From positions 44,144-108,143 of the forward strand of contig WFPK01000052.1 in assembly GCA_015487555.1 (NCBI GenBank): DNA of 64,000 bases, in the 5' to 3' direction. Shown here piece by piece: positions 1 through 64,000 of this stretch (its first letter is position 1; the number at the start of each line of letters is the position of its first letter). The position numbers were made by a program, and so were the translations under genes. The stretch comes from Phycisphaerales bacterium. GTDB taxonomy: Bacteria > Planctomycetota > Phycisphaerae > Phycisphaerales > UBA1924. The notes under the pieces are model-generated. The model saw nothing but the letters and a program-made list of their open reading frames with translations. It ran no database searches and was not told where the DNA came from.

Positions 1-420
1 ACACATCGAGCAACACAGCGCAAGTGCCAAACCAATATACTTTCCAAGCAAAAGTTCAACACGCGAGATCGGCTGGGCAAGCAAATACAGCAGCGTCCCA
101 CGCTCGCGTTCGCCCGCGATTGAACCCGCACCGGCAATCAGCGCCATCAAAGGCACCACCAGCATAATCAGATTCAAAAGGCCCGCAGTCGTTCGTCCGA
201 ACCCGGCAAACCCATGCGAACCCGAGCCCGCCAACGACATAAACGATACCGCAACCGCCAACACCGTAAAAGCAAGCGTATAAAGAAGAAACCATCGGCT
301 CGCAATCGCATCGCGAAACTCACGCCGGGCAAAGGCGATCACACTCGACACACGAGAGAGATGCGAACCCGATTGGGTTACAGAAGGTGAATCGGTTGCT
401 TCGATTGGAAGGGTGCTCAT
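1..420 (-). CDS. nosY: NosY-like ABC-2 permease, N-terminal part (ORF continues past the left edge)
   Basis: My own translation of the minus strand from ATG 420-418 gives MSTLPIEATDSPSV...RWFLLYTLAFTVLAVAVSFMSLAG...GERERGTLLYLLAQPISRVELLLGKY. This is a hydrophobic ABC-2 permease pattern. The start overlaps the nosF stop (ATGA), and there is no stop before position 1. The listed ORF 56..295 is a different frame. Confidence 0.7.
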   Translation of the reverse strand, partial: MSTLPIEATDSPSVTQSGSHLSRVSSVIAFARREFRDAIASRWFLLYTLAFTVLAVAVSFMSLAGSGSHGFAGFGRTTAGLLNLIMLVVPLMALIAGAGSIAGERERGTLLYLLAQPISRVELLLGKYIGLALALCCSMC

Positions 421-1292
421 GCCTGGTCTCCCTGAACTTCGTCGAGAATCTCGAAATCACGAACCTCTATCTCGGCCCTGGCCAACACCGCCACCGGCTC
501 GGCCTTGCGGTTGCGAGGCACCGAGACGCACAATCCATTCCCATTGAGATTCACCGCATGACCCGCTTCACGAAGCGCAACTGCAGCGGACTCCTCGGTG
601 CCCATACTCAGATACAAACGCATCGTCTGGATCCGTGATTCTGTCGGCCAGAGCTCCGTCGGGGTGATGTCCCTGATGAGCTTGCCCTTCTCCATCACCA
701 ACACACGACCGCCCAAAGCGAGCACCTCGTCGGGGCGATGTGACGCAAAGAGCAGCGTCTTGCCCTCGTCACGAAGCTGGCACAGCGTATCGATCACCTC
801 GCCACGCCCAGACGCATCAAGATTCGAAGTCGGTTCATCGAGCACGATGATCGGCGGATCTGCAATCAACGCAATGGCCAATGCCAGACGCTGCTTCATC
901 CCGCCGGAAAGATCACGCACCCGCTTCTTCTCGTGCCCCTGCAATCCAACCTTGGCAAGAGCAACCGCAGCGTTTCGCCGATTGACCCTTCGCAGATTCG
1001 CAAAGAATAGAATCGAAGCCCCAAGCCGAGCATCATCATGGAAAGCAAGTTCCTGAGGGACATACCCAACAAACGAACGAGCCCGCTTGCCCTGCTTACG
1101 AACATCGACGCCGTGGATAAAAACTGTGCCCGTAGACGGAAATATGCCCAGCAGGCTTCGGATGAGCGTCGTCTTGCCCGCGCCGTTGCTCCCCCAGAGC
1201 GCAATCGACTCGGACTCGGCGAGCTCAAACGAGAGATCGTCAACCGCGACGACACTCCCAAAGCGCTTGGTAACATGCGATGCCTTAATCAT
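417..1292 (-). CDS. nosF: ABC transporter ATP-binding protein NosF
   Basis: 291 aa. Walker A is GSNGAGKTT, the ABC signature is LSGGMKQRLALA, and Walker B is IIVLDEPTSNLD. It overlaps the nosD stop and the nosY start, indicating one operon. Confidence 0.85.
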   Translation of the reverse strand: MIKASHVTKRFGSVVAVDDLSFELAESESIALWGSNGAGKTTLIRSLLGIFPSTGTVFIHGVDVRKQGKRARSFVGYVPQELAFHDDARLGASILFFANLRRVNRRNAAVALAKVGLQGHEKKRVRDLSGGMKQRLALAIALIADPPIIVLDEPTSNLDASGRGEVIDTLCQLRDEGKTLLFASHRPDEVLALGGRVLVMEKGKLIRDITPTELWPTESRIQTMRLYLSMGTEESAAVALREAGHAVNLNGNGLCVSVPRNRKAEPVAVLARAEIEVRDFEILDEVQGDQA

Positions 1293-2701
1293 ACAAATGC
1301 CCTTTGTGAAAGGTCAGAATCCGAAACCACAGGCAGACGAGGTTGATGTGCGATAACCCACCCACCGACCCCCGAAACCAATAGTAACCCAACCGCAAAG
1401 CCAATCATCGGAACCCGTGAACCCCGCTGAGAACTCACAAACAGATCAAGCTCGGGCGGACGCGTCAAAGGCGATGCGTCCACAAAGATCGGCTCGGGGC
1501 TCAAATCCGGAAACGCCCGCGCAGTGAGATCGACTGCTTGCTGAGCAGGGCTGTGAAGAAAAATTTGAAGGTTGGGCTCACGAGCGAGCAAGCTCCGAAA
1601 CAAACTCCGCGGCGCATGAGGAAAATCACCAATCCCATCACCATCCTGGTCAAACCCGGAATAGTTCGACCAGAAGTTCCCCACGCCATCGGCAGAGAAC
1701 TCATTGAGCATCAGCTGACCACGACCATGCACCGTCACCTGCTCCTCATTCTCGACAAAGGCATTGTGCGAAATCACATTATCATGCGTGATCGGCGTCG
1801 CAAGCAGACCGATCTCATTGAATGCGATCTTGTTGTCGATGATGAGCCCATAAGAATCAACCGATGAAGGCGAGTTGTCGATATAAATCCCGACACGGTT
1901 GGCGAGCAACGCATTGTTCTCGACCGTAATCGCATCGCAATCCTTGAGCCCAACCCCATACCCACTTGTCCCACGATTATTGACAATCGAGTTGTGGATC
2001 AGGTGAATCTCGTTGGAATACATCAGGTAGACACCCACCGAGTTGGCGGTGAGCTCGTTGTTCTTGAGCGTAGTGCCATGCGAATACATGAAATGCAGCC
2101 CGTATCGGCTATTGCGAACATGGTTGCGAGTGATCGTCAGGTTCTCAGAGTACCAGAAGACCATATCACGAACGCCATCGATCACATTATCGACGATGAT
2201 GCAATCATCGCTCCACCAGAGCCGAACTCCATCGCCTCGGCGTCCGGGACCGAGCGCCTTGCCAACAATGGTGTTGTTGCGGATGATCGATTCGGGCGCA
2301 GGTCTGAGGTCGATCCCGAAATAAACATCCTCGAAACGATTATGCTCGATAATAACAGGCCCGGCGAAGGCACGAACCCCGGCAGGCTCTTGATCGACTG
2401 TTGAACCAGAGCCTCGGATCGTCAAGCCACGGAGGGTGATGTCCCCAGCACCCAACTCGATGACCGTGCCCTTGCCGAGCCCATCAATCGTTACAACCCC
2501 TTGCCCATCGAGCACAACAGACTTGTCTATGCGCAAGTTGCCCTCATAAACACCCGCGGGGAGAACGATCGTTGAACCCGGATCGGCCAGTTCAATCAAA
2601 CGCGATATCTCATCAACGGATTGAGGTGACTGCTGCGCCTGTGCGCCGAAGGCCGCAGCAAAGAGAACACACAAGGCCGCGATGGTTTGGATGACACTCA
2701 C
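1289..2701 (-). CDS. nosD: NosD, periplasmic parallel beta-helix Cu-maturation protein
   Basis: 470 aa with a signal-like N-terminus (MSVIQTIAALCVLFAAAFGAQAQ). It has repeated beta-helix units (IEHNRF, IRNNTI, ITRNHV, LKNNEL, VENNAL, ISHNAF). It sits between the nosB-like gene and nosF. Confidence 0.85.
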   Translation of the reverse strand: MSVIQTIAALCVLFAAAFGAQAQQSPQSVDEISRLIELADPGSTIVLPAGVYEGNLRIDKSVVLDGQGVVTIDGLGKGTVIELGAGDITLRGLTIRGSGSTVDQEPAGVRAFAGPVIIEHNRFEDVYFGIDLRPAPESIIRNNTIVGKALGPGRRGDGVRLWWSDDCIIVDNVIDGVRDMVFWYSENLTITRNHVRNSRYGLHFMYSHGTTLKNNELTANSVGVYLMYSNEIHLIHNSIVNNRGTSGYGVGLKDCDAITVENNALLANRVGIYIDNSPSSVDSYGLIIDNKIAFNEIGLLATPITHDNVISHNAFVENEEQVTVHGRGQLMLNEFSADGVGNFWSNYSGFDQDGDGIGDFPHAPRSLFRSLLAREPNLQIFLHSPAQQAVDLTARAFPDLSPEPIFVDASPLTRPPELDLFVSSQRGSRVPMIGFAVGLLLVSGVGGWVIAHQPRLPVVSDSDLSQRAFV

Positions 2702-3375
2702 GGCTGAGCTTCTGCCTTCTTTGCTTCCTGCTGCGCCTTGACCAAAGGCGAATACGCCCGCCAGTGGAAGAACAACGCGATAAGAATCACAAACGACGAG
2801 ATCGTCGCCAAGATCAAACCAAGACCAGGCATCGCCACCGTCTTAAACTGCCCCACCATCCCTGTACCCAAAACCGGAGGCACAAACGGCTCGATCGAGT
2901 TCGAAAGCGGCGCATCAGGGTCAAGGTTCTGCCCAAAATAACTCATCCAGAGATGCAAATCTATCAGAAAGACCGCAGGGAACAAAAGCACCGGAAGAAC
3001 CAACAGCACCGTCCATCGGCTATGAATCCAACTCGCCAGCTCAAGCAAAATCACGAACCCAATAAGAAGATACACACCAACAGACCGTTCGATCTGGGCC
3101 GCCTCTTCAAGCGGGCGCATCCCGATATAGTGATTCAGGCTGTCGATCTCGGCAACATCACCCGCAAGATGAGTCACATACGCGATCAAGTGCAGATTCT
3201 CAGGGTACTGCGGGGCGACGAGTTCCATATGCCAAAAGGGCACAAACAACGAAACCAGCAAAAGCACACGGGCAATCAACAACAAGAACCCAGGAGCCCC
3301 ATAGGTCAGGCTGTTCTTTTCAAGTTCCGATTGGTCAACACGCGGACCGATCACTTTTTCGAGGAATGGGGACAT
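2698..3375 (-). CDS. nosB: NosB-like polytopic membrane protein (start trimmed to MSPFLEK)
   Basis: Several hydrophobic helices. It lies directly downstream of nosZ, as the nosB gene does in clade II nos clusters. AGGAGA lies about 9 nt upstream of the ATG at 3375. The assignment rests on position and topology only. Confidence 0.55.
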   Translation of the reverse strand: MSPFLEKVIGPRVDQSELEKNSLTYGAPGFLLLIARVLLLVSLFVPFWHMELVAPQYPENLHLIAYVTHLAGDVAEIDSLNHYIGMRPLEEAAQIERSVGVYLLIGFVILLELASWIHSRWTVLLVLPVLLFPAVFLIDLHLWMSYFGQNLDPDAPLSNSIEPFVPPVLGTGMVGQFKTVAMPGLGLILATISSFVILIALFFHWRAYSPLVKAQQEAKKAEAQP

Positions 3376-3463
3376 AAAGCGTATCTCCTGGGTGCGTATC
3401 CTGCATGAATCTCGGGTTTGAAAACGCCACACACGCTCTCACGCGTGTGGCATGAAGAGAATA

Positions 3464-5455
3464 TTAATCGCGAGGCTCAACCATAAGGTACCCCATCATC
3501 TCCAAGTGAAGCGCCGAACAGAACTCGGTGCAGTAGAACGGGAAGGTACCCGCAGTATCTGCAACGAACTCGACCGTCGCGGTTTCGCCAGGCTCAAGAC
3601 TCAGTGTGATATTGTACACCGGAATCGAGAACCCGTGGGTCGCGTCAATCGCACGCTCGGTGTTGGTAATCCGCCATTTGACGGTATCGCCCTGCTTGAC
3701 AGTCACATGCTCAGGCGTAAAGTGGCTCCGCATCGCGGTCATAAAGACCTCGACTTCACGATCGCCCTTACGCTCGACACGCTCCATCTTGGCCCGTGGT
3801 GCCCAAGGATCGACCGACTGCGTGTGCGGATCCCAACCAATTTCTGGGTAAACCCACCAAGGATTGAGCTTGTCGGCCTTGATGATCTGAGCATAGTGAG
3901 GCTCACCAATACCCAAAGGCATGTCGTAGATCACAGGCATGTGGGTGCCCTGCTGCGAGATATCAAGGAGCTGGAAGTTCTGAGGAAGCAACGGGCCCAC
4001 ACCGATGAAACGATCGACCGCCCACTTGTTGTACGCAACAAGATACTTGCCGTCAGGATCAACCGTATCGCCCTCGGCTGCGCCAAGATGACCAATGTTA
4101 TAATGCACAGGAGTCTTGGTAACAAGCGTCCAATCTGGCTCTGGATTCAGCTTGCCATACGAGCCCCCCAAGGTCCAACGGGCGACCGCCGAATCAAGGA
4201 AGAGCGAGGTGTAGGCATACCCGTCAGGACCAAACTGCGTGTGCAGCGGGCCAAGCCCAACTTCAACCTGGGCTTCGACAACCGCATCGAAATCGAGCAC
4301 GGGAACGCCGAACTCATCTTTACCCGAGAAGGTCTTGTTGGCGATTGCCTTCTTGATCTTCGCGAACGAATAGATGGTCGTATGCGGATCAAGCTTGCCC
4401 GAAACCACAATAAAGTCACCCTTAGGAGCCACATCAACACCGTGAGGACTCCGAGGCTCGGGGGTCAGGTAAAGAAGCCCCTCAGCGATCGCGGTTTGAA
4501 GCGAGATCACTTCCATACCCTTGATCGTGCTGGTTTTGCCAGCCTCATAAACTTCCGCTGCCTTCTTCCAGTTGATGATGTGCAGATAGTCCGTCGCGTT
4601 CATACTCACGCCGGCTTCAAATGGTGGGTTTTTCTCACCCGCGACACCGATACCCCCAGTCGCCAACTCGGTATTGATCGAGTTGAGGAAGAAATACCCA
4701 TCGCTCTCGAGTTTGCCACAGTCGGCAATATCCTGCCAATATGGTGGCAGCTCGATCGCAAACGATTGATCCACATCAATCCGACCCTTCTTGCGATCAA
4801 ACTTCCACATGGTGACCGCACCACGGAAGTCCTCTTTGTAATCGCTCATCGGCGCATAATCAGCACCCCAAGGCACATTGTATTGTGCCGTTTCAAACAC
4901 ATAATCAGTGTTTGGAGTCACGAACGCACCGCCATGGTCATTGATGAACAGCGGGTTCTTGACGATCTGCTTGGTCTCGAAGTCACGAAGATCAATCACG
5001 GCCATGCGCGCGTTCGATTTATCGTTGACGAAGAGCCATTCCCCGTCATAGTCGCCATTGGTTTCCGAGAGGGCCGGGTGATGGGTATCGCCCCAACGGT
5101 TCTCTTTGCCTTGAACATTGCCCGCATCGAGGATGTCATCGCCCACGCCATATCCATACCCCTGCCAAGGCTCGGGGGTGAAGACAGCGATCGTGCGAAG
5201 AAGTCGCATCGAAGGGACACCGATGACAAAGACTTGCCCCGAGTGTCCACCCGAGGACATAATGACATATTCATCCTTCATGCCTGTCGGGGTGTAGGTC
5301 ATTGCTGCAGCAATGAGGTCTTGAGTGGTCAAGCCCCGTTCCTTTGCAACCTTCTGAACATCGTTCATCGACTGCGCCATGGCCGATGATGCCGTTCCAA
5401 GTGCCACCACCCCTGCTGCGAGCATGAGCTTGGAACTAAATCGCGTGAGTGCCAT
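3464..5455 (-). CDS. nosZ: Nitrous-oxide reductase NosZ, Sec-dependent (clade II type)
   Basis: 663 aa with the C-terminal CuA motif ...HGFSI...FYCTEFCSALHLEMMGYLMV. The N-terminus MALTRFSSKLMLAAGVVALGTASSAMAQS is a signal peptide without a twin-arginine motif. Confidence 0.95.
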   Translation of the reverse strand: MALTRFSSKLMLAAGVVALGTASSAMAQSMNDVQKVAKERGLTTQDLIAAAMTYTPTGMKDEYVIMSSGGHSGQVFVIGVPSMRLLRTIAVFTPEPWQGYGYGVGDDILDAGNVQGKENRWGDTHHPALSETNGDYDGEWLFVNDKSNARMAVIDLRDFETKQIVKNPLFINDHGGAFVTPNTDYVFETAQYNVPWGADYAPMSDYKEDFRGAVTMWKFDRKKGRIDVDQSFAIELPPYWQDIADCGKLESDGYFFLNSINTELATGGIGVAGEKNPPFEAGVSMNATDYLHIINWKKAAEVYEAGKTSTIKGMEVISLQTAIAEGLLYLTPEPRSPHGVDVAPKGDFIVVSGKLDPHTTIYSFAKIKKAIANKTFSGKDEFGVPVLDFDAVVEAQVEVGLGPLHTQFGPDGYAYTSLFLDSAVARWTLGGSYGKLNPEPDWTLVTKTPVHYNIGHLGAAEGDTVDPDGKYLVAYNKWAVDRFIGVGPLLPQNFQLLDISQQGTHMPVIYDMPLGIGEPHYAQIIKADKLNPWWVYPEIGWDPHTQSVDPWAPRAKMERVERKGDREVEVFMTAMRSHFTPEHVTVKQGDTVKWRITNTERAIDATHGFSIPVYNITLSLEPGETATVEFVADTAGTFPFYCTEFCSALHLEMMGYLMVEPRD

Positions 5456-5540
5456 TTTCTTTCCTTTCCTGCTATTTCTATCTGTAAGTCCTGAATTAGC
5501 CTTCTAACAAACGCTGCCTACGAGCAGCGTGATACGATGC

Positions 5541-6359
5541 TCAATCTGCGGTGTCGATTGAGCGGATGTAACTGATAATGTCCTTGAGCTCGTCATCGGT
5601 AATCGCCGGATTCCCACCCTTGGGAGGCATGTCAACCCCGGTGGTATTGGCTGCATCCCAGACAGGACGCCCCATCTTGATCATCGTTAGCAACTCCTTA
5701 TCTGACGCGTCCTTCACAAACTGACTGGTCGTGAATGGTTTGCCCAATCCTTCCATCCCCTCGCCATTGGGCCCATGGCATGTCGAACAGGCCGAGACAA
5801 AGAGATCACGCCCGACGATCTCACCCCCCCCTTCGGGTGTCGCTGGACGCTCGATGATCCATTCGTCCATCGAGGCTCGTGGAGCCGACGGATCCTGAAG
5901 CGTGCGGATATAGGCAATGACATCCATGATCTGCTCGTCGCTGATCCCCTGTGCCCCCCGGGCAGGCATCGGCATCCCGGTGGTATTGGCCGGATCATCG
6001 GGCATACGCCCATTGGCGATATTATTGAACAGTTCGGTATCGTCGTTGTCGAGCACATAGCTCGTGTTGACCAAAGGCTTGCCCAACCCCACAATCCCCT
6101 TGGCATCGGGGCCATGGCAAACCTTGCAGGTGTTCATGTATACCATCTCACCCGGGGACATCGGCTCAACAAGCGATTCATAAGCGACCGCCGAGGCGTC
6201 CTCGGTCTTCTCCGAAACCGGAGGCCCAGCGATAATCACCGCGATGATAATAATCGGAAGTGTGATCATAAAGAGCACATTGACCCCGATCACTTTGAGT
6301 CGTTCGGGATCTGCCCCTGACGGAACTCCTGAACCACCGTGTCCTTGCTGGCTTGTCAT
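5541..6359 (-). CDS. Membrane-anchored dihaem c-type cytochrome (putative electron donor to NosZ)
   Basis: 272 aa with an N-terminal TM helix (VNVLFMITLPIIIIAVIIAG). There are two CxxCH motifs (CKVCH, CSTCH), each followed by GLGKP. It lies directly upstream of nosZ on the same strand. Confidence 0.85.
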   Translation of the reverse strand: MTSQQGHGGSGVPSGADPERLKVIGVNVLFMITLPIIIIAVIIAGPPVSEKTEDASAVAYESLVEPMSPGEMVYMNTCKVCHGPDAKGIVGLGKPLVNTSYVLDNDDTELFNNIANGRMPDDPANTTGMPMPARGAQGISDEQIMDVIAYIRTLQDPSAPRASMDEWIIERPATPEGGGEIVGRDLFVSACSTCHGPNGEGMEGLGKPFTTSQFVKDASDKELLTMIKMGRPVWDAANTTGVDMPPKGGNPAITDDELKDIISYIRSIDTAD

Positions 6360-6654
6360 CGAGTCATCTCCGCATGTGATAAAGTGGATATCCAGATACT
6401 ATTTTCCGGCTATCCAGTGTAATTTCCTGCCACAGTAGAAATCAACCCCCTTTAATGAAAATTTTCAATCTATTCAACCCCATATCGCCTCGCGGTTGAG
6501 AATCAACCGCTTCAAGAGCACTCAAATACACTTTCTCGGAGAGATCGCCATCGAACTTCCGATTCTCGCGGCCTCAAGTTTTTTCGATTCTGGCGCATCA
6601 TCTCTTCAAAATACCCACAACGCCTACCGGGCAGCGCGCCAAACAACGAAGAAG

Positions 6655-8160
6655 ATGGTATCACCCCTCTCCATTTCGGCACCTACTATGTGTGCAATGC
6701 GACCAAATACCGACTCGATCGTGCAACAACTTGCCAACTCAACCGACCCGATCGCCCATGCGGGCGAGATCGCCCACAGGTATGCCCTCTGCGAACACCA
6801 CACCCCTGTGGCCCCCTACCGGCTCCCCGCTGAACTTGAGTCTCAACTTGACCTCGCGATCCATGAGAATGGCGAATCTGCCCTGCAGGTCATGCAGACC
6901 CTTGAACAGCTCCTCAACGCAACGCCTCGGAGCACGAGCACACGATTCTGCAACCAACTCTTCAGCGGCTCAGACCCCATCGCAACCGCTGCCGATATGC
7001 TCGTGCCCGTCATCAACACTTCCCTCTACACATTCAAAGCGGCCGGTCCGATGACCATGATCGAACAGCTGGTTATCGGGCGAATGGCAGAACTCTTGGG
7101 ATTCAAAGACTCCCCAAATAAGCCCGAGGGCATCTTCACCCCAGGTGGTTCCATCTCCAACCTTGTCGCCATGCTCATCGCACGCAATGAAACCTGCCCC
7201 GCGCTCCGCAACGAAGGGGCCCCGAGCAAGAAAATCCTGTGCTATGCCTCGGCCGATGCCCACTACTCCATCGTCAAAAATGCGGGGATTCTGGGGATTG
7301 GTCGCGGCAATGTACGCCAGATTCCGACCGATCGCTCGGGCACCATGGACCTCGACATCCTCGCCCAAAGGCTCCGAGACGATCGCGACGCCGGGCACCT
7401 CCCCAGCGTCATCATCGCCACCGCGGGCACAACAGTCCGTGGCTCGTTTGATCCCATCGACCAGATCATCCCGATCGCGCAGGAGTTTGGGCTTTGGGTG
7501 CATGTCGACGCATGCTTTGGCGGAGCAGCAGCCCTGAGCCCAACGCATCAGCACCTGCTCGCAGGTGTCGAGCTCGCCGACTCGGTCGCATGGAACCCGC
7601 ACAAGGTCATGGGCGTGCCGCTCTCGGCAGCGGCACTCATCACCCGAAAATCCGGATACCTAAGCAAGAACTTTGACGAAACCGCTGATTACCTCTTCCA
7701 AGGCGACGATGATGCCCTGAACCCAGGCACCCGCTCGATCCAATGTGGGCGACGCAACGACGCCCTCAAGGTCTGGGCCGCCTGGAAACACCACGGCGAC
7801 ATCGGATACCGCGATCGCATCGACCGCCTGATGGGCATCGCACGCTACGCAGCCGACGCGATCCAAGCCCACGATGATCTCGTGCTCTCGTGCGATCCTA
7901 TGTATGTCAATGTCTGCTTCGAGGTCCGCAACAAATCGAGCCGAGCGATCTGTGACCTGCTGCGTGAGCGCAACGAACTACTCGTCGGGCACGCCGAGGT
8001 CGAAGGTCGCCGGGTAATCCGCATTCCATTTGTCAACGGCTCACTCACTGACGACGACGCAAACGAGATGCTCGAACTGATTCTCAACGCTGCCGAGACA
8101 CTCCCCGCAGGAGACAACGCGATCGCATCGGCACCGAGCAGCCCAGCCTCGCCCTACTGA
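6655..8160 (+). CDS. Group II pyridoxal-phosphate-dependent decarboxylase (start uncertain: 6496/6655/6688)
   Basis: PLP-lysine motif AWNPHKVMGVPLSAAALI, plus HVDACFGGAA. The overall length is typical of GAD/CSAD/DABA-decarboxylase-like enzymes. Confidence 0.8.
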   Translation: MVSPLSISAPTMCAMRPNTDSIVQQLANSTDPIAHAGEIAHRYALCEHHTPVAPYRLPAELESQLDLAIHENGESALQVMQTLEQLLNATPRSTSTRFCNQLFSGSDPIATAADMLVPVINTSLYTFKAAGPMTMIEQLVIGRMAELLGFKDSPNKPEGIFTPGGSISNLVAMLIARNETCPALRNEGAPSKKILCYASADAHYSIVKNAGILGIGRGNVRQIPTDRSGTMDLDILAQRLRDDRDAGHLPSVIIATAGTTVRGSFDPIDQIIPIAQEFGLWVHVDACFGGAAALSPTHQHLLAGVELADSVAWNPHKVMGVPLSAAALITRKSGYLSKNFDETADYLFQGDDDALNPGTRSIQCGRRNDALKVWAAWKHHGDIGYRDRIDRLMGIARYAADAIQAHDDLVLSCDPMYVNVCFEVRNKSSRAICDLLRERNELLVGHAEVEGRRVIRIPFVNGSLTDDDANEMLELILNAAETLPAGDNAIASAPSSPASPY

Positions 8161-9581
8161 CCAACCGACCGACGCCTTGCAAAGAGCAGCCCCATCCAGG
8201 CGATGAGCAGATTGCCCAAGAAGAACGCGGCGACAAGTCCGCACCCGGCAAGAATGTAGTGATTCGAAGAATCGAGCCACTGCGGCCTGGCGAGCCCGTC
8301 ATACCGCCGAACTGCAGTAATCAATCCCGAAACAGTCAGCCAACCAATCAACGCCACCACGCCCACATTGAATCCAATGATCCATCGACGAAATCGGCAT
8401 GAAGAGAGCACGGTCGGATCTGTACCTCGGCGCGCATAAATCTCGATCACCATCCACGAAATCGCTGCAAAGAGCACCATCGCGTCGATCCCGATCTCCG
8501 CGCCCATCCCATGGGCCATCACCACCGTCGTCCCATGGATCAACGCATTGAGCGGCGGGATCGACATCAGAATCGAAGTCGCCAGGATGTATCCAGTCCA
8601 CCACTTGGCCGAGGCAAGAAAAAGCTTGATCGGGCAAGGCGGCGAAGGGCACCTGCTCTTGACCATCGAGGCGATATCCCAGACTACCCGCGCGAGGATG
8701 ATGATCTCGGTCATCGAAATCACAAAGCTGATCCACTTGACCATATGATTCTGAGGCAGGTGGTAAGTATGATGCCCAAAGTTCGTAAATGAGTTGAGCA
8801 ACCCAACCCCAAAGAGCGCATAGGCCAAACGCGAATGAGCATATGACTCGCACTTGGTGATTTTGACGCCGATATACACCAGACTCCCATACACCAGCAG
8901 ATTGAAGCTCCCCACCAAGGTACCCGTGGCTTTCCACTGCAGCCGAATATCCGTCAGCGGATCGGCAAACACACGCGAAAGCAACCAGGCATGCTGCTCG
9001 ATGAAAGTGTAGACAAAAAACAATACCCCAACCGCCCACATCGAAACATGCACCGGGCGATGGAGCAACCCCTTGCCAAGGATCGCAAAGAAGTTCCAAG
9101 TAAAAAGCAGCCAACCGAGCAGCACAGGGATCGAGAAGATCGGATGGAACCCCAGATATTCACGCCCGGAGAACACGCCAAAGAGCAACGAGCCCAAAAT
9201 CCCCCCCCCCGCGATCGCCCAAAGGATCACCTGAATGCGAAGCCTCCATCGCTCGGCTTGTCCCATCGCCCCCGCAACATCCTCGAAATACCGATGCACG
9301 ACCGCGATGCCGCCGAGGAAGATAAATGCCGCTGCGAATGTCGTGTGGATCGGGCGTAAGGAGGCGAACTGAATCCCAAGCCGTTGCATAACTGATGCGA
9401 TAGCAGGGATGTAATACAGAACCCCCAACACCCCGGCCCCGAGCGCGATGGCCAATGAAACAATCGACCCGCGCATAAATGTAAGTGTGGCATACCGACG
9501 AGACGGATCGACATCTCGAAAATTGGCCCCAAGAACAGGCTCGTCGAAGCGCACAGGCTGGGCATCATCAGATTGCGTCAT
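8154..9581 (-). CDS. Heme-copper oxidase superfamily subunit I-like protein (CcoN/NorB-like, divergent)
   Basis: 475 aa with about 12 TM segments. By eye these motifs align to the CcoN helix II, VI, VII and X motifs: FASLRPIHTTFAAAFIFLGG, IEQHAW, NFGHHTYHLP and NALIHGTTVVMAHGMGAEIG. The start overlaps the upstream cytochrome c stop (ATGA). Confidence 0.6.
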   Translation of the reverse strand: MTQSDDAQPVRFDEPVLGANFRDVDPSRRYATLTFMRGSIVSLAIALGAGVLGVLYYIPAIASVMQRLGIQFASLRPIHTTFAAAFIFLGGIAVVHRYFEDVAGAMGQAERWRLRIQVILWAIAGGGILGSLLFGVFSGREYLGFHPIFSIPVLLGWLLFTWNFFAILGKGLLHRPVHVSMWAVGVLFFVYTFIEQHAWLLSRVFADPLTDIRLQWKATGTLVGSFNLLVYGSLVYIGVKITKCESYAHSRLAYALFGVGLLNSFTNFGHHTYHLPQNHMVKWISFVISMTEIIILARVVWDIASMVKSRCPSPPCPIKLFLASAKWWTGYILATSILMSIPPLNALIHGTTVVMAHGMGAEIGIDAMVLFAAISWMVIEIYARRGTDPTVLSSCRFRRWIIGFNVGVVALIGWLTVSGLITAVRRYDGLARPQWLDSSNHYILAGCGLVAAFFLGNLLIAWMGLLFARRRSVGQ

Positions 9582-10402
9582 TCATACTCCCACCAAGGCA
9601 AAGAGCTCCAGAATGGCTTTGACTCCTCGACCACACGGTCGAGCACACTTTGGCGGCGATCGGCGAGAAAAGAAATAAACGCTTCAACACTCGCCATTTG
9701 ATCCGCCGAGAGCCGAGACGGAGGCATCATCGGCGGACGACCGAACTCGAGCACATCGACAATTTCCTGAGCACTGAGCACCCCCCCCGAGATCGAAAGG
9801 TCAGGCCCGCCAATGGCCGACACCGCATAGAGCGTATGACAGGCCTGGCATGTATTTGTCCGAAAGATTTCGTACCCGGCTTCAACCTCAACATCTCCCG
9901 ATTCGGCGATCACCAACTCGAGGGCTTTGGTTTGAGCACTCTCCCTTGCCTGCCCAATGTGTGGATTCCGCGCCTGCCCGATCCCCGTCTGATCCATCGC
10001 TTCTAGAAACGCCCAGAGCGCATCGACCTCGGCAGTGCCCATTTCATAACGAGGCATCTGCCCTTCGCCAAGCGCCAAGCGGACATCGAGTTGATCGCGT
10101 TCCAAGCGTGCTGCTGCGTTGGTCAGGTCTGGCCCCAGAAATCCACCAAATCCATGGAGCTGATGGCAGGCTTGGCAGTTGTTCTGCATCCAAAGCCCAC
10201 GCCCCACAACCGCCTGTTCATCGAGCTGCACGCTGGATTTGGTATCAGAATACACAAGGACAGTCTGAAGCACAAAGCCCATCGCCAACAAGACAATCAT
10301 GCCCCCCTTCATCTGCGGACTGCACCTCGCTGGCCAATGCTGAGCGTTCCAATGCGAGATGGTCTTGAGGAAACCCATAAGCGACAAGTGTAGCGAACTC
10401 AA
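9578..10402 (-). CDS. Dihaem c-type cytochrome, membrane anchored (start uncertain, possibly 10312)
   Basis: Two CxxCH motifs (CQACHQLHGFGGFLGPDL and CQACHTLYAVSAIGGPDL). N-terminal hydrophobic helix MIVLLAMGFVLQTVLVY. It is translationally coupled to the oxidase-like gene. Confidence 0.8.
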   Translation of the reverse strand: MSSLHLSLMGFLKTISHWNAQHWPARCSPQMKGGMIVLLAMGFVLQTVLVYSDTKSSVQLDEQAVVGRGLWMQNNCQACHQLHGFGGFLGPDLTNAAARLERDQLDVRLALGEGQMPRYEMGTAEVDALWAFLEAMDQTGIGQARNPHIGQARESAQTKALELVIAESGDVEVEAGYEIFRTNTCQACHTLYAVSAIGGPDLSISGGVLSAQEIVDVLEFGRPPMMPPSRLSADQMASVEAFISFLADRRQSVLDRVVEESKPFWSSLPWWEYE

Positions 10403-10435
10403 AGCAAAATGCAGAACCCGCCACCAAACATCCGC

Positions 10436-11482
10436 TCACCTGACTTCCCAAGATTCGTTCCCCGTTACCAGCGATTGCAAATCAGGCCGTCCACCCTTTT
10501 TCTTTGCATCTTTCTTTGCATCATCGAGCTGCTGATAGAGCAGTTGGTCGTAGGTTGGTTTGGATGGGTCGGCATAAAGGATACCCATTGGCTCTGGGAA
10601 CTCCGGATGGGCCATCTGGGCATACATATTGGCAAGGAACCGGTCGGTCTCATCATGGACAATCAGGTCGGATTCGGTGATCCCATCTTCGCCGATGGTC
10701 ACGACCTTGGGGCTCCCACAGTTGAAGATGATCCCCTTATCTCGATCATTCCCAAAGACCAAAGGCTTGCCGTGCTCGAGCTTGACCGTGGTCTCGTACA
10801 TCGTCTCCTTCTGCGATGCATAGAACCATGCTTTGTGATTAAAGATATTGCAATCCTGATACACCTCGACAAACGAAGTGCCCCGGTGGGCCATCGCCCG
10901 CTTGAAGATCGTGTCCAACCCCTTCATATCGACATCGAGAGATCGGGCGATAAAAGTGCATCCTGTTGCCACCGCCACCGCAATCGGGTTGATCGGATAG
11001 TCGATCGACCCGGCAGGAGATGTCGGCGAAATCTTCCCCGTTTCGCTTGTCGGCGAGTACTGTCCCTTGGTAAGTCCATAAATCTTGTTGTTGAGCAACA
11101 GAATCGTAAGATCGACATTGCGTCGCATCGTGTGGATCGTGTGGTTACCTCCGATCGAGAGCAGATCACCATCGCCAGCAACAACGCAAACCTCAAGCTC
11201 GGGATTGGCACACTTGACTCCCGTCGCAACGGCCAATCCACGCCCATGGATCGAATGCACGCCATAGGTTGCCATGTAGTATGGGAACCGCGATGAACAC
11301 CCGATCCCGGAGACGAAGACAAAGTCTTCCTTCTTCTTGCCCATGCTCGGCAGGGCTTTGCGTACCGCCGAGAGCACCGCATAGTCGCCGCACCCCGGGC
11401 ACCATCGGACATCCTGATCGGAGGTGAAATCCTTGGCTGAATAAATGGGAAGCTCGGTGCTCTTTGTGTCTGTCACGCTCAT
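10436..11482 (-). CDS. korB: 2-oxoacid:ferredoxin oxidoreductase beta subunit (TPP-binding)
   Basis: WCPGCGDYAVLSAV and the GDGDLLSIGGNH TPP motif. It overlaps the alpha subunit stop. Confidence 0.85.
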   Translation of the reverse strand: MSVTDTKSTELPIYSAKDFTSDQDVRWCPGCGDYAVLSAVRKALPSMGKKKEDFVFVSGIGCSSRFPYYMATYGVHSIHGRGLAVATGVKCANPELEVCVVAGDGDLLSIGGNHTIHTMRRNVDLTILLLNNKIYGLTKGQYSPTSETGKISPTSPAGSIDYPINPIAVAVATGCTFIARSLDVDMKGLDTIFKRAMAHRGTSFVEVYQDCNIFNHKAWFYASQKETMYETTVKLEHGKPLVFGNDRDKGIIFNCGSPKVVTIGEDGITESDLIVHDETDRFLANMYAQMAHPEFPEPMGILYADPSKPTYDQLLYQQLDDAKKDAKKKGGRPDLQSLVTGNESWEVR

Positions 11483-13359
11483 TGTTCCAGCACCTCCGTG
11501 ATGCGTTCAACCAGTGTATCAACCCGGAAGGGCTGCCCCTTGACGATGTTGATCCCGATCGTTTCAATCAGAAACTTCGACCGGATCAACATGCTCAGCT
11601 GCCCGAGATTGATCTCTGGGATGACGATCTTCTTGAATGATCGCAAAACCTCTTCGGTATTTGATGGGAATGGGTTGAGATATTGCAAGTGGGCCGAGCT
11701 GACGGCATGCCCATTGGCCCGCACCTGATGAACTGCGGTGGTGATCGAGCCATAGGTTCCGCCCCACCCCAGCACGAGCACATCGCCCGATGGATCGCCA
11801 TCGACCTCAAGGAGCGGGATCGACTGGGCTGCCCGTTCGACCTTCTCTGCCCGCAAACGCACCATCATGTCGTGATTGTCTGCGTCATAGGACACATTGC
11901 CAGTCTCTGCATCCTTCTCCAAGCTCCCCACCCGATGCTCGAGCCCGGGTGTGCCTGGGATCGCCCATGGGCGGGCGAGTGTCTCTGGATTGCGGGCATA
12001 GGGAAGGAACTCATGCTCGGCGAAGTCCTCCTGAGTCGGATGCACGACATCGATATCAGGAATATCGCCCACATTGGGCACCTTCCAAGGCTCGGCACCA
12101 TTGGCGATGTAGCCATCGGAAAGATAGATCACCGGGGTCATGAACTCAACCGCAAGTCGAACCGCCTCGATGGCCATATTGAAACAGTCCGACGGGCTTC
12201 GGGGAGCCACGATAATCAACGGGCTCTCGCAATGCCTGCCGTACATCGCCTGGAGCAGGTCGGCCTGCTCGGTCTTGGTCGGAAGCCCGGTCGCCGGGCC
12301 CGCCCGCTGGACATTGACAATGACCAAAGGCAGCTCGAGCATCAATGCCAGCCCCATCGCTTCGCCTTTGAGCGCCAGTCCTGGTCCTGAGGTGCCCGTC
12401 ACCGCCAGATCACCCGCGAAGCTCGCGCCGATGGCGGTACAGATCGCCGCGATCTCATCTTCGGATTGGATCGTCTTGATCCCGAAGCGTTTGAGATGCG
12501 CCAACCCGTGCATCACACTCGACGCCGGGGTGATTGGGTAGCTCGCGTAGACGATCGACTTGTCGGCCTTTTGTGCAGCCGTCACCAACCCCAGGACGGT
12601 TGCCTCGTTGCCACTGATCTGGCGATAGGTTCCCTTTTCCTGTTTGGCAGGCGGAACCCGATACCGTGCCGGGAAGACCTCTGCGGTTTCCCCGAAGTAA
12701 TATCCCGCTTCGAGCGCACGGATGTTGATTTTGGCAACCTCGGGCAACCCCTTCTTCTGGGCAAACTTCTCGGTGAGGTAGGCTTTGGTTTGTTCGATGG
12801 GGCGTTCGTAGAGCCAGTAGACGATTCCGAGTGCGAACATATTTCGGCACCGGTTGATGTCCTTAGCGCCCATCCCCGAATCGGCGAGCGATTCCTTGGT
12901 CAGCCGAGACATCGGCACGCGCACAAGGTGGTACTTGTTGTTGATCTCCTCATCATCGAGCGGGTTGTACCCGTCGATATACCCGCATTTGGCGAGGTTT
13001 CCCTTGGTGAACTCGTCTTCGTTGACAATCACGATCCCACCGGGTTCGACATCACCAATATTCACCTTGAACCCTGCCGGGTTCATCGCGACCATCGCGT
13101 TGACCCGATCGCCTGGGGTGTAGATATGCTCGGAGGAAAAGTGGACCTGGAACCCGGAAACCCCGAAGGTCGTGCCCTTGGGCGCTCGGATTTCTGCGGG
13201 AAAGTCTGGGAAAGTGGCGAAGTCGTTGCCGAAGAGTGCGGAAGTGTCGGCAAACTGTCCGCCGGTGAGTTGCATCCCGTCGCCGGAGTCGCCACAGAAT
13301 CGGATGACGACGGAATCGAGTGTGGTTTCTGGGGTCTCGCTCGCTTGGTCGCTCGTCAT
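11479..13359 (-). CDS. korA: 2-oxoacid:ferredoxin oxidoreductase alpha subunit
   Basis: 626 aa with typical KorA-like N-terminal (gamma-like) and pyrimidine-binding domains. It forms an operon with korB. Confidence 0.85.
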   Translation of the reverse strand: MTSDQASETPETTLDSVVIRFCGDSGDGMQLTGGQFADTSALFGNDFATFPDFPAEIRAPKGTTFGVSGFQVHFSSEHIYTPGDRVNAMVAMNPAGFKVNIGDVEPGGIVIVNEDEFTKGNLAKCGYIDGYNPLDDEEINNKYHLVRVPMSRLTKESLADSGMGAKDINRCRNMFALGIVYWLYERPIEQTKAYLTEKFAQKKGLPEVAKINIRALEAGYYFGETAEVFPARYRVPPAKQEKGTYRQISGNEATVLGLVTAAQKADKSIVYASYPITPASSVMHGLAHLKRFGIKTIQSEDEIAAICTAIGASFAGDLAVTGTSGPGLALKGEAMGLALMLELPLVIVNVQRAGPATGLPTKTEQADLLQAMYGRHCESPLIIVAPRSPSDCFNMAIEAVRLAVEFMTPVIYLSDGYIANGAEPWKVPNVGDIPDIDVVHPTQEDFAEHEFLPYARNPETLARPWAIPGTPGLEHRVGSLEKDAETGNVSYDADNHDMMVRLRAEKVERAAQSIPLLEVDGDPSGDVLVLGWGGTYGSITTAVHQVRANGHAVSSAHLQYLNPFPSNTEEVLRSFKKIVIPEINLGQLSMLIRSKFLIETIGINIVKGQPFRVDTLVERITEVLEQ

Positions 13360-13598
13360 GTGTGTCTCGCTCTCCCATTGAGTTGTTGTCAGTGAGCGGC
13401 CCAGACCGAGCCGGACTGAATGGATATTTTAGGCCTACTGAGAGCAAGATTGCTCGATCTTGGACGAACCAATTCCTATCCGCCCATCAATCTTCCACCC
13501 CACCTTTGGGAAAGATGATTCAGACGATACCTCTCCAAGCCGCGTTGCGCTTGCTATTATGCACCTCAAGCTCCCCAACTCCAACATGAGAGATATCT

Positions 13599-15164
13599 AT
13601 GCGGATTGGAATACCAAAGGAAATTCATCCCGGCGAACGCCGGGTCGCGGGCACCCCCAAGACGGTCAAAAAACTCATCGAGATGGGCTTTGAAGTGGTC
13701 GTCGAGGAGGAGGCAGGGCTGGCAGCTGAACATCACGACGAGATGTACGCCCAGGCGGGCGCCACACTCACCGACGATGTCAAAGCGCTCTGGAGCGAAT
13801 CGGACATCATCCTCAAAGTCCATTCCCCCCAGATTCACCCTACGCTCGGGGTGCATGAGGCGGATTTGATCAAAGAGGGTGGATGCCTGATCGGGTTCAT
13901 CTGGCCCGCCCAGAACCAGGACATCCTCGACAAGCTCAATGCCCGCAAGGCCTCGGTGCTTGCGATGGACTGCGTGCCCCGCATTACCCGTGCCCAGAAG
14001 GTCGATGCGCTCAGCGCGATGGCCAATGCAGCCGGGTATCGCGCCGTGATCGAAGCGGTCAATGTCTATCCCCGGTTCCTCACCGGACAGAGCACGGCTG
14101 CAGGTGCGATCAAGCCCGCCAAGGTGCTTGTGATCGGTGCCGGGGTCGCCGGGCTCGCTGCGATCGGGGCTGCCAAAGCACTGGGCGCGATCGTCCGGGC
14201 CTTTGATACACGCCTCGAAGTCGGCGATCAGGTCCGCTCGATGGGCGCCGAGTTCTTGGAGCTCGACTTCAAAGAAGACGGCTCAGGATCCGGCGGCTAT
14301 GCCAAGGTCATGTCCAAAGAGTTCATCGACGCCGAGATGAAACTCTTTGCCCAGCAAGCGATGGAAGTGGACATCATCATCACCACCGCGCTGATCCCGG
14401 GCAAACCCGCCCCATTGTTGATTACCGCGGGGATGGTCGAGTCCATGCGCGAGGGCGGCGTGATTGTCGATCTCGCTGCCCAGCAAGGCGGCAACTGTGC
14501 CCTGACCAAAGCCGACGAGCTCGTCATCCACAAAGGCGTCCGCATTGTCGGGTACACCGACCTGCCGAGCCGCATGGCGATCCAGACGAGCTGGCTCTAC
14601 GCTTCGACCTTGGTCAATATGCTTGACGAGATGGGCGGGGCCGAGCACTTTACGATTGATCTCGACAATGAAATTATCCGTGGCTCGCTCGTGTGTCATC
14701 ATGGCGAAACCACCTGGCCTCCGCCTGAGATTCCTGCTCCAGTCGTCGCGACTTCGCCCGACCAACCAAGGGCAGTAGAAACCCAGACGCCCAGTGCAAC
14801 CCAAGAACCCAAGAGAAAGTCCAAAGCCCTGAGTTCCATCATCATGCTCGTTGCTGTGATCGCTCTTTTCGGGCTCGGGCGGGTTGCTCCGAGCGATTTC
14901 CTCGATCACTTCACCGTGTTCGTGCTCGCGTGCTTCGTGGGATGGCAGGTCGTGTGGAATGTGACCCCGGCGTTGCATACGCCTTTGATGAGCGTCACCA
15001 ACGCCATCAGCGGGATCATCCTGATCGGGGGGATGTTCCATCTTTCCGGTGCTCCCACCGCTGCGATCACGCTCTTGGGGACCGCTGCGGTGTTCCTGGC
15101 AGCGATCAATATCTCAGGCGGGTTCCTCGTGACACGCCGAATGCTCTCGATGTTCCATAAGTAA
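13599..15164 (+). CDS. pntA: NAD(P) transhydrogenase alpha subunit (dI plus membrane part)
   Basis: AlaDH/PNT fold with VLVIGAGVAGLAAIGAAKALGA, and C-terminal TM helices. Confidence 0.9.
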   Translation: MRIGIPKEIHPGERRVAGTPKTVKKLIEMGFEVVVEEEAGLAAEHHDEMYAQAGATLTDDVKALWSESDIILKVHSPQIHPTLGVHEADLIKEGGCLIGFIWPAQNQDILDKLNARKASVLAMDCVPRITRAQKVDALSAMANAAGYRAVIEAVNVYPRFLTGQSTAAGAIKPAKVLVIGAGVAGLAAIGAAKALGAIVRAFDTRLEVGDQVRSMGAEFLELDFKEDGSGSGGYAKVMSKEFIDAEMKLFAQQAMEVDIIITTALIPGKPAPLLITAGMVESMREGGVIVDLAAQQGGNCALTKADELVIHKGVRIVGYTDLPSRMAIQTSWLYASTLVNMLDEMGGAEHFTIDLDNEIIRGSLVCHHGETTWPPPEIPAPVVATSPDQPRAVETQTPSATQEPKRKSKALSSIIMLVAVIALFGLGRVAPSDFLDHFTVFVLACFVGWQVVWNVTPALHTPLMSVTNAISGIILIGGMFHLSGAPTAAITLLGTAAVFLAAINISGGFLVTRRMLSMFHK

Positions 15165-15236
15165 TCCAGAAACAGCTCGTTTCATCTGTTTTCCATTGCT
15201 CCATCCAAACCACAAACAGGTTCATGCAGGTTCACG

Positions 15237-16637
15237 ATGCCCAACAACATTGCCACTGTCGCCTACATCATCGCTGCGGCGTTGTTCATTCTGAGTCTTT
15301 CCGGGCTCGCTCATCCCAAAACCTCCCGGCGAGGTAATCTCTTCGGAATCATCGGGATGCTCGTTGCGCTGATCGCGACCGCGTTTCATCTCAATGCGTC
15401 TGGATGGATGATGTTCCTGATCGCCCTGATCCCCGCGGCCATCATCGGTGCGACCTTGGCGAGCCGGGTGAAGATGACCGAGATGCCTCAGCTCGTCGCG
15501 ATGCTTCACAGCTTCGTAGGTGCCGCAGCGGTGCTCGTCGGGTTTGCCACGCTGCTCGATCCACACGCCCAACTCGCTGGCAGCGAGCTACTGATCCACA
15601 ACATCGAAATCTACATCGGGGTGTGTATCGGGTCGATCACATTCACCGGCTCGATCATCGCCTTTGCCAAGCTCCACGGGATGATCGGAGGCAAGCCTCT
15701 GATCCTGCCTGCGAGACACCTGCTCAATATCATCGTCATCCTCATCACCATCGTGCTCGGCGTGATGTTCACGCAGGCTGTGGGCGATCATGACATGACC
15801 AAGGCGCTCTGGGTGCTGGGGATCGCCACCGTCATCACCGGACTCCTCGGAGTTCACATGGTCATGGCCATCGGCGGGGCGGATATGCCCGTGGTGGTCT
15901 CGATGCTCAATAGCTACTCCGGGTGGGCTGCAGCAGCGGCCGGGTTTATGCTCTCCAATGACCTGCTGATTATCACCGGCGCCCTGGTGGGCTCGAGCGG
16001 TGCGATCCTGAGCTACATCATGTGCAGGGGAATGAACCGCTCATTTATCAGTGTGATCCTCGGTGGATTCGGTGCTGCCGAGGGGACCGCAGTGGCGGTT
16101 GAAGGCGAACATACCGAGATCAAGGTCGATGGCACCGTCGATCTGATCCGCAATGCCAAGAGCATTGTCATCGTGCCCGGATACGGCATGGCGGTGGCGC
16201 AGGCCCAGCACACACTCTCCGAGATTGTCAAAGAACTCGAAGCGGCTGGCACCAAGGTTCGATTTGCAATCCATCCGATCGCCGGTCGGCTCCCCGGGCA
16301 TATGAATGTGCTCCTCGCCGAGGCCAATGTCTCCTACGACATCGTGCTCGAGATGGACGAGATCAACGAAGACTTCCCCGAAACCGACCTGGTGCTCGTC
16401 ATCGGTGCCAACGATATCGTCAACCCCAGCGCCCTCGATGACCCCGCCAGCCCGATCGCCGGGATGCCCGTGCTCGAAGTCTGGAAGGCCAAGGATGTCA
16501 TTGTGATGAAGCGGAGCATGGCCAGCGGATACGCCGGGATCGGCAACCCGCTGTTCGTCAAGGAGAACACCAAGATGCTCTTCGGCGATGCGAAGAAAAA
16601 TGTCGATGCCATCCTCACCGCCTACCGCACCGGATGA
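15237..16637 (+). CDS. pntB: NAD(P) transhydrogenase beta subunit
   Basis: Multi-TM N-terminal half plus a dIII NADP(H) domain ([27 protein letters not shown]). Confidence 0.9.
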
Positions 16638-16671
16638 TCTCGCCCGAGTTTCACCCGATCGCCCACATAAA

Positions 16672-16702
16672 AACGCCCCGGATCAAAGCGATCCGGGGCG
16701 TT
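16672..16702. terminator. Bidirectional stem-loop between convergent pntB and the P-II-like gene
   Basis: AACGCCCCGGATC-aaagc-GATCCGGGGCGTT is a perfect 13-bp stem. It is followed by GTCTTTG on the plus strand and preceded by AAAA. Confidence 0.6.
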
Positions 16703-16743
16703 GTCTTTGAGTTCAAGCGATCTCACATGATCGAACACATGAT

Positions 16744-17076
16744 CTAAATCGCGTTCACGCCCGATTCACCCGTGCGGATGCGGACGACGGTATCGAGGGT
16801 CTGGACGGTGATCTTGCCGTCACCGGGCCTGCCGGTGTGGGCGTGCTCTTGGATTACGCCCAGCACCTCTTGGCACTGATCGTCACGAACAATACATTCG
16901 AGCTTGACCATTTCAATGGCTCCAAAGCCCACGGCATCTTCAGAATCGCGCCCAACAACCCTGCCCATCCCGCGCACCTTCAAGACGGTGACGCCGGGGA
17001 ACTCTGGGTGCTCGTGCATCGCGGTAAGCACCTTATCGAGACAGATTGGCCTGATGAATGCTTTAATTTCTTTCAT
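16744..17076 (-). CDS. P-II (GlnB-fold) family protein linked to the metal efflux operon
   Basis: MKEIKAFIRPICLDKVLTAMHE...GVTVLKVRGMG resembles the P-II N-terminal beta-alpha-beta fold. AAGGAG lies 7 nt upstream of the ATG at 17076. The gene is about 20 nt downstream of czcA. Confidence 0.65.
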   Translation of the reverse strand: MKEIKAFIRPICLDKVLTAMHEHPEFPGVTVLKVRGMGRVVGRDSEDAVGFGAIEMVKLECIVRDDQCQEVLGVIQEHAHTGRPGDGKITVQTLDTVVRIRTGESGVNAI

Positions 17077-17098
17077 CGTCATTCTCCTTTTATGGTGC

Positions 17099-20000
17099 TT
17101 ATACAACGACTTCTGATTTCTTGCCCCCGAACCACGCATAGAGCGTCGGGAGCACGAACAGGGTCAGGATGGTTGAGGTAATCAACCCGCCGATGACCAC
17201 CGTGGCCAATGGACGCTGGACTTCAGAGCCCATGCCGGTGTTGACTGCCATCGGGACGAACCCAAGGCTCGCCACCAACGCGGTCATCAGCACCGGACGC
17301 AATCGAGCAAAGCTGCCCTCGATCACTGCATCGCGGGTTGATTTGCCCGAATCGAGCAGCTCATTGATAAAGGTAATCATCACCACGCCATTGAGCACCG
17401 CGACACCAGAGAGGGCGATAAACCCAACCCCGGCACTGATACTAAAGGGCATCCCACGGAGCCAGAGCCCGAAGACCCCGCCGGTGAGCGCCAAAGGCAC
17501 GCCGGTATACACGATGATCGCATGACGCACATTGCCAAAGGCGGTAAAGAGCATGATGAAGATCAACGACAACGCAATGGGCACCACGATCATCAGACGC
17601 TTGCGCGCCTTGGCGAGGTTCTCGAACTGCCCGCCCCAGGTGATGTAGTACCCCTCGGGGAGCTTGACCATCGCATCGAGCTTCTCCTGGGCCTCGGCAA
17701 CAAATGAGCCCATATCACGCCCGCGGATGTTGGCCTGCACCACGATCCGGCGTTTGGCGTTCTCCCGGCTGATCTGGTTGGGTCCTTCAGCGATCTCGAT
17801 ATCGGCAACCGCTTCGAGCGGGATGTACCGGATTTCCGATCCCATCTCGCCCATTGTCCCGCCCATGTCCTGATCTGGAGCGGTGCTCTCGGGGAGCGGG
17901 ATCGGAACCTGACTCACAAGATCCACCTTGCCTCGAATCTCTTCAGGCAATCGAACAATGATCGGGAATCGGCGATCACCCTGATAGAGCGTGCCGGCCT
18001 CCTCGCCACCAAAGGCGATCGAGACAACCTCTTGCACATCGCTGACATTGAGCCCGTACCGAGCGATCCGCTCACGATCAATATCAATCGTGAGTACCGA
18101 GAGCCCGGAAACCTGCTCAACCTTCACATCCGATGCCCCTTGAATCCCGGTGAGCACCTCGGCGATTTCATTGCCCGATTGAAGCAGCAGGTCCAGATCG
18201 TCGCCGAAGATTTTGACCGCCAGGTCACTTCGGACACCACTGATGAGCTCATTGAACCGGAGTTCGATGGGCTGGGAAATCTCGAAGTTCTGCCCGGGGA
18301 TGGTTTCGAGGAACTCCTCGATCTCGCTGGCAAGCTCTTCTTGAGTCTTGGCCCGCGTCCATTCCTTTCTGGGATACAACATCAGGTAGGTATCACTGAC
18401 ATTGGGCCCCATCGGATCGGTCGCGACCTCAGCCGTCCCTGTTCGAGCAAAGATACTCTGAATCTCGTCGGGGAACTCTTCGACGAGTGCCTTTTCCAGA
18501 TCTTTCTGCATCTCGATACTCGTCGTGATCCCGATGCTGGGAATCCGCGCTGGCTGAACCGCCAAAGCACCTTCGCCAAGCTGAGGCACAAACTCGCTGC
18601 CGAGCCCTGATGCGATGTACCCGGAAAATGCAAGAACAAGCGAGGCAACCCCGATGGTGAGCCAACGCATACGCATCGCAACAAGCAAAGCTGGTTTGTA
18701 TGAATTCTTGATCCAGCGAATGACAAAACTCTCCTTTTCGGAGAACTTGCCTCGCAGAAACACCGCACACGCAGCAGGCACAAAGGTAAAAGTCAAAATC
18801 AATGCGCCGGTCAGTGCCATGAGCACCACAAGCGACATCGGCTTGAACATCTTGCCCTCGATCCCGGTGAGGGTCAGGATCGGGAGGTACACGATCATGA
18901 TAATCAGAATACCAAAGAGCGTGGGCTTGGCGACCTGCTTACCAGCTGCGGAGATCACATTGATTCGCTCCTCGTTGGTCAGCTTCCTACCCTTCTTCTC
19001 CTGCTCTTCAGATGCCCTTCGGACAATATTCTCGACGAACACCACCGCGCCGTCGACAATAATCCCAAAGTCCACCGCCCCCAGACTCAATAAGTTTGCA
19101 CTGACCTTATTCTCGACCATGCCCGTGACGGCAAAGAGCATCGAGAGCGGAATCGCGCACGCAACAATGACAGCTGCGCGAAGATTCCCAAGGAGCAAAA
19201 GCAAAATCACAACCACAAGAATCGCCCCTTCGACGAGGTTCTTCTCAATGGTGTGAAGGGTTGCATCAACCAGATAGGTCCGGTTGTAGAGCGTCTTGAC
19301 CTCAATGTTCTCGGGGAGCGTCTTGCCGACCTCCTCCATCCGATCATGGACGCCTTCGGAGACGGTTCGGCTGTTGGCTCCAAGGAGCATCATCGCGGTC
19401 CCGATGACCACTTCTTCGCCATCGTGTGTGCCGGCACCGGTGCGGAGTTCCTTGCCGATGACAATCTCGGCAACATCCCGGATATACACCGGCACGCCAT
19501 CGACACTCTTGACCTTGATATTCTCGATATCTTCGATACTACCGATGAGCCCGGTCGCACGAACAAGGTATGCCTCGCCAGCATGCTCGATAAATCCGCC
19601 GCCTGCGTTGGCATTGTTCTCAGCGATCGCCTGCATCAGGTCGCGGAGCGTAAGCCCGTAGGCCATGAGTTTGGCGGTGTCGGGGTTGATATGGAACTGT
19701 TGTTCATATCCACCGATGCTGTTGACCTCGGTGACACCTGCAACGGTGCGAAGCTGTGGACGGATGATCCAGTCCTGAACCGTTCGCAAATCCTGCTGGG
19801 TATATTCAGTCCCATCAGGACGAGGCCCGACCGCTTCGACCGACCACATATAGATCTCGCCGAGTCCTGTCGAGATCGGGCCCATCTGAGGCTCAGCAAG
19901 CCCCTCGGGCAACGACTCACGGGCTTCGGTCAGACGCTCGCCAACAAGCTGACGGGCCCAGAAGATATCCGTCCCGTCTTCAAAGATCACCGTGACCTGC

Positions 20001-20272
20001 GAAAGCCCGTACCGAGAGATCGAACGGATTTGCTCGACCTTAGGCAGCCCCCCCATCGACCATTCGATCGGAAAGGTGATTTGTTGTTCGATCTCGACAG
20101 GCGAGAGCGCCGCCACATTGGTGTTGATCTGGACCTGCACATTGGTGATGTCGGGAACGGCATCAATCGGCAGGCGTGTGAAGCTATATATCCCGATACC
20201 CGCAAGGGCAATCGTCGCCAAGAGCACGACCGCACTCTGGCGGATCGAAAACTCAATAATTTTTTCGAGCAT
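17099..20272 (-). CDS. czcA: CzcA/CusA-family heavy-metal efflux RND transporter
   Basis: 1057 aa with a 12-TM RND architecture and the HME-type motif DFGIIVDGAVVFVENI. Confidence 0.9.
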   Translation of the reverse strand: MLEKIIEFSIRQSAVVLLATIALAGIGIYSFTRLPIDAVPDITNVQVQINTNVAALSPVEIEQQITFPIEWSMGGLPKVEQIRSISRYGLSQVTVIFEDGTDIFWARQLVGERLTEARESLPEGLAEPQMGPISTGLGEIYMWSVEAVGPRPDGTEYTQQDLRTVQDWIIRPQLRTVAGVTEVNSIGGYEQQFHINPDTAKLMAYGLTLRDLMQAIAENNANAGGGFIEHAGEAYLVRATGLIGSIEDIENIKVKSVDGVPVYIRDVAEIVIGKELRTGAGTHDGEEVVIGTAMMLLGANSRTVSEGVHDRMEEVGKTLPENIEVKTLYNRTYLVDATLHTIEKNLVEGAILVVVILLLLLGNLRAAVIVACAIPLSMLFAVTGMVENKVSANLLSLGAVDFGIIVDGAVVFVENIVRRASEEQEKKGRKLTNEERINVISAAGKQVAKPTLFGILIIMIVYLPILTLTGIEGKMFKPMSLVVLMALTGALILTFTFVPAACAVFLRGKFSEKESFVIRWIKNSYKPALLVAMRMRWLTIGVASLVLAFSGYIASGLGSEFVPQLGEGALAVQPARIPSIGITTSIEMQKDLEKALVEEFPDEIQSIFARTGTAEVATDPMGPNVSDTYLMLYPRKEWTRAKTQEELASEIEEFLETIPGQNFEISQPIELRFNELISGVRSDLAVKIFGDDLDLLLQSGNEIAEVLTGIQGASDVKVEQVSGLSVLTIDIDRERIARYGLNVSDVQEVVSIAFGGEEAGTLYQGDRRFPIIVRLPEEIRGKVDLVSQVPIPLPESTAPDQDMGGTMGEMGSEIRYIPLEAVADIEIAEGPNQISRENAKRRIVVQANIRGRDMGSFVAEAQEKLDAMVKLPEGYYITWGGQFENLAKARKRLMIVVPIALSLIFIMLFTAFGNVRHAIIVYTGVPLALTGGVFGLWLRGMPFSISAGVGFIALSGVAVLNGVVMITFINELLDSGKSTRDAVIEGSFARLRPVLMTALVASLGFVPMAVNTGMGSEVQRPLATVVIGGLITSTILTLFVLPTLYAWFGGKKSEVVV

Positions 20273-20283
20273 CTCGTCCTCCT

Positions 20284-21789
20284 TTAGTGATCGTGTCCTG
20301 CCGAGCCCTTACCGAGCTCCGCCTTCATCAAAAAGCTATTGGTCACAACGATCGGGGTGCCGATCGCAACATCATCGCCGAGCAACTCGACGCTCACATC
20401 ATTCTTCCGTCCAAGCGTCACCTTCACCGGCTCGATGCCGTCGGCGTCTTGAATGAAGACCACCGTGTTACCCTCAAAGGTCTGGATGGCATCAACGGGA
20501 ACAATCCGCTTAGCGTGCGACTTATCCGTCTCGACACGCACGGTCACAAACACGCCGGGCTTCCATGAACCATCCGCGTTGTCGAGCACCACACGGGCAG
20601 CGACTGTCCGCGATGACTCGGAAACAATGGCACTGATGTAATCCACAACACCCGATGCGGTGCGGTCTCCGACATGCACCGTCACATGCTGCCCTTCCTC
20701 GATTATCCCGGCATACTGCGAGTAGATCGAGATATTGAGCCACACCGTGCTCAGGTCTGCGATGGTATAGACCGATGCGTCGGCCCCGACCTTCTCGCCC
20801 GGCGTGATGTGCTTGGCGACAATCCGACCACGAATCGGAGCGGTCAGTTCATACCGTGCAACATCGGTATCAGGCTCGGTCGCCACCCGCTCGACCTGCT
20901 CTTGGGTGAGCCCGAGCAGGTGCAATCGGCGCTCGGCGTTGTCCACACCAGACGAGGCGATCATCGCTGCCTGCTGCGCGGATTGAAGCTTGAGCCGGAA
21001 CGAGAAATCGACATCCTCAAACGCCGCCATGTATTCTGCCTGGGCGCTGTTGAACAGCTCCTGGGCCGCGAGCAAATCGGCCTGCGTCGAGAGCCCCTTG
21101 GCATCGAGCTCCTGCTCGCGGGCGTAGTTGGCCGCCCCGGCCTTCATCTGGGCATACGCCGAGAGCAGCCGACCTTTGTTTACACCGATCCGAAGATGAT
21201 CCGCCTTTTTCCTCAGCTCATCGGGCGATGGGTCCTCGCGGAGCACATCAAGAAGCTTGGCGGTATTCTCGCTGATCGTCGTCTGACGCGCAAGCTCGGC
21301 ATCGGCGATGATCTTGGCCTGGATCGCTTGAAGATAATTTATCTTCGCCTCACCAAGCTCGGGACTCTCAAGCACCGCCAACAAATCCCCTGCTTCGACA
21401 TTGTGCCCAAGGTACCCCTCGACACTGGCGACGATCCCCGGCACGCGAGGAGTCACATGGAGGACCGCATCCTGGTTCAAGCCCACTTCCGCCGGGAGCA
21501 TGATATGAGTCGCGATCTCCCCACCACCGAGCGGCTCGATGACCACGCCAGCGCGCCTGAGCTGGGCGTCGGTAAGCTTGACGACTTCCTCGCCATGCTC
21601 ATCGCCACCCTCGTCGCCATGACCACCATGGTCGTCATGGTCGTCATGTCCGCCGCCGGTTTCTTCGTGCCCATGCCCATCATCTTCTTGATGCTGAGCA
21701 TTTCCTGCGTCCACACCGCCGCCACAACCATTCATCACAACCAGCGATGGGGCAAGAACTGCGAGCAAAAGTAATCTTTGAATATCCAT
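20284..21789 (-). CDS. czcB: Efflux RND periplasmic adaptor (CzcB/CusB-like) with a His/Asp-rich N-terminal tract
   Basis: 501 aa with the membrane-fusion protein fold. Tract HQEDDGHGHEETGGGHDDHDDHGGHGDEGGDEHGEE. There is a 1-nt overlap with czcC. Confidence 0.85.
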   Translation of the reverse strand: MDIQRLLLLAVLAPSLVVMNGCGGGVDAGNAQHQEDDGHGHEETGGGHDDHDDHGGHGDEGGDEHGEEVVKLTDAQLRRAGVVIEPLGGGEIATHIMLPAEVGLNQDAVLHVTPRVPGIVASVEGYLGHNVEAGDLLAVLESPELGEAKINYLQAIQAKIIADAELARQTTISENTAKLLDVLREDPSPDELRKKADHLRIGVNKGRLLSAYAQMKAGAANYAREQELDAKGLSTQADLLAAQELFNSAQAEYMAAFEDVDFSFRLKLQSAQQAAMIASSGVDNAERRLHLLGLTQEQVERVATEPDTDVARYELTAPIRGRIVAKHITPGEKVGADASVYTIADLSTVWLNISIYSQYAGIIEEGQHVTVHVGDRTASGVVDYISAIVSESSRTVAARVVLDNADGSWKPGVFVTVRVETDKSHAKRIVPVDAIQTFEGNTVVFIQDADGIEPVKVTLGRKNDVSVELLGDDVAIGTPIVVTNSFLMKAELGKGSAGHDH

Positions 21790-23189
21790 TATTGGTTCAC
21801 CTCCGCCTGGGGCTGATCCTCATTGCGAGGACTCCGCCAAGGAGCATTTGTTTGTGAAAGTTCGTTGAGCAACGCCGCTGCAGTGTGCAACTGTTGCAAT
21901 GTGTTGACATACGCGATGCGAGACTCGACCACGACCTGCTGGGCATCGAGCAAACGCAGATAATCCGCCTTGCCACTCTGATACGCCTGGCGAGTCAGAT
22001 CAAGTGTCCGCTCCGCCTTGGGCAAAAGCTGCTCCCGATACCGACCCGCTGCCGAATACGCCGATTGATAAATCGCCCACGCCTCGGATACCTCGGCGAG
22101 CAACTCGAGCTGCACGCTGCGAAGCTGCGACGAAGCCGACAACCGCTCGGCCAACGCTGCCTGAATCTCGCCTTGATTACGATCAAAGAGCGGAATCTCG
22201 AGCGCGAGCCCAATGTCAAGCGTCGATTCATTGTCAATATCCGAATACCGAGGACCAACCGAGGCAACAAGGTTCGGCACCGCCTGCGATTTGGCAAGTT
22301 GATGCGAACGCCTTGCCCGCTCGACCGCAATACGCGCCAACGACATTCGGCTGTTCGCTTCGAGCGTTGCTGCCTGCAACGCTTCAAGATCAGGCAGATC
22401 GGGTAAATCATCCACCGCCGAAACCAGCGGAAGCTCGATCTCACCCTCGATCCCGATCGCCGAGGCAAGCGCCCGCCTTGCCGCATCAAACTCAAGCCGA
22501 GCGGCATCAAGCTCGATCTGCGCCTGCTCATAGACCACCTCGGCGCGAAGCCGATCAGGCTGTGTCGCCGAACCCGCTTCTACCCGCGAGCTGGCAGCTT
22601 CGAGAAGCTGCGATGCCAACGCAGCGAGTTCTTCGCGTTTGATCAGCCGCTCTTGGGCCGATACCCCGGCGAAATACGCCTGGGTTACACTCGATGCGAC
22701 ACCATATTCCTCAGCGACAAACTCTGCCCGCGCTGCGAGCCGATCAGACTCGGCCACATTGCGTGCCTTTTCGAGCTTGCCCCCGAGCACAATCTCCTGC
22801 TCAACGACATATGTCGTCTCGCCGCCGCTGCCGGCATCCGAGCCAAGCGCCTCGCCGCCAAAGCTCAATGATGGATTGGGATACAACCCCGCCTGGAGCA
22901 CACGCCCCGAAGCCGCGTCGATCCGATACCCCGCCGAACGCAATCGCGGGCTATGCTCGATCGCCATCCGAATCGCATCCTCAACACTCAATACATCGAG
23001 CGTATCGAGCCCGAATCTCGGGAGCGAATGAGGCTCGTTCGGCAAATCGGCAAGGTGCCGCTCGTGCTCAATATATCGACCCTGGATCGAGCGATACACG
23101 GGATCATCCCATCGCTTCTCCAACGGGCCAGCACACCCGGAAACCAGCGCGACACTGATACCCGATAAAAACCATATTTTCGTATTCAT
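21789..23189 (-). CDS. czcC: TolC-family outer membrane factor (CzcC-like lipoprotein)
   Basis: The start is trimmed to MNTKIWFLSGISVALVSGC (lipobox). It shows the duplicated alpha-barrel pattern of outer membrane efflux proteins. Confidence 0.85.
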   Translation of the reverse strand: MNTKIWFLSGISVALVSGCAGPLEKRWDDPVYRSIQGRYIEHERHLADLPNEPHSLPRFGLDTLDVLSVEDAIRMAIEHSPRLRSAGYRIDAASGRVLQAGLYPNPSLSFGGEALGSDAGSGGETTYVVEQEIVLGGKLEKARNVAESDRLAARAEFVAEEYGVASSVTQAYFAGVSAQERLIKREELAALASQLLEAASSRVEAGSATQPDRLRAEVVYEQAQIELDAARLEFDAARRALASAIGIEGEIELPLVSAVDDLPDLPDLEALQAATLEANSRMSLARIAVERARRSHQLAKSQAVPNLVASVGPRYSDIDNESTLDIGLALEIPLFDRNQGEIQAALAERLSASSQLRSVQLELLAEVSEAWAIYQSAYSAAGRYREQLLPKAERTLDLTRQAYQSGKADYLRLLDAQQVVVESRIAYVNTLQQLHTAAALLNELSQTNAPWRSPRNEDQPQAEVNQ

Positions 23190-23271
23190 CTTTTTTAAAT
23201 CCTTGAGAAGTCCGAAACTACATTGGCCTTCGCACAACGCGAGGGCAACCGTTCGAGATCAACCCAAAGAT

Positions 23272-23721
23272 TTACAAGTTCAAAACAGTCGAACGAATCC
23301 GCACCTGCTGATCGATAAGCAAAAGCCCATCGGTAGATCGCGAGGCAACCACCACCGATTCAACTTCGGCAGCAGGCAGCGTCCATGGCATTGCAGCCAA
23401 GGACCCCACATGAACAACGCCCAACGCATGCCCGTGCTCGATATCGCGAACTCGAACAATCGTATACCCGACACTCAAAAGCTCGTCGACACACGGGGCA
23501 TCCGAACAACTACTCAACTTCGCCTGAGGCGAAGTCGCGTCGGGAAGCTCACAAACACCCGCCCGAACCGCTTCTGTCACATACTCACCGACAAGCTCGA
23601 TGTGCGAAGACCCATTGGCCTTGTGGCAAATCACCATCTGCCCCTGGCTGAGCCCAACGACAAGCAGCTGGGCGACAATCAGTGCCCAAGCGAGTGCAGA
23701 ATGTATTCGTGTCTTGATCAT
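23272..23721 (-). CDS. Hypothetical secreted protein upstream of czcC
   Basis: 149 aa with a signal-like N-terminus (MIKTRIHSALAWALIVAQLLVV) and Cys/His-containing segments (ICHKANGSSHIE, CELPD, CSDAPC). No family was recognised. Confidence 0.4.
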   Translation of the reverse strand: MIKTRIHSALAWALIVAQLLVVGLSQGQMVICHKANGSSHIELVGEYVTEAVRAGVCELPDATSPQAKLSSCSDAPCVDELLSVGYTIVRVRDIEHGHALGVVHVGSLAAMPWTLPAAEVESVVVASRSTDGLLLIDQQVRIRSTVLNL

Positions 23722-23905
23722 TGGTGGTTCATAGTCTAGCCGGGCCTTGCCAAGAATCCAACACTTGCCCCCACCTCTCTATTCACTCATCGGCCCAATC
23801 GGTATGCCAAACACCACATTTGCACGCCCTCTCATGCACTTATCGGCCTGCCATTGCCCGCCTCCCCCCATGAACTTCCGCACTGACTCTCCTACCCTCT
23901 CTTCC

Positions 23906-25066
23906 ATGACCAACGATCCCACCAGTGCCCACGCCATCGTTCTCGCAGGCATTCCCCAAACCAACCTCTCCCTCTTCCACAAAATCCGCTTCTCCGTCGG
24001 CGATCCCACCGTCTACATCCAACTCCCCACCGGCAAGCGAATCCTCATCCTCCGCGACATCGAAATCGCCCGCGCCAAGCAATCCGCCCGGGCTGACGAG
24101 TTCTATTCCAACGCAGACTTCGCCCCAGAATCCGGGCTCTCGGGCGATCGAGAAACCGCCACCGCCCAGGCGCTTGCCGAGTGCCTCAGGCGAAACGGGA
24201 TCACCCAAGTCACTGCCGATCGGACGCTGCCGTTGATTTATGCCCACATGATCGAACACGCCGGCATCAAACTCGCCTGCGATCTTGAGATGGGCATCAT
24301 GGAACGCCGAGCCAAGGACGAAACCGAACTGGCCCATCTCCGCAACGCCCAGAGCATCACCGAAGAAGTCATGCGCTATGCCTGCGAGCTCATCTTCAAC
24401 ACCGCTGCCGACAAAGATGGACAGCTCGTCCACGAGGGCACGCCGCTGACCTCCGAGCACATGATCTCTCTCATCGACATCGCCTTCCTCCAACGCGGCG
24501 CGTCCACGCCTCACGGCTCAATCGTCGCCGGCGGGCCCATCGGCAGCGATTGCCACCATCGAGGCGCCGGCGTCCTCCACACCTCCCAGCCCATCATCAT
24601 CGACCTCTTCCCCCACATCCGTGCCACCGGCTACCACGGCGACTGCACCCGCACCATCTGCCATGGCGAGATCCCCGACCAACTCGCCAAGATGCACGCC
24701 GCCGTCTTCGAAGCCAAAGCGGCAGCCCAAAGCGCAACCAAACCCGGAGCCACCGGCGAAGATGTCCACAAAGCCGCCATCAATGTCATCCAGGATCATG
24801 GCTACTCCTTCGGCGTCGCCAAAGAAACCAACCCAGACACCCACACCACCATGGCCCACGGCACAGGGCACGGGATCGGACTCGATGTCCACGAACCACC
24901 ACTACTCGATTTCAAAGGCCCACCACTCATCGTCGGCGATGTCATCACCATCGAACCCGGTCTCTACTGCAAATCCATCGGCGGCTTACGCATCGAAGAC
25001 ATGGTCGCCGTCACCGAGACCTGCTCCGAAAACTTCAACACCCTCCCAACAACACTGCACTGGTAG
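23906..25066 (+). CDS. M24-family Xaa-Pro peptidase (start uncertain: 23747/23870/23906)
   Basis: Pita-bread metal-ligand pattern: DLFPHIRATGYHGDCTRT, HGTGHGIGLDVHEPP, EPGLY, IEDMV. Confidence 0.8.
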   Translation: MTNDPTSAHAIVLAGIPQTNLSLFHKIRFSVGDPTVYIQLPTGKRILILRDIEIARAKQSARADEFYSNADFAPESGLSGDRETATAQALAECLRRNGITQVTADRTLPLIYAHMIEHAGIKLACDLEMGIMERRAKDETELAHLRNAQSITEEVMRYACELIFNTAADKDGQLVHEGTPLTSEHMISLIDIAFLQRGASTPHGSIVAGGPIGSDCHHRGAGVLHTSQPIIIDLFPHIRATGYHGDCTRTICHGEIPDQLAKMHAAVFEAKAAAQSATKPGATGEDVHKAAINVIQDHGYSFGVAKETNPDTHTTMAHGTGHGIGLDVHEPPLLDFKGPPLIVGDVITIEPGLYCKSIGGLRIEDMVAVTETCSENFNTLPTTLHW

Positions 25067-25073
25067 CATGCCG

Positions 25074-25150
25074 GTGGCCCGGTTCGCCGAACCGGGTTTC
25101 TTTGAATATGCATCCGTTTTCTCAAGACCCGGTTCGGCGAACCGGGCCAC
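25074..25150. repeat. 24-bp perfect inverted repeat pair; each arm is itself palindromic. Lies between convergent genes.
   Basis: GTGGCCCGGTTCGCCGAACCGGGT at 25074..25097 has its exact reverse complement at 25127..25150. The internal palindrome is CCCGGTTCG-C-CGAACCGGG. TTTCTTTG follows the first arm. Confidence 0.6.
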
Positions 25151-25159
25151 CGAGGGGAC

Positions 25160-25897
25160 TTACTTCGCTTTCCCCTGGTTCGCCACCGCTGCCATCGCCG
25201 CTTCAACCGCTGAGGCATCCCCAAGGTACCGCTTCGAGATCGGATTCATCTCCGCATCGAGCTCATAGACCAAAGGCATCCCCGTCGGGATATTCACCCC
25301 GACGATATCTTCATCAGAAATCCCATCGAGATGCTTGACCAGCCCCCGCAACGAGTTGCCATGGGCAGCGACCAGCACCCGCTTGCCCGCTTTGATCTCA
25401 GGAACGATCTCTGATTCCCAATACGGCACCACCCGCTCGACCGTATCCTTGAGGCATTCAGTGCTCGGCACATCAATCCCGGCGTAGCGCGGATCATGGC
25501 AAGGATGCCGCTCGTCATCCCGTGACAACTCCGGCGGCGGCGTGTCGTAGCTCCGACGCCACACCAATACCTGATCCTCACCGTGCTTGGCTGCGGTCTC
25601 CGCCTTGTTCAATCCTTGGAGCGCACCATAATGCCGCTCGTTGAGCTTCCATGATCGAACCACCGGGATCCACATCAGATCCATCTCCTCCATCACATAC
25701 CACAGCGTGCGAATCGCCCGCTTGAGCACCGAGGTGTAGGCGATATCAAAGTGAAACCCCTCATCACGGAGCAACTGACCAGCCGCAGCTGCCTCTTCAT
25801 GCCCCTTGGGCGAAAGCGGCACATCCTTCCACCCAGTAAATCGGTTCTCTTTGTTCCAGGTGCTCTCGCCGTGACGGATCAATACAAGTGTGTACAC
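25160..25897 (-). CDS. gpmA: 2,3-bisphosphoglycerate-dependent phosphoglycerate mutase (GTG start)
   Basis: [27 protein letters not shown] and HGNSLRGL motifs. The long N-terminal extension in the ORF track was trimmed. Confidence 0.9.
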
Positions 25898-25946
25898 AAT
25901 GCGCTCCTCGATGGGGGTGAATGACGGGTGTGAATGGAGTTGTATT

Positions 25947-26663
25947 CTAGTCCGCCAGAATCTCCCCAACACCCGAATCAAACATCGGCACCACCGAACT
26001 CGTTCCGATCTGACATGCAAACGCCACATCATCTTCGAATCCAAGTTCAATCAGCCGTTTGGCATGAAAACTCGACTCGACCGCATAGCGCAACCCACCA
26101 AACCGCTCGATGGCTCCCTCCATCGCATGGAACATCATCGCGGCACTATCCGAAGCAACAAACCCAAGCCGATCCACAATCAACCCCGCCCCAAGGCAAT
26201 CCTCGAACGACACCCGCCCATCCGTCCCCGAACACACCAAGACCACATCGCGCCCGTCGGCTCGAATCCAATCACACACCGCATCCACATTCGTGATCGC
26301 CCCAGCAAGCACCTCGTCAGCCTGCGTCGCCAAGTGCAGCGCCCGCGTCCCATTGGTCGTCGTCAGCACACAATCCAACCCACCAACCACATCACCCGTA
26401 TATTCGAGCGGGCTATTGCCCAACGAGAACCCTTCGGGCTTGACCCCGCCTCGCTCGCCACAGAGCAACGCCCCATCCCGATCATGGGCCATCACCCGCG
26501 CCCCATCGACACTCGCCACCGGCACCACACATCGCGCACCATGCCCCAATGCCTCGACAATCGTCGTCGTGGCGCGCAGCACATCAATCACCACCGCGAT
26601 CCTCCCACGAAGCTGGTCATCCACAAGATAGTCCGGCAAGGCAACCGCGTCGATTCTGGGCAT
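25947..26663 (-). CDS. 2-phosphosulfolactate phosphatase (ComB) family protein
   Basis: [26 protein letters not shown] and TTTNGT motifs. The start is trimmed to MPRIDAV. Confidence 0.75.
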
Positions 26664-26671
26664 GACGCATC

Positions 26672-29215
26672 TTATCCGCCAAACCACCCCCAAAGCACAT
26701 CCATCGGCATCGCCTGAGGCTTGATCCGAGCAAACAACGCCCCCTTCGCCCGGTCAATCTCCAAAGGCGTCAACTCAAGAAGCTCAATCGCATCGAGCAC
26801 ACGCATAACCTGCCCAAGCACCTCAAACCCCGCAGGATCATGCTCGATGGCATAGGCAAAGACCGATTCAATCTCACGCCCATTGGTCTGCATCCAAAGC
26901 CACCCGATCGCCTGCTGCACCTGCGCATCACGACTCCGCACCATCGAATCCGCGGATTCCCGCGTCCCGAGCAACCCGACATACGCATCAGTCAGCCGGG
27001 CAACACTCGACCGCGAGAGCCGATCAATCGTGATCCCAAAGCTCGCAGCTCCGGCTTCATCAAAACGCAACACCCCATCGCGTACGCCATCTCGGCTCAC
27101 CCGCGCAGCTGGATCACGCGGGTTCAACCCCAACTCAACAAGCACCTGCCGACCCGCCAGATATGGCTCGTCCGCCCGAAACTCCACGCCCCCCTCGTCG
27201 GCAAACGAACGGGCCAGATCGGCCAACGAATCATCTGGACCAGCAGCCGCCGGCAACGCCAGATCATACGGATACAACAAATCGCCCGTCCCCGAGAGCA
27301 CCCCTCGGAACAAATCCAACGACACGCCGCCGGGGAAGATTCCGATCTCCAGCCCGGCCCCATCGCCAGCTCCGGTGTTATTGAGCAGCACCACATCGCC
27401 CGCGCCAAGCGTCACATCGTTGCTGAATACCAACTCGCCATCGAGCGTAATCGAACCCGATGCGATCAGCTCTGTCCCGCCGTCCACCAGCCCGTCGGCT
27501 TCGCGATCCGCTTCATTGCCCGAATAATCAACCTCGCCGCCCACCCGGTCGAGCAAACGGATAATCCCTCCGCCTCGTCCTTGCGAGATCACCCGCAGAT
27601 CGCCGAGCACATTGAGATCACCGATCTCGACGAGTGTCGATCCATTGCCCTTGGCATTGAGCGAGAGCGATCCAAACGAGAGCATCTTCTGCCCCTGCCC
27701 CATCACGATCGACTCGCGGGCCAAGACCTGGAAGTGATACCCCAGATCAACCGAATCCGCGTTCATCAACTCGAGCCCAGCCATCGCCCCAGTCCCAAAC
27801 AGAAACGCACTCACCCGCGACGGATCATTCAGATCGCCACCAAATCGGATATTCCCAAACGCGCCGCTCGCCGAACTGCCAGAGAGCGCAGACCCAACCC
27901 CGATCCCCGCCCGGAACTGGAACGGCGTCCTGGCCTCCCCATTGCCCACCCACGCATCGCCGTCATACACAAACGCGACATCACTGGCCCCATCCACCGA
28001 CGAATACACATTGTCCGCAAATAGCGCGCTGCCGAACCCCACATCAAAGACCGTCGAATCACCCATCACCGCAACGGGCGCATAGAAGTTCATCTCCTGA
28101 TTCACCGCCACATCGCCAAACACCTCGACACGCCCCGCCGAGACATCAAGCACACCCAGGCGCGAACCGCCCCCGACCGCATCACGCAAGCGCACCACCC
28201 CATCGCCCGCATCAATCACCAGATCGCGTTCTTCACCCGCTGCCGAATCGACCGTGCCATTGAAATCAACAACACCCGATCCACCCGTGAGCGTCATCGC
28301 CACATCATCGGTCAATACCAGATCACCATCGACGAAAATGCCATCGCCGTCGGCGTTCAGATTCGCCCCAAGCTCGATCCACGAATCCCCCTGCGCCATC
28401 AGCGTGATATCACCCGCCGAGATCGAAGAATCAATCGCCCCATGACCCGCGCTGACCGCGATCGTAGTGCTCGTCGCATCAATCGTCCCCGTATTCCACG
28501 CTGCCAGCGAGAACACATCGCCCGCTGCCAAGTCCAACCCTTCATACCCCGGATCACTCAACTGATCCGTATTGGCCAAATCTGTAGGCCTCTCCAGCTG
28601 CACAAATACATGCCCAAGGTGCTCACCAATCAACACCTGTTCACCCGCAGCCATAATCACCGTCCCACCAGGCGCCGAGATCGTCCCATGATTGGCAACC
28701 CGCCCCCCAATCAGCGCAATCAGATCCCCTTGAAGCAAACCCCGATTCTCCACCACCCCACGCGCATCGGTAAACCGGTACACGCCGTTCATGAAGTCAT
28801 TGGTCGAGATATTCCCTGCTGCTGCATAGAGCGCCCCGACATTGACCACCGCGCCTTGCCCGAAGATCACGCCCGATGGATTCACCAGGAAAATCTGCCC
28901 GTTGCCGATCAGCGACCCCATGATCTCGGTGGGCACCCCCGAGTTGATCAGATTCAGCACCCGCGAGGTCTCGCTGGGCATGATGAACTCGACCGTTTCA
29001 CCCGCTGCGATCTGAAACGAGAGCCACTGAATCACCGTGATCTCGCCAGTAATCACCCGCGTCCAATCGCCATAATCAATATCCGCTTCCCCCTCAACCA
29101 CATCGCCGCCCTCAGGTGCTGCCAGAGCAACCCCTGTCATCGTCCCAGCAGCTGCAAGCAGCACCATCATCATCCGCCACGCGTTCTTCTTCTCTTGAGT
29201 TGTCTGCCTGTTCAT
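26672..29215 (-). CDS. Two-partner secretion exoprotein (TpsA) with a haemagglutination-activity (TPS) domain
   Basis: The start is trimmed to MNRQTTQEKK..., with AGGAG 8 nt upstream. Signal peptide, then the TPS domain ...IQWLSFQIAAGETVEF...VLNLINSGVPTEIMGSLIGNGQIFLVNPSGVIFG. This is followed by Gly/Asp-rich beta-helix-like repeats and a roughly 170-aa helical C-terminus of unknown type. Confidence 0.85.
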   Translation of the reverse strand: MNRQTTQEKKNAWRMMMVLLAAAGTMTGVALAAPEGGDVVEGEADIDYGDWTRVITGEITVIQWLSFQIAAGETVEFIMPSETSRVLNLINSGVPTEIMGSLIGNGQIFLVNPSGVIFGQGAVVNVGALYAAAGNISTNDFMNGVYRFTDARGVVENRGLLQGDLIALIGGRVANHGTISAPGGTVIMAAGEQVLIGEHLGHVFVQLERPTDLANTDQLSDPGYEGLDLAAGDVFSLAAWNTGTIDATSTTIAVSAGHGAIDSSISAGDITLMAQGDSWIELGANLNADGDGIFVDGDLVLTDDVAMTLTGGSGVVDFNGTVDSAAGEERDLVIDAGDGVVRLRDAVGGGSRLGVLDVSAGRVEVFGDVAVNQEMNFYAPVAVMGDSTVFDVGFGSALFADNVYSSVDGASDVAFVYDGDAWVGNGEARTPFQFRAGIGVGSALSGSSASGAFGNIRFGGDLNDPSRVSAFLFGTGAMAGLELMNADSVDLGYHFQVLARESIVMGQGQKMLSFGSLSLNAKGNGSTLVEIGDLNVLGDLRVISQGRGGGIIRLLDRVGGEVDYSGNEADREADGLVDGGTELIASGSITLDGELVFSNDVTLGAGDVVLLNNTGAGDGAGLEIGIFPGGVSLDLFRGVLSGTGDLLYPYDLALPAAAGPDDSLADLARSFADEGGVEFRADEPYLAGRQVLVELGLNPRDPAARVSRDGVRDGVLRFDEAGAASFGITIDRLSRSSVARLTDAYVGLLGTRESADSMVRSRDAQVQQAIGWLWMQTNGREIESVFAYAIEHDPAGFEVLGQVMRVLDAIELLELTPLEIDRAKGALFARIKPQAMPMDVLWGWFGG

Positions 29216-29225
29216 CGCCGATCTC

Positions 29226-31148
29226 CTAATACACAAACTGTGCTGAGAAATGAAGTCGGGTATCACCGACATTTGTTGTCTGAGCCGCCCCTTCACCGAT
29301 ATTCGTCAGCGCCATCCCATAATCAAGCCGAAGCGTCAGGTTTGACCTGAGCTGCGCCTCAACGCCAACCCCCGCCCCCACCAACAGCTCCGATTGTTCA
29401 AAGAACGGCGCGTCGTTGACACTCAGCTGCGCCACATCCACAAACCCCTTGAGAATCACATCCCAATCCGCCCGCCCATAAGGCCTCGTCCTTGCCGTGC
29501 GGAACGGCTTACCGAACACCGTCATCGTGTCCGAACTCGCAGGCATCGAACGCCCAAGGTGGAACCGATACTCGACCGACCCCAGAATCGCATCATCACC
29601 CACCGCTGCCGACTCGGGATATCCACGAACCGTATAAAACCCACCCGCAACAAACTCGTAGTTGGGCACCAATCGACTCTCAAAGCTGTACTGCCCGCGC
29701 AGATTGATCGCCAACTCATGGGCCAGCGTCATCTCGTCAGGCCCTTTGTCGCCTCGGAATCCATCAGGGTTGAAGATCGGCTCGAGATAAAACGAATGCG
29801 TCAGCTGCCCGCGCAGAATCGTAAAATCATCATCGGCTCCAAACCGCCCAAGCCGTTGGACCTCTTCTTTGCTCGATCCAATAACCGATCCCCAATTCGA
29901 TTCGAGAATCAACTCACCAAACGCCGAATGCACCGGCGTGCGCTTCTCAAACCGCACCCCCACATAAGGCAAAAGGAAATCATCCTCCCCCTCGATCAAA
30001 AACAACCGATTCTCCACCTGAATCCGCTCAACCTTCGCCCCCAAAACCACATCGACAAACTTGGCCCCATCCTGCCAGACATTGATCGCCAGCTCCGAAC
30101 CAATCGCATACCCCTCGCCCTTGAAGTTCTCGAACCCCAACCCCACATCCGTCGCGGTATATTCATTCCACCGCCCATACAACTTGAGCCGAGCCTTGGG
30201 CCCGACATCAAACGCATACGACGCCAAGAGCGCATGGGTCGCATCAAACTCCGTCGTGATATAGTCCAGCGAGAGCACATCATCGCGACCAGTCAGCTGA
30301 CGATTCACAAACCCAAACCGCTGCTGCCACTGCCCGGTGCTTTCTGTCCCGGTGTTGCTCGTCTGGGCATACACACTCCAGACCCTCGGCTCAGTAATCA
30401 GATAATCAACAATCACCTCGCCAGGCTGATCCGTCGGCCCGATCGCCGCATCCACCCGCCGACCCGGGTGCCGATTGAGCCGATAGACCTCATCATCAAC
30501 CTTCTGACGCGTCAACAACGCCCCGGGCTCGAGGCGCAGCCGATCCCGAAGCCGTTGATGCTCCTTGCGATTCACATTCGATTCCGGATCATCCGCATCC
30601 ACCTTCTCCGCCAGCCGATCACCATGGGCGACCGTCCGCACCTGCCCAACCACCGCCCGCCACACCAGAATCGTCAGCGTCGTATCCTCCGGCGATCGCA
30701 AATCCGCCCGTGTCGTGCGATACGCAATCTCCGAAGCATCAGGCGTCACCAGATGCCCGATCAACCCGTACTCGGCTTCGAGATAATCCCGGATCGCCTG
30801 ATTGATCACCGCCAACGCGCTGCCATAGATCACCTCAACGCCGTGGGCCCCAAGATCACCAAGCCGAACCGCCACCACATCCGCATCCTCAATCGGCAAG
30901 ACCCATCCATCTTCAGCCGGGCTCAGCAACACCACGAGATCATCGAGCACATCAAGATCAGGCAAATCCGGGTGCGCAAACGGATACGCATATTCCAGAT
31001 CACTCACCCGATACCCGATCCCATCACGCTGGGCATCAACAACTGCATACCGGGCAACAGGCGCGCCAGGCTCGGCATCCATCTGCTGAGCATGCGCACC
31101 AAACCCGATCGCGAGCACCAAAGCACACACCATACATCGCATCTTCAT
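29226..31148 (-). CDS. ShlB/FhaC/HecB-family TpsB outer membrane transporter
   Basis: The start is trimmed to MKMRCMVCALVLAIGFGAHA. It has a POTRA-like N-terminal region and an Omp85-type barrel ending in ...HFSAQFVY. It lies 10 nt upstream of tpsA. Confidence 0.85.
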   Translation of the reverse strand: MKMRCMVCALVLAIGFGAHAQQMDAEPGAPVARYAVVDAQRDGIGYRVSDLEYAYPFAHPDLPDLDVLDDLVVLLSPAEDGWVLPIEDADVVAVRLGDLGAHGVEVIYGSALAVINQAIRDYLEAEYGLIGHLVTPDASEIAYRTTRADLRSPEDTTLTILVWRAVVGQVRTVAHGDRLAEKVDADDPESNVNRKEHQRLRDRLRLEPGALLTRQKVDDEVYRLNRHPGRRVDAAIGPTDQPGEVIVDYLITEPRVWSVYAQTSNTGTESTGQWQQRFGFVNRQLTGRDDVLSLDYITTEFDATHALLASYAFDVGPKARLKLYGRWNEYTATDVGLGFENFKGEGYAIGSELAINVWQDGAKFVDVVLGAKVERIQVENRLFLIEGEDDFLLPYVGVRFEKRTPVHSAFGELILESNWGSVIGSSKEEVQRLGRFGADDDFTILRGQLTHSFYLEPIFNPDGFRGDKGPDEMTLAHELAINLRGQYSFESRLVPNYEFVAGGFYTVRGYPESAAVGDDAILGSVEYRFHLGRSMPASSDTMTVFGKPFRTARTRPYGRADWDVILKGFVDVAQLSVNDAPFFEQSELLVGAGVGVEAQLRSNLTLRLDYGMALTNIGEGAAQTTNVGDTRLHFSAQFVY

Positions 31149-31364
31149 CTCACAGACATATTTGCCCAAAGATCGGTTCCTTGATCTCGTCCCCAACCTC
31201 AGTGTACCACAAAATCATCCCGCGGCCGCCGATGCGTCCGAGAACCAGACCGCTTTTCTCAGATCATGCCCGAAGATGATCTGGAAGCCCTCATATCCTC
31301 ACTTTTTTGCGCATCTTCAAGGGTTCAGATCATCGTGGACAAAACGCACCCGATCCACATCCAC

Positions 31365-31709
31365 ATGACCAAGCATCGCATCATCGCCCCCATCACCGCC
31401 CTCCCCATGCTCATGATCGGGTGCGCGCACCAAAGCCAACAAGTCCTCAACCCCAACGAGCCCGGGCACACCTCCCCAAGCCTGATCGCCGATGTCAACC
31501 CGTCAGCTCAGTCTGCACAGGTCCTCTCCGAACTCTCGATGTCCTCCCTGATTTGGCAAAATACCAATCCAACACCATCCATCACCCCCCAGCTCGTCGC
31601 AGGCGACTGGCTCGCCTGGCAATGCGCCATCGCGGGGAGCTACTGGGACATGCCATTCAAAAACGCCCCGGCCTATGCCGAAGCGTTCGATACTCCACCA
31701 ATCGACTAA
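31365..31709 (+). CDS. Hypothetical lipoprotein
   Basis: MTKHRIIAPITALPMLMIGC lipobox. No family was recognised. Confidence 0.45.
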   Translation: MTKHRIIAPITALPMLMIGCAHQSQQVLNPNEPGHTSPSLIADVNPSAQSAQVLSELSMSSLIWQNTNPTPSITPQLVAGDWLAWQCAIAGSYWDMPFKNAPAYAEAFDTPPID

Positions 31710-31712
31710 AAC

Positions 31713-32654
31713 TCAGCTCCCCGACCGCGTCACCATATCCCGATACGCAATCAAATCCTGCAGATCGACCACCCCATCACGATTCACATCCGCGCGGGGA
31801 TCGCTGTTGTTGTAATCGGTGACAAACGCATCGTAATCACCCGATCCCATGCGCCCATCGCCATCCGAATCGTACCGGTTGACAAATCGATCAATCTCGC
31901 GTTGCTCGAAGAACGCATTGATCGCGTTCTGCTGTTCTTCAATATTGAGCACCCCATCGCCATCAGCGTCGAACTCGTTCGTAGCGTCCTCCCTCATCGA
32001 CTCCCACCGAGCCTGTCGCTCATCGCGCTGGACTTGTCTTTCCTCTTGCGAGAGTTCACCATCGCCGTCGGCATCATACTGGGCAAGCTGCTCTGCTCGC
32101 CGAGCATCCTGCTGCTCCTGGATATAGGCATCCATCGCCGCTTGCTCGGTTTCATCGAGCACCCCATCGCCGTCAGCATCAAACCGGCGCATCAGCTCCT
32201 GCCCACGATCCGAATCCTCGAACCGCGACTGCCGGGCTGCCAGGCGCTCTTCGCGTGAAATCTCGCCATCCCCATCGAGATCAAACCGAGCGAGCATCTC
32301 CGCCCGCCGGGCCTGCCGCATCGCTTCGCGTTCTTCATCGGAGAGGAATCCATCGCCATCGAGATCAAACCGGACCATCCGGGCAGCGAAATCGCCGCGT
32401 CCAAACCCGCCAGTGTCCCGTTGTCCGCCCCGTTTCCAGCTCTGCTGCTGAGCCTCAGGCACCCGCCGCTCCGCTGCTTGAACCTCGATAGGCACAAACG
32501 AATCCGCATCAACACGAGGCTCCTGGGCCATCGCATAGCGCGCCTCCGAGTCCTCATCCGCCGGAGCATCCCCCCCACCAATGAAGAAATACACCCCACC
32601 AAGAGCCGACGCGCTCACGACCAGCACGCCACCAATGATCAGCCTCGTTTGCAT
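31713..32654 (-). CDS. Secreted/anchored multi-EF-hand Ca-binding protein
   Basis: The start is trimmed to MQTRLIIGGVLVV (GGAGG upstream), because the longer ORF runs across tRNA-Met. It has at least six DxDxDG loops (DLDGDGFLS, DLDGDGEIS, DADGDGVLD, DADGDGELS, DADGDGVLN, DSDGDGRMG) plus DVNRDGVVD. Confidence 0.75.
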   Translation of the reverse strand: MQTRLIIGGVLVVSASALGGVYFFIGGGDAPADEDSEARYAMAQEPRVDADSFVPIEVQAAERRVPEAQQQSWKRGGQRDTGGFGRGDFAARMVRFDLDGDGFLSDEEREAMRQARRAEMLARFDLDGDGEISREERLAARQSRFEDSDRGQELMRRFDADGDGVLDETEQAAMDAYIQEQQDARRAEQLAQYDADGDGELSQEERQVQRDERQARWESMREDATNEFDADGDGVLNIEEQQNAINAFFEQREIDRFVNRYDSDGDGRMGSGDYDAFVTDYNNSDPRADVNRDGVVDLQDLIAYRDMVTRSGS

Positions 32655-32771
32655 CGCAATACCTCCACCGAGCACGGGCACAACGCACCAGATTGCCCAG
32701 TATGACAGAAATGCCATAAAAACAACGCGTTGACCGTGATATCGGCCAGCGCGTCGTTTGTTGCAAATAAA

Positions 32772-32845
32772 TGGCGAGAGAGAGACTTGAACTCTCGACC
32801 TATGGGTTATGAATCCATCGCTCTGACCGACTGAGCTACCTCGCC
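32772..32845 (-). tRNA. tRNA with anticodon CAT (Met; an Ile2/lysidine identity cannot be excluded)
   Basis: The reverse complement GGCGAGGTAGCTCAGTCGGTCAGAGCGATGGATTCATAACCCATAGGTCGAGAGTTCAAGTCTCTCTCTCGCCA folds as a cloverleaf. The acceptor stem is GGCGAGG/TCTCGCC, the T-loop is TTCAAGT, and the anticodon loop is TTCATAA. No CCA is encoded. Confidence 0.8.
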
Positions 32846-32920
32846 AATTGGCTCCAATCATAGCCAAGAAATACCCAATATCGAGCATTTCATCCAACCA
32901 ATCATCACCCAATCAACCCA

Positions 32921-33238
32921 TCACTCGTCCCCAGAGCCCTCTTTGACCTCAACCTTCTCCGCAGGAGCCGTCGAAGTCGTATGCGCCGAACTCAACATAT
33001 CCGGATTCTTCGGCGGCTTGGCCGAGTCAAACTTCGCCCCCCCAGACCCCGCTTCCGAGCCCTCCGCCTTGATGTCATCCGTCACATCCTTGAGCCCCTT
33101 CTTGAACTCAACAATCCCTTGCCCAAGACTCCTCCCAACTTCGGGAAGCCGACGCCCAAAGAGAAGCAAGAGAATAACCCCGATGACGATCGTCTCGGTC
33201 GTACCCAACGGGCCGATGAGCGCAAGTGTGTATTCCAT
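32921..33238 (-). CDS. tatA: Twin-arginine translocase TatA/E family protein
   Basis: TM helix plus hinge plus amphipathic helix: ETIVIGVILLLLFGRRLPEVGRSLGQGIVEFKKGL. Confidence 0.85.
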   Translation of the reverse strand: MEYTLALIGPLGTTETIVIGVILLLLFGRRLPEVGRSLGQGIVEFKKGLKDVTDDIKAEGSEAGSGGAKFDSAKPPKNPDMLSSAHTTSTAPAEKVEVKEGSGDE

Positions 33239-33290
33239 ACCCTGATTCAATGGTGCAACCTCCCCAGAGTCAAACGAAAAACGCCAGACC

Positions 33291-34163
33291 TTATTTCATT
33301 TGGGCACGATCCTGGGCAACCTCGATCACATTATGGAGCAGCACCGCCACGGTCATCGGCCCAACCCCGCCAGGAACTGGACTGATCCACCCCGCAACCG
33401 CCCTGACCCCCTCAAAATCAGTATCGCCTACGGTTTTGGACTTCCCTTCATCGTTCTTGATCCGGTTGACCCCCACATCAACCACCAACGCCCCCTCACG
33501 CACCATATCGCCCGTAATCAGCCCCGCCACACCCGCTGCCGGAATCAGCACATCCGCTGACAAACACAGCTCCTTGAGCCCCCCGGTAAACTTATTACAG
33601 CTTACCACCGTCGCCTCACGCTGCATCAAAAGCACCGCGATCGGCCTGCCCACCACCGCCGACGCACCCACCACCACGCACATCTTGCCCTTGAGCTCAA
33701 TCCCCGTCGAATCAATCAGCTTGAGCGTCGCCAGCGCGGTACACGGCGCCCGCATCGAGCGCCCATAGACCACATTGCCGATATTCGCCGGGTTCACGCC
33801 CTCGACATCCTTCACCGGGTCAATCAACTCCTGAATCCGATATGCATCGACCCCCTCAGGCAGTGGCATATGCACCATCATCGCATGGACCGAATCATCC
33901 GCATTGAGCTCTCGAACCTTCGCTTCGATCACTGCCTGATCCGACCCGACGGCGAGTGTATGAAGCTGATAATCAATCCCGAGCGTCTCACAGGTCTTGG
34001 CCTGATTCTGGGCATACACCCGCGCCCCATTATCCCCAGATTCCACCAGAATCGCATCGAGCTTGGGCACGAATCCTCGATCTCGCAGAACGGAGGCACG
34101 ATCGGCCACCTGCTCACGAAACTGATGTGCCAACGCCTTCCCATCAATGATCTCTGCACTCAT
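33291..34163 (-). CDS. folD: Bifunctional methylenetetrahydrofolate dehydrogenase/cyclohydrolase
   Basis: 290 aa. MSAEIIDGKALA..., VGASAVVGRPIAVLL and PVPGGVGPMTVA motifs. Confidence 0.92.
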   Translation of the reverse strand: MSAEIIDGKALAHQFREQVADRASVLRDRGFVPKLDAILVESGDNGARVYAQNQAKTCETLGIDYQLHTLAVGSDQAVIEAKVRELNADDSVHAMMVHMPLPEGVDAYRIQELIDPVKDVEGVNPANIGNVVYGRSMRAPCTALATLKLIDSTGIELKGKMCVVVGASAVVGRPIAVLLMQREATVVSCNKFTGGLKELCLSADVLIPAAGVAGLITGDMVREGALVVDVGVNRIKNDEGKSKTVGDTDFEGVRAVAGWISPVPGGVGPMTVAVLLHNVIEVAQDRAQMK

Positions 34164-34189
34164 ACCCCATCATAGCCAACCAACTCCGG

Positions 34190-36484
<2,295 letters not shown>

Positions 36485-36504
36485 TATCACCGATAGATCG
36501 GGCA

Positions 36505-37062
36505 ATGAAGAACCTCGAACTCAAAGCCGAGCTCCGCGATCCCAACCTCGCCCGCCTGATCTGTAAAAAGATCGGCGCTTCGCCCGTCGTCAAGCTCCGC
36601 CAGACTGACACCTATTACGATGTCGCCCGAGGCCGACTCAAAAAACGCGTCTCCATCGCTGTCGATCGGGCGGTCGGCTCACCCGAACCCGTCGAATACA
36701 TCTTCTACGAACGCGAAAACCGCACCGATGCCAAGCTCTCCGACTACCACCTCTACACCCACGCCCAGGTCCAAGAACGCTTCGGCCAAGCCCCACTGCC
36801 CGTCTGGCTCGAAGTCGAAAAGACCCGCGAGTTGTACCTCTACGACTCCGTCCGCATCCACATCGACGATGTGATCGACCTGGGCTGGTTTTTCGAGTTC
36901 GAGATCCTCATCGACGACAACACCGATATGGACAAAGCCAACCAGCAGGCAACCGACCTCAAGGCGACCTTCTTGCCCGCATTGGGTGAGCCTGTAGCGA
37001 CTTCCTATTCCGATCTGCTCGCCCAGCACCAGGGCATCGCTGAAGACCAGCAAACATCATGA
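36505..37062 (+). CDS. CYTH-domain protein (class IV adenylate cyclase / triphosphatase family)
   Basis: The N-terminal strand MKNLELKAEL resembles the ExExK signature. The size (about 185 aa) and alternating acidic/basic beta-strands are typical of CyaB-like proteins. Confidence 0.65.
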   Translation: MKNLELKAELRDPNLARLICKKIGASPVVKLRQTDTYYDVARGRLKKRVSIAVDRAVGSPEPVEYIFYERENRTDAKLSDYHLYTHAQVQERFGQAPLPVWLEVEKTRELYLYDSVRIHIDDVIDLGWFFEFEILIDDNTDMDKANQQATDLKATFLPALGEPVATSYSDLLAQHQGIAEDQQTS

Positions 37063-37089
37063 TTCTGTCGACGGTTGAGTAGGGAAAAA

Positions 37090-37974
37090 CTAAGTCGCCC
37101 CGCCCTCAAACACAATCCGCTCGATCTTCCGATGCGGATCAGGCTCGGGCACCGCAGACAACAGCGACTGCGTGTACCGATGCTGAGGATTATCAATAAT
37201 CTCGTCGCGGGTTCCCTCTTCGACAATCTTGCCCTTATACATCACCGCGATCCGTTCGCACACATGCTGAATCACCGCCATGTCGTGCGAGATAAACAGA
37301 TAGCTCAGCTGGAACTCTTCCTGCAAATCCATCAGCAGATTAATCACCTGCGCCTGGATCGACACATCGAGCGCACTCGTCGGCTCATCGCACACAATAA
37401 ACTTGGGCTCCAATGCCAATGCACGAGCAATCCCGATCCGTTGCCGTTGACCACCAGAGAACTCATGGGGATACCGATCCGCAGCCGCCTTGGGCATCCC
37501 GCACCGCACCAGAATATTCTCGACCCGCTCGCGAAGCTCTGCCTTCGACGAAACCATCCCATGAATCACCAAAGGCTCGCCCACAATCGCCGCGATCCGC
37601 ATCCGAGGATTCAACGATCCCGCCGGGTCTTGGAATACAATCTGCATATCCCGGCGCAGCCGCTGGAGCTCTTGCCCCGAAGCAGCAAAGACATCGTGCC
37701 CATCAAAGATCACTCGGCCGCCCGAGTGAGGTTGAAGCCGAAGGATCGTCCGACCAATCGTGGTCTTGCCACACCCCGACTCGCCCACCAGCCCAAGCGT
37801 CTCGCCTGGCTTGATATGGAATGACACCCCATCGACCGCCTTGAAGTGACTCGTCACCCGCTGGAGCAGCCCCGACCGGATCGGAAAGTAAGTCTTCAAA
37901 TCATCAACCACCAGCAACGGCTTCTCGGGCGTTGAATCGGGGGTCATCGACGCACTATCGTTGGTATCACTCAT
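37090..37974 (-). CDS. Oligopeptide/dipeptide-type ABC transporter ATP-binding protein (OppF/DppF-like)
   Basis: Walker A GESGCGKTT, signature FSGGQRQRIGIARAL, and Walker B FIVCDEPTSALD. It has the C-terminal oligopeptide-type extension. There are no adjacent permease or binding-protein genes. Confidence 0.85.
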   Translation of the reverse strand: MSDTNDSASMTPDSTPEKPLLVVDDLKTYFPIRSGLLQRVTSHFKAVDGVSFHIKPGETLGLVGESGCGKTTIGRTILRLQPHSGGRVIFDGHDVFAASGQELQRLRRDMQIVFQDPAGSLNPRMRIAAIVGEPLVIHGMVSSKAELRERVENILVRCGMPKAAADRYPHEFSGGQRQRIGIARALALEPKFIVCDEPTSALDVSIQAQVINLLMDLQEEFQLSYLFISHDMAVIQHVCERIAVMYKGKIVEEGTRDEIIDNPQHRYTQSLLSAVPEPDPHRKIERIVFEGGAT

Positions 37975-38133
37975 GCAACCATCTTAGCCAATCCATCCGC
38001 CGTCCGAAAGCCTCCCCCCAAAGAATGAATCCCCCACTTTGACACGCAAATGAGTTGACGCGTCCCCATTCTCGGGTATCCTTACCCCCGTGAGGCCCGC
38101 CTCACCCGAAAACGCTCCCGCAAGGAAGCAGTC

Positions 38134-38206
38134 GGGCATATAGCTCAGTTGGTAGAGCACGGCATTGAAAATGCCGGTGTCCGTGGTTCAAGTCCGCGTA
38201 TGCCCA
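38134..38206 (+). tRNA. tRNA-Phe (GAA)
   Basis: GGGCATATAGCTCAGTTGGTAGAGCACGGCATTGAAAATGCCGGTGTCCGTGGTTCAAGTCCGCGTATGCCCA. The acceptor stem is GGGCATA/TATGCCC, the anticodon stem-loop is CGGCA-TTGAAAA-TGCCG, and the T-loop is GGTTCAAGTCC. Confidence 0.9.
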
Positions 38207-39497
38207 TTGATTGGTTCTGCAAAGAACCGCAAAGACCAGAAGGGATCAGCATAAGTGCTGGTTCCTTTTTAGTTTGCGCTCCGTTTTGATCTTCTTTGCC
38301 GGTTGTTGCGGATTGCTGCTGCGCTGCCATTTGCGCCCCAAGTGCGCCGCATTCTGCGCCGCTTTTTTCAGTCTGCTTCATCGCTATCGGTGTTGATGCA
38401 GCACGCTCATAATCCTCATCACGAACCATGTGGTAGTGAGCCTCAGCGATCGCCTGGGAGTGCCCCATCCATGCTGTGCATTGAGCCGACGGATATACGG
38501 CCGCCAACTCGGTCGCCCTGCTTGCCCGCATGTTATTGAACAAATTAGGCCATGCGTTCAAGCCAGCCCGCTCGATGAGCCGCCGCATGTGCGTGCCCAG
38601 ATTCGACCCCAAGTCCCGATACCGCCCCACGACGAACTCAGCACCATCGGGGGCACACTCATATGCCTGCATCAACACCTCTCGAAGCTCAGGAAACAAC
38701 GGCACCATTCGCTCTGCCTTGCCCTGATGATGCTCGGTCTTTGGCGATCGAACCCTAAATCGGTTGTTTGCCCAGTCAATATCCGCCCAGCGAACCCCCA
38801 ACACTTCCGATGGGCAACGCAACCCACCAAATCGAGCCAGTGCCACAATGCACCGCCAGTCAGCATCCGGGCATGCCTCCATGACCTTGAAGATGGCCTC
38901 TGGAGTGATAAAGAATGCCTTTTCCCTGTTTGTTTTTCGCCCGGCTTTCACATCTTCAAACGGATTGCTCGGGATCATCCCCCACTTCACTGCTTTCTTG
39001 AAGAACATCCGCGCCCCGCGAATATCGCGTCCGATTGTGGCCTCGGCGTATTTCTTCCCACACAACCATGCCCGCCATTTGTCACCTTCGAGTGAAGTAA
39101 TCGAATCGAGTTGGCGTGAATCGCCAAAGTATGCAATGAGCCGCCGTTGAGTTTGGGCATATCGGATGCGAGTTGATTCCTTCACGCTTACCGTGGCGAA
39201 ATACTCATCAAGCATCCCACCAAGCGTGCGGGTCTTGGCCGCCTCTCTTGGCTCTGCAAGACCTGCCAATACCAGCTTGGCGTAGGTGTCGTCTGGAAGG
39301 TCTGCAAGCCATTCGGCGGTCTGTGGGTTGATCGGTGTGTTGAGTCTGACCGAATCAATCAGCGATTCCACCCGAACCTTGAACGCCTCGGCTGCCTTGA
39401 CATTGATCTTGCCGAGCCGAATCGTGCGCCGATTACCTTTGGAAATCATGAACTGGATGCGTTTGGAGCCGTCTTTGTCGCGAATGAGTGATGCCAT
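38145..39497 (-). CDS. int: Tyrosine site-specific integrase (integrated-state reading frame ends inside tRNA-Phe)
   Basis: 450 aa. It has an N-terminal arm/SAM-like region and a catalytic domain with ...GLRCPSEV..., ...NMRASRATELA..., ...WMGHSQAIAEAHYHMV (catalytic Tyr). The last 14 codons (EPRTPAFSMPCSTN) are antisense of the tRNA body. Confidence 0.9.
   Translation of the reverse strand: MASLIRDKDGSKRIQFMISKGNRRTIRLGKINVKAAEAFKVRVESLIDSVRLNTPINPQTAEWLADLPDDTYAKLVLAGLAEPREAAKTRTLGGMLDEYFATVSVKESTRIRYAQTQRRLIAYFGDSRQLDSITSLEGDKWRAWLCGKKYAEATIGRDIRGARMFFKKAVKWGMIPSNPFEDVKAGRKTNREKAFFITPEAIFKVMEACPDADWRCIVALARFGGLRCPSEVLGVRWADIDWANNRFRVRSPKTEHHQGKAERMVPLFPELREVLMQAYECAPDGAEFVVGRYRDLGSNLGTHMRRLIERAGLNAWPNLFNNMRASRATELAAVYPSAQCTAWMGHSQAIAEAHYHMVRDEDYERAASTPIAMKQTEKSGAECGALGAQMAAQQQSATTGKEDQNGAQTKKEPALMLIPSGLCGSLQNQSMGIRGLEPRTPAFSMPCSTN
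38191..38208 (+). repeat. attL core (3' end of tRNA-Phe)
   Basis: AGTCCGCGTATGCCCATT, identical to 47923..47940. Confidence 0.8.
38340..38360 (+). repeat. 21-bp repeat copy 1 (inside the element, 131 bp from the attL core)
   Basis: AAGTGCGCCGCATTCTGCGCC, identical to 47853..47873. Confidence 0.9.
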
Positions 39498-41602
39498 TAT
39501 TTTCTACCTTCCTGATCCGAGTCTACCGGATTCGTATCGCCGATGCGAGGTTCATTGTTCAGATTGGGGCCGCGAAGATCCACCGGGGGTATCCTGTTCA
39601 GTTGCTCTGAATCACATACACCGCCATTGTCCGCCACATCTCCCTCTATGGCAAAGTTGGCGGGCTTTGGTTCATCTTGGCGGTCTATGGTGGGCATTGC
39701 CCACATCCAGCGACCACTACTTGAGAATCCCTCGCGGATTGCTGTTGCCTTGATTCGCTTCTTGGCACGCTCGATCGTGCGCCATGCAAGCCCGTCCTGC
39801 TCGCCCATTCTCCTGATGTCACTTGATGCCATCGGGCCGTCACTGAGCACATCGCGGAGCCATTTCCCGGCTTCATCACCCGCGCTGCTCCCACCGGTGC
39901 TGTTAGCCAGCACCTCGGATGCTGTGATACTCACTGAATCGGCTTCCCACTGGACCCGAGCAGGATCATCGCCGATCGTGAATGCCAAACCCGGCGAGGG
40001 GATGGACAGGTTCATCTTGCCGGGGAGTAAAAACCGCCGATCTTCATCATCGGGATCACGCATCAAATGGAGCACCGATCGGGCAAGCCCAGTGAATGCC
40101 CTTGAGCCGAGCACCATGTCATCTGGGTTCGCCGCTGCGCCCTTGCGTTGGTGGGCTACCAGCACCACCGCTGCGCCTGTTTCTTGGGCGAGGGCAGCCA
40201 GTGGAGCCAACACCGCACGCACTTCATTGTCCCGATGTGCATCTACGCGCCCGCCCATATATGAGCCGATCGGATCAATCACGATCAGCCGCACATCGCC
40301 GATAGTTCTGAGGGCTTGGTGGAGTGGATCAATATCGGCCAGAGTGAATGCGCCCTCAAGCATGTTGCCATGCTTGCCCTGTGCGTGAACACCCTTGAGC
40401 ATATGAATCTGCTCAGAATCAGCATTATGGGCATCGAGCCGAGGGCGGATGGTGTCTCCTGGATCGTCCTCAGCCGAAACCAGTAGCACGCTCCCCGCTT
40501 CGCACGATGCTCCATCGGGCCAGTCCTGCCCGGTGCTCACTCTCGCTGCCCAATCGAGCGTAGCGAACGATTTGCCCTCGCCGGGTCGGCCAACCAGTAG
40601 GCTCAATCGACCCAAGGGCAGCCGTCCAGCCCAAAGCCAACTCACCTTCTGCGCTTGCACATCGGCCATACGCAAGAGCACCGGGCTGCCACATTGGGGA
40701 GCGGATTGCAACTTCTTGGGCGCACACGCCTTTGCGAGTGCCTCAACTGCTTCACGCACCGCGCCCGTGTCACCTTGGGTAAGTTCCAGCACATCGGCCA
40801 TGTCTCCGCCCTTGGGCAACTCAGGCCAACGCTCGATCAAATGCACGATCTTCACCGATGCTGCGCCCGCTTCGCGTGCAAGCTGATGCACACCATCGGC
40901 ATATTTCTCACCTGGCTCATCGTGATCGGGAAGGATCACCACTTCGCGCCCGGCCAATGGTGTCCAGTCCGCATTGCCTGCGCTCTTGCTCCCATGTGGG
41001 CTTGTGGTGGCGATCAGCCCGCACGCTCGGGCCGCGTCCGCAGCCTTCTCGCCCTCACACACATACACCACGCCCTCGGCTTTGAGCAACTCAGCAAGCC
41101 CATACAAGGGCCTCGGTTCAGGCATCCCGCCGATGAACCAACCCGCACCGTTTCGGGACACCGGGCGCATCTTCTTGCCAGATTCAGTATCCCACCGCAC
41201 CATCACCCCCACCGGTTCACCTTGAGCATCGTGGTATGTCCATGCCTTCGATCTTGGGCCGTGTTTGCGCTCCAACGCCTCAACCGCTTGGTGAGCCGTG
41301 GAGTATGTGACTTTTTGGGGCCTCGGGTGTCTGGTGTGGGGTGTTGGATGCTCTTCTGGGAACAAATTACGCATCTCCAATCCAATCGCCTCAATCACTG
41401 ATTCGGTGGTGCAACCAGCATGGCACTTGAGCAATGCCCGTCCATCATCGCCGGGGGTGATGCTCAGGCTCGGGTTCCGATCATCATGGGCCGGGCATCG
41501 ACACATCCAGCCAGTGCCAGATTGTTTGGGTTCGTGTCCAATGACTCTGAGCGCATCGAGCACACGCTGGATGGGATTCGAGGTATTCGTGTTGATGCTC
41601 AT
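39497..41602 (-). CDS. Bifunctional DNA primase / replicative helicase-like ATPase (zinc-binding + Toprim + RecA-like AAA_25)
   Basis: CRCPAHDDRNPSLSI...LKCHAGC zinc motif. Toprim VYVCEGEKAADA...ILPDHDEPG. Walker A GRPGEGKS and Walker B VLLVSAEDD. There is a 1-nt overlap with the int start. Confidence 0.85.
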   Translation of the reverse strand: MSINTNTSNPIQRVLDALRVIGHEPKQSGTGWMCRCPAHDDRNPSLSITPGDDGRALLKCHAGCTTESVIEAIGLEMRNLFPEEHPTPHTRHPRPQKVTYSTAHQAVEALERKHGPRSKAWTYHDAQGEPVGVMVRWDTESGKKMRPVSRNGAGWFIGGMPEPRPLYGLAELLKAEGVVYVCEGEKAADAARACGLIATTSPHGSKSAGNADWTPLAGREVVILPDHDEPGEKYADGVHQLAREAGAASVKIVHLIERWPELPKGGDMADVLELTQGDTGAVREAVEALAKACAPKKLQSAPQCGSPVLLRMADVQAQKVSWLWAGRLPLGRLSLLVGRPGEGKSFATLDWAARVSTGQDWPDGASCEAGSVLLVSAEDDPGDTIRPRLDAHNADSEQIHMLKGVHAQGKHGNMLEGAFTLADIDPLHQALRTIGDVRLIVIDPIGSYMGGRVDAHRDNEVRAVLAPLAALAQETGAAVVLVAHQRKGAAANPDDMVLGSRAFTGLARSVLHLMRDPDDEDRRFLLPGKMNLSIPSPGLAFTIGDDPARVQWEADSVSITASEVLANSTGGSSAGDEAGKWLRDVLSDGPMASSDIRRMGEQDGLAWRTIERAKKRIKATAIREGFSSSGRWMWAMPTIDRQDEPKPANFAIEGDVADNGGVCDSEQLNRIPPVDLRGPNLNNEPRIGDTNPVDSDQEGRK

Positions 41603-42006
41603 GCCTCACCCCCTACATGCTGCCCGACGGCGACCCACACAGCTGCGGGGCATCCGCGTTGGGTGAGCCGTCGATTCCCTGTATCTCGGATCAAACCCAG
41701 CTTCGCAAGCTCTCCGCGACGGGCGGAATAACTTGCAGCGAATATGTCGAGTTGAGTTTCGCCCTCATCGTCAGTGAGTCCATGCGCCCCACTTGCCAAG
41801 ATCGCTCGATAGATTCGTGCCCGTTGGGTGGGCGTGCGGGCCGCGATCATCATGGCTGCCACTTCCGAGGTGCCTTTGGGCGCATTGTGTCGGAATGGTG
41901 GGCGCAGGTCTTGGGCCGAGGGTGTATGCTTAGCATGTTGTGAGTTTTCGGCATCGCCACCAATGGCAGGTGTGGGCGTGCCATTTCCAAATAGATCATT
42001 TTGCAT
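41599..42006 (-). CDS. Hypothetical protein, possible winged-helix DNA-binding protein
   Basis: The start is trimmed to MQNDLFG. The C-terminal part RIYRAILASGAHGLTDDE...ARRGELAKLGLIRDTG resembles a wHTH. It overlaps its neighbours within the operon. Confidence 0.4.
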   Translation of the reverse strand: MQNDLFGNGTPTPAIGGDAENSQHAKHTPSAQDLRPPFRHNAPKGTSEVAAMMIAARTPTQRARIYRAILASGAHGLTDDEGETQLDIFAASYSARRGELAKLGLIRDTGNRRLTQRGCPAAVWVAVGQHVGGEA

Positions 42007-42226
42007 CGGTCTGCCCTCCCTTGCGGGCAATGAACGCCTCCAACTCGGCAACTGGGATCAGCACGATTCGATCGAGCTTGAATGATCCGATCTGCCCGGA
42101 TTTGAGCAGTGTGTGCAATGTTCGCTCAGACACGCCAAGGGCATTGGCGGCTTCCCGCTTGCGGAGGGTGAGCCGAAGATCGGATGGGGGATTGGGGGTC
42201 GGTGCGGGTGGTTGCCAGTTATTCAC
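41996..42226 (-). CDS. Helix-turn-helix (excisionase/AlpA-like, HTH_17) protein
   Basis: LTLRKREAANALGVSERTLHTLLKSGQIGSFKLDRIVLIPVAELEAFI. Confidence 0.7.
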   Translation of the reverse strand: MNNWQPPAPTPNPPSDLRLTLRKREAANALGVSERTLHTLLKSGQIGSFKLDRIVLIPVAELEAFIARKGGQTDAK

Positions 42227-42423
42227 TCGGCACCCCCTTCACGCTCGGCATATTCGGCGAGTTTGATTCGGGCGCGTTCGAGGTGAACCAGCCACCGCCG
42301 CCCGGCTTTGATTGCAGGGATGCGCCCGGCCTCCGCTTCAGATTGAAGCCATGCGATTGGGACCCCCAAGTTTGACGCTGCACGCCTGATGGGAACAAAT
42401 GTTGTTTGTGTTTCTTGGCTCAT
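42223..42423 (-). CDS. Helix-turn-helix (excisionase/AlpA-like, HTH_17) protein
   Basis: The start is trimmed to MSQETQ. Sequence FVPIRRAASNLGVPIAWLQSEAEAGRIPAIKAGRRWLVHLERARIKL. Confidence 0.65.
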   Translation of the reverse strand: MSQETQTTFVPIRRAASNLGVPIAWLQSEAEAGRIPAIKAGRRWLVHLERARIKLAEYAEREGGAE

Positions 42424-42468
42424 ACTGCGAGCATTGCAGCATTTTGAGCAAGACCAAACCAATCCAAT

Positions 42469-43806
42469 TCAGTTCTTCGGTTTGCTTACGGCCCCTTCGC
42501 TTTCCTTCGCCCGTTTGATAGCCGTTTTGTATTCAGGATACCTTTCATAGACTTCAATGATGGAATGATGCCAGCGGTCGGACACCTTCAAACTTCTCTT
42601 CAATCGTCCATCATTCGCGGCAACTCGTAATAAGTCTGCGTATAAGCCTCCATCAGTCGCTGAAGAAAACCATGCGGCATTTCTTCTCTCGACCGCAGAC
42701 GATGAAAATAGCCTTTCCGAACCAGAAGTAGCCTTTTTTTGTTCTTCTACTGTCCCGTCAATATACAATGCCAACCCCACAATCAACTCCTCGATAGGCC
42801 GATAGGCCTCGGAAATCGCTTTTTGTGGATATACAGAATGCCCCTCTCTATCGCAGCGGAGTGCCCCTCTTTTGAGCAAATGGTCACCAGGCAGCTCGTT
42901 TTTCATTCCCATCAATGGGGGAGGAAATATATTGAGGGCGAGCGTGTTCATACCATCCATTGCTGCCCGTATGCGATCTTGTAGCTCTGGGCGGTGTATT
43001 TGAAATGTTGCGTCTCTCGCCCTTCGAAGAGCTGGCTCCCATGTCGCCCACCATTTTCGATTGTCCTCAAGCAACTCTATTTTCTTTGCCTTCAAATCTT
43101 CGCCATGTTCATGCTGAATCACATCAGCCCATTCAGACGCATTGCCTTGGAATACGCGAATATGCCGTTGCACATCACGCATCGCTCTACTCAGCTCGTC
43201 ATACGGGTTGATTCCCGGCTCATCGCACGGCTGCCCATCACCAGTTGGAATCGTCATTCCCACTGGCATCACTTCCCCCGTCCGAGCACTCCATGTTGCT
43301 CGCTCAAGCAGATCCAACACCTCGCCGGGAGGGCTATCGACGCTGTTGTGTTCACTGTTTTCCCAACAAATCATGCCACGCCCAAGTAATCCGGGGACTT
43401 CCTCACCGAACTGCCAAGGCAACGCTGCAAACGGACACATTGATTTTGAAATATATTCATTGGCATTGGGATCAATCGCCAGCACAAGGGTGAGCACAAC
43501 CATGCTCGCAGCGAGTTTTCGCTCCTCGTGCGGCATAGGCTCCTCGAATCGCATGTCAGAATACCCATTTGGGTACTCATCAGAGACTACGGCAACCTTG
43601 GCGCGGTCTAGCCGAGGAAAGATCAACTCTTCCGATGATTTTTCGGCCCATTTGCCATCATGGTCATCTTGTTTCAGATGATTCTCAGAGAAGATTTCTG
43701 TGAGCCGTTTCCCTGCTTCGGTAAAGACCTCACGATTGGCCTCGATCACTTTTCGAGTTGCACGAAGTAAGCCCTCTCGCCGGGCTGGGGTTGCATTTGA
43801 TGCCAT
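42469..43806 (-). CDS. Orphan 445-aa cytoplasmic protein, no recognisable family (island cargo)
   Basis: Long uninterrupted ORF, AT-richer than its surroundings. The start is trimmed to MASNATPARREG, with GGAAGGTGA 5-8 nt upstream of the ATG at 43806. No TM or signal sequence, and no motif that I recognise. Confidence 0.6.
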   Translation of the reverse strand: MASNATPARREGLLRATRKVIEANREVFTEAGKRLTEIFSENHLKQDDHDGKWAEKSSEELIFPRLDRAKVAVVSDEYPNGYSDMRFEEPMPHEERKLAASMVVLTLVLAIDPNANEYISKSMCPFAALPWQFGEEVPGLLGRGMICWENSEHNSVDSPPGEVLDLLERATWSARTGEVMPVGMTIPTGDGQPCDEPGINPYDELSRAMRDVQRHIRVFQGNASEWADVIQHEHGEDLKAKKIELLEDNRKWWATWEPALRRARDATFQIHRPELQDRIRAAMDGMNTLALNIFPPPLMGMKNELPGDHLLKRGALRCDREGHSVYPQKAISEAYRPIEELIVGLALYIDGTVEEQKKATSGSERLFSSSAVERRNAAWFSSATDGGLYADLLRVAANDGRLKRSLKVSDRWHHSIIEVYERYPEYKTAIKRAKESEGAVSKPKN

Positions 43807-44143
43807 CTTGTTCACCTTCCTCGGGCCGAGCGAGCGCGGCTGGGTCGGAAGGTGAATGACCCCGCCGCGTTCGCTCATCGTCGGAGCAACCCGACAAACC
43901 CGTATTTGATGTAGATCATACCACACCGAACAAAGATGCGACAAAGCGGGCCCTCCATGATTTCGCAAAGACCCCCAAAATCATCATTTTCCCTGTTTTT
44001 TCCCTGTTTACCCAACAATCCATAGGAAACACTGGGAGCAGTACGCGCGCGTGCGCGAGGGGATGCCTCAAATCTACCCGCCTATGAATATCTCCCACCT
44101 GAAGAATGGACAAATCCGTCCAGATACACGATGATCTAGACAC

Positions 44144-47100
44144 ATGGATACACCCACATTTATCGCCAAATGGTCAAAGGCCCAGCTCTCCGAGCGGGCC
44201 GCCTCGCAAGAACATTTTATCGACCTCTGCCGCCTCCTCGGCGTGAAGACACCCGCCGAACTCGATCCCACGGGCGATACCTTTACATTCGAGAAGGGAG
44301 CGAAGGTCTCAGGGCCCGCCTCGATCGGCTCGAAGGGGGCCCACGGGTGGGCGGATGTGTGGTACAAAGGGCGGTTCGCTTGGGAATACAAACGCAAGGA
44401 CAAATACAAGAACTTGGCCGAGGCCTACCGCCAGCTCCAGCAATACCGCGAAGACCTGGGCAACCCGCCGCTGATGATCGTCAGCGACATCACCAACTAC
44501 GAAATCCATACCAACTTCACCGGCTACAAGCCCGAGGTCTTCACCTTCACCCTCGATCAACTCTCCGACCCCGGCACCCTCACCCTCCTCAAACGGGTCT
44601 TCACCGATCCCGAGTCCTTCAAGCCCACCGAGACCGTCGCCGCCATCACCGAGAAGATCGCCGCCAAGATCGGTACCATCGCCCAGCACCTCCGCGATCG
44701 CGGGCATGAGCCGCACGATGCCGCCCATTTTCTGATGAAGGTCATGTTCTGCCTCTTCGCTGAGGATGTGGAACTCCTCCCCAAGGGGCTCTTTGAGCGT
44801 GTCCTCATCAAATCCAAGGACGATCCAGCCCGGCTCAAGAAACAAATGGACGCGATCTTCGATGCTATGCGCACCGGCGGGGACTTCGGCGTAGACGAAA
44901 TCAGCTACTTCAATGGCGGGCTCTTCGACAACGCCGAATCCATCGAACTCACCACCGACGAAATCGAAATCCTCATCGACGCGGCCATCCAAGATTGGTC
45001 GGTCATCGAACCCTCGATCCTCGGCACCCTCTTTGAACGCTCGCTCGATCCCTCAAAGCGATCGCAGATCGGGGCGCACTACACATCCCGCGAAGACATC
45101 ATGCTCGTCATCGAGCCGGTCATTGTCCGCCCGCTTCGCAAGCAGTGGGAAGAGACCAAAGCGCAGATCGAAGACCAGCTCGAACGCCGACGCAAGGGGA
45201 AGACATCGGCCACCAAGAAAAAGGCCGATGCCGAAATCGCCAACCTGCTCGATGGGTTCCAAACCAAGCTCTCCTCCGTTCGCGTCCTCGATCCCGCCTG
45301 CGGCTCGGGCAACTTCCTCTATGTCGCCATCCAGCAACTCCTCTTCCTCGAAAAAGAAGTCATCCTCTACGCATCCCGTGAAGAACTCGGGGTCGGCGGG
45401 TTGCTCCCCCGCGTGCGCCCAACCCAACTCCTCGGCATCGAAATCAACCCCTACGCCTCCGAACTCGCCCAAGTCGCCATCTGGATCGGATACCTCCAAT
45501 GGATGCGAGACAACGGCTTCAACGCCCCCAGAGACCCCATCCTCGAACCCATCGACACCATCGAAAACCGAGACGCGATCCTGGCGTGGGCCGATGAGGA
45601 TGGCGAGCGGATCAGCGTGTGGCGTGAGGGTGCGAAGTGCTTGGGCCAAGCCAAATGGCCCGAGGCGGATTTCATTGTGGGGAATCCGCCGTTTTTGGGG
45701 TCTCGTAAAGCACGAATGGAACTTGGTGATGAGTATGTGGATGCATACCAATCAGCATTTTCCACGACTCCCGAAGGCGTAGATTTATGCTGCTATTGGT
45801 TTGAACTAGCTGGTGCGCAAGTAGTTCAGCATCCCACCTTGCGGGCGGGATTGTTGGCGACACAAGGAATCCGCGGTGGGTCAAGCAGATCAGTATTGCA
45901 ACGAATCGAATCTAGATCAACAATCTTCTTTGCTATATCTGACAGAGTTTGGGAACTGGATGGAGCAACAGTACACATCTCAGTCGTGGGCTTTACTTTA
46001 GATTCTGACGAGCAATATATTTTGGATTGCCTGCCTGTTGACGGCATCAACTCCGATCTCACAGAGGGCGTAAATCTTACTAAAGCGACCAAAAAACCAG
46101 AAAACGCATCCATTTCTTTTCAAGGTACTATCAACAGTGGATCATTTGATCTCTCATATACCGAAGCGTGTCGCATGCTAACTATCCCAAACCCTATCCA
46201 AGCAAATAACGCAGATGTACTCAGGCCTTGGTGCAATGGTCGTGATTTGACTAAAAGAACAAGGGGGCAATGGATTGTAGATTTTGGTGTTGATCGTGAT
46301 GAAAAAGAATGCGCTCAGTACGAAGAGCCATTTGATTATGTTGTGAATCATATAAAACCTCAACGAGACAAGCTGAAAGATGGAAAGCAAAAATACGCGC
46401 ATTCATCGAAATATCCATTTTGGCAAATGTGGAATCCTCGCCCAGAAATGCGAAAAACGCTGCCCGCCGATAGCCGCTATGTCGGCACGCCAAGAGTCAC
46501 AAAATATAGATTGTTCAAATGGATGGATTCAACTCATCTTCCTGACGCACAGATTATTGTCTTCGCCCGTTCTGACGATTATTTTTTCGGCACCCTCCAC
46601 AGCAGCATCCACGAACTCTGGGCACGCCGGCTTGGGTCACAACTCCGAGACGCTGAATCAGGTTTCCGCTACACACCCACTACTTGCTTCGAGACCTTCC
46701 CCCTCCCGTGGTCGCCGGGGCATGAGCCGGGCGAGGGTGAGCCTCAGCGTCCGCTCCACGATGCCATCGGCGAGGCCGCCGCAACCCTCAACGAACAGCG
46801 CGAGCGATGGCTCAACCCGCCCGAGTGGGTGCAACCGATCGCCGACCGGATTGATGCCGAGGATGATTTCGCCGATGTGCTCGCCGTCAGTGGCGAGGAG
46901 GCCCAACGCTTGATCCGCCAGAGCGCGATTGATGCCGCCTGCGCCAAAGACCCCAAACTCAAGAAACGCACCCTCACCAACCTCTACAACGAACGCCCGA
47001 CTTGGTTGAGACTCGCCCACAAAGCCCTCGACCAAGCCGTGATTGCCGCCTACGCCGCCGTTGATCCCGATGGCGATTGGGACACCGCTTGGGCTGAGGT

Positions 47101-47221
47101 CTTCGAGGAAACCGGAGCCGGTCAACCCTTGCCCGAGGGGCATGAGTTGATAGAACGCCGGGAAGAGGTGGAGCAGTTGATTTTGGGGAATCTGCTTCGG
47201 ATGAACCAAGCGCGGGCGTGA
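44144..47221 (+). CDS. MmeI-family Type IIL restriction-modification enzyme (fused endonuclease + N6-adenine methyltransferase + TRD)
   Basis: 1025 aa. The N-terminal nuclease motif is D71-X9-E81-X-K83 (ADVWYKGRFAWEYKRK, 44354..44392). SAM motif I is VLDPACGSGNFL, and motif IV is NPPF (45683..45694). The long C-terminal TRD and helical region are as in MmeI-like enzymes. Confidence 0.85.
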   Translation: MDTPTFIAKWSKAQLSERAASQEHFIDLCRLLGVKTPAELDPTGDTFTFEKGAKVSGPASIGSKGAHGWADVWYKGRFAWEYKRKDKYKNLAEAYRQLQQYREDLGNPPLMIVSDITNYEIHTNFTGYKPEVFTFTLDQLSDPGTLTLLKRVFTDPESFKPTETVAAITEKIAAKIGTIAQHLRDRGHEPHDAAHFLMKVMFCLFAEDVELLPKGLFERVLIKSKDDPARLKKQMDAIFDAMRTGGDFGVDEISYFNGGLFDNAESIELTTDEIEILIDAAIQDWSVIEPSILGTLFERSLDPSKRSQIGAHYTSREDIMLVIEPVIVRPLRKQWEETKAQIEDQLERRRKGKTSATKKKADAEIANLLDGFQTKLSSVRVLDPACGSGNFLYVAIQQLLFLEKEVILYASREELGVGGLLPRVRPTQLLGIEINPYASELAQVAIWIGYLQWMRDNGFNAPRDPILEPIDTIENRDAILAWADEDGERISVWREGAKCLGQAKWPEADFIVGNPPFLGSRKARMELGDEYVDAYQSAFSTTPEGVDLCCYWFELAGAQVVQHPTLRAGLLATQGIRGGSSRSVLQRIESRSTIFFAISDRVWELDGATVHISVVGFTLDSDEQYILDCLPVDGINSDLTEGVNLTKATKKPENASISFQGTINSGSFDLSYTEACRMLTIPNPIQANNADVLRPWCNGRDLTKRTRGQWIVDFGVDRDEKECAQYEEPFDYVVNHIKPQRDKLKDGKQKYAHSSKYPFWQMWNPRPEMRKTLPADSRYVGTPRVTKYRLFKWMDSTHLPDAQIIVFARSDDYFFGTLHSSIHELWARRLGSQLRDAESGFRYTPTTCFETFPLPWSPGHEPGEGEPQRPLHDAIGEAAATLNEQRERWLNPPEWVQPIADRIDAEDDFADVLAVSGEEAQRLIRQSAIDAACAKDPKLKKRTLTNLYNERPTWLRLAHKALDQAVIAAYAAVDPDGDWDTAWAEVFEETGAGQPLPEGHELIERREEVEQLILGNLLRMNQARA

Positions 47222-47307
47222 TCTGCCAGAAGCATTGATTCTTCGCCCCATTGAGGCCACGACACGCCGCTCGCGTGCGATGCGCGGGGTTTGCTAGAAA
47301 CGGGTAT

Positions 47308-47679
47308 TCAAAGTTCAGTAGCACATAAAGCGTGTTTTCGATCTGGATTGAGTTGCTCGATATGCCGCTGAAGTTTTTGTTTTTCTTCTTCAAGATGAGC
47401 GAAAACTTCGTCATTCAGATCATCGCTGTAAAGCAGCTCAAAGAACTCTTTGATTTCCCGTTTGGTCAGAAAAGCAACCCACCCCGCCCAATCTGTCTGA
47501 ACTGCATGAATCTTTCCTGATTCTCTCCATTGGTGAAAGAGCGTCCACGCATTGCGCCCATCACGAAAGAATGGACTTTTCCGCTTCGGAGTCTTGGTAG
47601 CCAGCCCATTTTCGTCGGGTTCAGAATCATCCATGTTTGAGATGTATACATCGAGATATGGCATTGTGATTGCTTCCAT
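47308..47679 (-). CDS. Orphan small protein (about 119-140 aa; start 47730/47679/47664 uncertain), island cargo
   Basis: AT-rich ORF ...MPYLDVYISNMDDSEPDENGL...WTLFHQWRESGKIHAVQTDWAGWVAFLTKREIKEFFELLYSD... No family was recognised. The upstream alternative TTG start overlaps the stop of the int-tail segment. Confidence 0.45.
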   Translation of the reverse strand: MEAITMPYLDVYISNMDDSEPDENGLATKTPKRKSPFFRDGRNAWTLFHQWRESGKIHAVQTDWAGWVAFLTKREIKEFFELLYSDDLNDEVFAHLEEEKQKLQRHIEQLNPDRKHALCATEL

Positions 47680-47726
47680 GAAAAGATAGGCCTTTGAATC
47701 GAATGGTTCTATCAATCCGTAGGTCC

Positions 47727-47939
47727 TCAATGTTCTCCACCGCTGATCAACTCCAGAATCTTCCCTCGCACATCTTCACAAAGCGTTGGCCAGACTCGGA
47801 GAACCTGATCGAGGTCGGGATCGGCTGAGCTGGATTGGGGCGAATCGCCAGAAAGTGCGCCGCATTCTGCGCCCCCACTCTCTGAAATCGGCGTTTCTAT
47901 ATGCGCCAGTGCGGTATGTTTGAGTCCGCGTATGCCCAT
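47727..47939 (-). other. Displaced 3' segment of the integrase reading frame (it would be fused in-frame to int across the att core in the excised circle)
   Basis: The minus strand reads MGIRGL-KHTALAHIETPISESGGAECGALSGDSPQSSSADPDLDQVLRVWPTLCEDVRGKILELISGGEH*. The MGIRGL codons are the att core, read in the same phase as in int (ATG at 38207 and 47939, both in phase with their ORFs). Confidence 0.5.
47853..47873 (+). repeat. 21-bp repeat copy 2 (inside the element, 49 bp from the attR core)
   Basis: AAGTGCGCCGCATTCTGCGCC, identical to 38340..38360 and in the same orientation. Confidence 0.9.
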
Positions 47940-47940
47940 T
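47923..47940 (+). repeat. attR core (displaced copy of the tRNA-Phe 3' end)
   Basis: AGTCCGCGTATGCCCATT. The flanking 5' bases (TGTTTG) only partly match the T-arm (GGTTCA). Confidence 0.8.
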
Positions 47941-47950
47941 CCCAATCAAG

Positions 47951-47982
47951 AAAAGCCTCGGGTCAAACCCGAGGCTTTTTTT
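47951..47982 (+). terminator. Rho-independent terminator, probably the original tRNA-Phe terminator now downstream of attR
   Basis: AAAAGCCTCGGG-tcaaa-CCCGAGGCTTTT, followed by a T-run. It starts 10 nt after the attR core. Confidence 0.7.
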
Positions 47983-48077
47983 CATCGACCACCTCAACCA
48001 ACTCCACAGACTCCATCGAAAAACACCCCAAGCCAAAGCCAGGGGTGCCATTGAGTGTGTAAAGCTTCGCACCTGCC

Positions 48078-49352
48078 CTATGGACAGCCGGCACTAAACG
48101 CCGCGAGGAACGCCGAGATATCGAAGAAGTTCCATGTGCCATTGTTATCAAAGTCCGCTCCCGGATCCTGAGCAGCGAACAAAGAAAGAAACTCCGAAAT
48201 ATCAAAGAAGTTCAGGGCCCCGTCACAGTTGATATCCGCAGGGCAACAATCGAAACCACTTGGCCCATAAAGCACATGCTCGAACGAAGCCATCGGGGTG
48301 TAGCTCAGGCCTTCACATGCGAATCCGCCGAACCAGAAGAGCCCAGCGTGGAGGGTCTCGCCGTCTGAACCACCGGGTAGTGGTGCGTAGATTGCGAATG
48401 CATCTTCCTGACCAGTTGCACCCGGTATCGCGGTATCGAGGTCCCAGGTCCAAGTGCCGTCGCCGTTGTCGATCGCAGTCCCCTCGCCAACACCAAAATT
48501 GATGCCGATTGTTTTGAATGAGTCCGCAAGATCACCATCGATCACACCATCACCATCATGATCGGCTGTTCCGGGCTGGAAAAACCGAACCGACCAACCC
48601 CAATCAAACAACCCATCCTGGTCGAAGTCTGTGTCGGGGAAGCCATCGAAATCATGGTCGCCAAGCCAATACCCAGGCGTATAAAACGCAGCCCCCTGAG
48701 AGTCGCTATCCGTATCCCCAAGCTCAAAGGTCATCGAACTTGAGAACGAACCAGCAAGGTCAATGTCTGCGCTGTAGCCTGCCAATGCGCCATCGTCGAA
48801 GGGTGTGCCGGGCAAATCAGTGAGCCGAAACGAAACCAATGGGAAGCGGTCGCAACGATCACTTCGTCCATTTTCCCCGTCCCAATAAGTCCACTCACCC
48901 GCAAGCCCAACAACCCCATCGCCGACGCCATCGGAATCAGAATCCGTATCAATGTGCCCGGTCACCCAGTTGATATGCACCATATCAACAACCGTATCCA
49001 CAGCCACATCGCCAAAGTCAAGAACAGTAATGCCAGTCGCCAACGAAGTTGTATCAGCGTTATTGTCAACCCCATAGAAAAACTCCGTGGTATACCCCGC
49101 ACCCGCGCACGGATTCGACACCAACGATGACCAGATCGGCCCACTCATCCCAGCAGCAGGTGCTACCTGCTCGTCACCGAGCACCGTCACCACCCGCTCG
49201 CCACTCATGATGTTGTAGTAAATATGAGCAACATCAACCACCTGACCATGCGTCGGCGATAAAGTCACCGGCGATTCCGCAGCCTCAGCAACACCGCCGA
49301 TACCACCGGCACAAAGACAAATCAAAAGAACGCCACTTCCTACACTTTTCAT
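48078..49352 (-). CDS. Secreted Asp-rich Ca-binding-like protein with a C-terminal GC-type dockerin-like domain (paralog 1)
   Basis: The start is trimmed to MKSVGSGVLLICLCAGG (GGGAG upstream), which is a signal peptide. It has DxDxDG-type stretches (DTDSDSDGVGDGV, DHDGDGVIDGD). The C-terminus has two repeats, INCDGALNFFDISEFL and DNNGTWNFFDISAFL, and ends in AGCP. Confidence 0.75.
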   Translation of the reverse strand: MKSVGSGVLLICLCAGGIGGVAEAAESPVTLSPTHGQVVDVAHIYYNIMSGERVVTVLGDEQVAPAAGMSGPIWSSLVSNPCAGAGYTTEFFYGVDNNADTTSLATGITVLDFGDVAVDTVVDMVHINWVTGHIDTDSDSDGVGDGVVGLAGEWTYWDGENGRSDRCDRFPLVSFRLTDLPGTPFDDGALAGYSADIDLAGSFSSSMTFELGDTDSDSQGAAFYTPGYWLGDHDFDGFPDTDFDQDGLFDWGWSVRFFQPGTADHDGDGVIDGDLADSFKTIGINFGVGEGTAIDNGDGTWTWDLDTAIPGATGQEDAFAIYAPLPGGSDGETLHAGLFWFGGFACEGLSYTPMASFEHVLYGPSGFDCCPADINCDGALNFFDISEFLSLFAAQDPGADFDNNGTWNFFDISAFLAAFSAGCP

Positions 49353-49584
49353 TTCATAGCTCCCATTTCCACTGCATTTCCCAAGCAATCCCCAAAAAAC
49401 AGATCGCCGATAACCCGAGCAGGCCGTTGCCCCCTATCCGCACCGCTGAGAAAGCAGTTGCATCAATCTGTTCGATATCAATATATTCATCCTGCACAAC
49501 ATCGCCAATCTCTCACGCATATTCATAGAAAAACACCCGAAAAGGCTCGGGTGTTGAAGGATGATCGTGGAACAATGCCCACAC

Positions 49585-50895
49585 TCATGGGCAGCCTGTA
49601 TTGAACGCCGAGAGGAATGCGGAAATGTCAAAGAAGTTCAACTTGCCATCACCTGTAAAGTCCGCCTGCAAATCCCCAGCTGCAAACAACTCGAGGAACT
49701 TCGAAATATCAAAGAAATTCAACTCGCCATCACAGTTGATATCCACCGGGCAACAGCCGCTCCCGCCGCCAGGCCCAACAAGCTGAGCCCGGAACTGCCC
49801 CAGTGGCGTAAACCCCTCGGAGGTGCATGACAGGATTCCAAAGAGCATTCCCGCGTGCAAGCCATCAAAGTACAGCGCAACCCCCTCCTCCGCACCGTAC
49901 CCGTAATCCCCTGGAGCAGGTATTGGCATCTCCCAAGTCCACGATCCATTTCCTTGCTCAACCCAAACCCCCGCAGGACGAGCAAAGCTGACTCCAATTG
50001 GCTTTTGCGAATCCGCAAAGTCGCCATCAATCACCCCATCACCATCGAGATCGGCCGTACCCGGCTGATAGAACCGCACCGACCAACCCCAGTCAAACAA
50101 CCCATCGCCATCAAGATCCGAATCGGGCAATCCGTCAAAATCACGATCGGCATTGGCAATCGAAACCCCATCGCCAATCCCATCACCATCGGTATCCACA
50201 TCATTGTGGAAATAAGTCGCAGTCGAGACGCCATCGGAATCGCCAATCTCAAAGGTCAGCGAATCCTCGGGCAGAATACTCCTGAGGTCAATGTCGGCTG
50301 TATACCCGGCGAAGAACCCATCTCCGAAAATATTTCCCGGAAGGTTCGCAAACAGAACTGAAATCAAAGGCAGCCGTGTCGAGACATTGATCGCCCGGCC
50401 ATTGTCCGCATCCCAATAAGTCCACTGCCCACCAAGCCCGACAACACCATCGCCGATCCCGTCCGAATCTTCATCTGTGTCATTGTGCCCGGTGATCCAC
50501 TCAATATGAACCATGTCAACCACGCTATCAAGGGCGATATCACCAAAGTCAAGAACCTCAAAACCGGTCATCCCCCCCGGCGAGTTATCGTCCACAACAA
50601 AGAACGGACTCCCACCATCGCTCACCGCAGGGCACGGATCATCCGACATCACCGACCAGATCGGCCCGCTCGACCAGTCTGCCCCCGCAGGGTCGGCCTG
50701 GTCGGGCAAAGAATCGTCCCCTGCCAGTGTAATCACCCGCTCACCGCTGGCCACATGATAATAGATATGCGCGACCTGAACAACCTGCCCACGCGCAACC
50801 GGAAGCTGGCTCGGCGAATCCTCGCCACGAGCAACTCCACAAACAACACCTGCTGAAAGGACCAAAATCAAAGCACTGCTACTTGCGTTTTTCAT
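49585..50895 (-). CDS. Secreted Asp-rich protein with a GC-type dockerin-like C-terminus (paralog 2)
   Basis: 436 aa, collinear with paralog 1 (for example VVDMVHIEWITGHNDTDEDSDGIGDGVVGLGGQWTYWD versus VVDMVHINWVTGHIDTDSDSDGVGDGVVGLAGEWTYWD). It ends ...INCDGELNFFDISKFL...GDGKLNFFDISAFLSAFNTGCP. Confidence 0.75.
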   Translation of the reverse strand: MKNASSSALILVLSAGVVCGVARGEDSPSQLPVARGQVVQVAHIYYHVASGERVITLAGDDSLPDQADPAGADWSSGPIWSVMSDDPCPAVSDGGSPFFVVDDNSPGGMTGFEVLDFGDIALDSVVDMVHIEWITGHNDTDEDSDGIGDGVVGLGGQWTYWDADNGRAINVSTRLPLISVLFANLPGNIFGDGFFAGYTADIDLRSILPEDSLTFEIGDSDGVSTATYFHNDVDTDGDGIGDGVSIANADRDFDGLPDSDLDGDGLFDWGWSVRFYQPGTADLDGDGVIDGDFADSQKPIGVSFARPAGVWVEQGNGSWTWEMPIPAPGDYGYGAEEGVALYFDGLHAGMLFGILSCTSEGFTPLGQFRAQLVGPGGGSGCCPVDINCDGELNFFDISKFLELFAAGDLQADFTGDGKLNFFDISAFLSAFNTGCP

Positions 50896-50925
50896 CGCAT
50901 TTCTCCTTATCCAAAAACCAAACGA

Positions 50926-51249
50926 CTACGGGCAACCCGCACTAAACTCGGCCAAGAACGCCGAGATATCGAAAAAGCCAAAAGTGCCGCTGTGATCAAA
51001 ATCCGCCCGCGGATCACCAGCGTCAAACAACACCAAAAACGCTGAAATATCAAAGAAGCCCAACACCCCATCACCCCTCAGCGTCTCCACCCGCTCGACC
51101 GTCACGATATTGAAAGAGATATGCGCCGCATCAACCACCCGCCCCCGGCTCGCTTCAAGCGCCACCAAAGGCTCATCACCCGCAAGCAAACTCCCCGCAC
51201 CGCCCGCACACAGACACACACCCAAAATCGCATTCCCTGCACTCTTCAT
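50926..51249 (-). CDS. Internally deleted paralog: signal peptide plus about 45 N-terminal residues fused to the dockerin-like C-terminus (107 aa)
   Basis: MKSAGNAILGVCLCAGG...RGRVVDAAHISFNIVTVERVETLRGDGVLGFFDISAFLVLFDAGDPRADFDHSGTFGFFDISAFLAEFSAGCP. The junction GD|GVLGFFDIS corresponds to LGDEQ... and CDGALNFFDIS in paralog 1. Confidence 0.6.
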   Translation of the reverse strand: MKSAGNAILGVCLCAGGAGSLLAGDEPLVALEASRGRVVDAAHISFNIVTVERVETLRGDGVLGFFDISAFLVLFDAGDPRADFDHSGTFGFFDISAFLAEFSAGCP

Positions 51250-51250
51250 T

Positions 51251-51306
51251 CCCCTGCTCCAAATCCCCTGCTCCAAATCCCCTGCTCCAAATCCCCTGCT
51301 CCAAAC
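51251..51306. repeat. Tandem repeat, 14 bp x 4 (CCCCTGCTCCAAAT; the last unit ends in C)
   Basis: Units lie at 51251-64, 51265-78, 51279-92 and 51293-306. The repeat lies immediately 5' of the ATG (51249) of the truncated dockerin gene. On the coding strand each unit reads ATTTGGAGCAGGGG, which contains GGAG. Confidence 0.9.
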
Positions 51307-51372
51307 CTCACCGCCAACACTCGGCCAGACACCAACAACATCCGCATCCTACACCAAACAGTTTCGCATGTA

Positions 51373-51396
51373 TATCAATTTTATTGCAAATTGATA
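51373..51396. promoter_or_regulatory. Palindrome TATCAATTT-N6-AAATTGATA in an AT-rich divergent intergenic region (candidate operator)
   Basis: Perfect 9-bp arms at 51373..51381 and 51388..51396. This is the only strongly AT-rich stretch between the dockerin-like genes and the mutase gene. Confidence 0.35.
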
Positions 51397-51751
51397 CAAA
51401 ATATTTTCTCGCTGTAATAAATAACACCGCCTGCTTTCGCCACACGATTTATCGCCCCGCACGCCACACAAACGCCATATTTGACCTCCAAAACCACCCA
51501 GCCCCTCTTTTGCCCAACAGCAACAAGTGTAATTAAACACAACTCCTGCCACCCAGGCCAATCTGCGCACATCTCTCAATTGTAATATGTTACACTTCGC
51601 CCCACAAACCACCCACCTGCCAAACCCGCCGCTGCCCATCCGCACCGATCGCCACCTTCGCCACCCTCGGTTTGTGCTTGGTTATTCGTCCCCCTCGCGA
51701 TATAATCAGGCTCCAGAGCATCCTCTCCTCAACCCAACCGGGAGCCACCAA

Positions 51752-53488
51752 ATGACCACCAAAGCAACATCAACTCCAAACACCACCATCTCAGGCCCCG
51801 GCGTTGACCCTCAAACCGGGAAAGTCGATCCACACGCCGTCACCATCTCAGGCATCGCCCTCGACACCGCCTACACACCCGACAACCTCCCCACCTCGCT
51901 CGCCCACTACGACCGCGACATCAACAACCCCGGCCAATTCCCCTACACCCGAGGGCTCTTCCCCCAAGGCTACCGCACACGCCTCTGGACCATGCGCCAG
52001 TTCGCAGGCTTTGGCTCCGCAGACGACACCAACGAACGCTTCAAATACATCCTCGCCCAGACCAAAACCAAAACCGCAGCCAACACCGGGCTCTCCACCG
52101 CCTTCGATCTCCCAACACTCATGGGCAGAGACTCCGACGATGTCCTCTCGCTTGGCGAAGTCGGAAAGTGCGGCGTCGCCATCGACACCATCGAAGATAT
52201 GCACCGCCTCTACGCCGACATCCCCATCGACCAAGTCACCGTCTCCCAAACCATCAACGCACCCGCCGCCGTCATCTGGGCCATGTACCTCGCCATGGCC
52301 AAACAACGCAACATCCCCTGGGACACACTCGGAGGCACACTCCAAAACGACATCCTCAAAGAGTTCCACGCCCAAAACGAGTTCGTCTACCCACCCGAAG
52401 CCTCCACCAAACTCGTCGTCGATACCATCGAGTTCCAATCCAAATATGTCCCCAAATGGAACTCCGTCTCCATCTCAGGCTACCACATCCGCGAAGCCGG
52501 CTCATCCGCAACACAAGAGCTCGCCTTCACCCTCCGCGACGGCATGGAATATGTCGAAGCCTGCCTCGTCCGCGGGCTTGACATCGAAGACTTCGCCCCA
52601 CGCCTCTCCTTCTTCTTCAACGCGCACAACGAGTTCTTCGAAGAAATCGCCAAACTCCGCGCCGCACGAAGAATCTGGGCACGCATGATGAAGGATCGCT
52701 ACGGCGCCAAGAACAAACGCTCATGGTTCATGAAAACCCATGTCCAAACCGCAGGCTGCTCCCTCACCGAGCAACAACCATACAACAACATCGTCCGCGT
52801 CGCCTACCAAGCCATGGCCGGCGTCTTGGGCGGATGCCAATCACTCCACACCGACTCGATGGACGAAACCCTCGGGCTCCCAACAGAACAAGCCGTCACC
52901 ATCGCCCTGCGCACCCAACAAATCCTCGCCCACGAAACCGGCGTCACAAGAACCACCGACCCCCTCGGCGGCTCATACTTCATCGAAGCACTCACCGACA
53001 AGGTCGAAGCCGAAGCACTCGCCTACATCGAAGAAATCGACAACATGGGCAGAGGCCCATGGAAACCAGAACACGCCACAACCTCAACAATCGACGACGG
53101 CGGGTGCGTCCAAGGCATCCACAAAGGCTACTTCCGAAGAAAAATCGCCGAGGCCTCCTACCGCTTCTCCGAAGAATGCGAAGCCGGCGACCGAATCATC
53201 GTCGGCGTCAACGAATACATCGACCCCAACGAAGACCGCCAGGTCGAAATCCTGACCATCTCCGAAGAAGTCGAAACCACCCAGGTCGAAACCCTCAAAG
53301 CCTTCAAGTCCAAACGCGACCAAGCCGGCGTCCAAACCGCCCTCGAAGCCATCCGCGAAGCCGCCCGAAACAACGAAAATGTCATGCCAAGCCTCATCGA
53401 AGGCGCCCTCGCCAACTGCACCCTCGGCGAAATGGTCCAAGCCATGGCCGACATCTACGGGCGGTATACGGGTGGCCCAGAGTGGTGA
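51752..53488 (+). CDS. Methylmalonyl-CoA mutase family large (catalytic, TIM-barrel) subunit without a B12-binding domain
   Basis: The start is trimmed to MTTKATST (GGGAG upstream). Typical MCM motifs are present: FPYTRG, RTRLWTMRQFAGFG, NTGLSTAFDLPT, and TNGT-like regions. The protein ends at ...YGRYTGGPEW, before any DxHxxG cobalamin domain. Confidence 0.88.
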   Translation: MTTKATSTPNTTISGPGVDPQTGKVDPHAVTISGIALDTAYTPDNLPTSLAHYDRDINNPGQFPYTRGLFPQGYRTRLWTMRQFAGFGSADDTNERFKYILAQTKTKTAANTGLSTAFDLPTLMGRDSDDVLSLGEVGKCGVAIDTIEDMHRLYADIPIDQVTVSQTINAPAAVIWAMYLAMAKQRNIPWDTLGGTLQNDILKEFHAQNEFVYPPEASTKLVVDTIEFQSKYVPKWNSVSISGYHIREAGSSATQELAFTLRDGMEYVEACLVRGLDIEDFAPRLSFFFNAHNEFFEEIAKLRAARRIWARMMKDRYGAKNKRSWFMKTHVQTAGCSLTEQQPYNNIVRVAYQAMAGVLGGCQSLHTDSMDETLGLPTEQAVTIALRTQQILAHETGVTRTTDPLGGSYFIEALTDKVEAEALAYIEEIDNMGRGPWKPEHATTSTIDDGGCVQGIHKGYFRRKIAEASYRFSEECEAGDRIIVGVNEYIDPNEDRQVEILTISEEVETTQVETLKAFKSKRDQAGVQTALEAIREAARNNENVMPSLIEGALANCTLGEMVQAMADIYGRYTGGPEW

Positions 53489-53692
53489 GCATAAACAACT
53501 TGCACATTTTGGCTAGGTGCCCCGACGGAGCCGTCTTCGGCGAAGGAGGTCTTCAAACAACCATAACCACCAAATCCTCCTTTCCCCTTCGGGGTAAAGG
53601 AGGGCACCACTGCCACCTCTTCCGAATCTCAATCACACCCAGCCGCTATACTGATCCGCCGGGCTGGCATGTCTCCCAAGAGGATGGTGCGA

Positions 53693-54715
53693 ATGCGAAA
53701 ACGGGTGTATCTTCATATCGGGTGGGAGAAGACCGGCACCAGTGCGATCCAAGTCTTCTGCGCACGCAATCAAGATTGGCTCAACGAGCGAAACATCCAC
53801 TACCCGCTGATGGGCAAGCTGCCTCAGCATGTGGATTTGTATACTGACCTCAAAGACGCGAACGCTTCGCGGATTCGGCGATCATGCGAAGCCGTCCGTG
53901 CCGAGATTGCACGCTGCGAACAAGAATCACTCATCTTCTCCCACGAAAGCCTGCACCTCTGTAGCCCCGCAATCTTCGCCGACATCTTCAAAGGCTGCGA
54001 TGTCCGCATCATCGCCTACCTCCGCCGACCCGACGAAGCCTTCATCTCCTTCTTCGTCACCATGGCCCGCTACGGGCTGATCCCCGTCGATAACCTGCAC
54101 CGTTCGATCCGCAAGTTCTCGCACGATCATATCAACCGATTCGAGTACAAGCACACATTGGCCAGATTCGCCTGGGAGTTTGGCCGCGACATGCTCACAG
54201 TGCGCCACTATCACCCCGATGATCTGATCGGTCGCCAAACCCTCACGGATTTCATGCACCAGTTGGGAATCGAGGATCTGGAAAACTCGAAATGGCCTGA
54301 AGATCATTCAAACCTGTCGCTCGATGCCGATCAGTTCGCGATCGTGCTCCGCCTGGCCCGTTCACTCCGAGCCCTCCCCAAAGCTCGGGTCTGCGAACTC
54401 ACGCGCCAACTCAGCGATGCAATGATCCTGCATGGATCACCCAACCATGCAAGAAGCGTCGTGCGCTTTGTCCCCGCCTCGCTCCGCCATCGGCTCTTGG
54501 CACACTGGAAGGATTCATTCGAAGCGTTGTACGCCGAGTATTTCGATGGACGAGCGATTTTCGACGACGAATCATGGGCAAAAATCAGCAAGCCCTCCCC
54601 AGCAATGACACCCGAGCGACTCGACGAGCTTATCGCCATCGTACACCAAGCCGATGTGCTGTCCGCACCAGAGAGCACCCAGTTTCTTGATTCGTTGCAC
54701 CAGCTGACGCATTGA
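53693..54715 (+). CDS. Hypothetical protein with a sulfotransferase-like P-loop (putative sulfotransferase fold)
   Basis: The N-terminus MRKRVYLHIGWEKTGTSAIQ resembles the 5'-PSB motif (xKxGTT/S) of sulfotransferases. AAGAGGA lies 9 nt upstream. The family assignment is tentative. Confidence 0.4.
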   Translation: MRKRVYLHIGWEKTGTSAIQVFCARNQDWLNERNIHYPLMGKLPQHVDLYTDLKDANASRIRRSCEAVRAEIARCEQESLIFSHESLHLCSPAIFADIFKGCDVRIIAYLRRPDEAFISFFVTMARYGLIPVDNLHRSIRKFSHDHINRFEYKHTLARFAWEFGRDMLTVRHYHPDDLIGRQTLTDFMHQLGIEDLENSKWPEDHSNLSLDADQFAIVLRLARSLRALPKARVCELTRQLSDAMILHGSPNHARSVVRFVPASLRHRLLAHWKDSFEALYAEYFDGRAIFDDESWAKISKPSPAMTPERLDELIAIVHQADVLSAPESTQFLDSLHQLTH

Positions 54716-54930
54716 GCACCCAAACACACAAAATCTCCTCCCCTCATTCCACCCCCCCATATCCCGTGAGATATGAAACTTTTTCCGCAATACAAGTCAG
54801 CCCCCGCATCCCCCGAGCCGATAATTGACCCTGTGTATACTTCGTCATCTCACGCCAACAGGGCGCTCAAGCTGCTGAGTTGACATGACTTTGAAAACTC
54901 CAAAGAACTCGGAGGGGGAAGCGTATTTCG

Positions 54931-57543
54931 ATGATCGGCCAGGAGCAACAAACCGCCGAGCTCTGGTGGGCCAAGCCGCACGATCCGTCGATGTCGCTGC
55001 GGTCTCAGATTCGAGTAATACGAGATCAGCACGCCGATCGTCCCGCTGTGCTGATCGGCGACGACGAATGGCTCACCCACGGCGAGCTCCATCGCCGGGC
55101 CCAGAGATTGGCCCGGGCCATCAACGCTGCCCGCAAAGCCAACCCCGGCCCCATCGTCTGCCTTGTGGGCACCAACGCCTCGCTCTATGTCTGCCTGATC
55201 TGTGTCATCAACGCCGACAGCGACTTCTCCATGCTCGACCCCGCATCACCACCCAAACGCAACAAGCTGGCAGCCCAAAGCATCGACGCCCAGGTCGTGC
55301 TCGTCGATCACACCACCGCCCACCTCGCCCAGGACATCGTCGCCGAGTCCGGATCAATCATCAACATCGACACCGACGAATCCGATCAGCCCGATACCGA
55401 GCCCGACAATGACAACAGCAATAACGATCCCTCCCAACCCAGAGCCTTCATCTTCACCTCAGGCTCAACAGGCCAACCAAAGGGTGTCATCCGCTCATTC
55501 TCGAGCATACTCCATTCCCAATACAACATCTCCGCCCGGCTGAGCTACGAACCAACCGACACCCTGCTCTACATGGGCTCGCCCGGACATGTCGGCACAC
55601 TCAACGATGCCCTGAGCGTGCTACTCAACGGGCACGCCTCGGTCGCGCTGAGCCTCGAGAACCTCGACATCAGCGCCGTCTGGAAAGCCATCGTCAAACA
55701 CCAGATCACCAAAGCCTCCCTCGCCCCATCACTCATGCGCGTCTGCCTCCGCTATGGCGCCGAGCACGAAAAAGCGACGAGCATGAAGTGCGTCGCATCA
55801 AGCGGCGAGCCCCTGCTCCGAAGCGATATCGCCTTGTTTTATAGCCTCTTCGACAAATCCGTCCAACTCTGGCAGAGCTATGGGTCCACCGAATGCGGGC
55901 ATATGTGCGCCGGGTACTACTCACCTGAAGACGCCATCGGCATCGGCCCGCTCCCGCTGAGCAAACCCGCCAGCAGCGTCCGCATCGAAGTCCTCGACGA
56001 AAACCAAACCCCCGTGCTCCCCGGAAACGAAGGCGCAATCCGCGTCCGCACACCCGGGCTCGCCGAGGGCTACACCGCGGCATATCAATCCTCCGAGTCC
56101 GGGTTTGGATGCGATGAAGACGGACGCTATTTCATCACCGGCGACCGCGCTCAACTCCTCAACGATCAAAGAATCATCATCATCGGACGCGCAGACCGCC
56201 AGATCAATATCCACGGACGAAGACTCGAACTCTCCGAAGTCGAATCCGCGATCCTCTCGACCCCAGGCTGGGCCGACGCATCAGTCGTCCTTCTCAACCC
56301 AGACGACCACTCGCCACAGATCGCCGCGATGGTCAGCCCAAGCACCAAAAGCGACGCAGACCTGCAAAGACTCAACGCCGAGCTCCGCGACCTGCTCCCC
56401 CAATCCGCGCTCCCCAAACTCATCAAAGTGGTCGATCATCTCCCCAAAACAATCACCGGCAAAACAGACCTCCAAGCAATCACCAACACACTGCAACAAG
56501 AACAACTTCAATCCGCCACCAACCCCCCACCTGATACCCAAATGCCCATCGGCCCAACCGAAAACTGGATCGCAGACGCCTGGCAAGAGGTGATGCGCGC
56601 AAAGCAACGCCCAGGCAGGAACATCGGATTCGATGAGTTCGGCGGCGACTCACTCAACGCCATCAACCTCTGCCTCACCCTAGGACAACAGTTCGGCATC
56701 GAAGTCGGACTCGACTTCATCACCGATCACCCCACCATCGCCATCCAGGCAACATTCCTGCAACAGGAAAACCGAGTAATACAGCGAAATCGCTTTGTGC
56801 CGTTGCAAAGCACAGGGAACGGCCCGGTGATCTTCCTCTTCCCAGGACTCGGCGGGCACGCCTGGGTCTACCGCGCCTTTGCCAGAGAACTCTGCGAAAA
56901 GAACTGCGATCTTGTCGCCATCAACTACCTCATCACAGACGACTCGAACAAATCGAGTTTGCACCCGCACCTCCTCGCCAAAGAAGTGACAGAGCATATC
57001 CGCTTGAATCAAATGGAAAATCGCCAACTGATCTTCGCTGGATATTCGCTCGGCTCACTCGTCGCTACAGGCGTAGCCAATGCAATCAATCAGACAGAAT
57101 CCCCCCCGACGATCCAGGCCCTCCTGCTGCTCGACCCATCCCCGGTGTCCTCGCCAAGCCCACTCAAGCGCGGGCTCCATCTTCTCAAATCAAAGGCGAG
57201 ACAGATCAAATCAGGAAAGCCAAAGGGGGCCCGCCAGGAAATCGCCCGCCGACGCCTCGATCGCGATATCCAGCACACGACAAAGGCCCTCAAAAAACAC
57301 TATCGCCCAAACACAACCCGCCTGGCTGCCCACGATTTCCGGGTCATATTCACCCAAGAAGGATACCGGGAACTCACTCCAAACAAGGACTTGTTTGATC
57401 GCTGCCTGGATGCGGATGACTTTATCCTCCTCGACGACCTCAACCACCTCGATCTACTCCGATCCAAAGGCGTCGCGCGGTGCGCCCAGTGGGTCTGGGA
57501 GCAAGTCGAAGGGCTCAATACCAAGCAAGATATCCCCTCCTAA
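54931..57543 (+). CDS. Stand-alone NRPS-like enzyme: adenylation - thiolation (PCP) - thioesterase
   Basis: A-domain cores are FIFTSGSTGQPKGV, SYGSTECG, GDRAQL, GRADRQINIHGRRLELSEVE and LPKTITGKTD. The carrier motif is FGGDSLNAINL. The alpha/beta-hydrolase nucleophile is GYSLGS, within a C-terminal domain of about 250 aa. There is no condensation domain. Confidence 0.85.
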   Translation: MIGQEQQTAELWWAKPHDPSMSLRSQIRVIRDQHADRPAVLIGDDEWLTHGELHRRAQRLARAINAARKANPGPIVCLVGTNASLYVCLICVINADSDFSMLDPASPPKRNKLAAQSIDAQVVLVDHTTAHLAQDIVAESGSIINIDTDESDQPDTEPDNDNSNNDPSQPRAFIFTSGSTGQPKGVIRSFSSILHSQYNISARLSYEPTDTLLYMGSPGHVGTLNDALSVLLNGHASVALSLENLDISAVWKAIVKHQITKASLAPSLMRVCLRYGAEHEKATSMKCVASSGEPLLRSDIALFYSLFDKSVQLWQSYGSTECGHMCAGYYSPEDAIGIGPLPLSKPASSVRIEVLDENQTPVLPGNEGAIRVRTPGLAEGYTAAYQSSESGFGCDEDGRYFITGDRAQLLNDQRIIIIGRADRQINIHGRRLELSEVESAILSTPGWADASVVLLNPDDHSPQIAAMVSPSTKSDADLQRLNAELRDLLPQSALPKLIKVVDHLPKTITGKTDLQAITNTLQQEQLQSATNPPPDTQMPIGPTENWIADAWQEVMRAKQRPGRNIGFDEFGGDSLNAINLCLTLGQQFGIEVGLDFITDHPTIAIQATFLQQENRVIQRNRFVPLQSTGNGPVIFLFPGLGGHAWVYRAFARELCEKNCDLVAINYLITDDSNKSSLHPHLLAKEVTEHIRLNQMENRQLIFAGYSLGSLVATGVANAINQTESPPTIQALLLLDPSPVSSPSPLKRGLHLLKSKARQIKSGKPKGARQEIARRRLDRDIQHTTKALKKHYRPNTTRLAAHDFRVIFTQEGYRELTPNKDLFDRCLDADDFILLDDLNHLDLLRSKGVARCAQWVWEQVEGLNTKQDIPS

Positions 57544-58397
57544 ACCTCTTCCCCCTCCACCGTCAGCTCCACCCGATCCTTGTGCCCGAACCAGGTGTTG
57601 CGATCTGGACGCTCGCTCGCATCCTTCCCAATCCCATACTTCTCCTCGAGCAGTTTCGTCACATCCTCCATCGTGGCATCATCAGCCACCCATCGCCAGA
57701 TGTCCGGAAAATCCACCGAGCAGTTCGCACACTTATTCGTATCCGAAAACCGGATCGGGCACCAGAACGATTCGACATTGCGAAGCATCTCCGACCCCAG
57801 CGACCACACACCCGTCATCCAATCACAATACAAGCACCAGATCAGATCATGCCCAACCAACCCATCAAACTTCTGGCGTGACACATTCACCCACTCCCCC
57901 TGCTTATGCCTGGGAAACCGAAGCAACCAAATCAAGAGCGGATAAATCAACAGCTCACCCAGCCGAACCGTCCAAAACAACGGCACCGCCAACGCCGAAA
58001 CCCACAACGCCCCATGATTCCGCCATCGCCCGACAAGTTTGTTGAGCACCTTGACAATCCGAGGCCCCTTGACCGCCTTGCGATGGGCAAGCTCGTGCCC
58101 CCACCCCCACACAACCAATCCGATCATCTGCCCGATGATTCCGCCGAGCAACCCCCGCCAGCCAAAGGCGATCAGACCCGCAATCGCAGGCCCAACCGTG
58201 AACCACGCCACCACCACATCAAGCCCGGGTGCCTTGCGACACACCTCCATCGCCCACTTCCCAAAGCCCCCCATCTTGGCCACCATATGAAGCACCACCG
58301 CCCCACCAACGACCGCCACAAACCCGACGCCAACCATCATCAAAAAGTCACCCACGATCGCCTCCATTTCAACGCCAAAGATCAGCCCCAACACCAC
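57540..58397 (-). CDS. Polytopic membrane protein with an HExxH motif and a C-terminal 4-Cys domain
   Basis: GWGHELAHRK (58083..58097) sits at the end of a hydrophobic helix. The C-terminal part has CLYC...CPIRF...CANC. No family was recognised. Confidence 0.5.
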   Translation of the reverse strand: MVLGLIFGVEMEAIVGDFLMMVGVGFVAVVGGAVVLHMVAKMGGFGKWAMEVCRKAPGLDVVVAWFTVGPAIAGLIAFGWRGLLGGIIGQMIGLVVWGWGHELAHRKAVKGPRIVKVLNKLVGRWRNHGALWVSALAVPLFWTVRLGELLIYPLLIWLLRFPRHKQGEWVNVSRQKFDGLVGHDLIWCLYCDWMTGVWSLGSEMLRNVESFWCPIRFSDTNKCANCSVDFPDIWRWVADDATMEDVTKLLEEKYGIGKDASERPDRNTWFGHKDRVELTVEGEEV

Positions 58398-58447
58398 AGC
58401 AAGACAATCGAGCTCCCCCCACCTTTATTCGATCGTTCATTGACAAA

Positions 58448-58726
58448 CTAACGCGTCGCAATCCACATCAACACAAACCACCCCAGCGCATGCACCCCCG
58501 CGATGCCATAGAGCATCCACATATACCTCGGCTTGGCGACCTTGTGATTGATCGCCCGTGTCACCAAAATCGCCCCGGGCCAACCACCCAACAACTCGAA
58601 CGAGTGCAGCGTCTTCTCCTTGACCCGCCAGCGCCCACGCACCGCCTGGTGCTTATCCCAGATGTGCATCGCTGCACAGAGCACACTTAGCCCGAGATAG
58701 TAGAAGAAGAATACTTTCCAGAGCAT
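58448..58726 (-). CDS. DUF1294-family small membrane protein
   Basis: MHIWDKHQAVRGRWRVKEKTLHSFELLGGWPGAILVTRAINHKVAKPRY matches the DUF1294 pattern (DK..A..g.wRi.E..L......GG..GA......rHK..K). Confidence 0.7.
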   Translation of the reverse strand: MLWKVFFFYYLGLSVLCAAMHIWDKHQAVRGRWRVKEKTLHSFELLGGWPGAILVTRAINHKVAKPRYMWMLYGIAGVHALGWFVLMWIATR

Positions 58727-60540
58727 ACCGGGTCATCCTCACCATTCTCGCCATCGCCAAACTGCGACTCACCCCACAGCATCAGGTTCATCATCGGCCA
58801 GGCCATGTGCCAATAGCTCGCCGGACGGGCGCAGACCATGCCCAAAGCCTGCTCGGTAAAAAACTCTCGCGCAATCGGCGAATCAAAGAGCCGATCCGTC
58901 ATCGACCCCATCCAATGCTGGAACGGGAGCGGGAAACTCGCCTTGGGACGGTTGACGATCTCGGGGGGCAACTCATCTTTGAAAGCCTGGCGAAGCGCGA
59001 TCTTGGTCTGCTCATGCTCACCCGCGACATACTTCTGATCCATCGGCAGGTTCTCAGCACAGATCGCCACCTCAATATCCGCATACGGCGTCCGCCCCTC
59101 GACCCCGGCGAGCATCGTCGAAGTATCAAGCCTCTGAAGCAAGTTCGGCAGGTTCATCCGGCGCTGAAAACGCACATGCGCCTGCAGCGCCGAGTCATTG
59201 GGCCCTTGAGATCGTACCTCATCGAAGACCTGCTGATAGTGCGCCTTGAGCTCCGCATCCCCATTGGCACCGTGATACCAAGGCTCACGCAGCACCCCGG
59301 GCTTGAGCTCGTCGGATATCCACGCATTGGCAGCGAGGTTGAAAAGCCCACCTTCGGTATCGTCATTTGCGTTCAAACCCGCGATGTGTCCTTGGGCTTG
59401 CTGCATGATCGGCCCATACCCACCGAAAAGCTCATCCGCCCCCTCGCCAGAGATCGCCACGATGTGCCCCTGCTTGCGCAAAGCCTCAGCCACCTCATAA
59501 ATCGCCACCTCATTGGGCGTCGATAAAGGCACACCAAGCCGAGCAACCATCCACCGCCACCGATCAACAAACCCCGCCTCAGTCATCTCGACCTCGGTAT
59601 GGTTCGTGCCCAGCTCCTTGGCCAACGAGTTCGCAAACGAAAAATCATCCGAAAAACCATCCACCTTCGCCCCGGCGCAATAGGTATGGAGCTCTCCGAG
59701 CGACCGCTTGGCCAAAAGTGTCGTGATCGCCGAGTCCAACCCACCCGAAAGAAGCGTACACATCGGCACATCCGTGCGAAGGTGCCGATGGATCGAATCC
59801 TCGATCGTCTGGCGAACACCCTGCGTGGGCGCACGCAAAGCCCCACTCCACCAGTTCCCCGTCGCGGTCTGCTCCGGCGAATCAAGCGGTATCGTGATCC
59901 ATTGCCCGGGTATCAGCGTCGAGACCCCCGCAAACATCGTCCGCTGCCCGAGTGTCGTGCGGATCGAAGAAAGATACGCCGACACTGTCACCGGATCGGG
60001 CTTGCGCTCAACTTCTGGATGTTCAAGAATCGCCGGGATCTCAGAAGCAACAACCAGCTGCCGCCCAGCGTCCCCCTCAACCATCGCATAATACACCGGC
60101 TTGATCCCCATCGGATCACGCGCAATGATCGCCATGCGATTCTGCGTATCAAGAAAGACAAAGCTGAACATCCCCCGAAGCTTCTCAATCGCCCCTTCAC
60201 CCCAGGTAATCAGCGCGTGCAAGAGCGTCTCGGTATCACAGCTCGATCGAAAAACACACCCGAGAGACGCAAGCTCGGAACGCAGATCGTGATCGTTATA
60301 AAGCTCCCCGTTATACGCCAGAACATACCGCTGATCGGGCGAAAGCATCGGCTGATGCCCCGCCAAGGTCGGATCAATCACCGACAACCGACAATGCCCG
60401 ATCGACCCGAGCTGCCCTTCCCAAACCCCGCTGTCATCAGGCCCCCGATGAATAAGCCGATCGCGCATGCGCTCGATCAGAGCACGAGGGATCCCAATTT
60501 GGCGAGCATCGAGATTGAGAACAGAAACAATTCCACACAT
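58687..60540 (-). CDS. Asparagine synthase (glutamine-hydrolysing) family amidotransferase
   Basis: The start is trimmed to MCGIVSVLN (N-terminal nucleophile Cys2). It has the Ntn glutaminase domain and the PP-loop SGGLDS. Confidence 0.85.
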   Translation of the reverse strand: MCGIVSVLNLDARQIGIPRALIERMRDRLIHRGPDDSGVWEGQLGSIGHCRLSVIDPTLAGHQPMLSPDQRYVLAYNGELYNDHDLRSELASLGCVFRSSCDTETLLHALITWGEGAIEKLRGMFSFVFLDTQNRMAIIARDPMGIKPVYYAMVEGDAGRQLVVASEIPAILEHPEVERKPDPVTVSAYLSSIRTTLGQRTMFAGVSTLIPGQWITIPLDSPEQTATGNWWSGALRAPTQGVRQTIEDSIHRHLRTDVPMCTLLSGGLDSAITTLLAKRSLGELHTYCAGAKVDGFSDDFSFANSLAKELGTNHTEVEMTEAGFVDRWRWMVARLGVPLSTPNEVAIYEVAEALRKQGHIVAISGEGADELFGGYGPIMQQAQGHIAGLNANDDTEGGLFNLAANAWISDELKPGVLREPWYHGANGDAELKAHYQQVFDEVRSQGPNDSALQAHVRFQRRMNLPNLLQRLDTSTMLAGVEGRTPYADIEVAICAENLPMDQKYVAGEHEQTKIALRQAFKDELPPEIVNRPKASFPLPFQHWMGSMTDRLFDSPIAREFFTEQALGMVCARPASYWHMAWPMMNLMLWGESQFGDGENGEDDPVCSGKYSSSTISG

Positions 60541-60795
60541 GACCATATCTATCGGTAATGTGAGCCCGTCAAGAACAAACTCGGACACCGACGCGCCAGC
60601 CAAAAAGCAAGCCGCCGCACACCTCACAACACTCTGCAAAATAAAGACTTCCAACTCGCAAACAAACAACCCACGATGCAGAAAGACCCAAATCGCTGGT
60701 GAACGCGCAGAATCGAAGTACACTCAAAGAAGAATCATAGATTCTTGGGGACACACATCATCAACTCAACACCAACTTCATACAAGGATACCAAT

Positions 60796-61467
60796 ATGAC
60801 CAAATCCGTCGCCATCGTTGCCCTGCTATCGACAGCCGCATGCACAGCCTCCGCTTCACTCACACAGTTTGCAACGCGAAGCGACTTCAACACCGCCTTC
60901 ACCAACGCATTGTTTGAAGACTTCGAAGAGGCCAACATCCCCGACGGCTCTGCCGGAACGACCTCCGAGCTCATCCTCGACTCAAACACTTCAAACGGAA
61001 TCTTCTCGACAGGAGATATCGTCGAAGGACTACGCCTGACCATCGCTGATGCACCAGCCGGAGGCCCATCCGACAACCTCTTCGTATCGAGCCTGGACTT
61101 TGCCAACTATACCTCGCACGCGATCTCGTATAACTACAACGACACGGTCGGCCCTGAGATCACAATCGACCTCACCAACAACAATGTCTTCGGATTCGCA
61201 ATGGATGTCACCGGCAATCCGGAAAACACACTCGTCGCAGTCGATGTCTATGCTGACGACATGCTTCTTGGCTCTTTCGAACTCGCAGGCACCGGCGCAG
61301 GAACATTCCTCGGCTTCTCCTCCGACACCAACATCATCACCCGGGTCACACTCACCGGTATCGACGACTACTTTGGCGTCGATAACATCGCCTTCGCAGT
61401 CCCCGCTCCGGGAACCGCCGGAATCATCGGCATCGGGCTCCTCTCAGCGATTCGCCGACGCCGATAA
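60796..61467 (+). CDS. PEP-CTERM sorting-signal protein
   Basis: Signal peptide MTKSVAIVALLSTAACTASA. The C-terminus is VPAPGTAGIIGIGLLSAIRRRR (PEP-like motif + TM + Arg cluster). Confidence 0.8.
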   Translation: MTKSVAIVALLSTAACTASASLTQFATRSDFNTAFTNALFEDFEEANIPDGSAGTTSELILDSNTSNGIFSTGDIVEGLRLTIADAPAGGPSDNLFVSSLDFANYTSHAISYNYNDTVGPEITIDLTNNNVFGFAMDVTGNPENTLVAVDVYADDMLLGSFELAGTGAGTFLGFSSDTNIITRVTLTGIDDYFGVDNIAFAVPAPGTAGIIGIGLLSAIRRRR

Positions 61468-61499
61468 TCCAAACATTCCCACTCGCACAGCACCTCGCC

Positions 61500-61527
61500 A
61501 AGCCGCCCACAAGGGCGGCTTGTTTCA
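61500..61527 (+). terminator. Stem-loop terminator after the first PEP-CTERM gene
   Basis: AAGCCGCCC-acaa-GGGCGGCTT, followed by GTTTCAT. Confidence 0.55.
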
Positions 61528-61684
61528 TGCCCACCCCCCCCCTACCTCCAAAGCATCGCTTGGAGACGATTCTTTGAAATTCCATACCAATTGGATGACT
61601 TTGGGATTGACACGATACAGGATATCCCTATCCTTATTGCAGGAGAGCGTTTTTTTACTCACAGAGAGACAGAGAGAAGAACAC

Positions 61685-62278
61685 ATGAACACCCCATTGA
61701 TCGCCCTTGTTGGCGTCGCTGCCTGCGCAGGCCTGGCGACCGCCTCACAGAGTACCCCCACCAATACCCCGCAACTCCAAGAATCTGCCCCTGCGGGCCC
61801 CTTCGCAACACTGACCATCGACCTCTCAGGCGTTGAATCCTGGGACTGGTTCAATGATCCAGACAACTACTACGCCTCGTACAACCTCATGCCAGATGCC
61901 CACATCGTCGGCGTCGGGTGGGACCTCACCATCGAAACCGCCGGGGCATCATGGATGTCCGAAGTCTTCATCGACATCCGAAACACCAACAGCACCGGAG
62001 GCGTCTCGCTCAACCCAGGGTTCAACGCCGCATACCCGGGCATAGAATCATTCTCCTCCGACGGCATCATCAGCATCGTCGGCAACGGTGACTTCTTCCT
62101 CAACAACAACGGCATGCTCCACCTCACCGTCTACGAAGGATGGGATGATAATGATGATGCTGTCGACGCAACCTTCCTCGCAGGCTCGGTGCTCTATGTC
62201 CAATATGTCGTCCCCGCCCCCGCCACACTGACCATGCTGGGCTTAGGCGGATTCATGGCCACACGCCGACGACGCTAA
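61685..62278 (+). CDS. PEP-CTERM sorting-signal protein
   Basis: The start is trimmed to MNTPLIALVGVAACAGLATA. The longer ORF from 61049 overlaps the previous gene and is Pro/Ser/Thr-rich. The C-terminus is VPAPATLTMLGLGGFMATRRRR. Confidence 0.8.
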   Translation: MNTPLIALVGVAACAGLATASQSTPTNTPQLQESAPAGPFATLTIDLSGVESWDWFNDPDNYYASYNLMPDAHIVGVGWDLTIETAGASWMSEVFIDIRNTNSTGGVSLNPGFNAAYPGIESFSSDGIISIVGNGDFFLNNNGMLHLTVYEGWDDNDDAVDATFLAGSVLYVQYVVPAPATLTMLGLGGFMATRRRR

Positions 62279-62324
62279 ACGACGACGCTCAACAAAATAC
62301 CGAGCACACCACGCTCTCACGCCC

Positions 62325-63170
62325 TTAGGTGTCCCCTCCTGAGGCGTCATCAGGCTTGCAGGTCTTGCAAGGCGCGTGGGTTTCTTTGACTTCTTCGCGG
62401 GTCGCTGGGCTTTGTGTGTCGGTCAGGTGCGGACAATCCTTGGCGTGATACTTCGACCCAAACTTGGTGATATACACCACCAAACTTGAAGGCGAAACAC
62501 CCGGATTCGCACCGGGCTTGCCCTCTGGTTTGTCAAGCGATTGGTCAAAAGGCTCGCCAGAGATCTTGGCAGGCTCATCCGATGGCGTTGACCAAACCAA
62601 AGGCTCACCCTGAGGATCCCAGATACCCTTGCCCAACCGCTCGGCCCTGGCTCCATAGAACGCGAAGCTCTTGCTATAGAGCGCACCATGCCGAGGATCA
62701 TGCCTGGCATACCCCTGACGGACAAGCTCCAGATTGACCAAAAGCATATCCGGAGCCCGAAAGAGATACCCCCAAACCCGATTCAATCCATCACGATCAA
62801 CGCTCGGATCATGCTGGATATAGACCGTTTCATCCAGAAGAAGCTGCTCGATGAACCGCCGAGCATTGATCGAATGCGGATCAGGAGCCCGATCTCGAGG
62901 GCTCAACTCCGGCGCATCAGCCCCCAAAAGCTGATACCGACGCGTTTTCTCCCCAATCTTGACCAAAATCGTGTCCCCGTCGATAACGCGAACAACCACC
63001 CCCAAGACAAGCTCGGACCGATCGGGGAGCTCGAGAACCGGGAGCGTGTCGATGAGCGTGTCAACCTCTGCGCCACCCGTTGGAGTCGGCCCTAAACCCA
63101 ACAAAGCAACCAGAAAAAAGGCACAGGCACACACAATCATCACCAGATGCACCCGCGCCCATAAAAACAT
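62325..63170 (-). CDS. Thermonuclease (SNase) family protein with an N-terminal TM and a C-terminal Cys/His motif
   Basis: VVRVIDGDTILVKIGEKTRRYQLLGADAPE is the SNase core. The C-terminus is KYHAKDCPHL...APCKTCKP. GGAG lies 6 nt upstream of the ATG at 63170. Confidence 0.8.
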   Translation of the reverse strand: MFLWARVHLVMIVCACAFFLVALLGLGPTPTGGAEVDTLIDTLPVLELPDRSELVLGVVVRVIDGDTILVKIGEKTRRYQLLGADAPELSPRDRAPDPHSINARRFIEQLLLDETVYIQHDPSVDRDGLNRVWGYLFRAPDMLLVNLELVRQGYARHDPRHGALYSKSFAFYGARAERLGKGIWDPQGEPLVWSTPSDEPAKISGEPFDQSLDKPEGKPGANPGVSPSSLVVYITKFGSKYHAKDCPHLTDTQSPATREEVKETHAPCKTCKPDDASGGDT

Positions 63171-63249
63171 ACCTGCTCCAACCTGCTCCAATACGACCCA
63201 ACACCAACTGCTTCAAAGAGCTCCCCGCCCCCTGCCTCCTGCCCGGTGT

Positions 63250-63705
63250 TTAGACCCAGACATTGAGGATCAGATTGGGTTCTTTGTTCTTTCCCGTCCA
63301 TGTCCCAATTGAGGAAGTCACATGCTTGACCTCATACTGCGGATGCGCATCGAGCCATTCATTGACTTGCTGATCCAGAAACTCGAGCGAATCCCCAGTG
63401 AGCTTGCAATGAAAACTCTTGACATGGATCGCCCCCGTGCCATTGGCATTGGGCGTGCGACTCCATGAGTCCTCATGACGAACAGACCGAAGCTTTTGCT
63501 CGAAGGTCCGAATCTTGGGCGGCGATGCCCCTCCCGATCCCGCCGGATCAGGCCCGAGATCAAGCGGAAGGGTGTCATCAAGCGATTGCTCACCCTCGTC
63601 AGATGAAGCTTTGGACTTCTTCTTATCTTCAGGCGGCTCAGACGCCGGCCCAGAATACCCCGGTGGTAACGGATGTCTATACAGTCCCCGCATCATGGTC
63701 TCCAA
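63250..63705 (-). CDS. Hypothetical protein
   Basis: 151-aa ORF with a low-complexity N-terminal half and a structured-looking C-terminal half (IHVKSFHCKLTGDSLEFLDQQVNEWLDAHPQYEVKHV). No family was recognised. Confidence 0.4.
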   Translation of the reverse strand: METMMRGLYRHPLPPGYSGPASEPPEDKKKSKASSDEGEQSLDDTLPLDLGPDPAGSGGASPPKIRTFEQKLRSVRHEDSWSRTPNANGTGAIHVKSFHCKLTGDSLEFLDQQVNEWLDAHPQYEVKHVTSSIGTWTGKNKEPNLILNVWV

Positions 63706-63766
63706 ATCAAATAAGTGAGTTTATCAGCACAATACACTACCATAAACAGACTCCCCCGTCCAGCGC

Positions 63767-64000
63767 TCAATCACCCTGATCGGGCACGAAATGCCACATC
63801 CCACCCCCGGCACCATCGAGGTGACCACGATACCCAACAACCCGATCCGCCCACCGAATAACGATCAGCATTGATCCACAAGTCATCTCCAACGCACAAA
63901 CCTCCCCCCGGGCAACCCGCTCAACCAGCCCTCGACCAGGCGCAACAACACCCTCATAGTCCAAGTAATGGGCACGATGATCGGGCAATCGCTGGGCATA
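63767..64000 (-). CDS. C-terminal part of a LigD 3'-phosphoesterase-like (LigD_N family) protein; the ORF is open to the right edge
   Basis: ...DHRAHYLDYEGVVAPGRGLVERVARGEV resembles the HP/R..Y..(F/Y)EG....G.G.V motif of LigD_N proteins. There is no stop between 63988 and 64000 in this frame. Confidence 0.4.
   Translation of the reverse strand, partial: YAQRLPDHRAHYLDYEGVVAPGRGLVERVARGEVCALEMTCGSMLIVIRWADRVVGYRGHLDGAGGGMWHFVPDQGD

What the first reader, a model, noticed from the sequence alone, without database searches (positions are those of the whole stretch)
8154..10402. Divergent C-family-like heme-copper oxidase lacking the cross-link Tyr, with HxM in place of HxH, paired with a dihaem cytochrome c (candidate novel NO reductase)
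By-eye alignment to CcoN motifs recalled from memory shows conservation at three places. These are the helix II ligand (FASLRPIHT versus FGRLRPLHT), the helix VI His (EQHAW versus YGHNA), and the helix VII HH pair (FGHHTYH versus GPHHLHY). In cbb3 oxidases the cross-linked Tyr lies six residues before the HH pair (YIWAGPHH). Here that position reads SFTNFGHH, with no Tyr. The helix X motif GHVHAGALG reads AHGMGAEIG, so the second His, which is the low-spin haem ligand, appears replaced by Met. The partner is a membrane-anchored dihaem c, not a CcoO/NorC-type monohaem. The pair sits about 1.8 kb from a clade II nos cluster. Together this fits an NO-reducing rather than O2-reducing enzyme, of a type that is not the canonical cNOR or qNOR.
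Basis: partly seen in the sequence, partly recalled or inferred. Interest (0 to 1): 0.65.

Follow-up and report, generated by a model that had tools for sequence, protein, structure and literature searches.

The report
Divergent NorCB-like haem enzyme, remodelled active site
This gene pair encodes a membrane haem enzyme descended from bacterial nitric oxide reductase that has lost two of the residues that normally hold the catalytic iron. It belongs to a large, widespread and biochemically untested family, so its substrate (probably NO) is still an open question.

Summary
The sequence features are mostly real, but one key point is wrong and the family assignment shifts. The 475-aa protein (8154-9581, minus strand) is a 12-helix haem-copper-oxidoreductase subunit I. 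His79, the His270/His271 pair, His357 and the His-x-Met motif (Met359 in place of the second haem-b His) are confirmed. They are near-invariant in 322 relatives. No Tyr occupies the cbb3 cross-link position. However, "EQHAW" lies at the end of helix V, not in helix VI. The canonical helix VI metal-ligand His is Gly220, and the cNOR Glu211 ligand is also missing. Profile comparisons put both subunits nearest cNOR, not cbb3. The partner is a NorC-type haem domain with a second c-haem domain added. The pair belongs to a large clade (388 representatives at 50% identity) in Planctomycetota, Gemmatimonadota and Bacteroidota. The only conserved neighbour is the cytochrome c gene. nosZ is nearby in 2 of 79 loci. 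nNOR membership is excluded. The clade probably matches the uncharacterised "cNOR-related, putative N2O reductase" family mentioned by Murali et al. 2024. The best guess is a cytochrome-c-fed NO reductase with a rebuilt non-haem site (confidence about 0.4).

The parts
8154..9581 (-). NorB-like haem-copper-oxidoreductase subunit I, 475 aa, 12 predicted transmembrane helices. Key codons: His79 9345-9347; Glu141 9159-9161; Glu195 8997-8999; Asp211 8949-8951; Lys217 8931-8933; Gly220 8922-8924 (position of the canonical helix VI His); Asn227 8901-8903; Tyr231 8889-8891; Ser264 8790-8792 (cbb3 Tyr position); His270/His271 8769-8774; Glu292 8706-8708; His357 8511-8513; Met359 8505-8507.
   Evidence: Pfam COX1 63.5 bits. 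AlphaFold pLDDT 81, pTM 0.85, 12 helices. Foldseek top hits are CcoN and NorB, TM 0.74-0.82. hhalign to NorB/qNOR gives probability 99.3%. Residue conservation in 322 relatives. Codon coordinates checked.
9578..10312 (-). Membrane-anchored dihaem cytochrome c subunit (244 aa from the ATG at 10312; the mechanical ORF runs up to the TTG at 10402). It has an N-terminal anchor of about 20 residues. The NorC-type domain has CQACH at ORF residues 76-80 and Met116. The second c-haem domain has CQACH at 185-189 and Met226. The C-terminal PWWE(Y/F) tail is conserved. Its stop codon overlaps the start of the NorB-like gene by 4 bases.
   Evidence: Two Cytochrome_CBB3/Cytochrom_C domains. Conserved residues in 72 orthologues. 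Profile versus PDB: NorC 3o0r_C E=8.6e-15 for the first domain, CcoP C-terminal domain about 1e-9 for the second. Found directly upstream of the subunit I gene in 75-79 of 79 loci. A GAGGTG Shine-Dalgarno-like motif lies before the ATG at 10312. Gene callers start it at residue 35 in the near-identical contig.

Best explanation
The two genes encode a cNOR-derived, two-subunit membrane haem enzyme, a NorCB-like complex.

Proposed electron path:
- Electrons from a periplasmic donor enter through the added second c-haem domain.
- They pass to the NorC-type c haem.
- They then pass to a low-spin haem b held by His79 and Met359. This ligation should raise its potential relative to bis-His.
- They end at a high-spin haem b3 held by His357.

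Proposed catalytic pocket:
- The pocket keeps only the His270/His271 pair of the cNOR FeB ligands.
- The two helix VI ligands (His207 and Glu211 in cNOR) have become Gly.
- Glu292 (equivalent to cNOR Glu280), Lys217 and possibly the invariant Glu195 from helix V are proposed to complete a rebuilt non-haem site. This could be of the 2-His-plus-carboxylate type.

Proposed reaction:
- The most likely reaction is two-electron reduction of NO to N2O.
- Protons would come from the periplasmic side, because Glu141 and Asp211 (equivalent to Glu135 and Asp198 of the cNOR periplasmic proton route) are retained.

What is shown: homology of both subunits to NorB and NorC, the fold, the ligand substitutions and their conservation, and the conserved two-gene unit.

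What is inferred: cofactor content, which residues touch the metal, the electron path and the substrate.
For: - The broad family profile hits NorB best (4xyd_A E=6e-27; 3o0r_B 1.4e-20), ahead of qNOR and cbb3.
- hhalign to NorB/qNOR gives probability 99.3%.
- The partner matches NorC at E=8.6e-15, and the gene order norC-like then norB-like holds in 75-79 of 79 loci with overlapping stop and start codons.
- In Bacteroidota relatives the partner is a monohaem protein that aligns with the first domain only.
- Near-invariant in 322 clade members: His79 (321), Glu141 (319), Glu195 (322), Asp211 (310), His270 (320), His271 (319), His357 (319), Met359 (318).
- No Tyr at the cbb3 cross-link position or at i+4 of the helix VI ligand position. 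This argues against four-electron O2 reduction (principle stated in PMC11214002).
- Positions 217, 220 and 292 switch together: K/G/E in about 305 sequences and H/D/A in 15. This fits their lying together at one site.
- Natural fusions of the subunit I with multihaem c domains exist (P0143, P0160).
Against: - Two of the four cNOR FeB ligands (His207, Glu211) and two further conserved cNOR glutamates (Glu138, Glu215) are absent. From my own recall of the P. denitrificans cNOR mutagenesis literature, which I did not re-read, the equivalents of Glu211 and Glu138 are needed for NO reductase activity.
- No denitrification gene is a conserved neighbour. nosZ is nearby in 2 of 79 loci and no nir gene was seen. 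Bacteroidota members sit among housekeeping genes.
- There is no enrichment of FNR/Dnr-type boxes upstream (10 of 72 loci against 29 of 405 background windows).
- AlphaFold confidence is low exactly around the proposed site (residues 203-214 and 268-274). No coordinates were available, so contacts of Glu195, Lys217 and Glu292 are untested.
- No member of the family has been assayed.
Confidence: 0.4

Rival explanations
1. It is a haem-based, non-copper N2O reductase. Murali et al. 2024 speculated this for an uncharacterised family 'closely related to cNOR', on the basis of the membrane-bound, acetylene- and sulfide-insensitive N2O reductase activity of Flexibacter canadensis.
For: The clade is nearest cNOR and lacks the Tyr. 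It is abundant in Sphingobacteriales, Chitinophagaceae and Flavobacteriaceae, the group that includes F. canadensis. The published description is in PMC11214002. The active site differs strongly from NO-reducing cNOR.
Against: I could not show that this clade is the published family, because its sequence lists are not held. The window organism already has a complete clade II nosZ cluster 1.8 kb away. There is no conserved linkage to nos accessory genes. No biochemical precedent exists for N2O reduction by this enzyme superfamily.
Confidence: 0.12
2. It reduces an oxygen species. It would be either a low-turnover terminal oxidase or a membrane cytochrome-c peroxidase-like detoxifier in aerobes, and not an N-oxide enzyme.
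For: Carriers are mostly aerobic or microaerobic heterotroph lineages, and the genes sit in housekeeping contexts without nitrogen-cycle neighbours. A two-electron reduction such as H2O2 to water needs no Tyr cofactor. A high-potential His/Met haem b suits a high-potential acceptor.
Against: There is no cross-link Tyr and only two of three metal-B His ligands, so canonical O2 reduction is unlikely. No peroxidase-type motif was identified. This idea rests only on context.
Confidence: 0.18
3. It is a cbb3-type (C-family) oxidase derivative, as the first reader framed it and as NCBI names it ('cbb3-type cytochrome c oxidase subunit I').
For: The close-family profile alone hit only CcoN in the PDB, weakly (E=0.012). 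Foldseek ranks a CcoN chain first by a narrow margin. The helix II and helix VI motifs resemble CcoN (RPLHT, QWW...VG.F).
Against: The more diverse profile scores NorB about 30 bits higher than CcoN. The partner matches NorC, not CcoO. The GRE(Y/F), HGT and S-x-x-E (Glu292 = Glu280) motifs are NorB-type. The defining Tyr and the helix VI His are both absent.
Confidence: 0.1
4. It has lost catalysis and serves as an electron-transfer or gas-sensing haem protein.
For: Two metal ligands are lost. AlphaFold confidence at the site is low. There is no pathway context.
Against: Near-invariance of His270/271, His357, Glu195, Asn227, Tyr231 and Ser289 over a clade that diverges to about 22% identity points to a maintained active site. 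The obligatory c-haem electron-input subunit is also retained.
Confidence: 0.08

Closest known systems
Cytochrome c-dependent nitric oxide reductase, cNOR (NorCB; e.g. P. aeruginosa 3O0R, Roseobacter 4XYD)
   Same: Both are best sequence-profile matches for their subunits. The gene order is the same, with the c-haem subunit first. The fold has 12 helices. Retained positions: His60, His258/259 and His347, plus Arg134/Glu135, Asp198, Glu280 and the HGT motif. There is no cross-link Tyr.
   Different: FeB ligands His207 and Glu211 are Gly220 and Gly224 or a deletion. Glu138 and Glu215 are absent. The second haem-b ligand His349 is Met359. There are new invariant residues: Glu195, Gln215, Lys217, Asn227, Tyr231. 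The NorC-type subunit carries an extra c-haem domain, and Phe88 replaces the Ca-binding Tyr73 of NorC. No NCBIfam NorB model is matched.
cbb3-type cytochrome c oxidase (C-family; CcoNOP, e.g. 3MK7)
   Same: Same overall fold (TM about 0.75). The helix II RP(L/I)HT and helix VI QW...VG.F motifs are similar. The second haem domain of the partner resembles the C-terminal domain of CcoP.
   Different: There is no Tyr six residues before the HH pair (Ser264). The helix VI CuB His is absent. Haem b is His/Met. There is no CcoO-type subunit. The profile score is lower than to NorB.
nNOR (Murali et al. 2024)
   Same: The low-spin haem is ligated by His and Met (PMC11214002).
   Different: nNOR is described as B-family-related, with a CuA-type subunit II homologue and the full cNOR-type 3-His-plus-Glu site. 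It was found in Thermoproteota, Chloroflexota, Proteobacteria and SAR324 only (preprint Table S2). This protein is cNOR-related, cytochrome-c-partnered, lacks His207 and Glu211, and occurs in Planctomycetota, Gemmatimonadota and Bacteroidota.
Uncharacterised 'N2O red' family of Murali et al. 2024 (closely related to cNOR, putative N2O reductase)
   Same: It is nearest to cNOR, lacks the active-site Tyr, is of substantial size and is Bacteroidota-rich, which fits the Flexibacter canadensis rationale.
   Different: Identity of the two sets could not be tested, because no sequences or residue descriptions are held. The features documented here (His/Met haem b, Gly at both helix VI ligand positions, invariant Glu195, the K/G/E versus H/D/A switch) are not described in the accessible text.
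gNOR (Murali et al. 2024)
   Same: One canonical active-site His is replaced. In the rare type-2 subclade of this family the replacement at that position is Asp, as in gNOR.
   Different: gNOR is B-family-related with a cupredoxin subunit. In the window protein the position is Gly, not Asp.

Membership tests
Haem-copper oxidoreductase superfamily, subunit I (Pfam PF00115) | 12-helix core fold and a significant match to the family profile | tested here: met
   COX1 63.5 bits against a cut-off of 34.8. AlphaFold gives 12 helices, pTM 0.85. Foldseek gives 56 PDB chains at E<=1e-3, and the 50 best-ranked chains listed are all HCO or NOR catalytic subunits.
Haem-copper oxidoreductase superfamily, subunit I (Pfam PF00115) | Six canonical His: two for the low-spin haem, one for the high-spin haem, three for the metal-B site | tested here: not met
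   Four of six are present (His79, His270, His271, His357). The helix X second His is Met359 and the helix VI His is Gly220.
C-family cbb3 oxidase (CcoN) | Cross-linked Tyr on helix VII, six residues before the HH pair | tested here: not met
   Ser264 in the window protein. Position 264 is L/S/T/A/I/M in 319 of 322 relatives, with no Tyr among the six commonest residues listed.
C-family cbb3 oxidase (CcoN) | CcoO-type monohaem subunit and closest profile similarity to CcoN | tested here: not met
   The partner's best hits are NorC (E=8.6e-15). The subunit I profile scores NorB at 97.7 bits against CcoN at 64.6 bits.
cNOR (NorCB) | NorC-type membrane-anchored c-haem subunit encoded directly upstream of norB | tested here: met
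   The first domain matches 3o0r_C and 4xyd_B. It is adjacent and overlapping in 75-79 of 79 loci. It carries an additional c-haem domain.
cNOR (NorCB) | FeB site of His207, His258, His259 and Glu211 | tested here: not met
   His207 maps to Gly220 in three independent alignments. Glu211 maps to Gly224 or a one-residue gap. Only His270/271 are retained.
cNOR (NorCB) | Bis-His low-spin haem b (His60/His349) and conserved Glu135, Glu138, Glu215, Glu280 | tested here: not met
   His349 is Met359. Glu135 (Glu141) and Glu280 (Glu292) are present. Glu138 (Gly144) and Glu215 (Asn227 or Leu228) are absent.
qNOR / NOD | Single polypeptide of about 750-800 aa with a fused haem-less NorC-like N-terminal domain and a quinol site | tested here: not met
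   The protein is 475 aa with a separate haem-bearing cytochrome c partner. qNOR chains score lower than NorB.
nNOR | His/Met ligation of the low-spin haem | tested here: met
   His79 and Met359 are invariant. This feature is shared but not sufficient.
nNOR | B-family relationship, CuA-type subunit II homologue, cNOR-like 3-His-plus-Glu site | tested here: not met
   No A- or B-family chain appears in the profile search. ba3 ranks below NorB and CcoN in Foldseek. There is no cupredoxin neighbour. His207 and Glu211 equivalents are absent. nNOR was not reported from these phyla.
'N2O red' cNOR-related family (Murali et al. 2024) | Closely related to cNOR and lacking the active-site Tyr | tested here: met
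   Description in PMC11214002.
'N2O red' cNOR-related family (Murali et al. 2024) | Same sequence set as the published family (for example presence in Solitalea/Flexibacter canadensis) | not testable with these tools
   The published datasets and HMMs are not held. The preprint tables omit this family.

The most novel reading that the evidence does not exclude
The clade is a new catalytic class within the haem-copper oxidoreductase superfamily. Its non-haem metal site has been rebuilt away from helix VI, as 2 His plus carboxylates from helices V and VIII and a Lys, or as His/Asp-rich in the type-2 variant. It performs chemistry other than NO reduction. The most striking possibility is copper-independent N2O reduction, which would be a second biological N2O sink beside NosZ.
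Probability: 0.1. Interest if true: 0.9.

Novelty: new variant of a known kind. Interest (0 to 1): 0.55.

Why it matters
NO reductases are the biological source of N2O, and NosZ is the only accepted sink. Inventories of both rest on recognising the right gene families.

This family is common in marine Phycisphaerales and Gemmatimonadota and in many Bacteroidota. It is auto-annotated either as a cbb3 oxidase or as NorB, yet it fails the defining tests of both. Gene-based budgets of respiration and N2O production may therefore be miscounting it in either direction.

Mechanistically, it would show how far the catalytic site of this superfamily can be rebuilt while remaining under strong selection. 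It has lost a His and a Glu ligand and gained a Met-ligated haem b.

If it reduces NO, it fills the 'missing NOR' in nosZ-bearing lineages. If it reduces N2O, it would be a major finding.

Tried and rejected
- Single-sequence phmmer against the PDB gave only chance hits. Profiles were needed.
- The close-family profile alone suggested cbb3. This was overturned by the broader profile.
- nNOR membership, suggested by the shared His/Met feature, was rejected on relationship, partner type, active-site residues and phylum distribution.
- Functional inference from synteny failed. Clustering of all ORFs within 7 kb in 79 loci found nothing conserved except the cytochrome c gene. nosZ/nosD occur in 2 loci, korAB in 7 and the PLP decarboxylase in 9, the last two in close relatives only.
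- A search for an FNR/Dnr-type box upstream gave 10 of 72 loci against 29 of 405 background windows, which is not informative.
- The sigma-70 and terminator scan of the region showed nothing above shuffled expectation.
- His197 as a migrated metal ligand is weakened, because it is His in only 155 of 322 clade members.
- The exact-sequence look-up of the window protein found no record. The 100%-identical P0002 gave the same context.
- Literature searches for experimental work on this clade found only the one-sentence mention in Murali et al..
- Model coordinates are not exposed by the tools, so residue-to-residue distances at the active site could not be measured.


Full report
**What is at the coordinates**

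Two overlapping minus-strand genes are present.
- 8154-9581 encodes a 475-aa membrane protein.
- 9578-10402 is the mechanical ORF of a cytochrome c. The likely start is the ATG at 10312, which is preceded by GAGGTG. Gene callers start it four codons further in on a near-identical contig.

The large protein matches Pfam COX1 at 63.5 bits (cut-off 34.8) and matches no NCBIfam model. The small one has two class-I c-haem domains.

The neighbours are as follows.
- Upstream on the same strand lie korAB-type 2-oxoacid:ferredoxin oxidoreductase genes.
- A convergent PLP-dependent decarboxylase overlaps the 3' end.
- A clade II nos cluster begins 1.8 kb away. It comprises a dihaem c, nosZ (TIGR04246, 827 bits), a membrane ORF, nosD and nosF.

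**Checking the motifs**

An alignment of 22 close relatives (A1) shows these positions invariant: His79, Glu141, Glu195-Gln196-His197, Gln215-Trp216-Lys217, Gly220, Asn227, Tyr231, Asn263 to Asn267, His270, His271, Tyr273, His274, His349, His357 and Met359.

The AlphaFold model (pLDDT 81, pTM 0.85) has 12 helices. Helix V spans 177-200, helix VI 212-242 and helix X 352-384.

Three independent alignments agree on the mapping to solved structures. They are the HMMER family profile against CcoN, a broader profile against NorB, and hhalign against a NorB/qNOR alignment (probability 99.3%, E=1.6e-20).

| Window residue | Equivalent in solved structures |
|---|---|
| His79 | His60 |
| Arg140/Glu141 | Arg134/Glu135 |
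| Asp211 | Asp198 |
| Gly220 | His207 |
| His270/271 | His258/259 (cbb3 257/258) |
| Glu292 | NorB Glu280 |
| His357 | His347 |
| Met359 | His349 |

NorB Glu211 falls on Gly224 or in a one-residue gap. Glu215 falls on Leu228 or Asn227.

Spacing read directly from the sequence supports this mapping.
- Gly220 to His270 is 50 residues (cbb3 50, cNOR 51).
- His270 to His357 is 87 residues (88 and 89).
- His197 to His270 would be 73 residues.

The 'helix VI His = EQHAW' assignment is wrong. Helix VI contains no His at all, and EQHAW sits at the periplasmic end of helix V.

**Which family it is nearest**

Foldseek ranks cbb3 CcoN and cNOR NorB together at the top (TM 0.74-0.82). qNOR follows, and ba3 and A-family oxidases come after that.

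The exhaustive profile search found 388 representatives at 50% identity with E<=1e-3, of which 286 have E<=1e-10. Scores fall continuously from 729 to below 120 bits, which indicates a large and old clade.

A profile of 24 diverse members (A2, down to 22% identity) gives the following hits against the PDB.

| PDB chain | Family | E-value |
|---|---|---|
| 4xyd_A | NorB | 6e-27 |
| 3o0r_B | NorB | 1.4e-20 |
| 3ayf | qNOR | 1.3e-17 |
| several chains | CcoN | 6.5e-17 to 1e-15 |

No A- or B-family chain appears. The NorB-type motifs GRE(Y/F), HGT and S-x-x-E are present.

The cytochrome c profile hits NorC best over the anchor and first haem domain (3o0r_C at 8.6e-15, 4xyd_B at 5e-12). It hits the C-terminal domain of CcoP over the second haem domain (about 1e-9).

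In Bacteroidota relatives the partner is a 135-137-aa monohaem protein that aligns with the first domain only. The system is therefore a norC-norB derivative. In this lineage the NorC-type subunit has gained a second haem domain and a conserved C-terminal PWWE tail.

**Conservation across the clade**

In 322 full-length members drawn from the three searches, the counts are as follows.

| Position | Count (of 322) |
|---|---|
| His79 | 321 |
| Glu141 | 319 |
| Glu195 | 322 |
| Asp211 | 310 |
| Gln215 | 317 |
| Trp216 | 319 |
| Asn227 | 318 |
| Tyr231 | 315 |
| His270 | 320 |
| His271 | 319 |
| Tyr273 | 314 |
| Ser289 | 317 |
| His349 | 318 |
| His357 | 319 |
| Met359 | 318 |

- His197 is His in only 155. 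It is otherwise Tyr or Asn.
- Position 264, the cbb3 Tyr position, is L/S/T/A/I/M in 319 of 322, with no Tyr among the commonest residues.
- Positions 217, 220 and 292 exist in two exclusive states. Lys/Gly/Glu occurs in about 305 sequences. His/Asp/Ala occurs in 15, mostly with a third His after the HH pair.

This looks like one evolutionary switch, so it is weak statistically. It does fit these positions lining one site. These sequences are not an unbiased sample.

**Genomic distribution and context**

A scan of one genome per species found 154 relatives of the close family. The 80 loci kept for inspection are all MAGs. They are Phycisphaerales and other Planctomycetota, Gemmatimonadota (Longimicrobiales, Gemmatimonadales, Palauibacter) and a Nannocystaceae.

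The Bacteroidota branch has at least 1694 clusters at 90% identity, from Flavobacteriaceae, Chitinophagaceae and Sphingobacteriales.

The cytochrome c gene is directly upstream in 75-79 of 79 loci, usually overlapping. No other neighbour is conserved. The more distant members inspected also have one or two cytochrome c genes upstream.
- nosZ and nosD are within 10 kb in 2 loci, the window included.
- korAB occurs in 7 loci and the decarboxylase in 9, in close relatives only.
- Bacteroidota members lie among housekeeping genes such as rnpA, a type II topoisomerase, pyrH, frr, pgk and a Mur ligase.

**Comparison with published families**

Murali et al. (PNAS 2024, PMC11214002) describe nNOR as having a His/Met low-spin haem. 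They also describe it as B-family-related, with CuA-type subunit homologues and the full cNOR-type site. Their preprint table reports nNOR only from Thermoproteota, Chloroflexota, Proteobacteria and SAR324. nNOR is excluded.

The same paper mentions, in one sentence and one table row, a family 'closely related to cNOR' that lacks the Tyr. It is tentatively proposed as the acetylene- and sulfide-insensitive membrane N2O reductase of Flexibacter canadensis. It was counted in 293 GTDB genomes and 597 metagenome hits.

The present clade fits that description in relationship, missing Tyr and Bacteroidota richness. I could not verify identity, because the datasets are not held.

Their per-genome table lists only one Phycisphaerales genome with any recognised NOR. 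That table was cut when stored. As far as it goes, this is consistent with these proteins not being counted among the seven NOR families.

**Mechanism**

The following are shown.
- A NorCB-derived two-subunit unit.
- Retained ligands for two b haems, one of them His/Met.
- A retained His pair at the second metal site.
- Loss of both helix VI ligands.
- New invariant polar residues: Glu195, Lys217, Asn227 and Tyr231.

The following are inferred.
- Electrons flow from the c haems to haem b and then to haem b3.
- A non-haem metal, probably Fe, is held by His270/271 plus Glu292 and perhaps Glu195.
- Protons come from the periplasm through Glu141 and Asp211, as in cNOR.
- The substrate is NO. This inference rests on ancestry and on the missing Tyr, which argues against O2 reduction.

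Against NO reduction stand the loss of Glu211 and Glu138, the lack of denitrification context and the lack of any assay.

I put NO reduction at about 0.4, oxygen-species reduction at about 0.18, N2O reduction at about 0.12, and non-catalytic or other roles at the remainder.

A possible cytoplasmic proton path through Asn227, Tyr231, Ser289 and Glu292 is speculation. It rests on the resemblance in spacing to the ba3 K-channel residues listed in the preprint's Table S1.

**Verdict**

It is cNOR-like rather than cbb3-like. It is a member of a very large uncharacterised clade that has probably already been flagged in the literature. The link to nos is not conserved. Function remains untested.

Noticed in passing
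window 417-6359 (minus strand): A clade II nos cluster. It comprises a dihaem cytochrome c (5541-6359), Sec-type nosZ (3464-5455), a 225-244-aa ORF without any Pfam hit in the nosB position (2698-3432), nosD (1289-2701) and nosF (417-1292). nosY and nosL follow beyond the window start in a near-identical contig (L086).
   Followed up: partly
window 38134-47221: tRNA-Phe (38134-38206, +) directly abuts a tyrosine integrase (38145-39497, -). An AAA_25 protein (39497-41602) and an MmeI-type restriction-modification enzyme (44144-47221) follow. This looks like an integrated mobile island at the tRNA.
   Followed up: partly
window 26672-31196 (minus strand): A two-partner secretion pair: a TPS-domain exoprotein (26672-29296) and a ShlB/FhaC-type transporter (29226-31196).
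   Followed up: no
window 31713-32912 and 32771-32846: tRNA-Met (minus strand) lies inside the 5' part of the long ORF that encodes an EF-hand repeat protein. The true start of that gene must therefore be further downstream than the mechanical ORF start.
   Followed up: no
proteins P0238, P0246, P0253, P0263-P0268 and others; locus L089: A rare 'type-2' subclade of the same family has His217/Asp220/Ala292 instead of Lys217/Gly220/Glu292, and in most of these sequences also His272 in place of Thr272. That means an Asp at the canonical helix VI His position and an HHH triplet in most members. In the one locus examined (L089) two cytochrome c genes lie upstream.
   Followed up: partly
proteins P0143, P0160, P0180, P0194: Family members of about 800 aa. 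In the two whose sequences were read (P0143, P0160) the NorB-like domain is fused to C-terminal c-haem domains. P0160 has three CxxCH motifs.
   Followed up: no
window 10436-16637: korAB-type 2-oxoacid:ferredoxin oxidoreductase genes lie on the same strand directly upstream of the cytochrome c gene, with a gap of about 120-135 bp. Divergent pntAB transhydrogenase genes follow. The kor linkage is seen in 7 close relatives only.
   Followed up: partly
whole window: GC skew is negative throughout. Cumulative skew reaches -5.6 over 64 kb and is strongest at 22-38 kb and 48-64 kb. Most long genes are on the minus strand.
   Followed up: no

What the first reader, a model, noticed from the sequence alone, without database searches (positions are those of the whole stretch)
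38134..47982. 9.75-kb integrative element in tRNA-Phe with a compact int/primase-helicase/AlpA-like module
A perfect 18-bp direct repeat (AGTCCGCGTATGCCCATT) forms the 3' end of an intact tRNA-Phe (38191..38208) and recurs at 47923..47940. Between the two copies, six minus-strand genes are packed with overlapping or nearly abutting stops and starts: the 445-aa orphan, two HTH_17-like proteins, a wHTH-like protein, a primase-helicase and int. There are no capsid, tail or conjugation genes. That resembles phage satellites or small mobilisable islands rather than a prophage or an ICE.
Basis: partly seen in the sequence, partly recalled or inferred. Interest (0 to 1): 0.6.

Follow-up and report, generated by a model that had tools for sequence, protein, structure and literature searches.

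The report
Small defence-carrying island in tRNA-Phe
A 9.7-kb mobile island sits in the only tRNA-Phe gene of a marine Phycisphaerales bacterium; it carries its own integrase, excisionase-type proteins, a DNA primase-helicase and a restriction enzyme, and belongs to a family found in about half of this genus, for which I found no earlier description.

Summary
An intact tRNA-Phe(GAA) ends in an 18-bp sequence that recurs 9,732 bp downstream, and both copies are unique in the 2.64-Mb genome. The tRNA's terminator hairpin is stranded just after the second copy. At least four congeneric species have the empty site: tRNA, terminator, then the same neighbouring gene.

One third of the element is a plus-strand MmeI-type (type IIG) restriction-modification gene.

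The element belongs to a genus-wide family, seen in 16 of 36 other genomes. The backbone is tRNA/tmRNA–int–primase(-helicase)–HTH/excisionase–445-aa protein of unknown fold. Targets are tRNA-Phe, Ile, Val, Leu and tmRNA. Cargo is mostly restriction systems.

A 21-bp repeat lies in both arms. It is identical in a second species and has changed in both copies together in a third. Other family members have different repeats at the same positions, so these are probably integrase arm sites.

This copy is not recent. Three sister species carry it at the same site, its dS matches host genes, and dN/dS is 0.09–0.25.

No capsid, terminase, portal, relaxase or T4SS gene was found in the genome, so the route between cells is unknown. 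Functionally it is closest to PICMI/"type C PICI" satellites and to tycheposons.

The parts
38134..38206 (+). Intact tRNA-Phe(GAA). It is the only tRNA-Phe in the assembly, and its 3' end is rebuilt by element DNA.
   Evidence: ARAGORN; Rfam 69 bits; single tRNA-Phe among 46 tRNAs.
38191..38208 (+). attL core: 18-bp crossover region running from the T-loop to the 3' end of the tRNA plus TT.
   Evidence: exactly two copies in the window and in the genome.
38145..39497 (-). Tyrosine integrase, 450 aa. It is the last gene of the operon; its ORF runs through the attL core and stops inside the tRNA gene.
   Evidence: Pfam Phage_integrase and Phage_int_SAM_5; phrog_1 at 2.7e-36; dN/dS 0.12-0.15 against orthologues.
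38340..38360 (+). P'-arm copy of the 21-bp repeat AAGTGCGCCGCATTCTGCGCC, a candidate arm-type Int site, 131 bp inside attL.
   Evidence: unique pair. Identical pair in G014. Both copies changed together in G043. The same motif flanks an Ile core in G015.
39497..41602 (-). Primase-helicase, 701 aa: CHC2 zinc finger, Toprim-like region and AAA_25 RecA-type NTPase. Presumed replication protein of the element.
   Evidence: Pfam AAA_25 3.8e-39 and a weak Zn_ribbon_DnaG/Toprim match; phrog_239 'DNA primase/helicase' 2.5e-42; full-length homologues annotated as primase/helicase in actinophages and small Streptomyces plasmids.
41599..42051 (-). 150-aa protein of unknown function, possibly winged-helix. 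The true start is probably near 42006. Conserved in family members.
   Evidence: phrog_1123 at 1.7e-5; only a sub-threshold AraR_C wHTH hint; 52-74% identical copies in G014, G043, G015, G022 and G002.
41996..42226 (-). HTH_17 / excisionase-family DNA-binding protein, 76 aa. Candidate Xis (recombination directionality factor).
   Evidence: Pfam HTH_17 1.5e-9; NCBIfam TIGR01764 above its cut-off; phrog_66 'excisionase'.
42223..42462 (-). Second HTH_17-like protein, 79 aa or shorter. Regulator or second Xis.
   Evidence: Weak HTH_17 match; phrog_7506 and phrog_1840 RDF/excisionase at about 5e-5; 92% identical in G014.
42469..43806 (-). 445-aa all-alpha protein of unknown function. First gene of the operon and the signature core gene of the family.
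   Evidence: No hit in Pfam, PHROGs, PADLOC or NCBIfam. Start fixed at M47 of the called gene by alignment. AF2 pLDDT 75 with no PDB fold match at E<0.28. 16 of 36 genus genomes carry it. 80 representatives in 1.84 billion proteins, none of the 10 tested having a Pfam domain.
43807..44143 (.). Divergent intergenic region between the operon and the RM gene. It holds a promoter-like site for the minus-strand operon and an 11-bp tandem repeat.
   Evidence: -35/-10 match at 43944-43915; tandem TTTTCCCTGTT x2, not conserved in G014/G043. The leader upstream of the orphan is conserved in several family members.
44144..47221 (+). Cargo: MmeI-family type IIG restriction-modification enzyme, 1025 aa, with a D-x9-E-x-K nuclease motif visible at residues 71-83.
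   Evidence: PADLOC REase_MTase_IIG 1.4e-255, full length; Pfam MmeI_Mtase, MmeI_hel and MmeI_TRD; 70-77% identical copies next to the orphan in G014, G043, G015 and G022.
47308..47730 (-). 140-aa ORF (118 aa as called elsewhere) with no homologue in any related element. Variable right-end cargo.
   Evidence: No family hit; absent from all relatives. G014 has a UmuC-like Y-family polymerase gene here instead.
47727..47945 (-). 72-aa ORF that starts in the attR core, in the same phase as int. In a circular form it would become an alternative C-terminus of Int.
   Evidence: Open and similar in G000, G014 and G043. dN/dS is 0.26 (G014-G043) to 0.9, so coding status is unsettled.
47853..47873 (+). 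P-arm copy of the 21-bp repeat, 49 bp inside attR.
47923..47940 (+). attR core, the second copy of the 18-bp repeat.
47945..47985 (+). Displaced terminator hairpin of tRNA-Phe (19-bp arms followed by a T run). It probably also terminates the convergent dockerin-like gene.
   Evidence: Inverted repeat I9. Empty sites in G016, G023, G018 and G008 show the same layout of tRNA, short spacer, GC hairpin and dockerin-like gene end.

Best explanation
What it is. A complete 9,732-bp site-specific integrative island inserted into the 3' end of the single tRNA-Phe gene of a marine Phycisphaerales (Planctomycetota) MAG. It belongs to a family found almost only in this genus.

Backbone. One six-gene operon on the minus strand, in the order: 445-aa unknown protein, two HTH_17/excisionase-type proteins, a 150-aa protein, a primase-helicase, and a tyrosine integrase that reads into the tRNA.

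Cargo. The attR-proximal third of the element is variable. Here it holds an MmeI-type single-chain restriction-modification enzyme and a 140-aa orphan.

How it most likely works.
- Shown: the element is bounded by an 18-bp core that rebuilds the tRNA. Its attP-equivalent region has a 21-bp repeat on each arm that is conserved or co-varies between species. Related elements occupy five different tRNA/tmRNA genes, and empty sites exist.
- Inferred: Int binds the core with its catalytic domains and the arm repeats with its N-terminal beta-beta-beta-alpha domain. Together with the HTH_17 excisionase it excises the island as a circle. The primase-helicase then replicates that circle. The RM enzyme protects the host from phage and favours retention of the island.
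- Unknown: how it travels between cells. With no packaging, capsid or conjugation genes, it must hitch-hike. The candidates are a virulent helper phage (as for PICMI-type satellites), or vesicles/transformation (as proposed for tycheposons).

History of this copy. It is old. It was present in the common ancestor of three species, has co-diverged with the host under purifying selection, and is the most complete of the three.
For: Boundaries: unique 18-bp direct repeat, intact tRNA, and a stranded terminator.

Insertion: empty sites in G016, G023, G018 and G024, and nearly in G008.

Gene functions.

Family: orphan homologues occur in 16 of 36 other genus genomes, always in the module tRNA-int-primase-HTH-orphan, at tRNA-Phe, Ile, Val or Leu. 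A second member lies next to the tmRNA gene in this same genome. Bounded members carry att repeats of 18-33 bp: G043 23 bp, G002 23 bp, G009 33 bp, G015 20 bp, G017 25 bp with 2 mismatches. The integrase tree interleaves the tRNA targets. Cargo includes type IIG RM in five elements and a complete type I RM system in G017.

Arm sites: the 21-bp pair is identical in G000 and G014, although the surrounding DNA is about 83% identical. Both copies changed to the same new sequence in G043. The same motif flanks a different (Ile) core in G015. G002 and G009 have different 13-14-nt pairs at the same offsets, about 110-132 bp and 61-70 bp from the core.

Selection: dN/dS is 0.09-0.25 for every backbone gene and for the RM gene. 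dS is 0.37-1.13, against 0.48-0.86 for flanking host genes.

Host tree: the flanking ABC gene puts the three carriers in one clade and the empty sites in the other.
Against: - No circular junction (attP) or same-species empty site (attB) was seen. 
- The only other assembly of this strain is also in the integrated state.
- Co-divergence with the host means this particular copy may not have moved for a very long time.
- Sister copies show decay: loss of the Toprim region of the primase in G014 and G043, and a frameshifted RM gene in G014.
- The Int N-terminal arm-binding fold rests on a low-confidence model (pLDDT 60-70 locally, 40 overall), and no Pfam arm-binding family was hit.
- No origin of replication was identified.
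Confidence: 0.8

Rival explanations
1. It is a true phage satellite of the minimalist PICMI / type C PICI kind. A helper phage, probably virulent, induces the operon. The element then excises, replicates, and is packaged, perhaps as a concatemer, into helper capsids. The RM gene serves as an anti-phage accessory.
For: The int + HTH_17 + primase set is exactly the minimal core used to define PICMI; HTH_17 (PF12728) is accepted there as AlpA, and DUF3987 primases are accepted and occur in family member G017. It is also what SatelliteFinder calls a type C PICI. Size is 6-14 kb, with defence cargo at a variable hotspot. The primase-helicase has full-length phage homologues. There are no self-transfer genes.
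Against: No terS, capsid-morphogenesis or packaging gene was found. No relative of the orphan, and only a weak zinc-finger match for the primase-helicase, was found in 2.9 million IMG/VR viral contigs. No HK97 capsid, TerL or portal gene is present in this genome, and no PF05065 capsid in any of 37 genus genomes. No phage of this genus is known to me. SatelliteFinder's authors warn that three-marker clusters can be other kinds of element.
Confidence: 0.3
2. It is a fixed, no longer mobile island. An ancient integration was kept by the host for its restriction enzyme, and int and att survive only by chance or for another role.
For: The same element sits at the same site in three species, with dS equal to that of host genes. 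No excised form was seen. Sister copies show partial decay.
Against: At dS of about 0.5-0.9, a neutral int would be riddled with stops, yet it is intact at 450 aa in all three species with dN/dS 0.12-0.15. The core is perfect in G000 and G043. The attP arms are more conserved than coding DNA, and the two 21-bp copies co-vary. Modules have been exchanged with other family members: the orphan allele in G043 and the right-end cargo. Family members with perfect att repeats sit at other tRNAs in the same genus.
Confidence: 0.2
3. It is an integrative mobilisable element moved by conjugation. It would use a helper ICE or plasmid and an unrecognised oriT/relaxase, possibly the 445-aa orphan.
For: It has integrase and excisionase without transfer genes. 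A conserved protein of unknown function heads the operon. AAA_25 primase-helicase relatives occur on plasmids, many of them mobilisable.
Against: No relaxase (PF03432) or VirB4 (PF03135) was found in this genome. The orphan is all-alpha with no resemblance to HUH or other relaxase folds. Only two conjugation families were searched, in a 93%-complete MAG.
Confidence: 0.07
4. It is a degraded prophage remnant.
For: It sits at a tRNA and has phage-type integrase, excisionase and primase-helicase genes.
Against: No structural, lysis or packaging gene or remnant was found. The same compact backbone recurs in more than 12 genomes with clean att repeats. All genes are under purifying selection.
Confidence: 0.03

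Closest known systems
PICMI (phage-inducible chromosomal minimalist islands of Vibrionaceae; PMC10803314)
   Same: Small marine islands (about 6 kb) bounded by a direct repeat of about 17 bp. The core is integrase + AlpA/HTH_17 + primase. They have no capsid-remodelling or packaging genes and carry variable defence-type cargo in one hotspot.
   Different: PICMIs integrate next to fis, not in tRNA genes. Their primase is of the DUF3987/DUF5906 type, whereas here it is CHC2-Toprim-AAA_25 (DUF3987 occurs only in some family members). The 445-aa core gene has no PICMI counterpart that I could test. Helper-phage dependence is demonstrated for PICMI and untested here.
Tycheposons of Prochlorococcus (bioRxiv 10.1101/2020.12.28.424599)
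   Same: Marine bacteria with small genomes. Tyrosine-recombinase elements target a handful of tRNA genes and tmRNA. They carry excisionase plus primase/helicase replication modules, variable cargo, no capsid or conjugation genes, and leave degraded integrases and partial tRNAs at the same hotspots. The same pattern is seen here.
   Different: Different phylum. Membership is defined by shared hallmark gene clusters, which I could not compare. Cargo here is mainly restriction systems rather than nutrient-acquisition operons. No data on induction, vesicles or capsids.
PICI, Gram-negative type (int-alpA-pri/rep-morphogenesis-packaging), and SatelliteFinder 'type C' clusters (PMC10085698)
   Same: Integrase, an AlpA/MerR-class regulator and a primase-replicase in one compact island of about 10 kb with att repeats.
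   Different: Two of the five PICI core components, capsid morphogenesis and packaging, are absent. With three markers it would only be 'type C', which the authors do not accept as bona fide PICI.
P4-like satellites
   Same: tRNA-integrated, with integrase, an AlpA-class HTH, a large primase-helicase, and a defence hotspot.
   Different: No PHROG annotated as Psu, Sid, Delta or Epsilon was hit; no profile specific to these proteins was searched. The helicase is RecA-type AAA_25, not the P4 alpha type. P4-like satellites are restricted to Enterobacterales.
Lambda-type integrases with arm sites, and lambda sib retroregulation
   Same: A complex attP with arm-type repeats on both sides of the core. 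The 3' end of the int transcript/ORF differs between the integrated and excised states because att lies within it.
   Different: Here att lies inside the int reading frame itself, so it would be the protein tail that changes rather than an RNase III site. No experimental evidence.

Membership tests
Site-specific integrative genomic island (tRNA-targeting, tyrosine recombinase) | Direct repeat at both ends, one copy forming the 3' end of an intact tRNA | tested here: met
   18-bp repeat, unique pair in the genome; tRNA intact.
Site-specific integrative genomic island (tRNA-targeting, tyrosine recombinase) | Empty site in relatives that equals left flank + one core + right flank | tested here: met
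   G016, G023, G018, G024 and (nearly) G008: tRNA, hairpin, dockerin-like gene.
Site-specific integrative genomic island (tRNA-targeting, tyrosine recombinase) | Intact tyrosine recombinase adjacent to att | tested here: met
   Pfam PF00589 above cut-off, phrog_1, 450-aa open frame.
Site-specific integrative genomic island (tRNA-targeting, tyrosine recombinase) | Observed excision (attP / attB junctions) | tested here: inconclusive
   The metagenome junction scan found only attL of other species. The second assembly of the strain is in the integrated state.
PICI (SatelliteFinder model, PMC10085698) | Integrase | tested here: met
PICI (SatelliteFinder model, PMC10085698) | Regulation module (alpA / merR / stl homologue) | tested here: met
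   Two HTH_17 (MerR-superfamily) proteins. The AlpA family PF05930 itself was not hit.
PICI (SatelliteFinder model, PMC10085698) | Primase-replicase | tested here: met
   phrog_239 primase/helicase, AAA_25.
PICI (SatelliteFinder model, PMC10085698) | Capsid-morphogenesis gene | tested here: not met
   No Pfam or PHROG hit in any ORF. Three ORFs have unknown function.
PICI (SatelliteFinder model, PMC10085698) | Packaging gene (terS / rpp / ppi) | tested here: not met
   No hit.
PICMI (model in PMC10803314) | Integrase PF00589 | tested here: met
PICMI (model in PMC10803314) | AlpA (PF05930 or PF12728) | tested here: met
   PF12728 at 1.5e-9.
PICMI (model in PMC10803314) | Primase with DUF3987 or DUF5906 | tested here: not met
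   This element has AAA_25 instead. The G017 member has DUF3987 at 8e-73.
PICMI (model in PMC10803314) | Integration next to fis | tested here: not met
   Integrates in tRNA/tmRNA genes.
PICMI (model in PMC10803314) | Induction and packaging by a helper phage | not testable with these tools
   Uncultured host, no known phage.
P4-like satellite | Psu, Sid, Delta, Epsilon and P4-alpha core genes | tested here: inconclusive
   No PHROG annotated as Psu, Sid, Delta or Epsilon was hit, and the helicase domain is AAA_25. No profile specific to these proteins was searched, so absence is not shown.
Tycheposon | tRNA/tmRNA target, tyrosine recombinase, xis, primase/helicase, cargo, no capsid or conjugation genes | tested here: met
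   description of the family.
Tycheposon | Hallmark genes belong to the tycheposon-specific gene clusters | not tested
Integrative mobilisable element (IME) | Relaxase and/or oriT | tested here: not met
   No relaxase family in the element. PF03432 and VirB4 are absent from the genome. oriT cannot be tested.
MmeI-family type IIG restriction-modification enzyme (cargo gene) | Single chain with N-terminal PD-(D/E)xK nuclease, helical spacer, gamma-class N6A methyltransferase and TRD | tested here: met
   PADLOC full-length match at 1.4e-255; Pfam MmeI_hel, MmeI_Mtase and MmeI_TRD. The D-x9-E-x-K motif is read directly from the translation. Activity not tested.

The most novel reading that the evidence does not exclude
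The element represents the first phage-satellite-like (or tycheposon-like) family of Planctomycetota. It would be a genus-wide set of minimal, self-replicating tRNA/tmRNA hoppers that shuttle restriction systems. Its proposed distinguishing features are: a core protein of novel fold; integrases that keep the same arm sites while switching tRNA core specificity; and an integrase whose C-terminal tail is swapped by excision because the att core lies inside its reading frame, giving a protein-level switch between the integrated and excised states.
Probability: 0.3. Interest if true: 0.65.

Novelty: new variant of a known kind. Interest (0 to 1): 0.45.

Why it matters
Mobile elements and phages of Planctomycetota are almost undescribed. 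My literature searches found no report of such islands in this phylum. SatelliteFinder's survey found satellites mostly in Proteobacteria and Firmicutes.

This family would show that the 'minimal integrase + excisionase + primase' design, known from Vibrio PICMIs and Prochlorococcus tycheposons, also drives genome plasticity and the exchange of restriction systems in marine Phycisphaerales.

It also offers a clean natural series for studying two things. One is how a tyrosine integrase changes tRNA target while keeping its arm sites. The other is a conserved 445-aa protein with no known fold that is as much a part of the backbone as the integrase.

In kind, however, it is an ordinary tRNA-borne island. 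A specialist would find it useful rather than startling.

Tried and rejected
- Metagenome scan with a degenerate pattern covering attL, attR, attP and attB: three hits, all attL-type with integrase remnants in other species.
- Exact-protein look-ups. The orphan led only to a second assembly of the same strain (99.99% identical, integrated, contig ending inside the tRNA). The neighbouring dockerin-like protein was not on record.
- IMG/VR scans with the orphan profile and the primase-helicase: nothing relevant.
- Orphan function. No family hit was found. The AF2 model (pLDDT 75) has no PDB fold match; the best Foldseek E-value is 0.28. A full HMMER search found 80 representatives and showed a three-part modular build, but ten fusion partners had no Pfam domain.
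- Integrase structure from a 3-sequence alignment: pLDDT 40, too poor for a fold search. Only the N-terminal beta-beta-beta-alpha pattern is noted.
- The 11-bp tandem repeat in the divergent intergenic region, considered as an operator or iteron: not conserved in orthologous elements.
- The small hairpin plus T-run formed by the attL 21-mer, considered as a substitute tRNA terminator: the T-run is not conserved in G014.
- Rfam: only the tRNA.
- Prophage-remnant reading: rejected, as there is no structural gene or remnant.

Full report
OBSERVATION

ARAGORN finds tRNA-Phe(GAA) at 38134-38206 on the plus strand, and Rfam scores it at 69 bits. It is the only tRNA-Phe among the 46 tRNAs of the 2.64-Mb, 93%-complete assembly.

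The 18-mer AGTCCGCGTATGCCCATT occurs at 38191-38208 and 47923-47940 and nowhere else in the window or the genome; shuffles give none. The five bases to its left differ (GTTCA vs GTTTG). The distal copy therefore lacks the invariant C56 of a T-loop and is element DNA, not a second tRNA.

Five bases after the distal copy lies a hairpin with 19-bp arms followed by a T run (47945-47985).

GENE CONTENT

Six minus-strand genes abut or overlap by 1-11 nt:
- Integrase, 38145-39497. Pfam PF00589 and SAM_5, phrog_1 at 3e-36.
- Primase-helicase, 39497-41602. CHC2 zinc finger, Toprim-like region, AAA_25 at 4e-39, phrog_239 at 3e-42. Full-length homologues are annotated as primase/helicase in actinophages and small Streptomyces plasmids.
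- A 150-aa protein, matched only by phrog_1123.
- An HTH_17 protein that passes the NCBIfam excisionase model TIGR01764.
- A second, weaker HTH_17 protein.
- A 445-aa protein with no family hit.

The finding's text omits the rest of the element:
- A 1025-aa plus-strand MmeI-family type IIG restriction-modification enzyme, 44144-47221. PADLOC matches it at 1.4e-255 over its full length; Pfam hits MmeI_hel, MmeI_Mtase and MmeI_TRD; a D-x9-E-x-K motif is visible in the translation.
- A 140-aa orphan, 47308-47730.
- A 72-aa ORF that begins in the attR core.

No capsid, tail, terminase, lysis or conjugation family was hit.

IT IS AN INSERTION

The left flank and tRNA-Phe are syntenic in most of 40 relatives. 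I fetched the DNA downstream of the tRNA in twelve congeners.

In G016, G023, G018 and G024, and nearly in G008, the tRNA is followed within about 30-60 nt by a GC hairpin and then the 3' end of a dockerin-like gene. That is exactly what follows attR in the window. These are empty sites.

Other congeners are occupied or scarred:
- G014 and G043 carry the orthologous element at the same site.
- G002 carries a related 6.3-kb element with a perfect 23-bp repeat.
- G009, G006, G004 and G015 retain integrase fragments next to the tRNA.

A FAMILY

The 445-aa 'orphan' has homologues at 30-76% identity in 16 of 36 other genomes of the genus. In a sample of 401 genomes of the order, 10 of the 15 other genomes with a match belong to this genus, and the 5 matches outside it are weak and partial. 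Record titles place the genus in Phycisphaerales, from marine and subseafloor samples.

In every case with enough context the gene lies in the same module: tRNA, int, primase(-helicase), sometimes the 150-aa gene, HTH_17, orphan, sometimes MmeI. The module sits next to tRNA-Phe, Ile(GAT), Val(TAC) or Leu(TAA). The window's own genome holds a second member, a 777-aa primase-helicase plus int next to the tmRNA gene at the start of the short contig C64.

Bounded members have these att repeats:
- G043: 23 bp, element 8.7 kb.
- G002: 23 bp, 6.3 kb.
- G009: 33 bp, 7.1 kb.
- G015: 20 bp, about 13.7 kb.
- G017: 25 bp with 2 mismatches, 14.2 kb.
- G014: 18 bp with 2 mismatches, 10.1 kb.

For six further members I found no second att copy within the DNA fetched.

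The integrase tree interleaves the targets; for example, an Ile and a Leu element are sisters.

Cargo lies on the attR side and varies:
- Type IIG RM in five elements.
- A complete type I hsdRSM system in G017.
- FG-GAP proteins in G009.
- DUF4917 in G002.
- A UmuC-like polymerase in G014.

ATT ARCHITECTURE

A second perfect repeat, AAGTGCGCCGCATTCTGCGCC, lies 131 bp inside attL (38340-38360) and 49 bp inside attR (47853-47873). It too is unique in the genome. Four observations bear on it:
- In G014 both copies are identical to those here, although the elements are only about 83% identical overall.
- In G043 both copies read AAGTGCGCTCGATTCTGCGCC, so the pair changed together.
- The G015 element, which targets tRNA-Ile through a different 20-bp core, has the original 21-mer at the same two offsets.
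- G002 and G009 have unrelated 13- and 14-nt pairs at nearly the same offsets (110/63 and 126/61). These only just exceed the longest match seen in shuffles, which is 12.

The roughly 150 bp next to the attL core and the roughly 70 bp next to the attR core are much better conserved among the three orthologues than the coding DNA. This is the pattern expected of arm-type integrase-binding sites in a complex attP.

The Int N-terminus is predicted as three strands plus a helix, as in arm-binding domains. The model is poor (pLDDT 60-70 locally, 40 overall), and no Pfam arm-binding family was hit.

AGE AND SELECTION

Window and G014 align continuously across the flank, tRNA and integrase at 82.9% identity. 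The rest of the element aligns at 82-84%. G043 gives 84% for the flank and 78-84% for the element segments that align.

- Synonymous divergence of element genes is 0.37-1.13. For the flanking ligA, CYTH and ABC-ATPase genes it is 0.48-0.86.
- dN/dS is 0.12-0.15 for int, 0.19 for the primase-helicase, 0.17 for the orphan and 0.19-0.21 for the RM gene.
- A tree of the flanking ABC gene groups G000 with (G014, G043). The remnant-bearing G009 and G015 are nearby, and all empty-site species fall in the other clade. This is a single-gene tree, so it needs caution.

The simplest reading is one insertion in the ancestor of these species, vertical descent since, and continued purifying selection on the whole backbone.

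Changes since then:
- In-frame loss of the Toprim region in the sisters G014 and G043.
- A frameshift in the G014 RM gene, which could be an assembly error.
- Replacement of the orphan allele in G043 (32% identity).
- Replacement of the right-end cargo.
- No DNA-level alignment across the target-recognition part of the RM gene, about 45700-46560.

TRANSFER ROUTE

The own genome has no match to HK97 capsid, TerL (two families), portal, VirB4 or MOB relaxase. No genome of the genus matches PF05065. Twelve of 37 have borderline Terminase_6N matches, but none is in this genome. IMG/VR holds no relative of the orphan and only a weak zinc-finger match for the primase.

I could not look for excised circles. 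A second public assembly of the same strain is also integrated.

How the element moves between cells is therefore open. I put about 0.3 on a satellite of a (virulent) phage. The remainder is split between capsid-independent routes and loss of mobility.

THE 445-AA PROTEIN

Alignment fixes its start at 43806. AlphaFold with 12 sequences gives an all-helical model with pLDDT 75. Foldseek finds nothing in the PDB better than E = 0.28.

A full HMMER search of 1.84 billion representatives finds 80 relatives. It also shows that the N-terminal (about 8-171), central (about 193-431) and C-terminal (about 363-441) parts occur separately. None of ten fusion proteins has a Pfam domain. Its role is unknown.

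COMPARISON WITH KNOWN KINDS

- PICI: three of the five core components are present (int, AlpA/MerR-class regulator, primase-replicase), but morphogenesis and packaging genes are not. It would be a 'type C' cluster, which SatelliteFinder's authors do not accept as bona fide.
- PICMI: the model asks for integrase, AlpA (PF05930 or PF12728), a DUF3987/DUF5906 primase and a fis neighbour. Two of the four are met here.
- P4: no PHROG annotated as Psu, Sid, Delta or Epsilon was hit, but I did not search profiles specific to these proteins.
- Tycheposons: these match in every functional respect, namely tRNA and tmRNA targets, YR + xis + primase/helicase, cargo, remnants at hotspots, and a marine host with a small genome. 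Membership by hallmark-gene homology could not be tested.
- Literature searches found no description of such elements in Planctomycetota.

VERDICT

The finding is real and its interpretation is sound. The element is a new, genus-wide variant of the small tRNA-targeting, self-replicating but not self-transmissible islands, and it carries a restriction enzyme. It is well delimited, intact and under selection. It was inherited from before the split of three species, and its activity and transfer route remain to be shown.

Noticed in passing
G000 contig C64:124-4292 (outside the window): A second member of the family sits in the same genome. A 777-aa primase-helicase (48% identical over the primase part) and a 400-aa integrase (35% identical) abut the tmRNA gene. 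The 7-kb contig starts inside the element.
   Followed up: partly
window 38145-38208 and 47727-47945; L011, L039, L035 and other loci: In all 13 family members with an intact integrase, the int ORF runs through the attL core and stops inside (or, in G008, beyond) the tRNA gene (coordinates). On the attR side an ORF in the same phase is open for 64-72 codons in G000, G014 and G043, with a conserved LDxLIRVWPTL motif. Its dN/dS is 0.26 to 0.9. Excision would therefore swap the Int tail; whether that matters is untested.
   Followed up: partly
window 45700-46560 (within the MmeI-like gene): This part of the RM gene, roughly the target-recognition domain and the lowest-GC stretch of the element (48%), does not align at the DNA level with the otherwise 82-84% identical orthologues in G014 and G043. 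This suggests swapping of specificity modules.
   Followed up: partly
L052:560-800 and 14330-14620 (G015, tRNA-Ile element): A 13.7-kb relative uses the same 21-bp arm motif at the same offsets but a different 20-bp core (AGTCTGTCCGGGCCCATTTA, the tRNA-Ile 3' end). The arm sites have been kept while the core target changed.
   Followed up: yes
window 48078-50895 and the regions downstream of tRNA-Phe in all congeners (L011-L021): A tandem array of 2-5 paralogous genes of about 436 aa follows the tRNA-Phe site in every genome examined. The proteins are Asp-rich and secreted-looking, with a C-terminal double 'NFFDISxFL...GCP' repeat and no Pfam hit. Copy number varies between species. A variation of about 100 bp in this array is the only structural difference between two assemblies of the same strain.
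   Followed up: no
window 30000-56000: The plus strand has a strong negative GC skew in the flanks (-0.2 to -0.5) irrespective of gene orientation, but only about -0.03 to -0.17 across most of the element.
   Followed up: no
L013:6009-6302 (G002) and L047:5978-6292 (G009): Two family members with different targets (Phe, Val) both carry a small DUF5681 protein near their attR end. The G000 element does not.
   Followed up: no
L068 (ENA ERZ23495365 scaffold_413), equal to window 38154-53789: An independent assembly of the same strain (1 mismatch in 13 kb) breaks exactly inside the tRNA-Phe gene. This could reflect tRNA sequence shared with co-occurring relatives, or heterogeneity at this site.
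   Followed up: no

What the first reader, a model, noticed from the sequence alone, without database searches (positions are those of the whole stretch)
42469..47730. AT-richer cargo block of the tRNA-Phe element: an MmeI-like RM enzyme flanked by two orphan proteins (candidate undescribed defence module)
The right-hand 5.3 kb of the element holds three genes that are not needed for integration or replication. These are a 445-aa orphan (42469..43806, minus), a divergently transcribed 1025-aa MmeI-like Type IIL enzyme (44144..47221, plus), and a roughly 120-140-aa orphan (47308..47730, minus). The two orphans and the middle of the RM gene are visibly AT-richer than the rest of the 64-kb window, which suggests recent foreign origin. 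Small int + AlpA + primase-helicase elements (P4-like satellites, PICI-like islands) are known hotspots for anti-phage systems. A Type IIL enzyme is self-sufficient, so the two orphans are unexplained. They could be independent defence or anti-defence genes, or accessory partners of the RM enzyme. I recognise no motif in either orphan.
Basis: partly seen in the sequence, partly recalled or inferred. Interest (0 to 1): 0.8.

Follow-up and report, generated by a model that had tools for sequence, protein, structure and literature searches.

The report
Restriction gene cargo on mini-island
The three genes are real and AT-rich but are not one defence module: a complete stand-alone MmeI-type restriction enzyme rides as cargo on a 9.75-kb tRNA-Phe island, the large "orphan" is a conserved DNA-binding backbone protein of that island family, and the small "orphan" is a separate accessory gene from an uncharacterised family.

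Summary
Observation confirmed. The island runs from tRNA-Phe (38134-38206) to a 21/23 repeat of its 3' end at 47918-47940. The three genes exist. Orphan 1 (GC 0.50), orphan 2 (0.45) and the middle of the RM gene (0.44) are lower in GC than any same-size stretch outside the island.

Interpretation partly supported.
- **RM gene.** It is a full-length MmeI-family Type IIL enzyme with intact nuclease and methylase motifs. Its AT-rich middle is the target-recognition region. That region is only 20-58% identical between sister islands, whose enzymes are otherwise 84-100% identical.
- **Orphan 1.** It is not cargo. In 13 related islands its homolog is the first gene of the orphan1-xis-replication-integrase run. 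This holds in five distant islands with no MmeI gene (three or four with no RM gene; one carries Type I RM). It has a conserved all-alpha N-domain and an interchangeable C-terminal HTH tail. A conserved structured leader RNA precedes it. No fold or family match was found.
- **Orphan 2.** The gene is 118 aa (47308-47664) and occurs in no sister island. It sits in a hypervariable slot. It belongs to an unannotated family (78 clusters) with a confident alpha/beta model that has no PDB match. Its three known contexts all lie beside RM or defence-type genes.

Verdict: a known kind of island with uncharacterised parts.

The parts
38134..38208 (+). tRNA-Phe (GAA) and left attachment core (38186-38208)
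   Evidence: ARAGORN; Rfam tRNA, 69 bits; direct repeat D4
38145..39497 (-). Tyrosine integrase; its 3' end runs into the tRNA
   Evidence: Pfam Phage_integrase and SAM_5; 55-88% identical integrases end every related island
39497..41602 (-). Primase-helicase (CHC2 Zn finger / Toprim / AAA_25)
   Evidence: Pfam AAA_25 3.8e-39; phrog_239 2.5e-42
41599..42051 (-). 150-aa backbone protein of unknown function
   Evidence: phrog_1123 1.7e-5; homologs in L001, L006, L008, L009, L011
42223..42462 (-). Xis/AlpA-like HTH protein (79 aa)
   Evidence: HTH_17 0.0035, below cut-off; PHROG RDF/excisionase 5e-5; homologs in sister islands carry PF12728
42469..43806 (-). Orphan 1 (445 aa). Backbone protein with a conserved all-alpha N-domain (aa 1-~195), a helical middle (aa ~200-350), a disordered linker and an interchangeable C-terminal tail (aa ~385-445)
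   Evidence: Alignments A1 and A4; synteny; AF2 pLDDT 74.9; no Pfam/NCBIfam/PHROG/PADLOC/PDB match
43807..43944 (-). Orphan 1 promoter (TTGTCG-18-TG-TATGAT, 43944-43915) and ~100-nt structured leader (helices span 43902-43822). The apical loop CACCUUCC (~43858-43846) is complementary to the SD GGAAGGUG
   Evidence: Promoter scan; conserved DNA read in different frames; RNAalifold gives 30 pairs, 7 with compensatory changes; 93.7% of cells paired versus 29-41% in slid controls; MFE -51.7, z -3.5; no Rfam hit; covariance model R1 hits one copy per close island
44039..44059 (-). GC-rich palindromic motif CTCGCGCACGCGCGCGTACTG in the divergent intergenic region
   Evidence: 0 expected by chance; found at the equivalent place upstream of orphan 1 in 9 other islands, including distant ones with no MmeI gene
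44107..44135 (+). Promoter-like site for the RM gene. It would give a leaderless or near-leaderless mRNA
   Evidence: Consensus scan; this stretch is nearly invariant among islands. Inference only
44144..47221 (+). MmeI-family Type IIL (IIG) restriction-modification enzyme, 1025 aa
   Evidence: PADLOC REase_MTase_IIG 1.4e-255, full length; Pfam MmeI_hel, MmeI_Mtase and MmeI_TRD above cut-off; PDB 5HR4 MmeI 1.2e-44 with D71..E81-Y-K83, DPACGSGNFL and NPPF aligned to the MmeI catalytic motifs
45644..46693 (+). Low-GC, highly divergent segment of the RM gene (aa ~501-850: end of the MTase domain plus the target recognition domain)
   Evidence: Per-50-aa identity to sister enzymes is 20-86% here (20-58% across aa 551-800) versus 84-100% elsewhere. 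TRD GC is 0.42-0.45 versus 0.54-0.62 in the rest, in all islands
47308..47664 (-). Orphan 2 (118 aa). Small acidic alpha/beta protein in the hypervariable slot
   Evidence: 78 representative clusters at E<=1e-3, all ~115-130 aa; AF2 pLDDT 90.4, pTM 0.83; no PDB match; weak BFVD matches to jumbo-phage unknowns; absent from all sister islands
47727..47945 (-). Conserved small ORF (~72 codons) spanning the right attachment core
   Evidence: Protein-level conservation in L009, L004, L003 and twice in L001
47853..47873 (+). Exact 21-nt direct repeat of 38340-38360. The two copies flank the core in the excised form (candidate integrase arm sites)
   Evidence: Repeat family D5. The function is inferred
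47918..47940 (+). Right attachment core (21/23 copy of the tRNA-Phe 3' end)
   Evidence: Repeat family D4

Best explanation
The 5.3-kb block is the cargo-and-boundary end of a ~9.75-kb tRNA-Phe integrative island. The island belongs to a small family found in marine Phycisphaerae-like (planctomycete) genomes. The block holds three functionally separate things.

1. **RM gene.** A complete single-polypeptide MmeI-family Type IIL enzyme is the defence cargo. It should methylate and cut at a site set by its target-recognition domain. That domain is an AT-rich segment that differs between otherwise near-identical sister enzymes, so each island confers a different specificity.

2. **Orphan 1.** It works for the island, not for the enzyme. 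It is the first gene of the one-strand run orphan1 -> xis -> p150 -> primase-helicase -> integrase. It has a conserved all-alpha N-domain, and a flexible linker ties this to a C-terminal DNA-binding tail that is swapped between relatives. It is made from an mRNA with a conserved structured leader whose apical loop can pair with the ribosome-binding site. Its most likely role is an island-specific DNA-binding control or maintenance protein for the excision-replication programme. This role is inferred.

3. **Orphan 2.** It is an independent accessory gene in the hypervariable slot between the RM gene's 3' end and the right attachment arm. It belongs to an uncharacterised family of ~120-aa acidic alpha/beta proteins. 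It most likely acts on its own by binding a protein or DNA in a defence or counter-defence setting. This is inferred and weak.
For: **Island limits and backbone.**

**RM gene.**
- PADLOC gives a full-length match at 1.4e-255.
- The alignment to MmeI (5HR4) keeps D..EXK, motif I and NPPF. Their roles are given in PMC4833311.
- MmeI is known to be a one-protein RM system (PMC2582602, listed).
- The TRD mosaic is shown.

**Orphan 1.**
- Thirteen other distinct islands all place its homolog directly upstream of, and co-oriented with, xis/rep/int. Replication modules differ between them (AAA_25; 292 aa + IstB-like; 259 aa; DUF3987). Targets differ (tRNA-Phe, Ile, Val). Cargo differs: MmeI in 7; Type I RM + DrmD-like in 1; a membrane protein in 1; a 142-aa unknown in 1; no obvious cargo in 3; one contig too short to tell.
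- There are at least five C-terminal tail types, which can differ between relatives with similar N-domains. One tail type hits HTH_24 at 5.7e-6, above the cut-off.
- There is no orphan 1 homolog in plasmids, although 226 plasmid records carry MmeI-like genes.
- The leader is supported.

**Orphan 2.**
- It is absent from all sister islands.
- The same slot is empty in L001. It holds PDC-S21/DUF4917 in L003 and a Y-family polymerase in L004 and L009.
- Family size and start point. Confident model.
- Neighbours are MmeI (window), hsdM (L019) and a Schlafen/AlbA_2 protein (L020).
Against: - The related loci were found through orphan 1 homology. Its presence in all of them is therefore circular. 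Only its fixed position relative to xis/rep/int and its independence from MmeI are real tests.
- Within the close subgroup (orphan 1 at least 48% identical), MmeI is present in 7 of the 8 islands that can be judged. A subgroup-specific functional tie cannot be excluded.
- No biochemical role can be assigned to the orphan 1 N-domain. The AF2 model rests on 12 sequences (pLDDT 74.9, pTM 0.51). The window's own tail type has no Pfam HTH match.
- The loop-SD pairing shows no covariation, because both sides are invariant.
- Orphan 2's defence link rests on three contexts only. It has no match to PADLOC, Pfam, NCBIfam or PHROGs.
- No excision, replication or restriction activity has been shown.
Confidence: 0.7

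Rival explanations
1. One reading: orphan 1, the MmeI-like enzyme and orphan 2 form one undescribed three-gene defence module. In it the orphans act as accessory partners of the RM enzyme.
For: The three genes are adjacent and AT-richer than their surroundings. Orphan 1 and the RM gene share a conserved divergent promoter region in 7 islands.
Against: Orphan 2 is absent from all six other MmeI-bearing sister islands. Orphan 1 persists in islands without MmeI: L002, L014, L015, L016, L017 and L018. MmeI-family enzymes work as single proteins (PMC2582602, PMC4833311). They occur in 226 plasmid records with no orphan 1 homolog anywhere in that collection.
Confidence: 0.04
2. Orphan 1 is a boundary regulator of the cargo. 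Through its C-terminal DNA-binding tail it controls the divergent cargo promoter. It would act as a large analogue of RM controller (C) proteins, delaying restriction after the island enters a new host.
For: Orphan 1 sits at the backbone-cargo junction. In 7 islands its promoter lies back-to-back with that of the RM gene in a highly conserved intergenic region. The tail is HTH-like in several relatives.
Against: Three or four distant islands keep orphan 1 with no RM or other recognisable defence gene upstream (L015, L017, L018, and L002 with only a 142-aa unknown). Tail types differ between islands whose intergenic regions and RM 5' ends are nearly identical. The conserved palindrome is also present in islands with no MmeI gene. 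Orphan 1 is about five times the size of C proteins and shows no similarity to them.
Confidence: 0.12
3. Orphan 2 is an anti-restriction or restriction-alleviation type inhibitor. It would be a small acidic protein that binds an RM or defence enzyme. It would help the island, or its host DNA, survive restriction during establishment.
For: It is small and acidic: net charge -6 here, family median -7, pI about 4.8. It lies beside RM or defence-type genes in all 3 known contexts. Its structural neighbours are small proteins of unknown function from jumbo phages, with Bacillus phage G gp31 best at E 9e-4 and TM 0.53. After excision it would lie downstream of int and the small ORF on the same strand.
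Against: Its charge is far less extreme than that of classical DNA mimics (my knowledge of Ocr and ArdA). It has no match to any known anti-restriction family. The family is absent from phage, plasmid and viral-contig collections. The DMP12 fold match is not significant.
Confidence: 0.2
4. Orphan 2 is a stand-alone single-gene anti-phage defence protein that was picked up in the island's cargo hotspot.
For: The same slot holds a PADLOC candidate defence gene (PDC-S21) in L003. Cargo regions of small int-alpA-primase islands are known defence hotspots (PMC10803314). Family contexts lie beside RM or defence-type genes.
Against: It has no enzymatic or membrane features. Only 2 of 50 family members match any PADLOC candidate, and weakly. 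The slot also holds non-defence cargo, namely Y-family polymerases.
Confidence: 0.15

Closest known systems
MmeI family Type IIL restriction-modification enzymes (MmeI, PDB 5HR4; NmeAIII, etc.)
   Same: One polypeptide carries an N-terminal PD-(D/E)XK nuclease (D71..E81-x-K83 aligned to MmeI D70..E80-M-K82). It also has the helical spacer, the gamma-class N6-adenine methylase (DPACGSGNFL, NPPF), the TRD and the C-terminal helices. As described for this family, specificity varies through the TRD (PMC2731914, PMC4833311).
   Different: It is only distantly related in sequence to MmeI itself (E 1.2e-44 over aa 47-858) and 42-45% identical to plasmid homologs. Here a near-identical scaffold (84-100%) carries sharply different low-GC TRD segments across sister islands. 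The recognition site and cleavage geometry are unknown.
PICMIs (phage-inducible chromosomal minimalist islands) and P4-like/PICI satellites with defence hotspots
   Same: These are small islands of about 6-14 kb with an integrase, an AlpA/Xis-type HTH and a primase. A few genes are of unknown function. A variable locus holds Type I/II RM and other defence systems (PMC10803314). The distant relatives here (L002, L015-L018) even use a DUF3987 primase, as the PICMI model requires.
   Different: These islands integrate into tRNA genes (Phe, Ile, Val), not next to fis. The host is a planctomycete lineage, not Vibrionaceae. The window's primase-helicase is of the AAA_25 type. There is no psu/delta/sid or capsid-remodelling gene. 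Orphan 1 and its leader have no counterpart in the described satellites. No helper phage, induction or packaging is known, so satellite status is untested.
Master regulators of mobile islands (for example SaPI Stl and phage CI-type repressors). This is a functional analogy for orphan 1 only
   Same: Like orphan 1, these are helical, island-encoded DNA-binding proteins that diverge fast and set island-specific control (my knowledge of the SaPI literature).
   Different: The domain order is the opposite: orphan 1 has a conserved N-domain and a variable C-terminal HTH. It is co-directional with the operon it heads rather than divergent from it. There is no sequence or fold similarity. This analogy is a lead, not a test.

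Membership tests
MmeI family (Type IIL / IIG RM) | N-terminal PD-(D/E)XK nuclease with the D...E-x-K catalytic triad | tested here: met
   D71, E81 and K83 align to MmeI D70, E80 and K82. The residues are defined in PMC4833311.
MmeI family (Type IIL / IIG RM) | Helical spacer plus gamma-class N6A methylase with motif I (DPACGxGxFL) and motif IV (NPPF) | tested here: met
   Pfam MmeI_hel 2.2e-14 and MmeI_Mtase 2.3e-29. DPACGSGNFL and GNPPF are aligned.
MmeI family (Type IIL / IIG RM) | MmeI-type target recognition domain and C-terminal helical bundle | tested here: met
   MmeI_TRD scores 30.3 bits against a cut-off of 27. MmeI_C scores 17.1 bits, below the cut-off. The PADLOC IIG profile is matched over positions 3-1025.
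MmeI family (Type IIL / IIG RM) | Cuts about 20/18 nt from an asymmetric site; protects the host by methylating one strand | not testable with these tools
   This needs enzyme assays and methylome sequencing.
PICMI / small int-alpA-primase phage satellites | Co-localised integrase, AlpA-type HTH (PF05930/PF12728) and primase (DUF3987/DUF5906) | tested here: inconclusive
   The integrase is met. The HTH_17 match is only E 0.0035 in the window, but PF12728 is on record for homologs. The window's primase is AAA_25/Toprim, not DUF3987. Distant relatives have DUF3987.
PICMI / small int-alpA-primase phage satellites | Integration next to fis | tested here: not met
   Integration is into the tRNA-Phe 3' end. 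Relatives use tRNA-Ile or tRNA-Val.
PICMI / small int-alpA-primase phage satellites | Helper-phage-dependent induction and packaging | not testable with these tools
   No relative was found in IMG/VR viral contigs.
P4-like satellites | psu, delta and sid capsid-size/late genes | tested here: not met
   No such Pfam or PHROG match for any island gene.
Known or candidate defence proteins (PADLOC-DB v2) | Profile match for orphan 1 or orphan 2 | tested here: not met
   Orphan 1 has only a spurious ZorA hit at E 0.034. Orphan 2 has none. Two of 50 family members match PDC-S11 weakly.
RM controller (C) proteins | An ~80-aa Xre-type HTH encoded just upstream of, and co-transcribed with, the R gene | tested here: not met
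   Orphan 1 is 445 aa, divergent from the RM gene, and has no HTH_3/Xre match.

The most novel reading that the evidence does not exclude
Orphan 2 founds an undescribed family (about 78 clusters at 50% identity) of ~120-aa acidic alpha/beta proteins whose fold is absent from the PDB. On this reading the family acts as stand-alone defence or counter-defence (anti-restriction-type) factors that travel next to RM and other defence genes. In parallel, orphan 1 with its leader RNA would be the hallmark control module of a new lineage of planctomycete mini-satellites.
Probability: 0.2. Interest if true: 0.6.

Novelty: new variant of a known kind. Interest (0 to 1): 0.38.

Why it matters
- **Annotation.** The work corrects a tempting mis-annotation. 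Adjacency and AT-richness alone suggested a three-gene defence module. Comparison with sister islands separates backbone, cargo and hitch-hiking accessory.
- **Mobile elements.** It defines a family of very small tRNA-integrating islands in planctomycete-type marine bacteria, a phylum whose mobile elements are, to my knowledge, little described. The family has a conserved backbone protein of unknown fold with interchangeable DNA-binding tails, and a candidate cis-regulatory leader RNA that is not in Rfam.
- **Enzyme engineering.** The sister enzymes are a natural series of one MmeI-type scaffold carrying different recognition domains. Such a series is useful for specificity engineering and methylome work.
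- **Orphan 2.** It gives a confident new small fold to test for defence or anti-defence activity.

Tried and rejected
- **Family libraries, single sequences.** Pfam, NCBIfam, PHROGs and PADLOC gave nothing for either orphan.
- **Family libraries, 50 orphan 2 family members.** Nothing again. The single PDC-S11 hit reached only 2 of 50 members and was rejected as not a family relationship.
- **PDB sequence profiles.** None for orphan 1. For orphan 2, only chance-level hits.
- **Foldseek, orphan 1.** The best PDB match had E 0.28 and was a generic helical repeat.
- **Foldseek, orphan 2.** The best PDB match had E 0.09. The BFVD library gave weak matches to jumbo-phage proteins of unknown function, which do not inform on function.
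- **Public collections.** tblastn of both orphans, and of an orphan 2 family consensus, against 50,697 phage and 72,556 plasmid records found no match. Scans of viral contigs for both families found none. One scan failed because no stretch was conserved enough.
- **N-terminal extension of orphan 1.** The 38-aa extension seen in database calls was rejected as coding because the reading frame is inconsistent between loci.
- **Leader RNA.** Rfam search of the island found only the tRNA. Covariance model R1 found no copy of the leader in the distant subgroup.
- **Orphan 2 as a DNA mimic.** Its charge of -6 is only moderate, and the DMP12 fold match is not significant.
- **Orphan 1 as replication initiator.** This is unlikely. 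The islands carry their own, varied replication modules.
- **Limits.** Context look-ups were exhausted, so a proper neighbourhood survey of the orphan 2 family could not be run.

Full report
**1. Observation**

ORF listing confirms three genes:
- a 445-aa ORF on the minus strand (42469..43806 from the ATG; the open frame extends to 43968);
- a 1025-aa ORF on the plus strand (44144..47221);
- a minus-strand ORF at 47308..47730.

tRNA-Phe lies at 38134-38206. Its last 23 nt (38186-38208) recur at 47918-47940 with 21/23 identity. This bounds a ~9.75-kb island.

Gene order on the minus strand, read 5' to 3', is orphan 1, Xis/AlpA-like HTH, a 150-aa protein, primase-helicase (AAA_25/Toprim/CHC2), tyrosine integrase, tRNA. 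The RM gene is divergent from orphan 1. Orphan 2 is convergent with the RM gene.

GC content is 0.504 for orphan 1, 0.448 for orphan 2 and 0.436 for 46000-46499. The value outside the island is 0.571. No same-size stretch outside the island is as low as any of the three. The observation therefore stands.

Two corrections apply:
- Orphan 2 most likely starts at 47664 and is 118 aa.
- The N-terminal extension of orphan 1 seen in database gene calls is non-coding.

**2. The RM gene**

- PADLOC's Type IIG profile is matched end to end (1.4e-255).
- Pfam finds MmeI_hel, MmeI_Mtase and MmeI_TRD above their cut-offs.
- The only solved relative is MmeI itself (5HR4, 1.2e-44).
- In that alignment the nuclease triad (D71, E81, K83 against MmeI D70, E80, K82), motif I (DPACGSGNFL) and motif IV (NPPF) are all kept. 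Their roles are given in PMC4833311.
- MmeI is a one-protein RM system (PMC2582602, listed).

The enzyme therefore needs no partner on present knowledge.

The AT-rich middle is explained by comparison with sister islands. Residues 1-500 and 851-1025 are 84-100% identical to four of the five sister enzymes (74-96% for L011). Residues ~501-850 (the end of the methylase plus the TRD) are far more divergent, only 20-58% identical across aa 551-800. This segment has GC 0.42-0.45 in every island, against 0.54-0.62 for the rest of the gene. The pattern is recognition-domain exchange on a conserved scaffold. It is a known way of diversifying specificity in this family and in other methylases (PMC2731914 and PMC3983042).

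**3. Orphan 1**

*Homologs.* A search of 5.8 billion proteins gave 12 homologs. A profile search gave 20. None has a Pfam domain on record.

*Contexts.* Contexts were read for 13 other distinct islands: L001, L002, L003, L004, L006, L008, L009, L011, L014, L015, L016, L017 and L018.
- In all of them the homolog is co-oriented with, and directly upstream of, a small HTH_17/Xis gene.
- Wherever the contig reaches that far and the island is intact, the Xis gene is followed by a replication module and an integrase that abuts a tRNA gene (Phe, Ile or Val). In L003 only the xis remnant follows.
- The replication module is replaced several times: AAA_25 primase-helicase, a 292-aa protein plus an IstB-like ATPase, a 259-aa protein, or a DUF3987 primase.
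- The cargo upstream of orphan 1 also varies:
  - an MmeI-like gene in 7 islands including the window;
  - Type I RM plus a DrmD-like SNF2 helicase in L016;
  - a 517-aa membrane protein in L014;
  - a 142-aa unknown in L002;
  - nothing obvious in L015, L017 and L018;
  - L008 is too short to judge.

*What this shows.* Orphan 1 is tied to the backbone and is independent of MmeI. The reverse test agrees. MmeI-like genes at 42-45% identity occur in 226 plasmid records, yet the whole plasmid collection has no orphan 1 homolog.

*Caveat.* The loci were retrieved through orphan 1 itself, so only its position and its independence from MmeI count as evidence. Within the close subgroup MmeI is present in 7 of the 8 islands that can be judged.

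*Architecture*.
- The N-domain of ~195 aa is conserved. Invariant residues include R18, E41, R65, D112 and W148, and the domain ends with the IPTGDGxPC motif.
- A helical middle of ~150 aa is missing from short forms that still sit in intact islands (L004, L014).
- A linker follows, then a ~60-aa C-terminal tail.
- At least five unrelated tail types exist, and they can differ between relatives with similar N-domains (for example P0012/P0016 versus P0015).
- One tail type matches winged-helix HTH_24 above the cut-off (5.7e-6). Another weakly matches KfrA_N. The window's own type has no match.

*Structure.* The AF2 model is all-alpha with three long helices at 201-293 and a disordered linker at 352-385 (pLDDT 74.9, pTM 0.51). 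Foldseek against the PDB finds nothing (best E 0.28). PDB sequence profiles find nothing either. There is no catalytic-looking motif.

*Composition.* Orphan 1 homologs are lower in GC than their integrase in most islands. The AT-richness is a trait of the gene family.

**4. Leader and intergenic region**

- About 130 nt upstream of the orphan 1 ATG are 83% identical on average across nine islands whose orphan 1 proteins are only ~50% identical.
- Indels put this DNA in different frames in different loci, so it is not coding.
- It contains an extended -10 promoter, TTGTCG-18-TG-TATGAT (43944-43915).
- Downstream lies a ~100-nt leader. RNAalifold folds it into three helices with 30 pairs, and 7 pairs show compensatory changes.
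- 93.7% of cells are paired, against 29-41% when the partners are slid by 1-3 columns. Seven pairs covary, against 0-2 in the slid controls.
- The window's leader has MFE -51.7 kcal/mol and z -3.5.
- The apical loop of the long hairpin is CACCUUCC. It is complementary to the invariant SD GGAAGG(UG) that lies 8 nt before the ATG.
- This suggests a loop-SD interaction that limits translation of the first gene of the excision-replication operon. This is inference: both sides are invariant, so covariation cannot test it.
- Rfam has no such family.
- A covariance model finds exactly one copy per close-subgroup island and none in the distant subgroup.
- A GC-rich palindromic motif (window 44039-44059) is conserved upstream of orphan 1 even in the distant islands that lack MmeI. 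In L004 it also recurs just past the RM stop codon.
- The RM gene's promoter-like site (44107-44135) would give a leaderless or near-leaderless mRNA.

**5. Orphan 2**

- The word-index search found only the protein itself.
- An exhaustive phmmer search of 1.84 billion representatives found 78 clusters at E<=1e-3. Nearly all are 115-130 aa and start at the MPYLDVY methionine.
- None of 50 members matches Pfam, NCBIfam or PHROGs. Two match a PADLOC candidate weakly.
- The AF2 model built from this alignment is confident (pLDDT 90.4, pTM 0.83). It is a small alpha/beta fold.
- It has no significant PDB neighbour (best E 0.09).
- In the viral structure library the best matches are small unknowns from jumbo phages. 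Bacillus phage G gp31 is best, with E 9e-4 and TM 0.53.
- The family is acidic: median net charge -7 and pI 4.8.
- It is absent from phage, plasmid and viral-contig collections.
- No sister island encodes a member.

*The slot.* Orphan 2 lies between the RM 3' end and a conserved right-end arm, and this slot is hypervariable:
- empty in L001;
- PDC-S21/DUF4917 (8.5e-82) in L003;
- a Y-family polymerase in L004 and L009.

*Other contexts.* Only two other family contexts could be read. The 42%-identical homolog is divergent from an hsdM gene (HsdM_N 3.4e-17). The 45%-identical homolog lies just upstream of a Schlafen/AlbA_2 protein on a chromosome.

With the window, that makes three of three contexts beside an RM or defence-type gene, with no constant partner or orientation. 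This is suggestive, but the sample is too small to carry weight.

**6. Mechanism and comparison**

*What is shown:*
- the island limits;
- a complete MmeI-type gene with all catalytic motifs;
- the TRD mosaic;
- fixed synteny of orphan 1 with the backbone, and its independence from MmeI;
- tail swapping in orphan 1;
- a conserved, covarying leader structure;
- the singleton status of orphan 2 and its family.

*What is inferred:*
- that orphan 1 is a DNA-binding control or maintenance protein of the island;
- that the leader gates its translation;
- that orphan 2 acts alone in a defence or counter-defence role.

The closest described systems are the MmeI family for the enzyme, and small int-alpA-primase islands such as PICMIs and P4-like satellites for the island. 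The variable loci of those islands carry Type I/II RM and other defence systems (PMC10803314).

The island fails one PICMI criterion, integration next to fis. Its dependence on a helper phage is untested. I therefore describe it as working like such islands and do not file it as a member.

**7. Verdict**

The finding is real but mostly ordinary in kind: a defence-cargo island. Its uncharacterised parts are the orphan 1 family, its leader RNA and the orphan 2 family. The proposed three-gene module is not supported. Interest is moderate, about 0.38.

Noticed in passing
window 43807-43944 (-): Conserved promoter plus a ~100-nt structured leader RNA upstream of orphan 1. It has three helices, 7 covarying pairs and an apical loop complementary to the SD. 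There is no Rfam family. One copy occurs per close-subgroup island.
   Followed up: yes
window 44039-44059; L004 6640-6660 and 9840-9860; L009 ~5085-5110 and 9725-9745: A GC-rich palindromic motif (CTCGCGCACGCGCGCGTACTG) is conserved upstream of orphan 1, even in distant islands that lack MmeI. In L004, and more loosely in L009, a second copy lies beyond the cargo, so the motif brackets the cargo cassette. It may be an operator or a recombination/boundary site.
   Followed up: partly
window 47727-47945 (-): A small ORF of ~72 codons spans the right attachment core. It is conserved at the protein level (…SGGAECGAL…DPxLxELIRxWPTLSxW…) in L009, L004 and L003, and twice in L001. After excision, int -> attP -> this ORF -> orphan 2 would lie on one strand.
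   Followed up: partly
window 38340-38360 and 47853-47873: An exact 21-nt direct repeat lies just inside both island ends. The copies would flank the core in attP, so they are candidate integrase arm-type sites. The repeat also encodes the GAECGAL peptide in both the integrase tail and the small ORF.
   Followed up: partly
window 45644-46693 (+): The target-recognition segment of the RM gene is a low-GC mosaic. It is only 20-58% identical across aa 551-800 between sister enzymes that are otherwise 84-100% identical.
   Followed up: yes
L004 5204-5263: A 20-aa remnant that is 95% identical to the MmeI-like C-terminus lies beyond the Y-family polymerase gene. This points to past cassette insertion or recombination at the RM 3' end.
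   Followed up: no
L001 782-988, 6400-6564 and 783-6700: L001 has two copies of the right-end small ORF. Between them lies a 5.5-kb block of metabolic genes (SDR, amine oxidase, DUF1365, cyclopropane-fatty-acid synthase). This looks like a composite or tandem island.
   Followed up: partly
L016 438-9720: A distant sister island carries Type I RM (HsdS, HsdR), a DrmD-like SNF2 helicase (9e-199) and a 427-aa unknown in the cargo position upstream of its orphan 1 homolog.
   Followed up: partly
L004 5299-6489; L009 5247-6545: Y-family (IMS/DinB-like) DNA polymerase genes occupy the slot that holds orphan 2 in the window.
   Followed up: no
database proteins P0001, P0002, P0006, P0007, P0009: Public gene calls for orphan 1 homologs start 38-46 codons too early, inside the promoter and leader. 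These are probably mis-annotated starts.
   Followed up: yes
window 47951-47982: A strong hairpin followed by a T-run lies immediately outside the right attachment core. It is probably the original tRNA-Phe terminator, displaced by the integration.
   Followed up: no
window 48078-49388, 49585-50895, 50926-51276 (-): Two paralogous 436-aa proteins and a truncated third all end in a GC-type dockerin domain (NF041540, 1.1e-10). A similar gene flanks the island in L009. This fits a Phycisphaerae-type host.
   Followed up: no
window 28000-38000 and 48000-54000: GC skew is strongly negative (-0.2 to -0.5) across the host parts of the window and much weaker inside the island.
   Followed up: no
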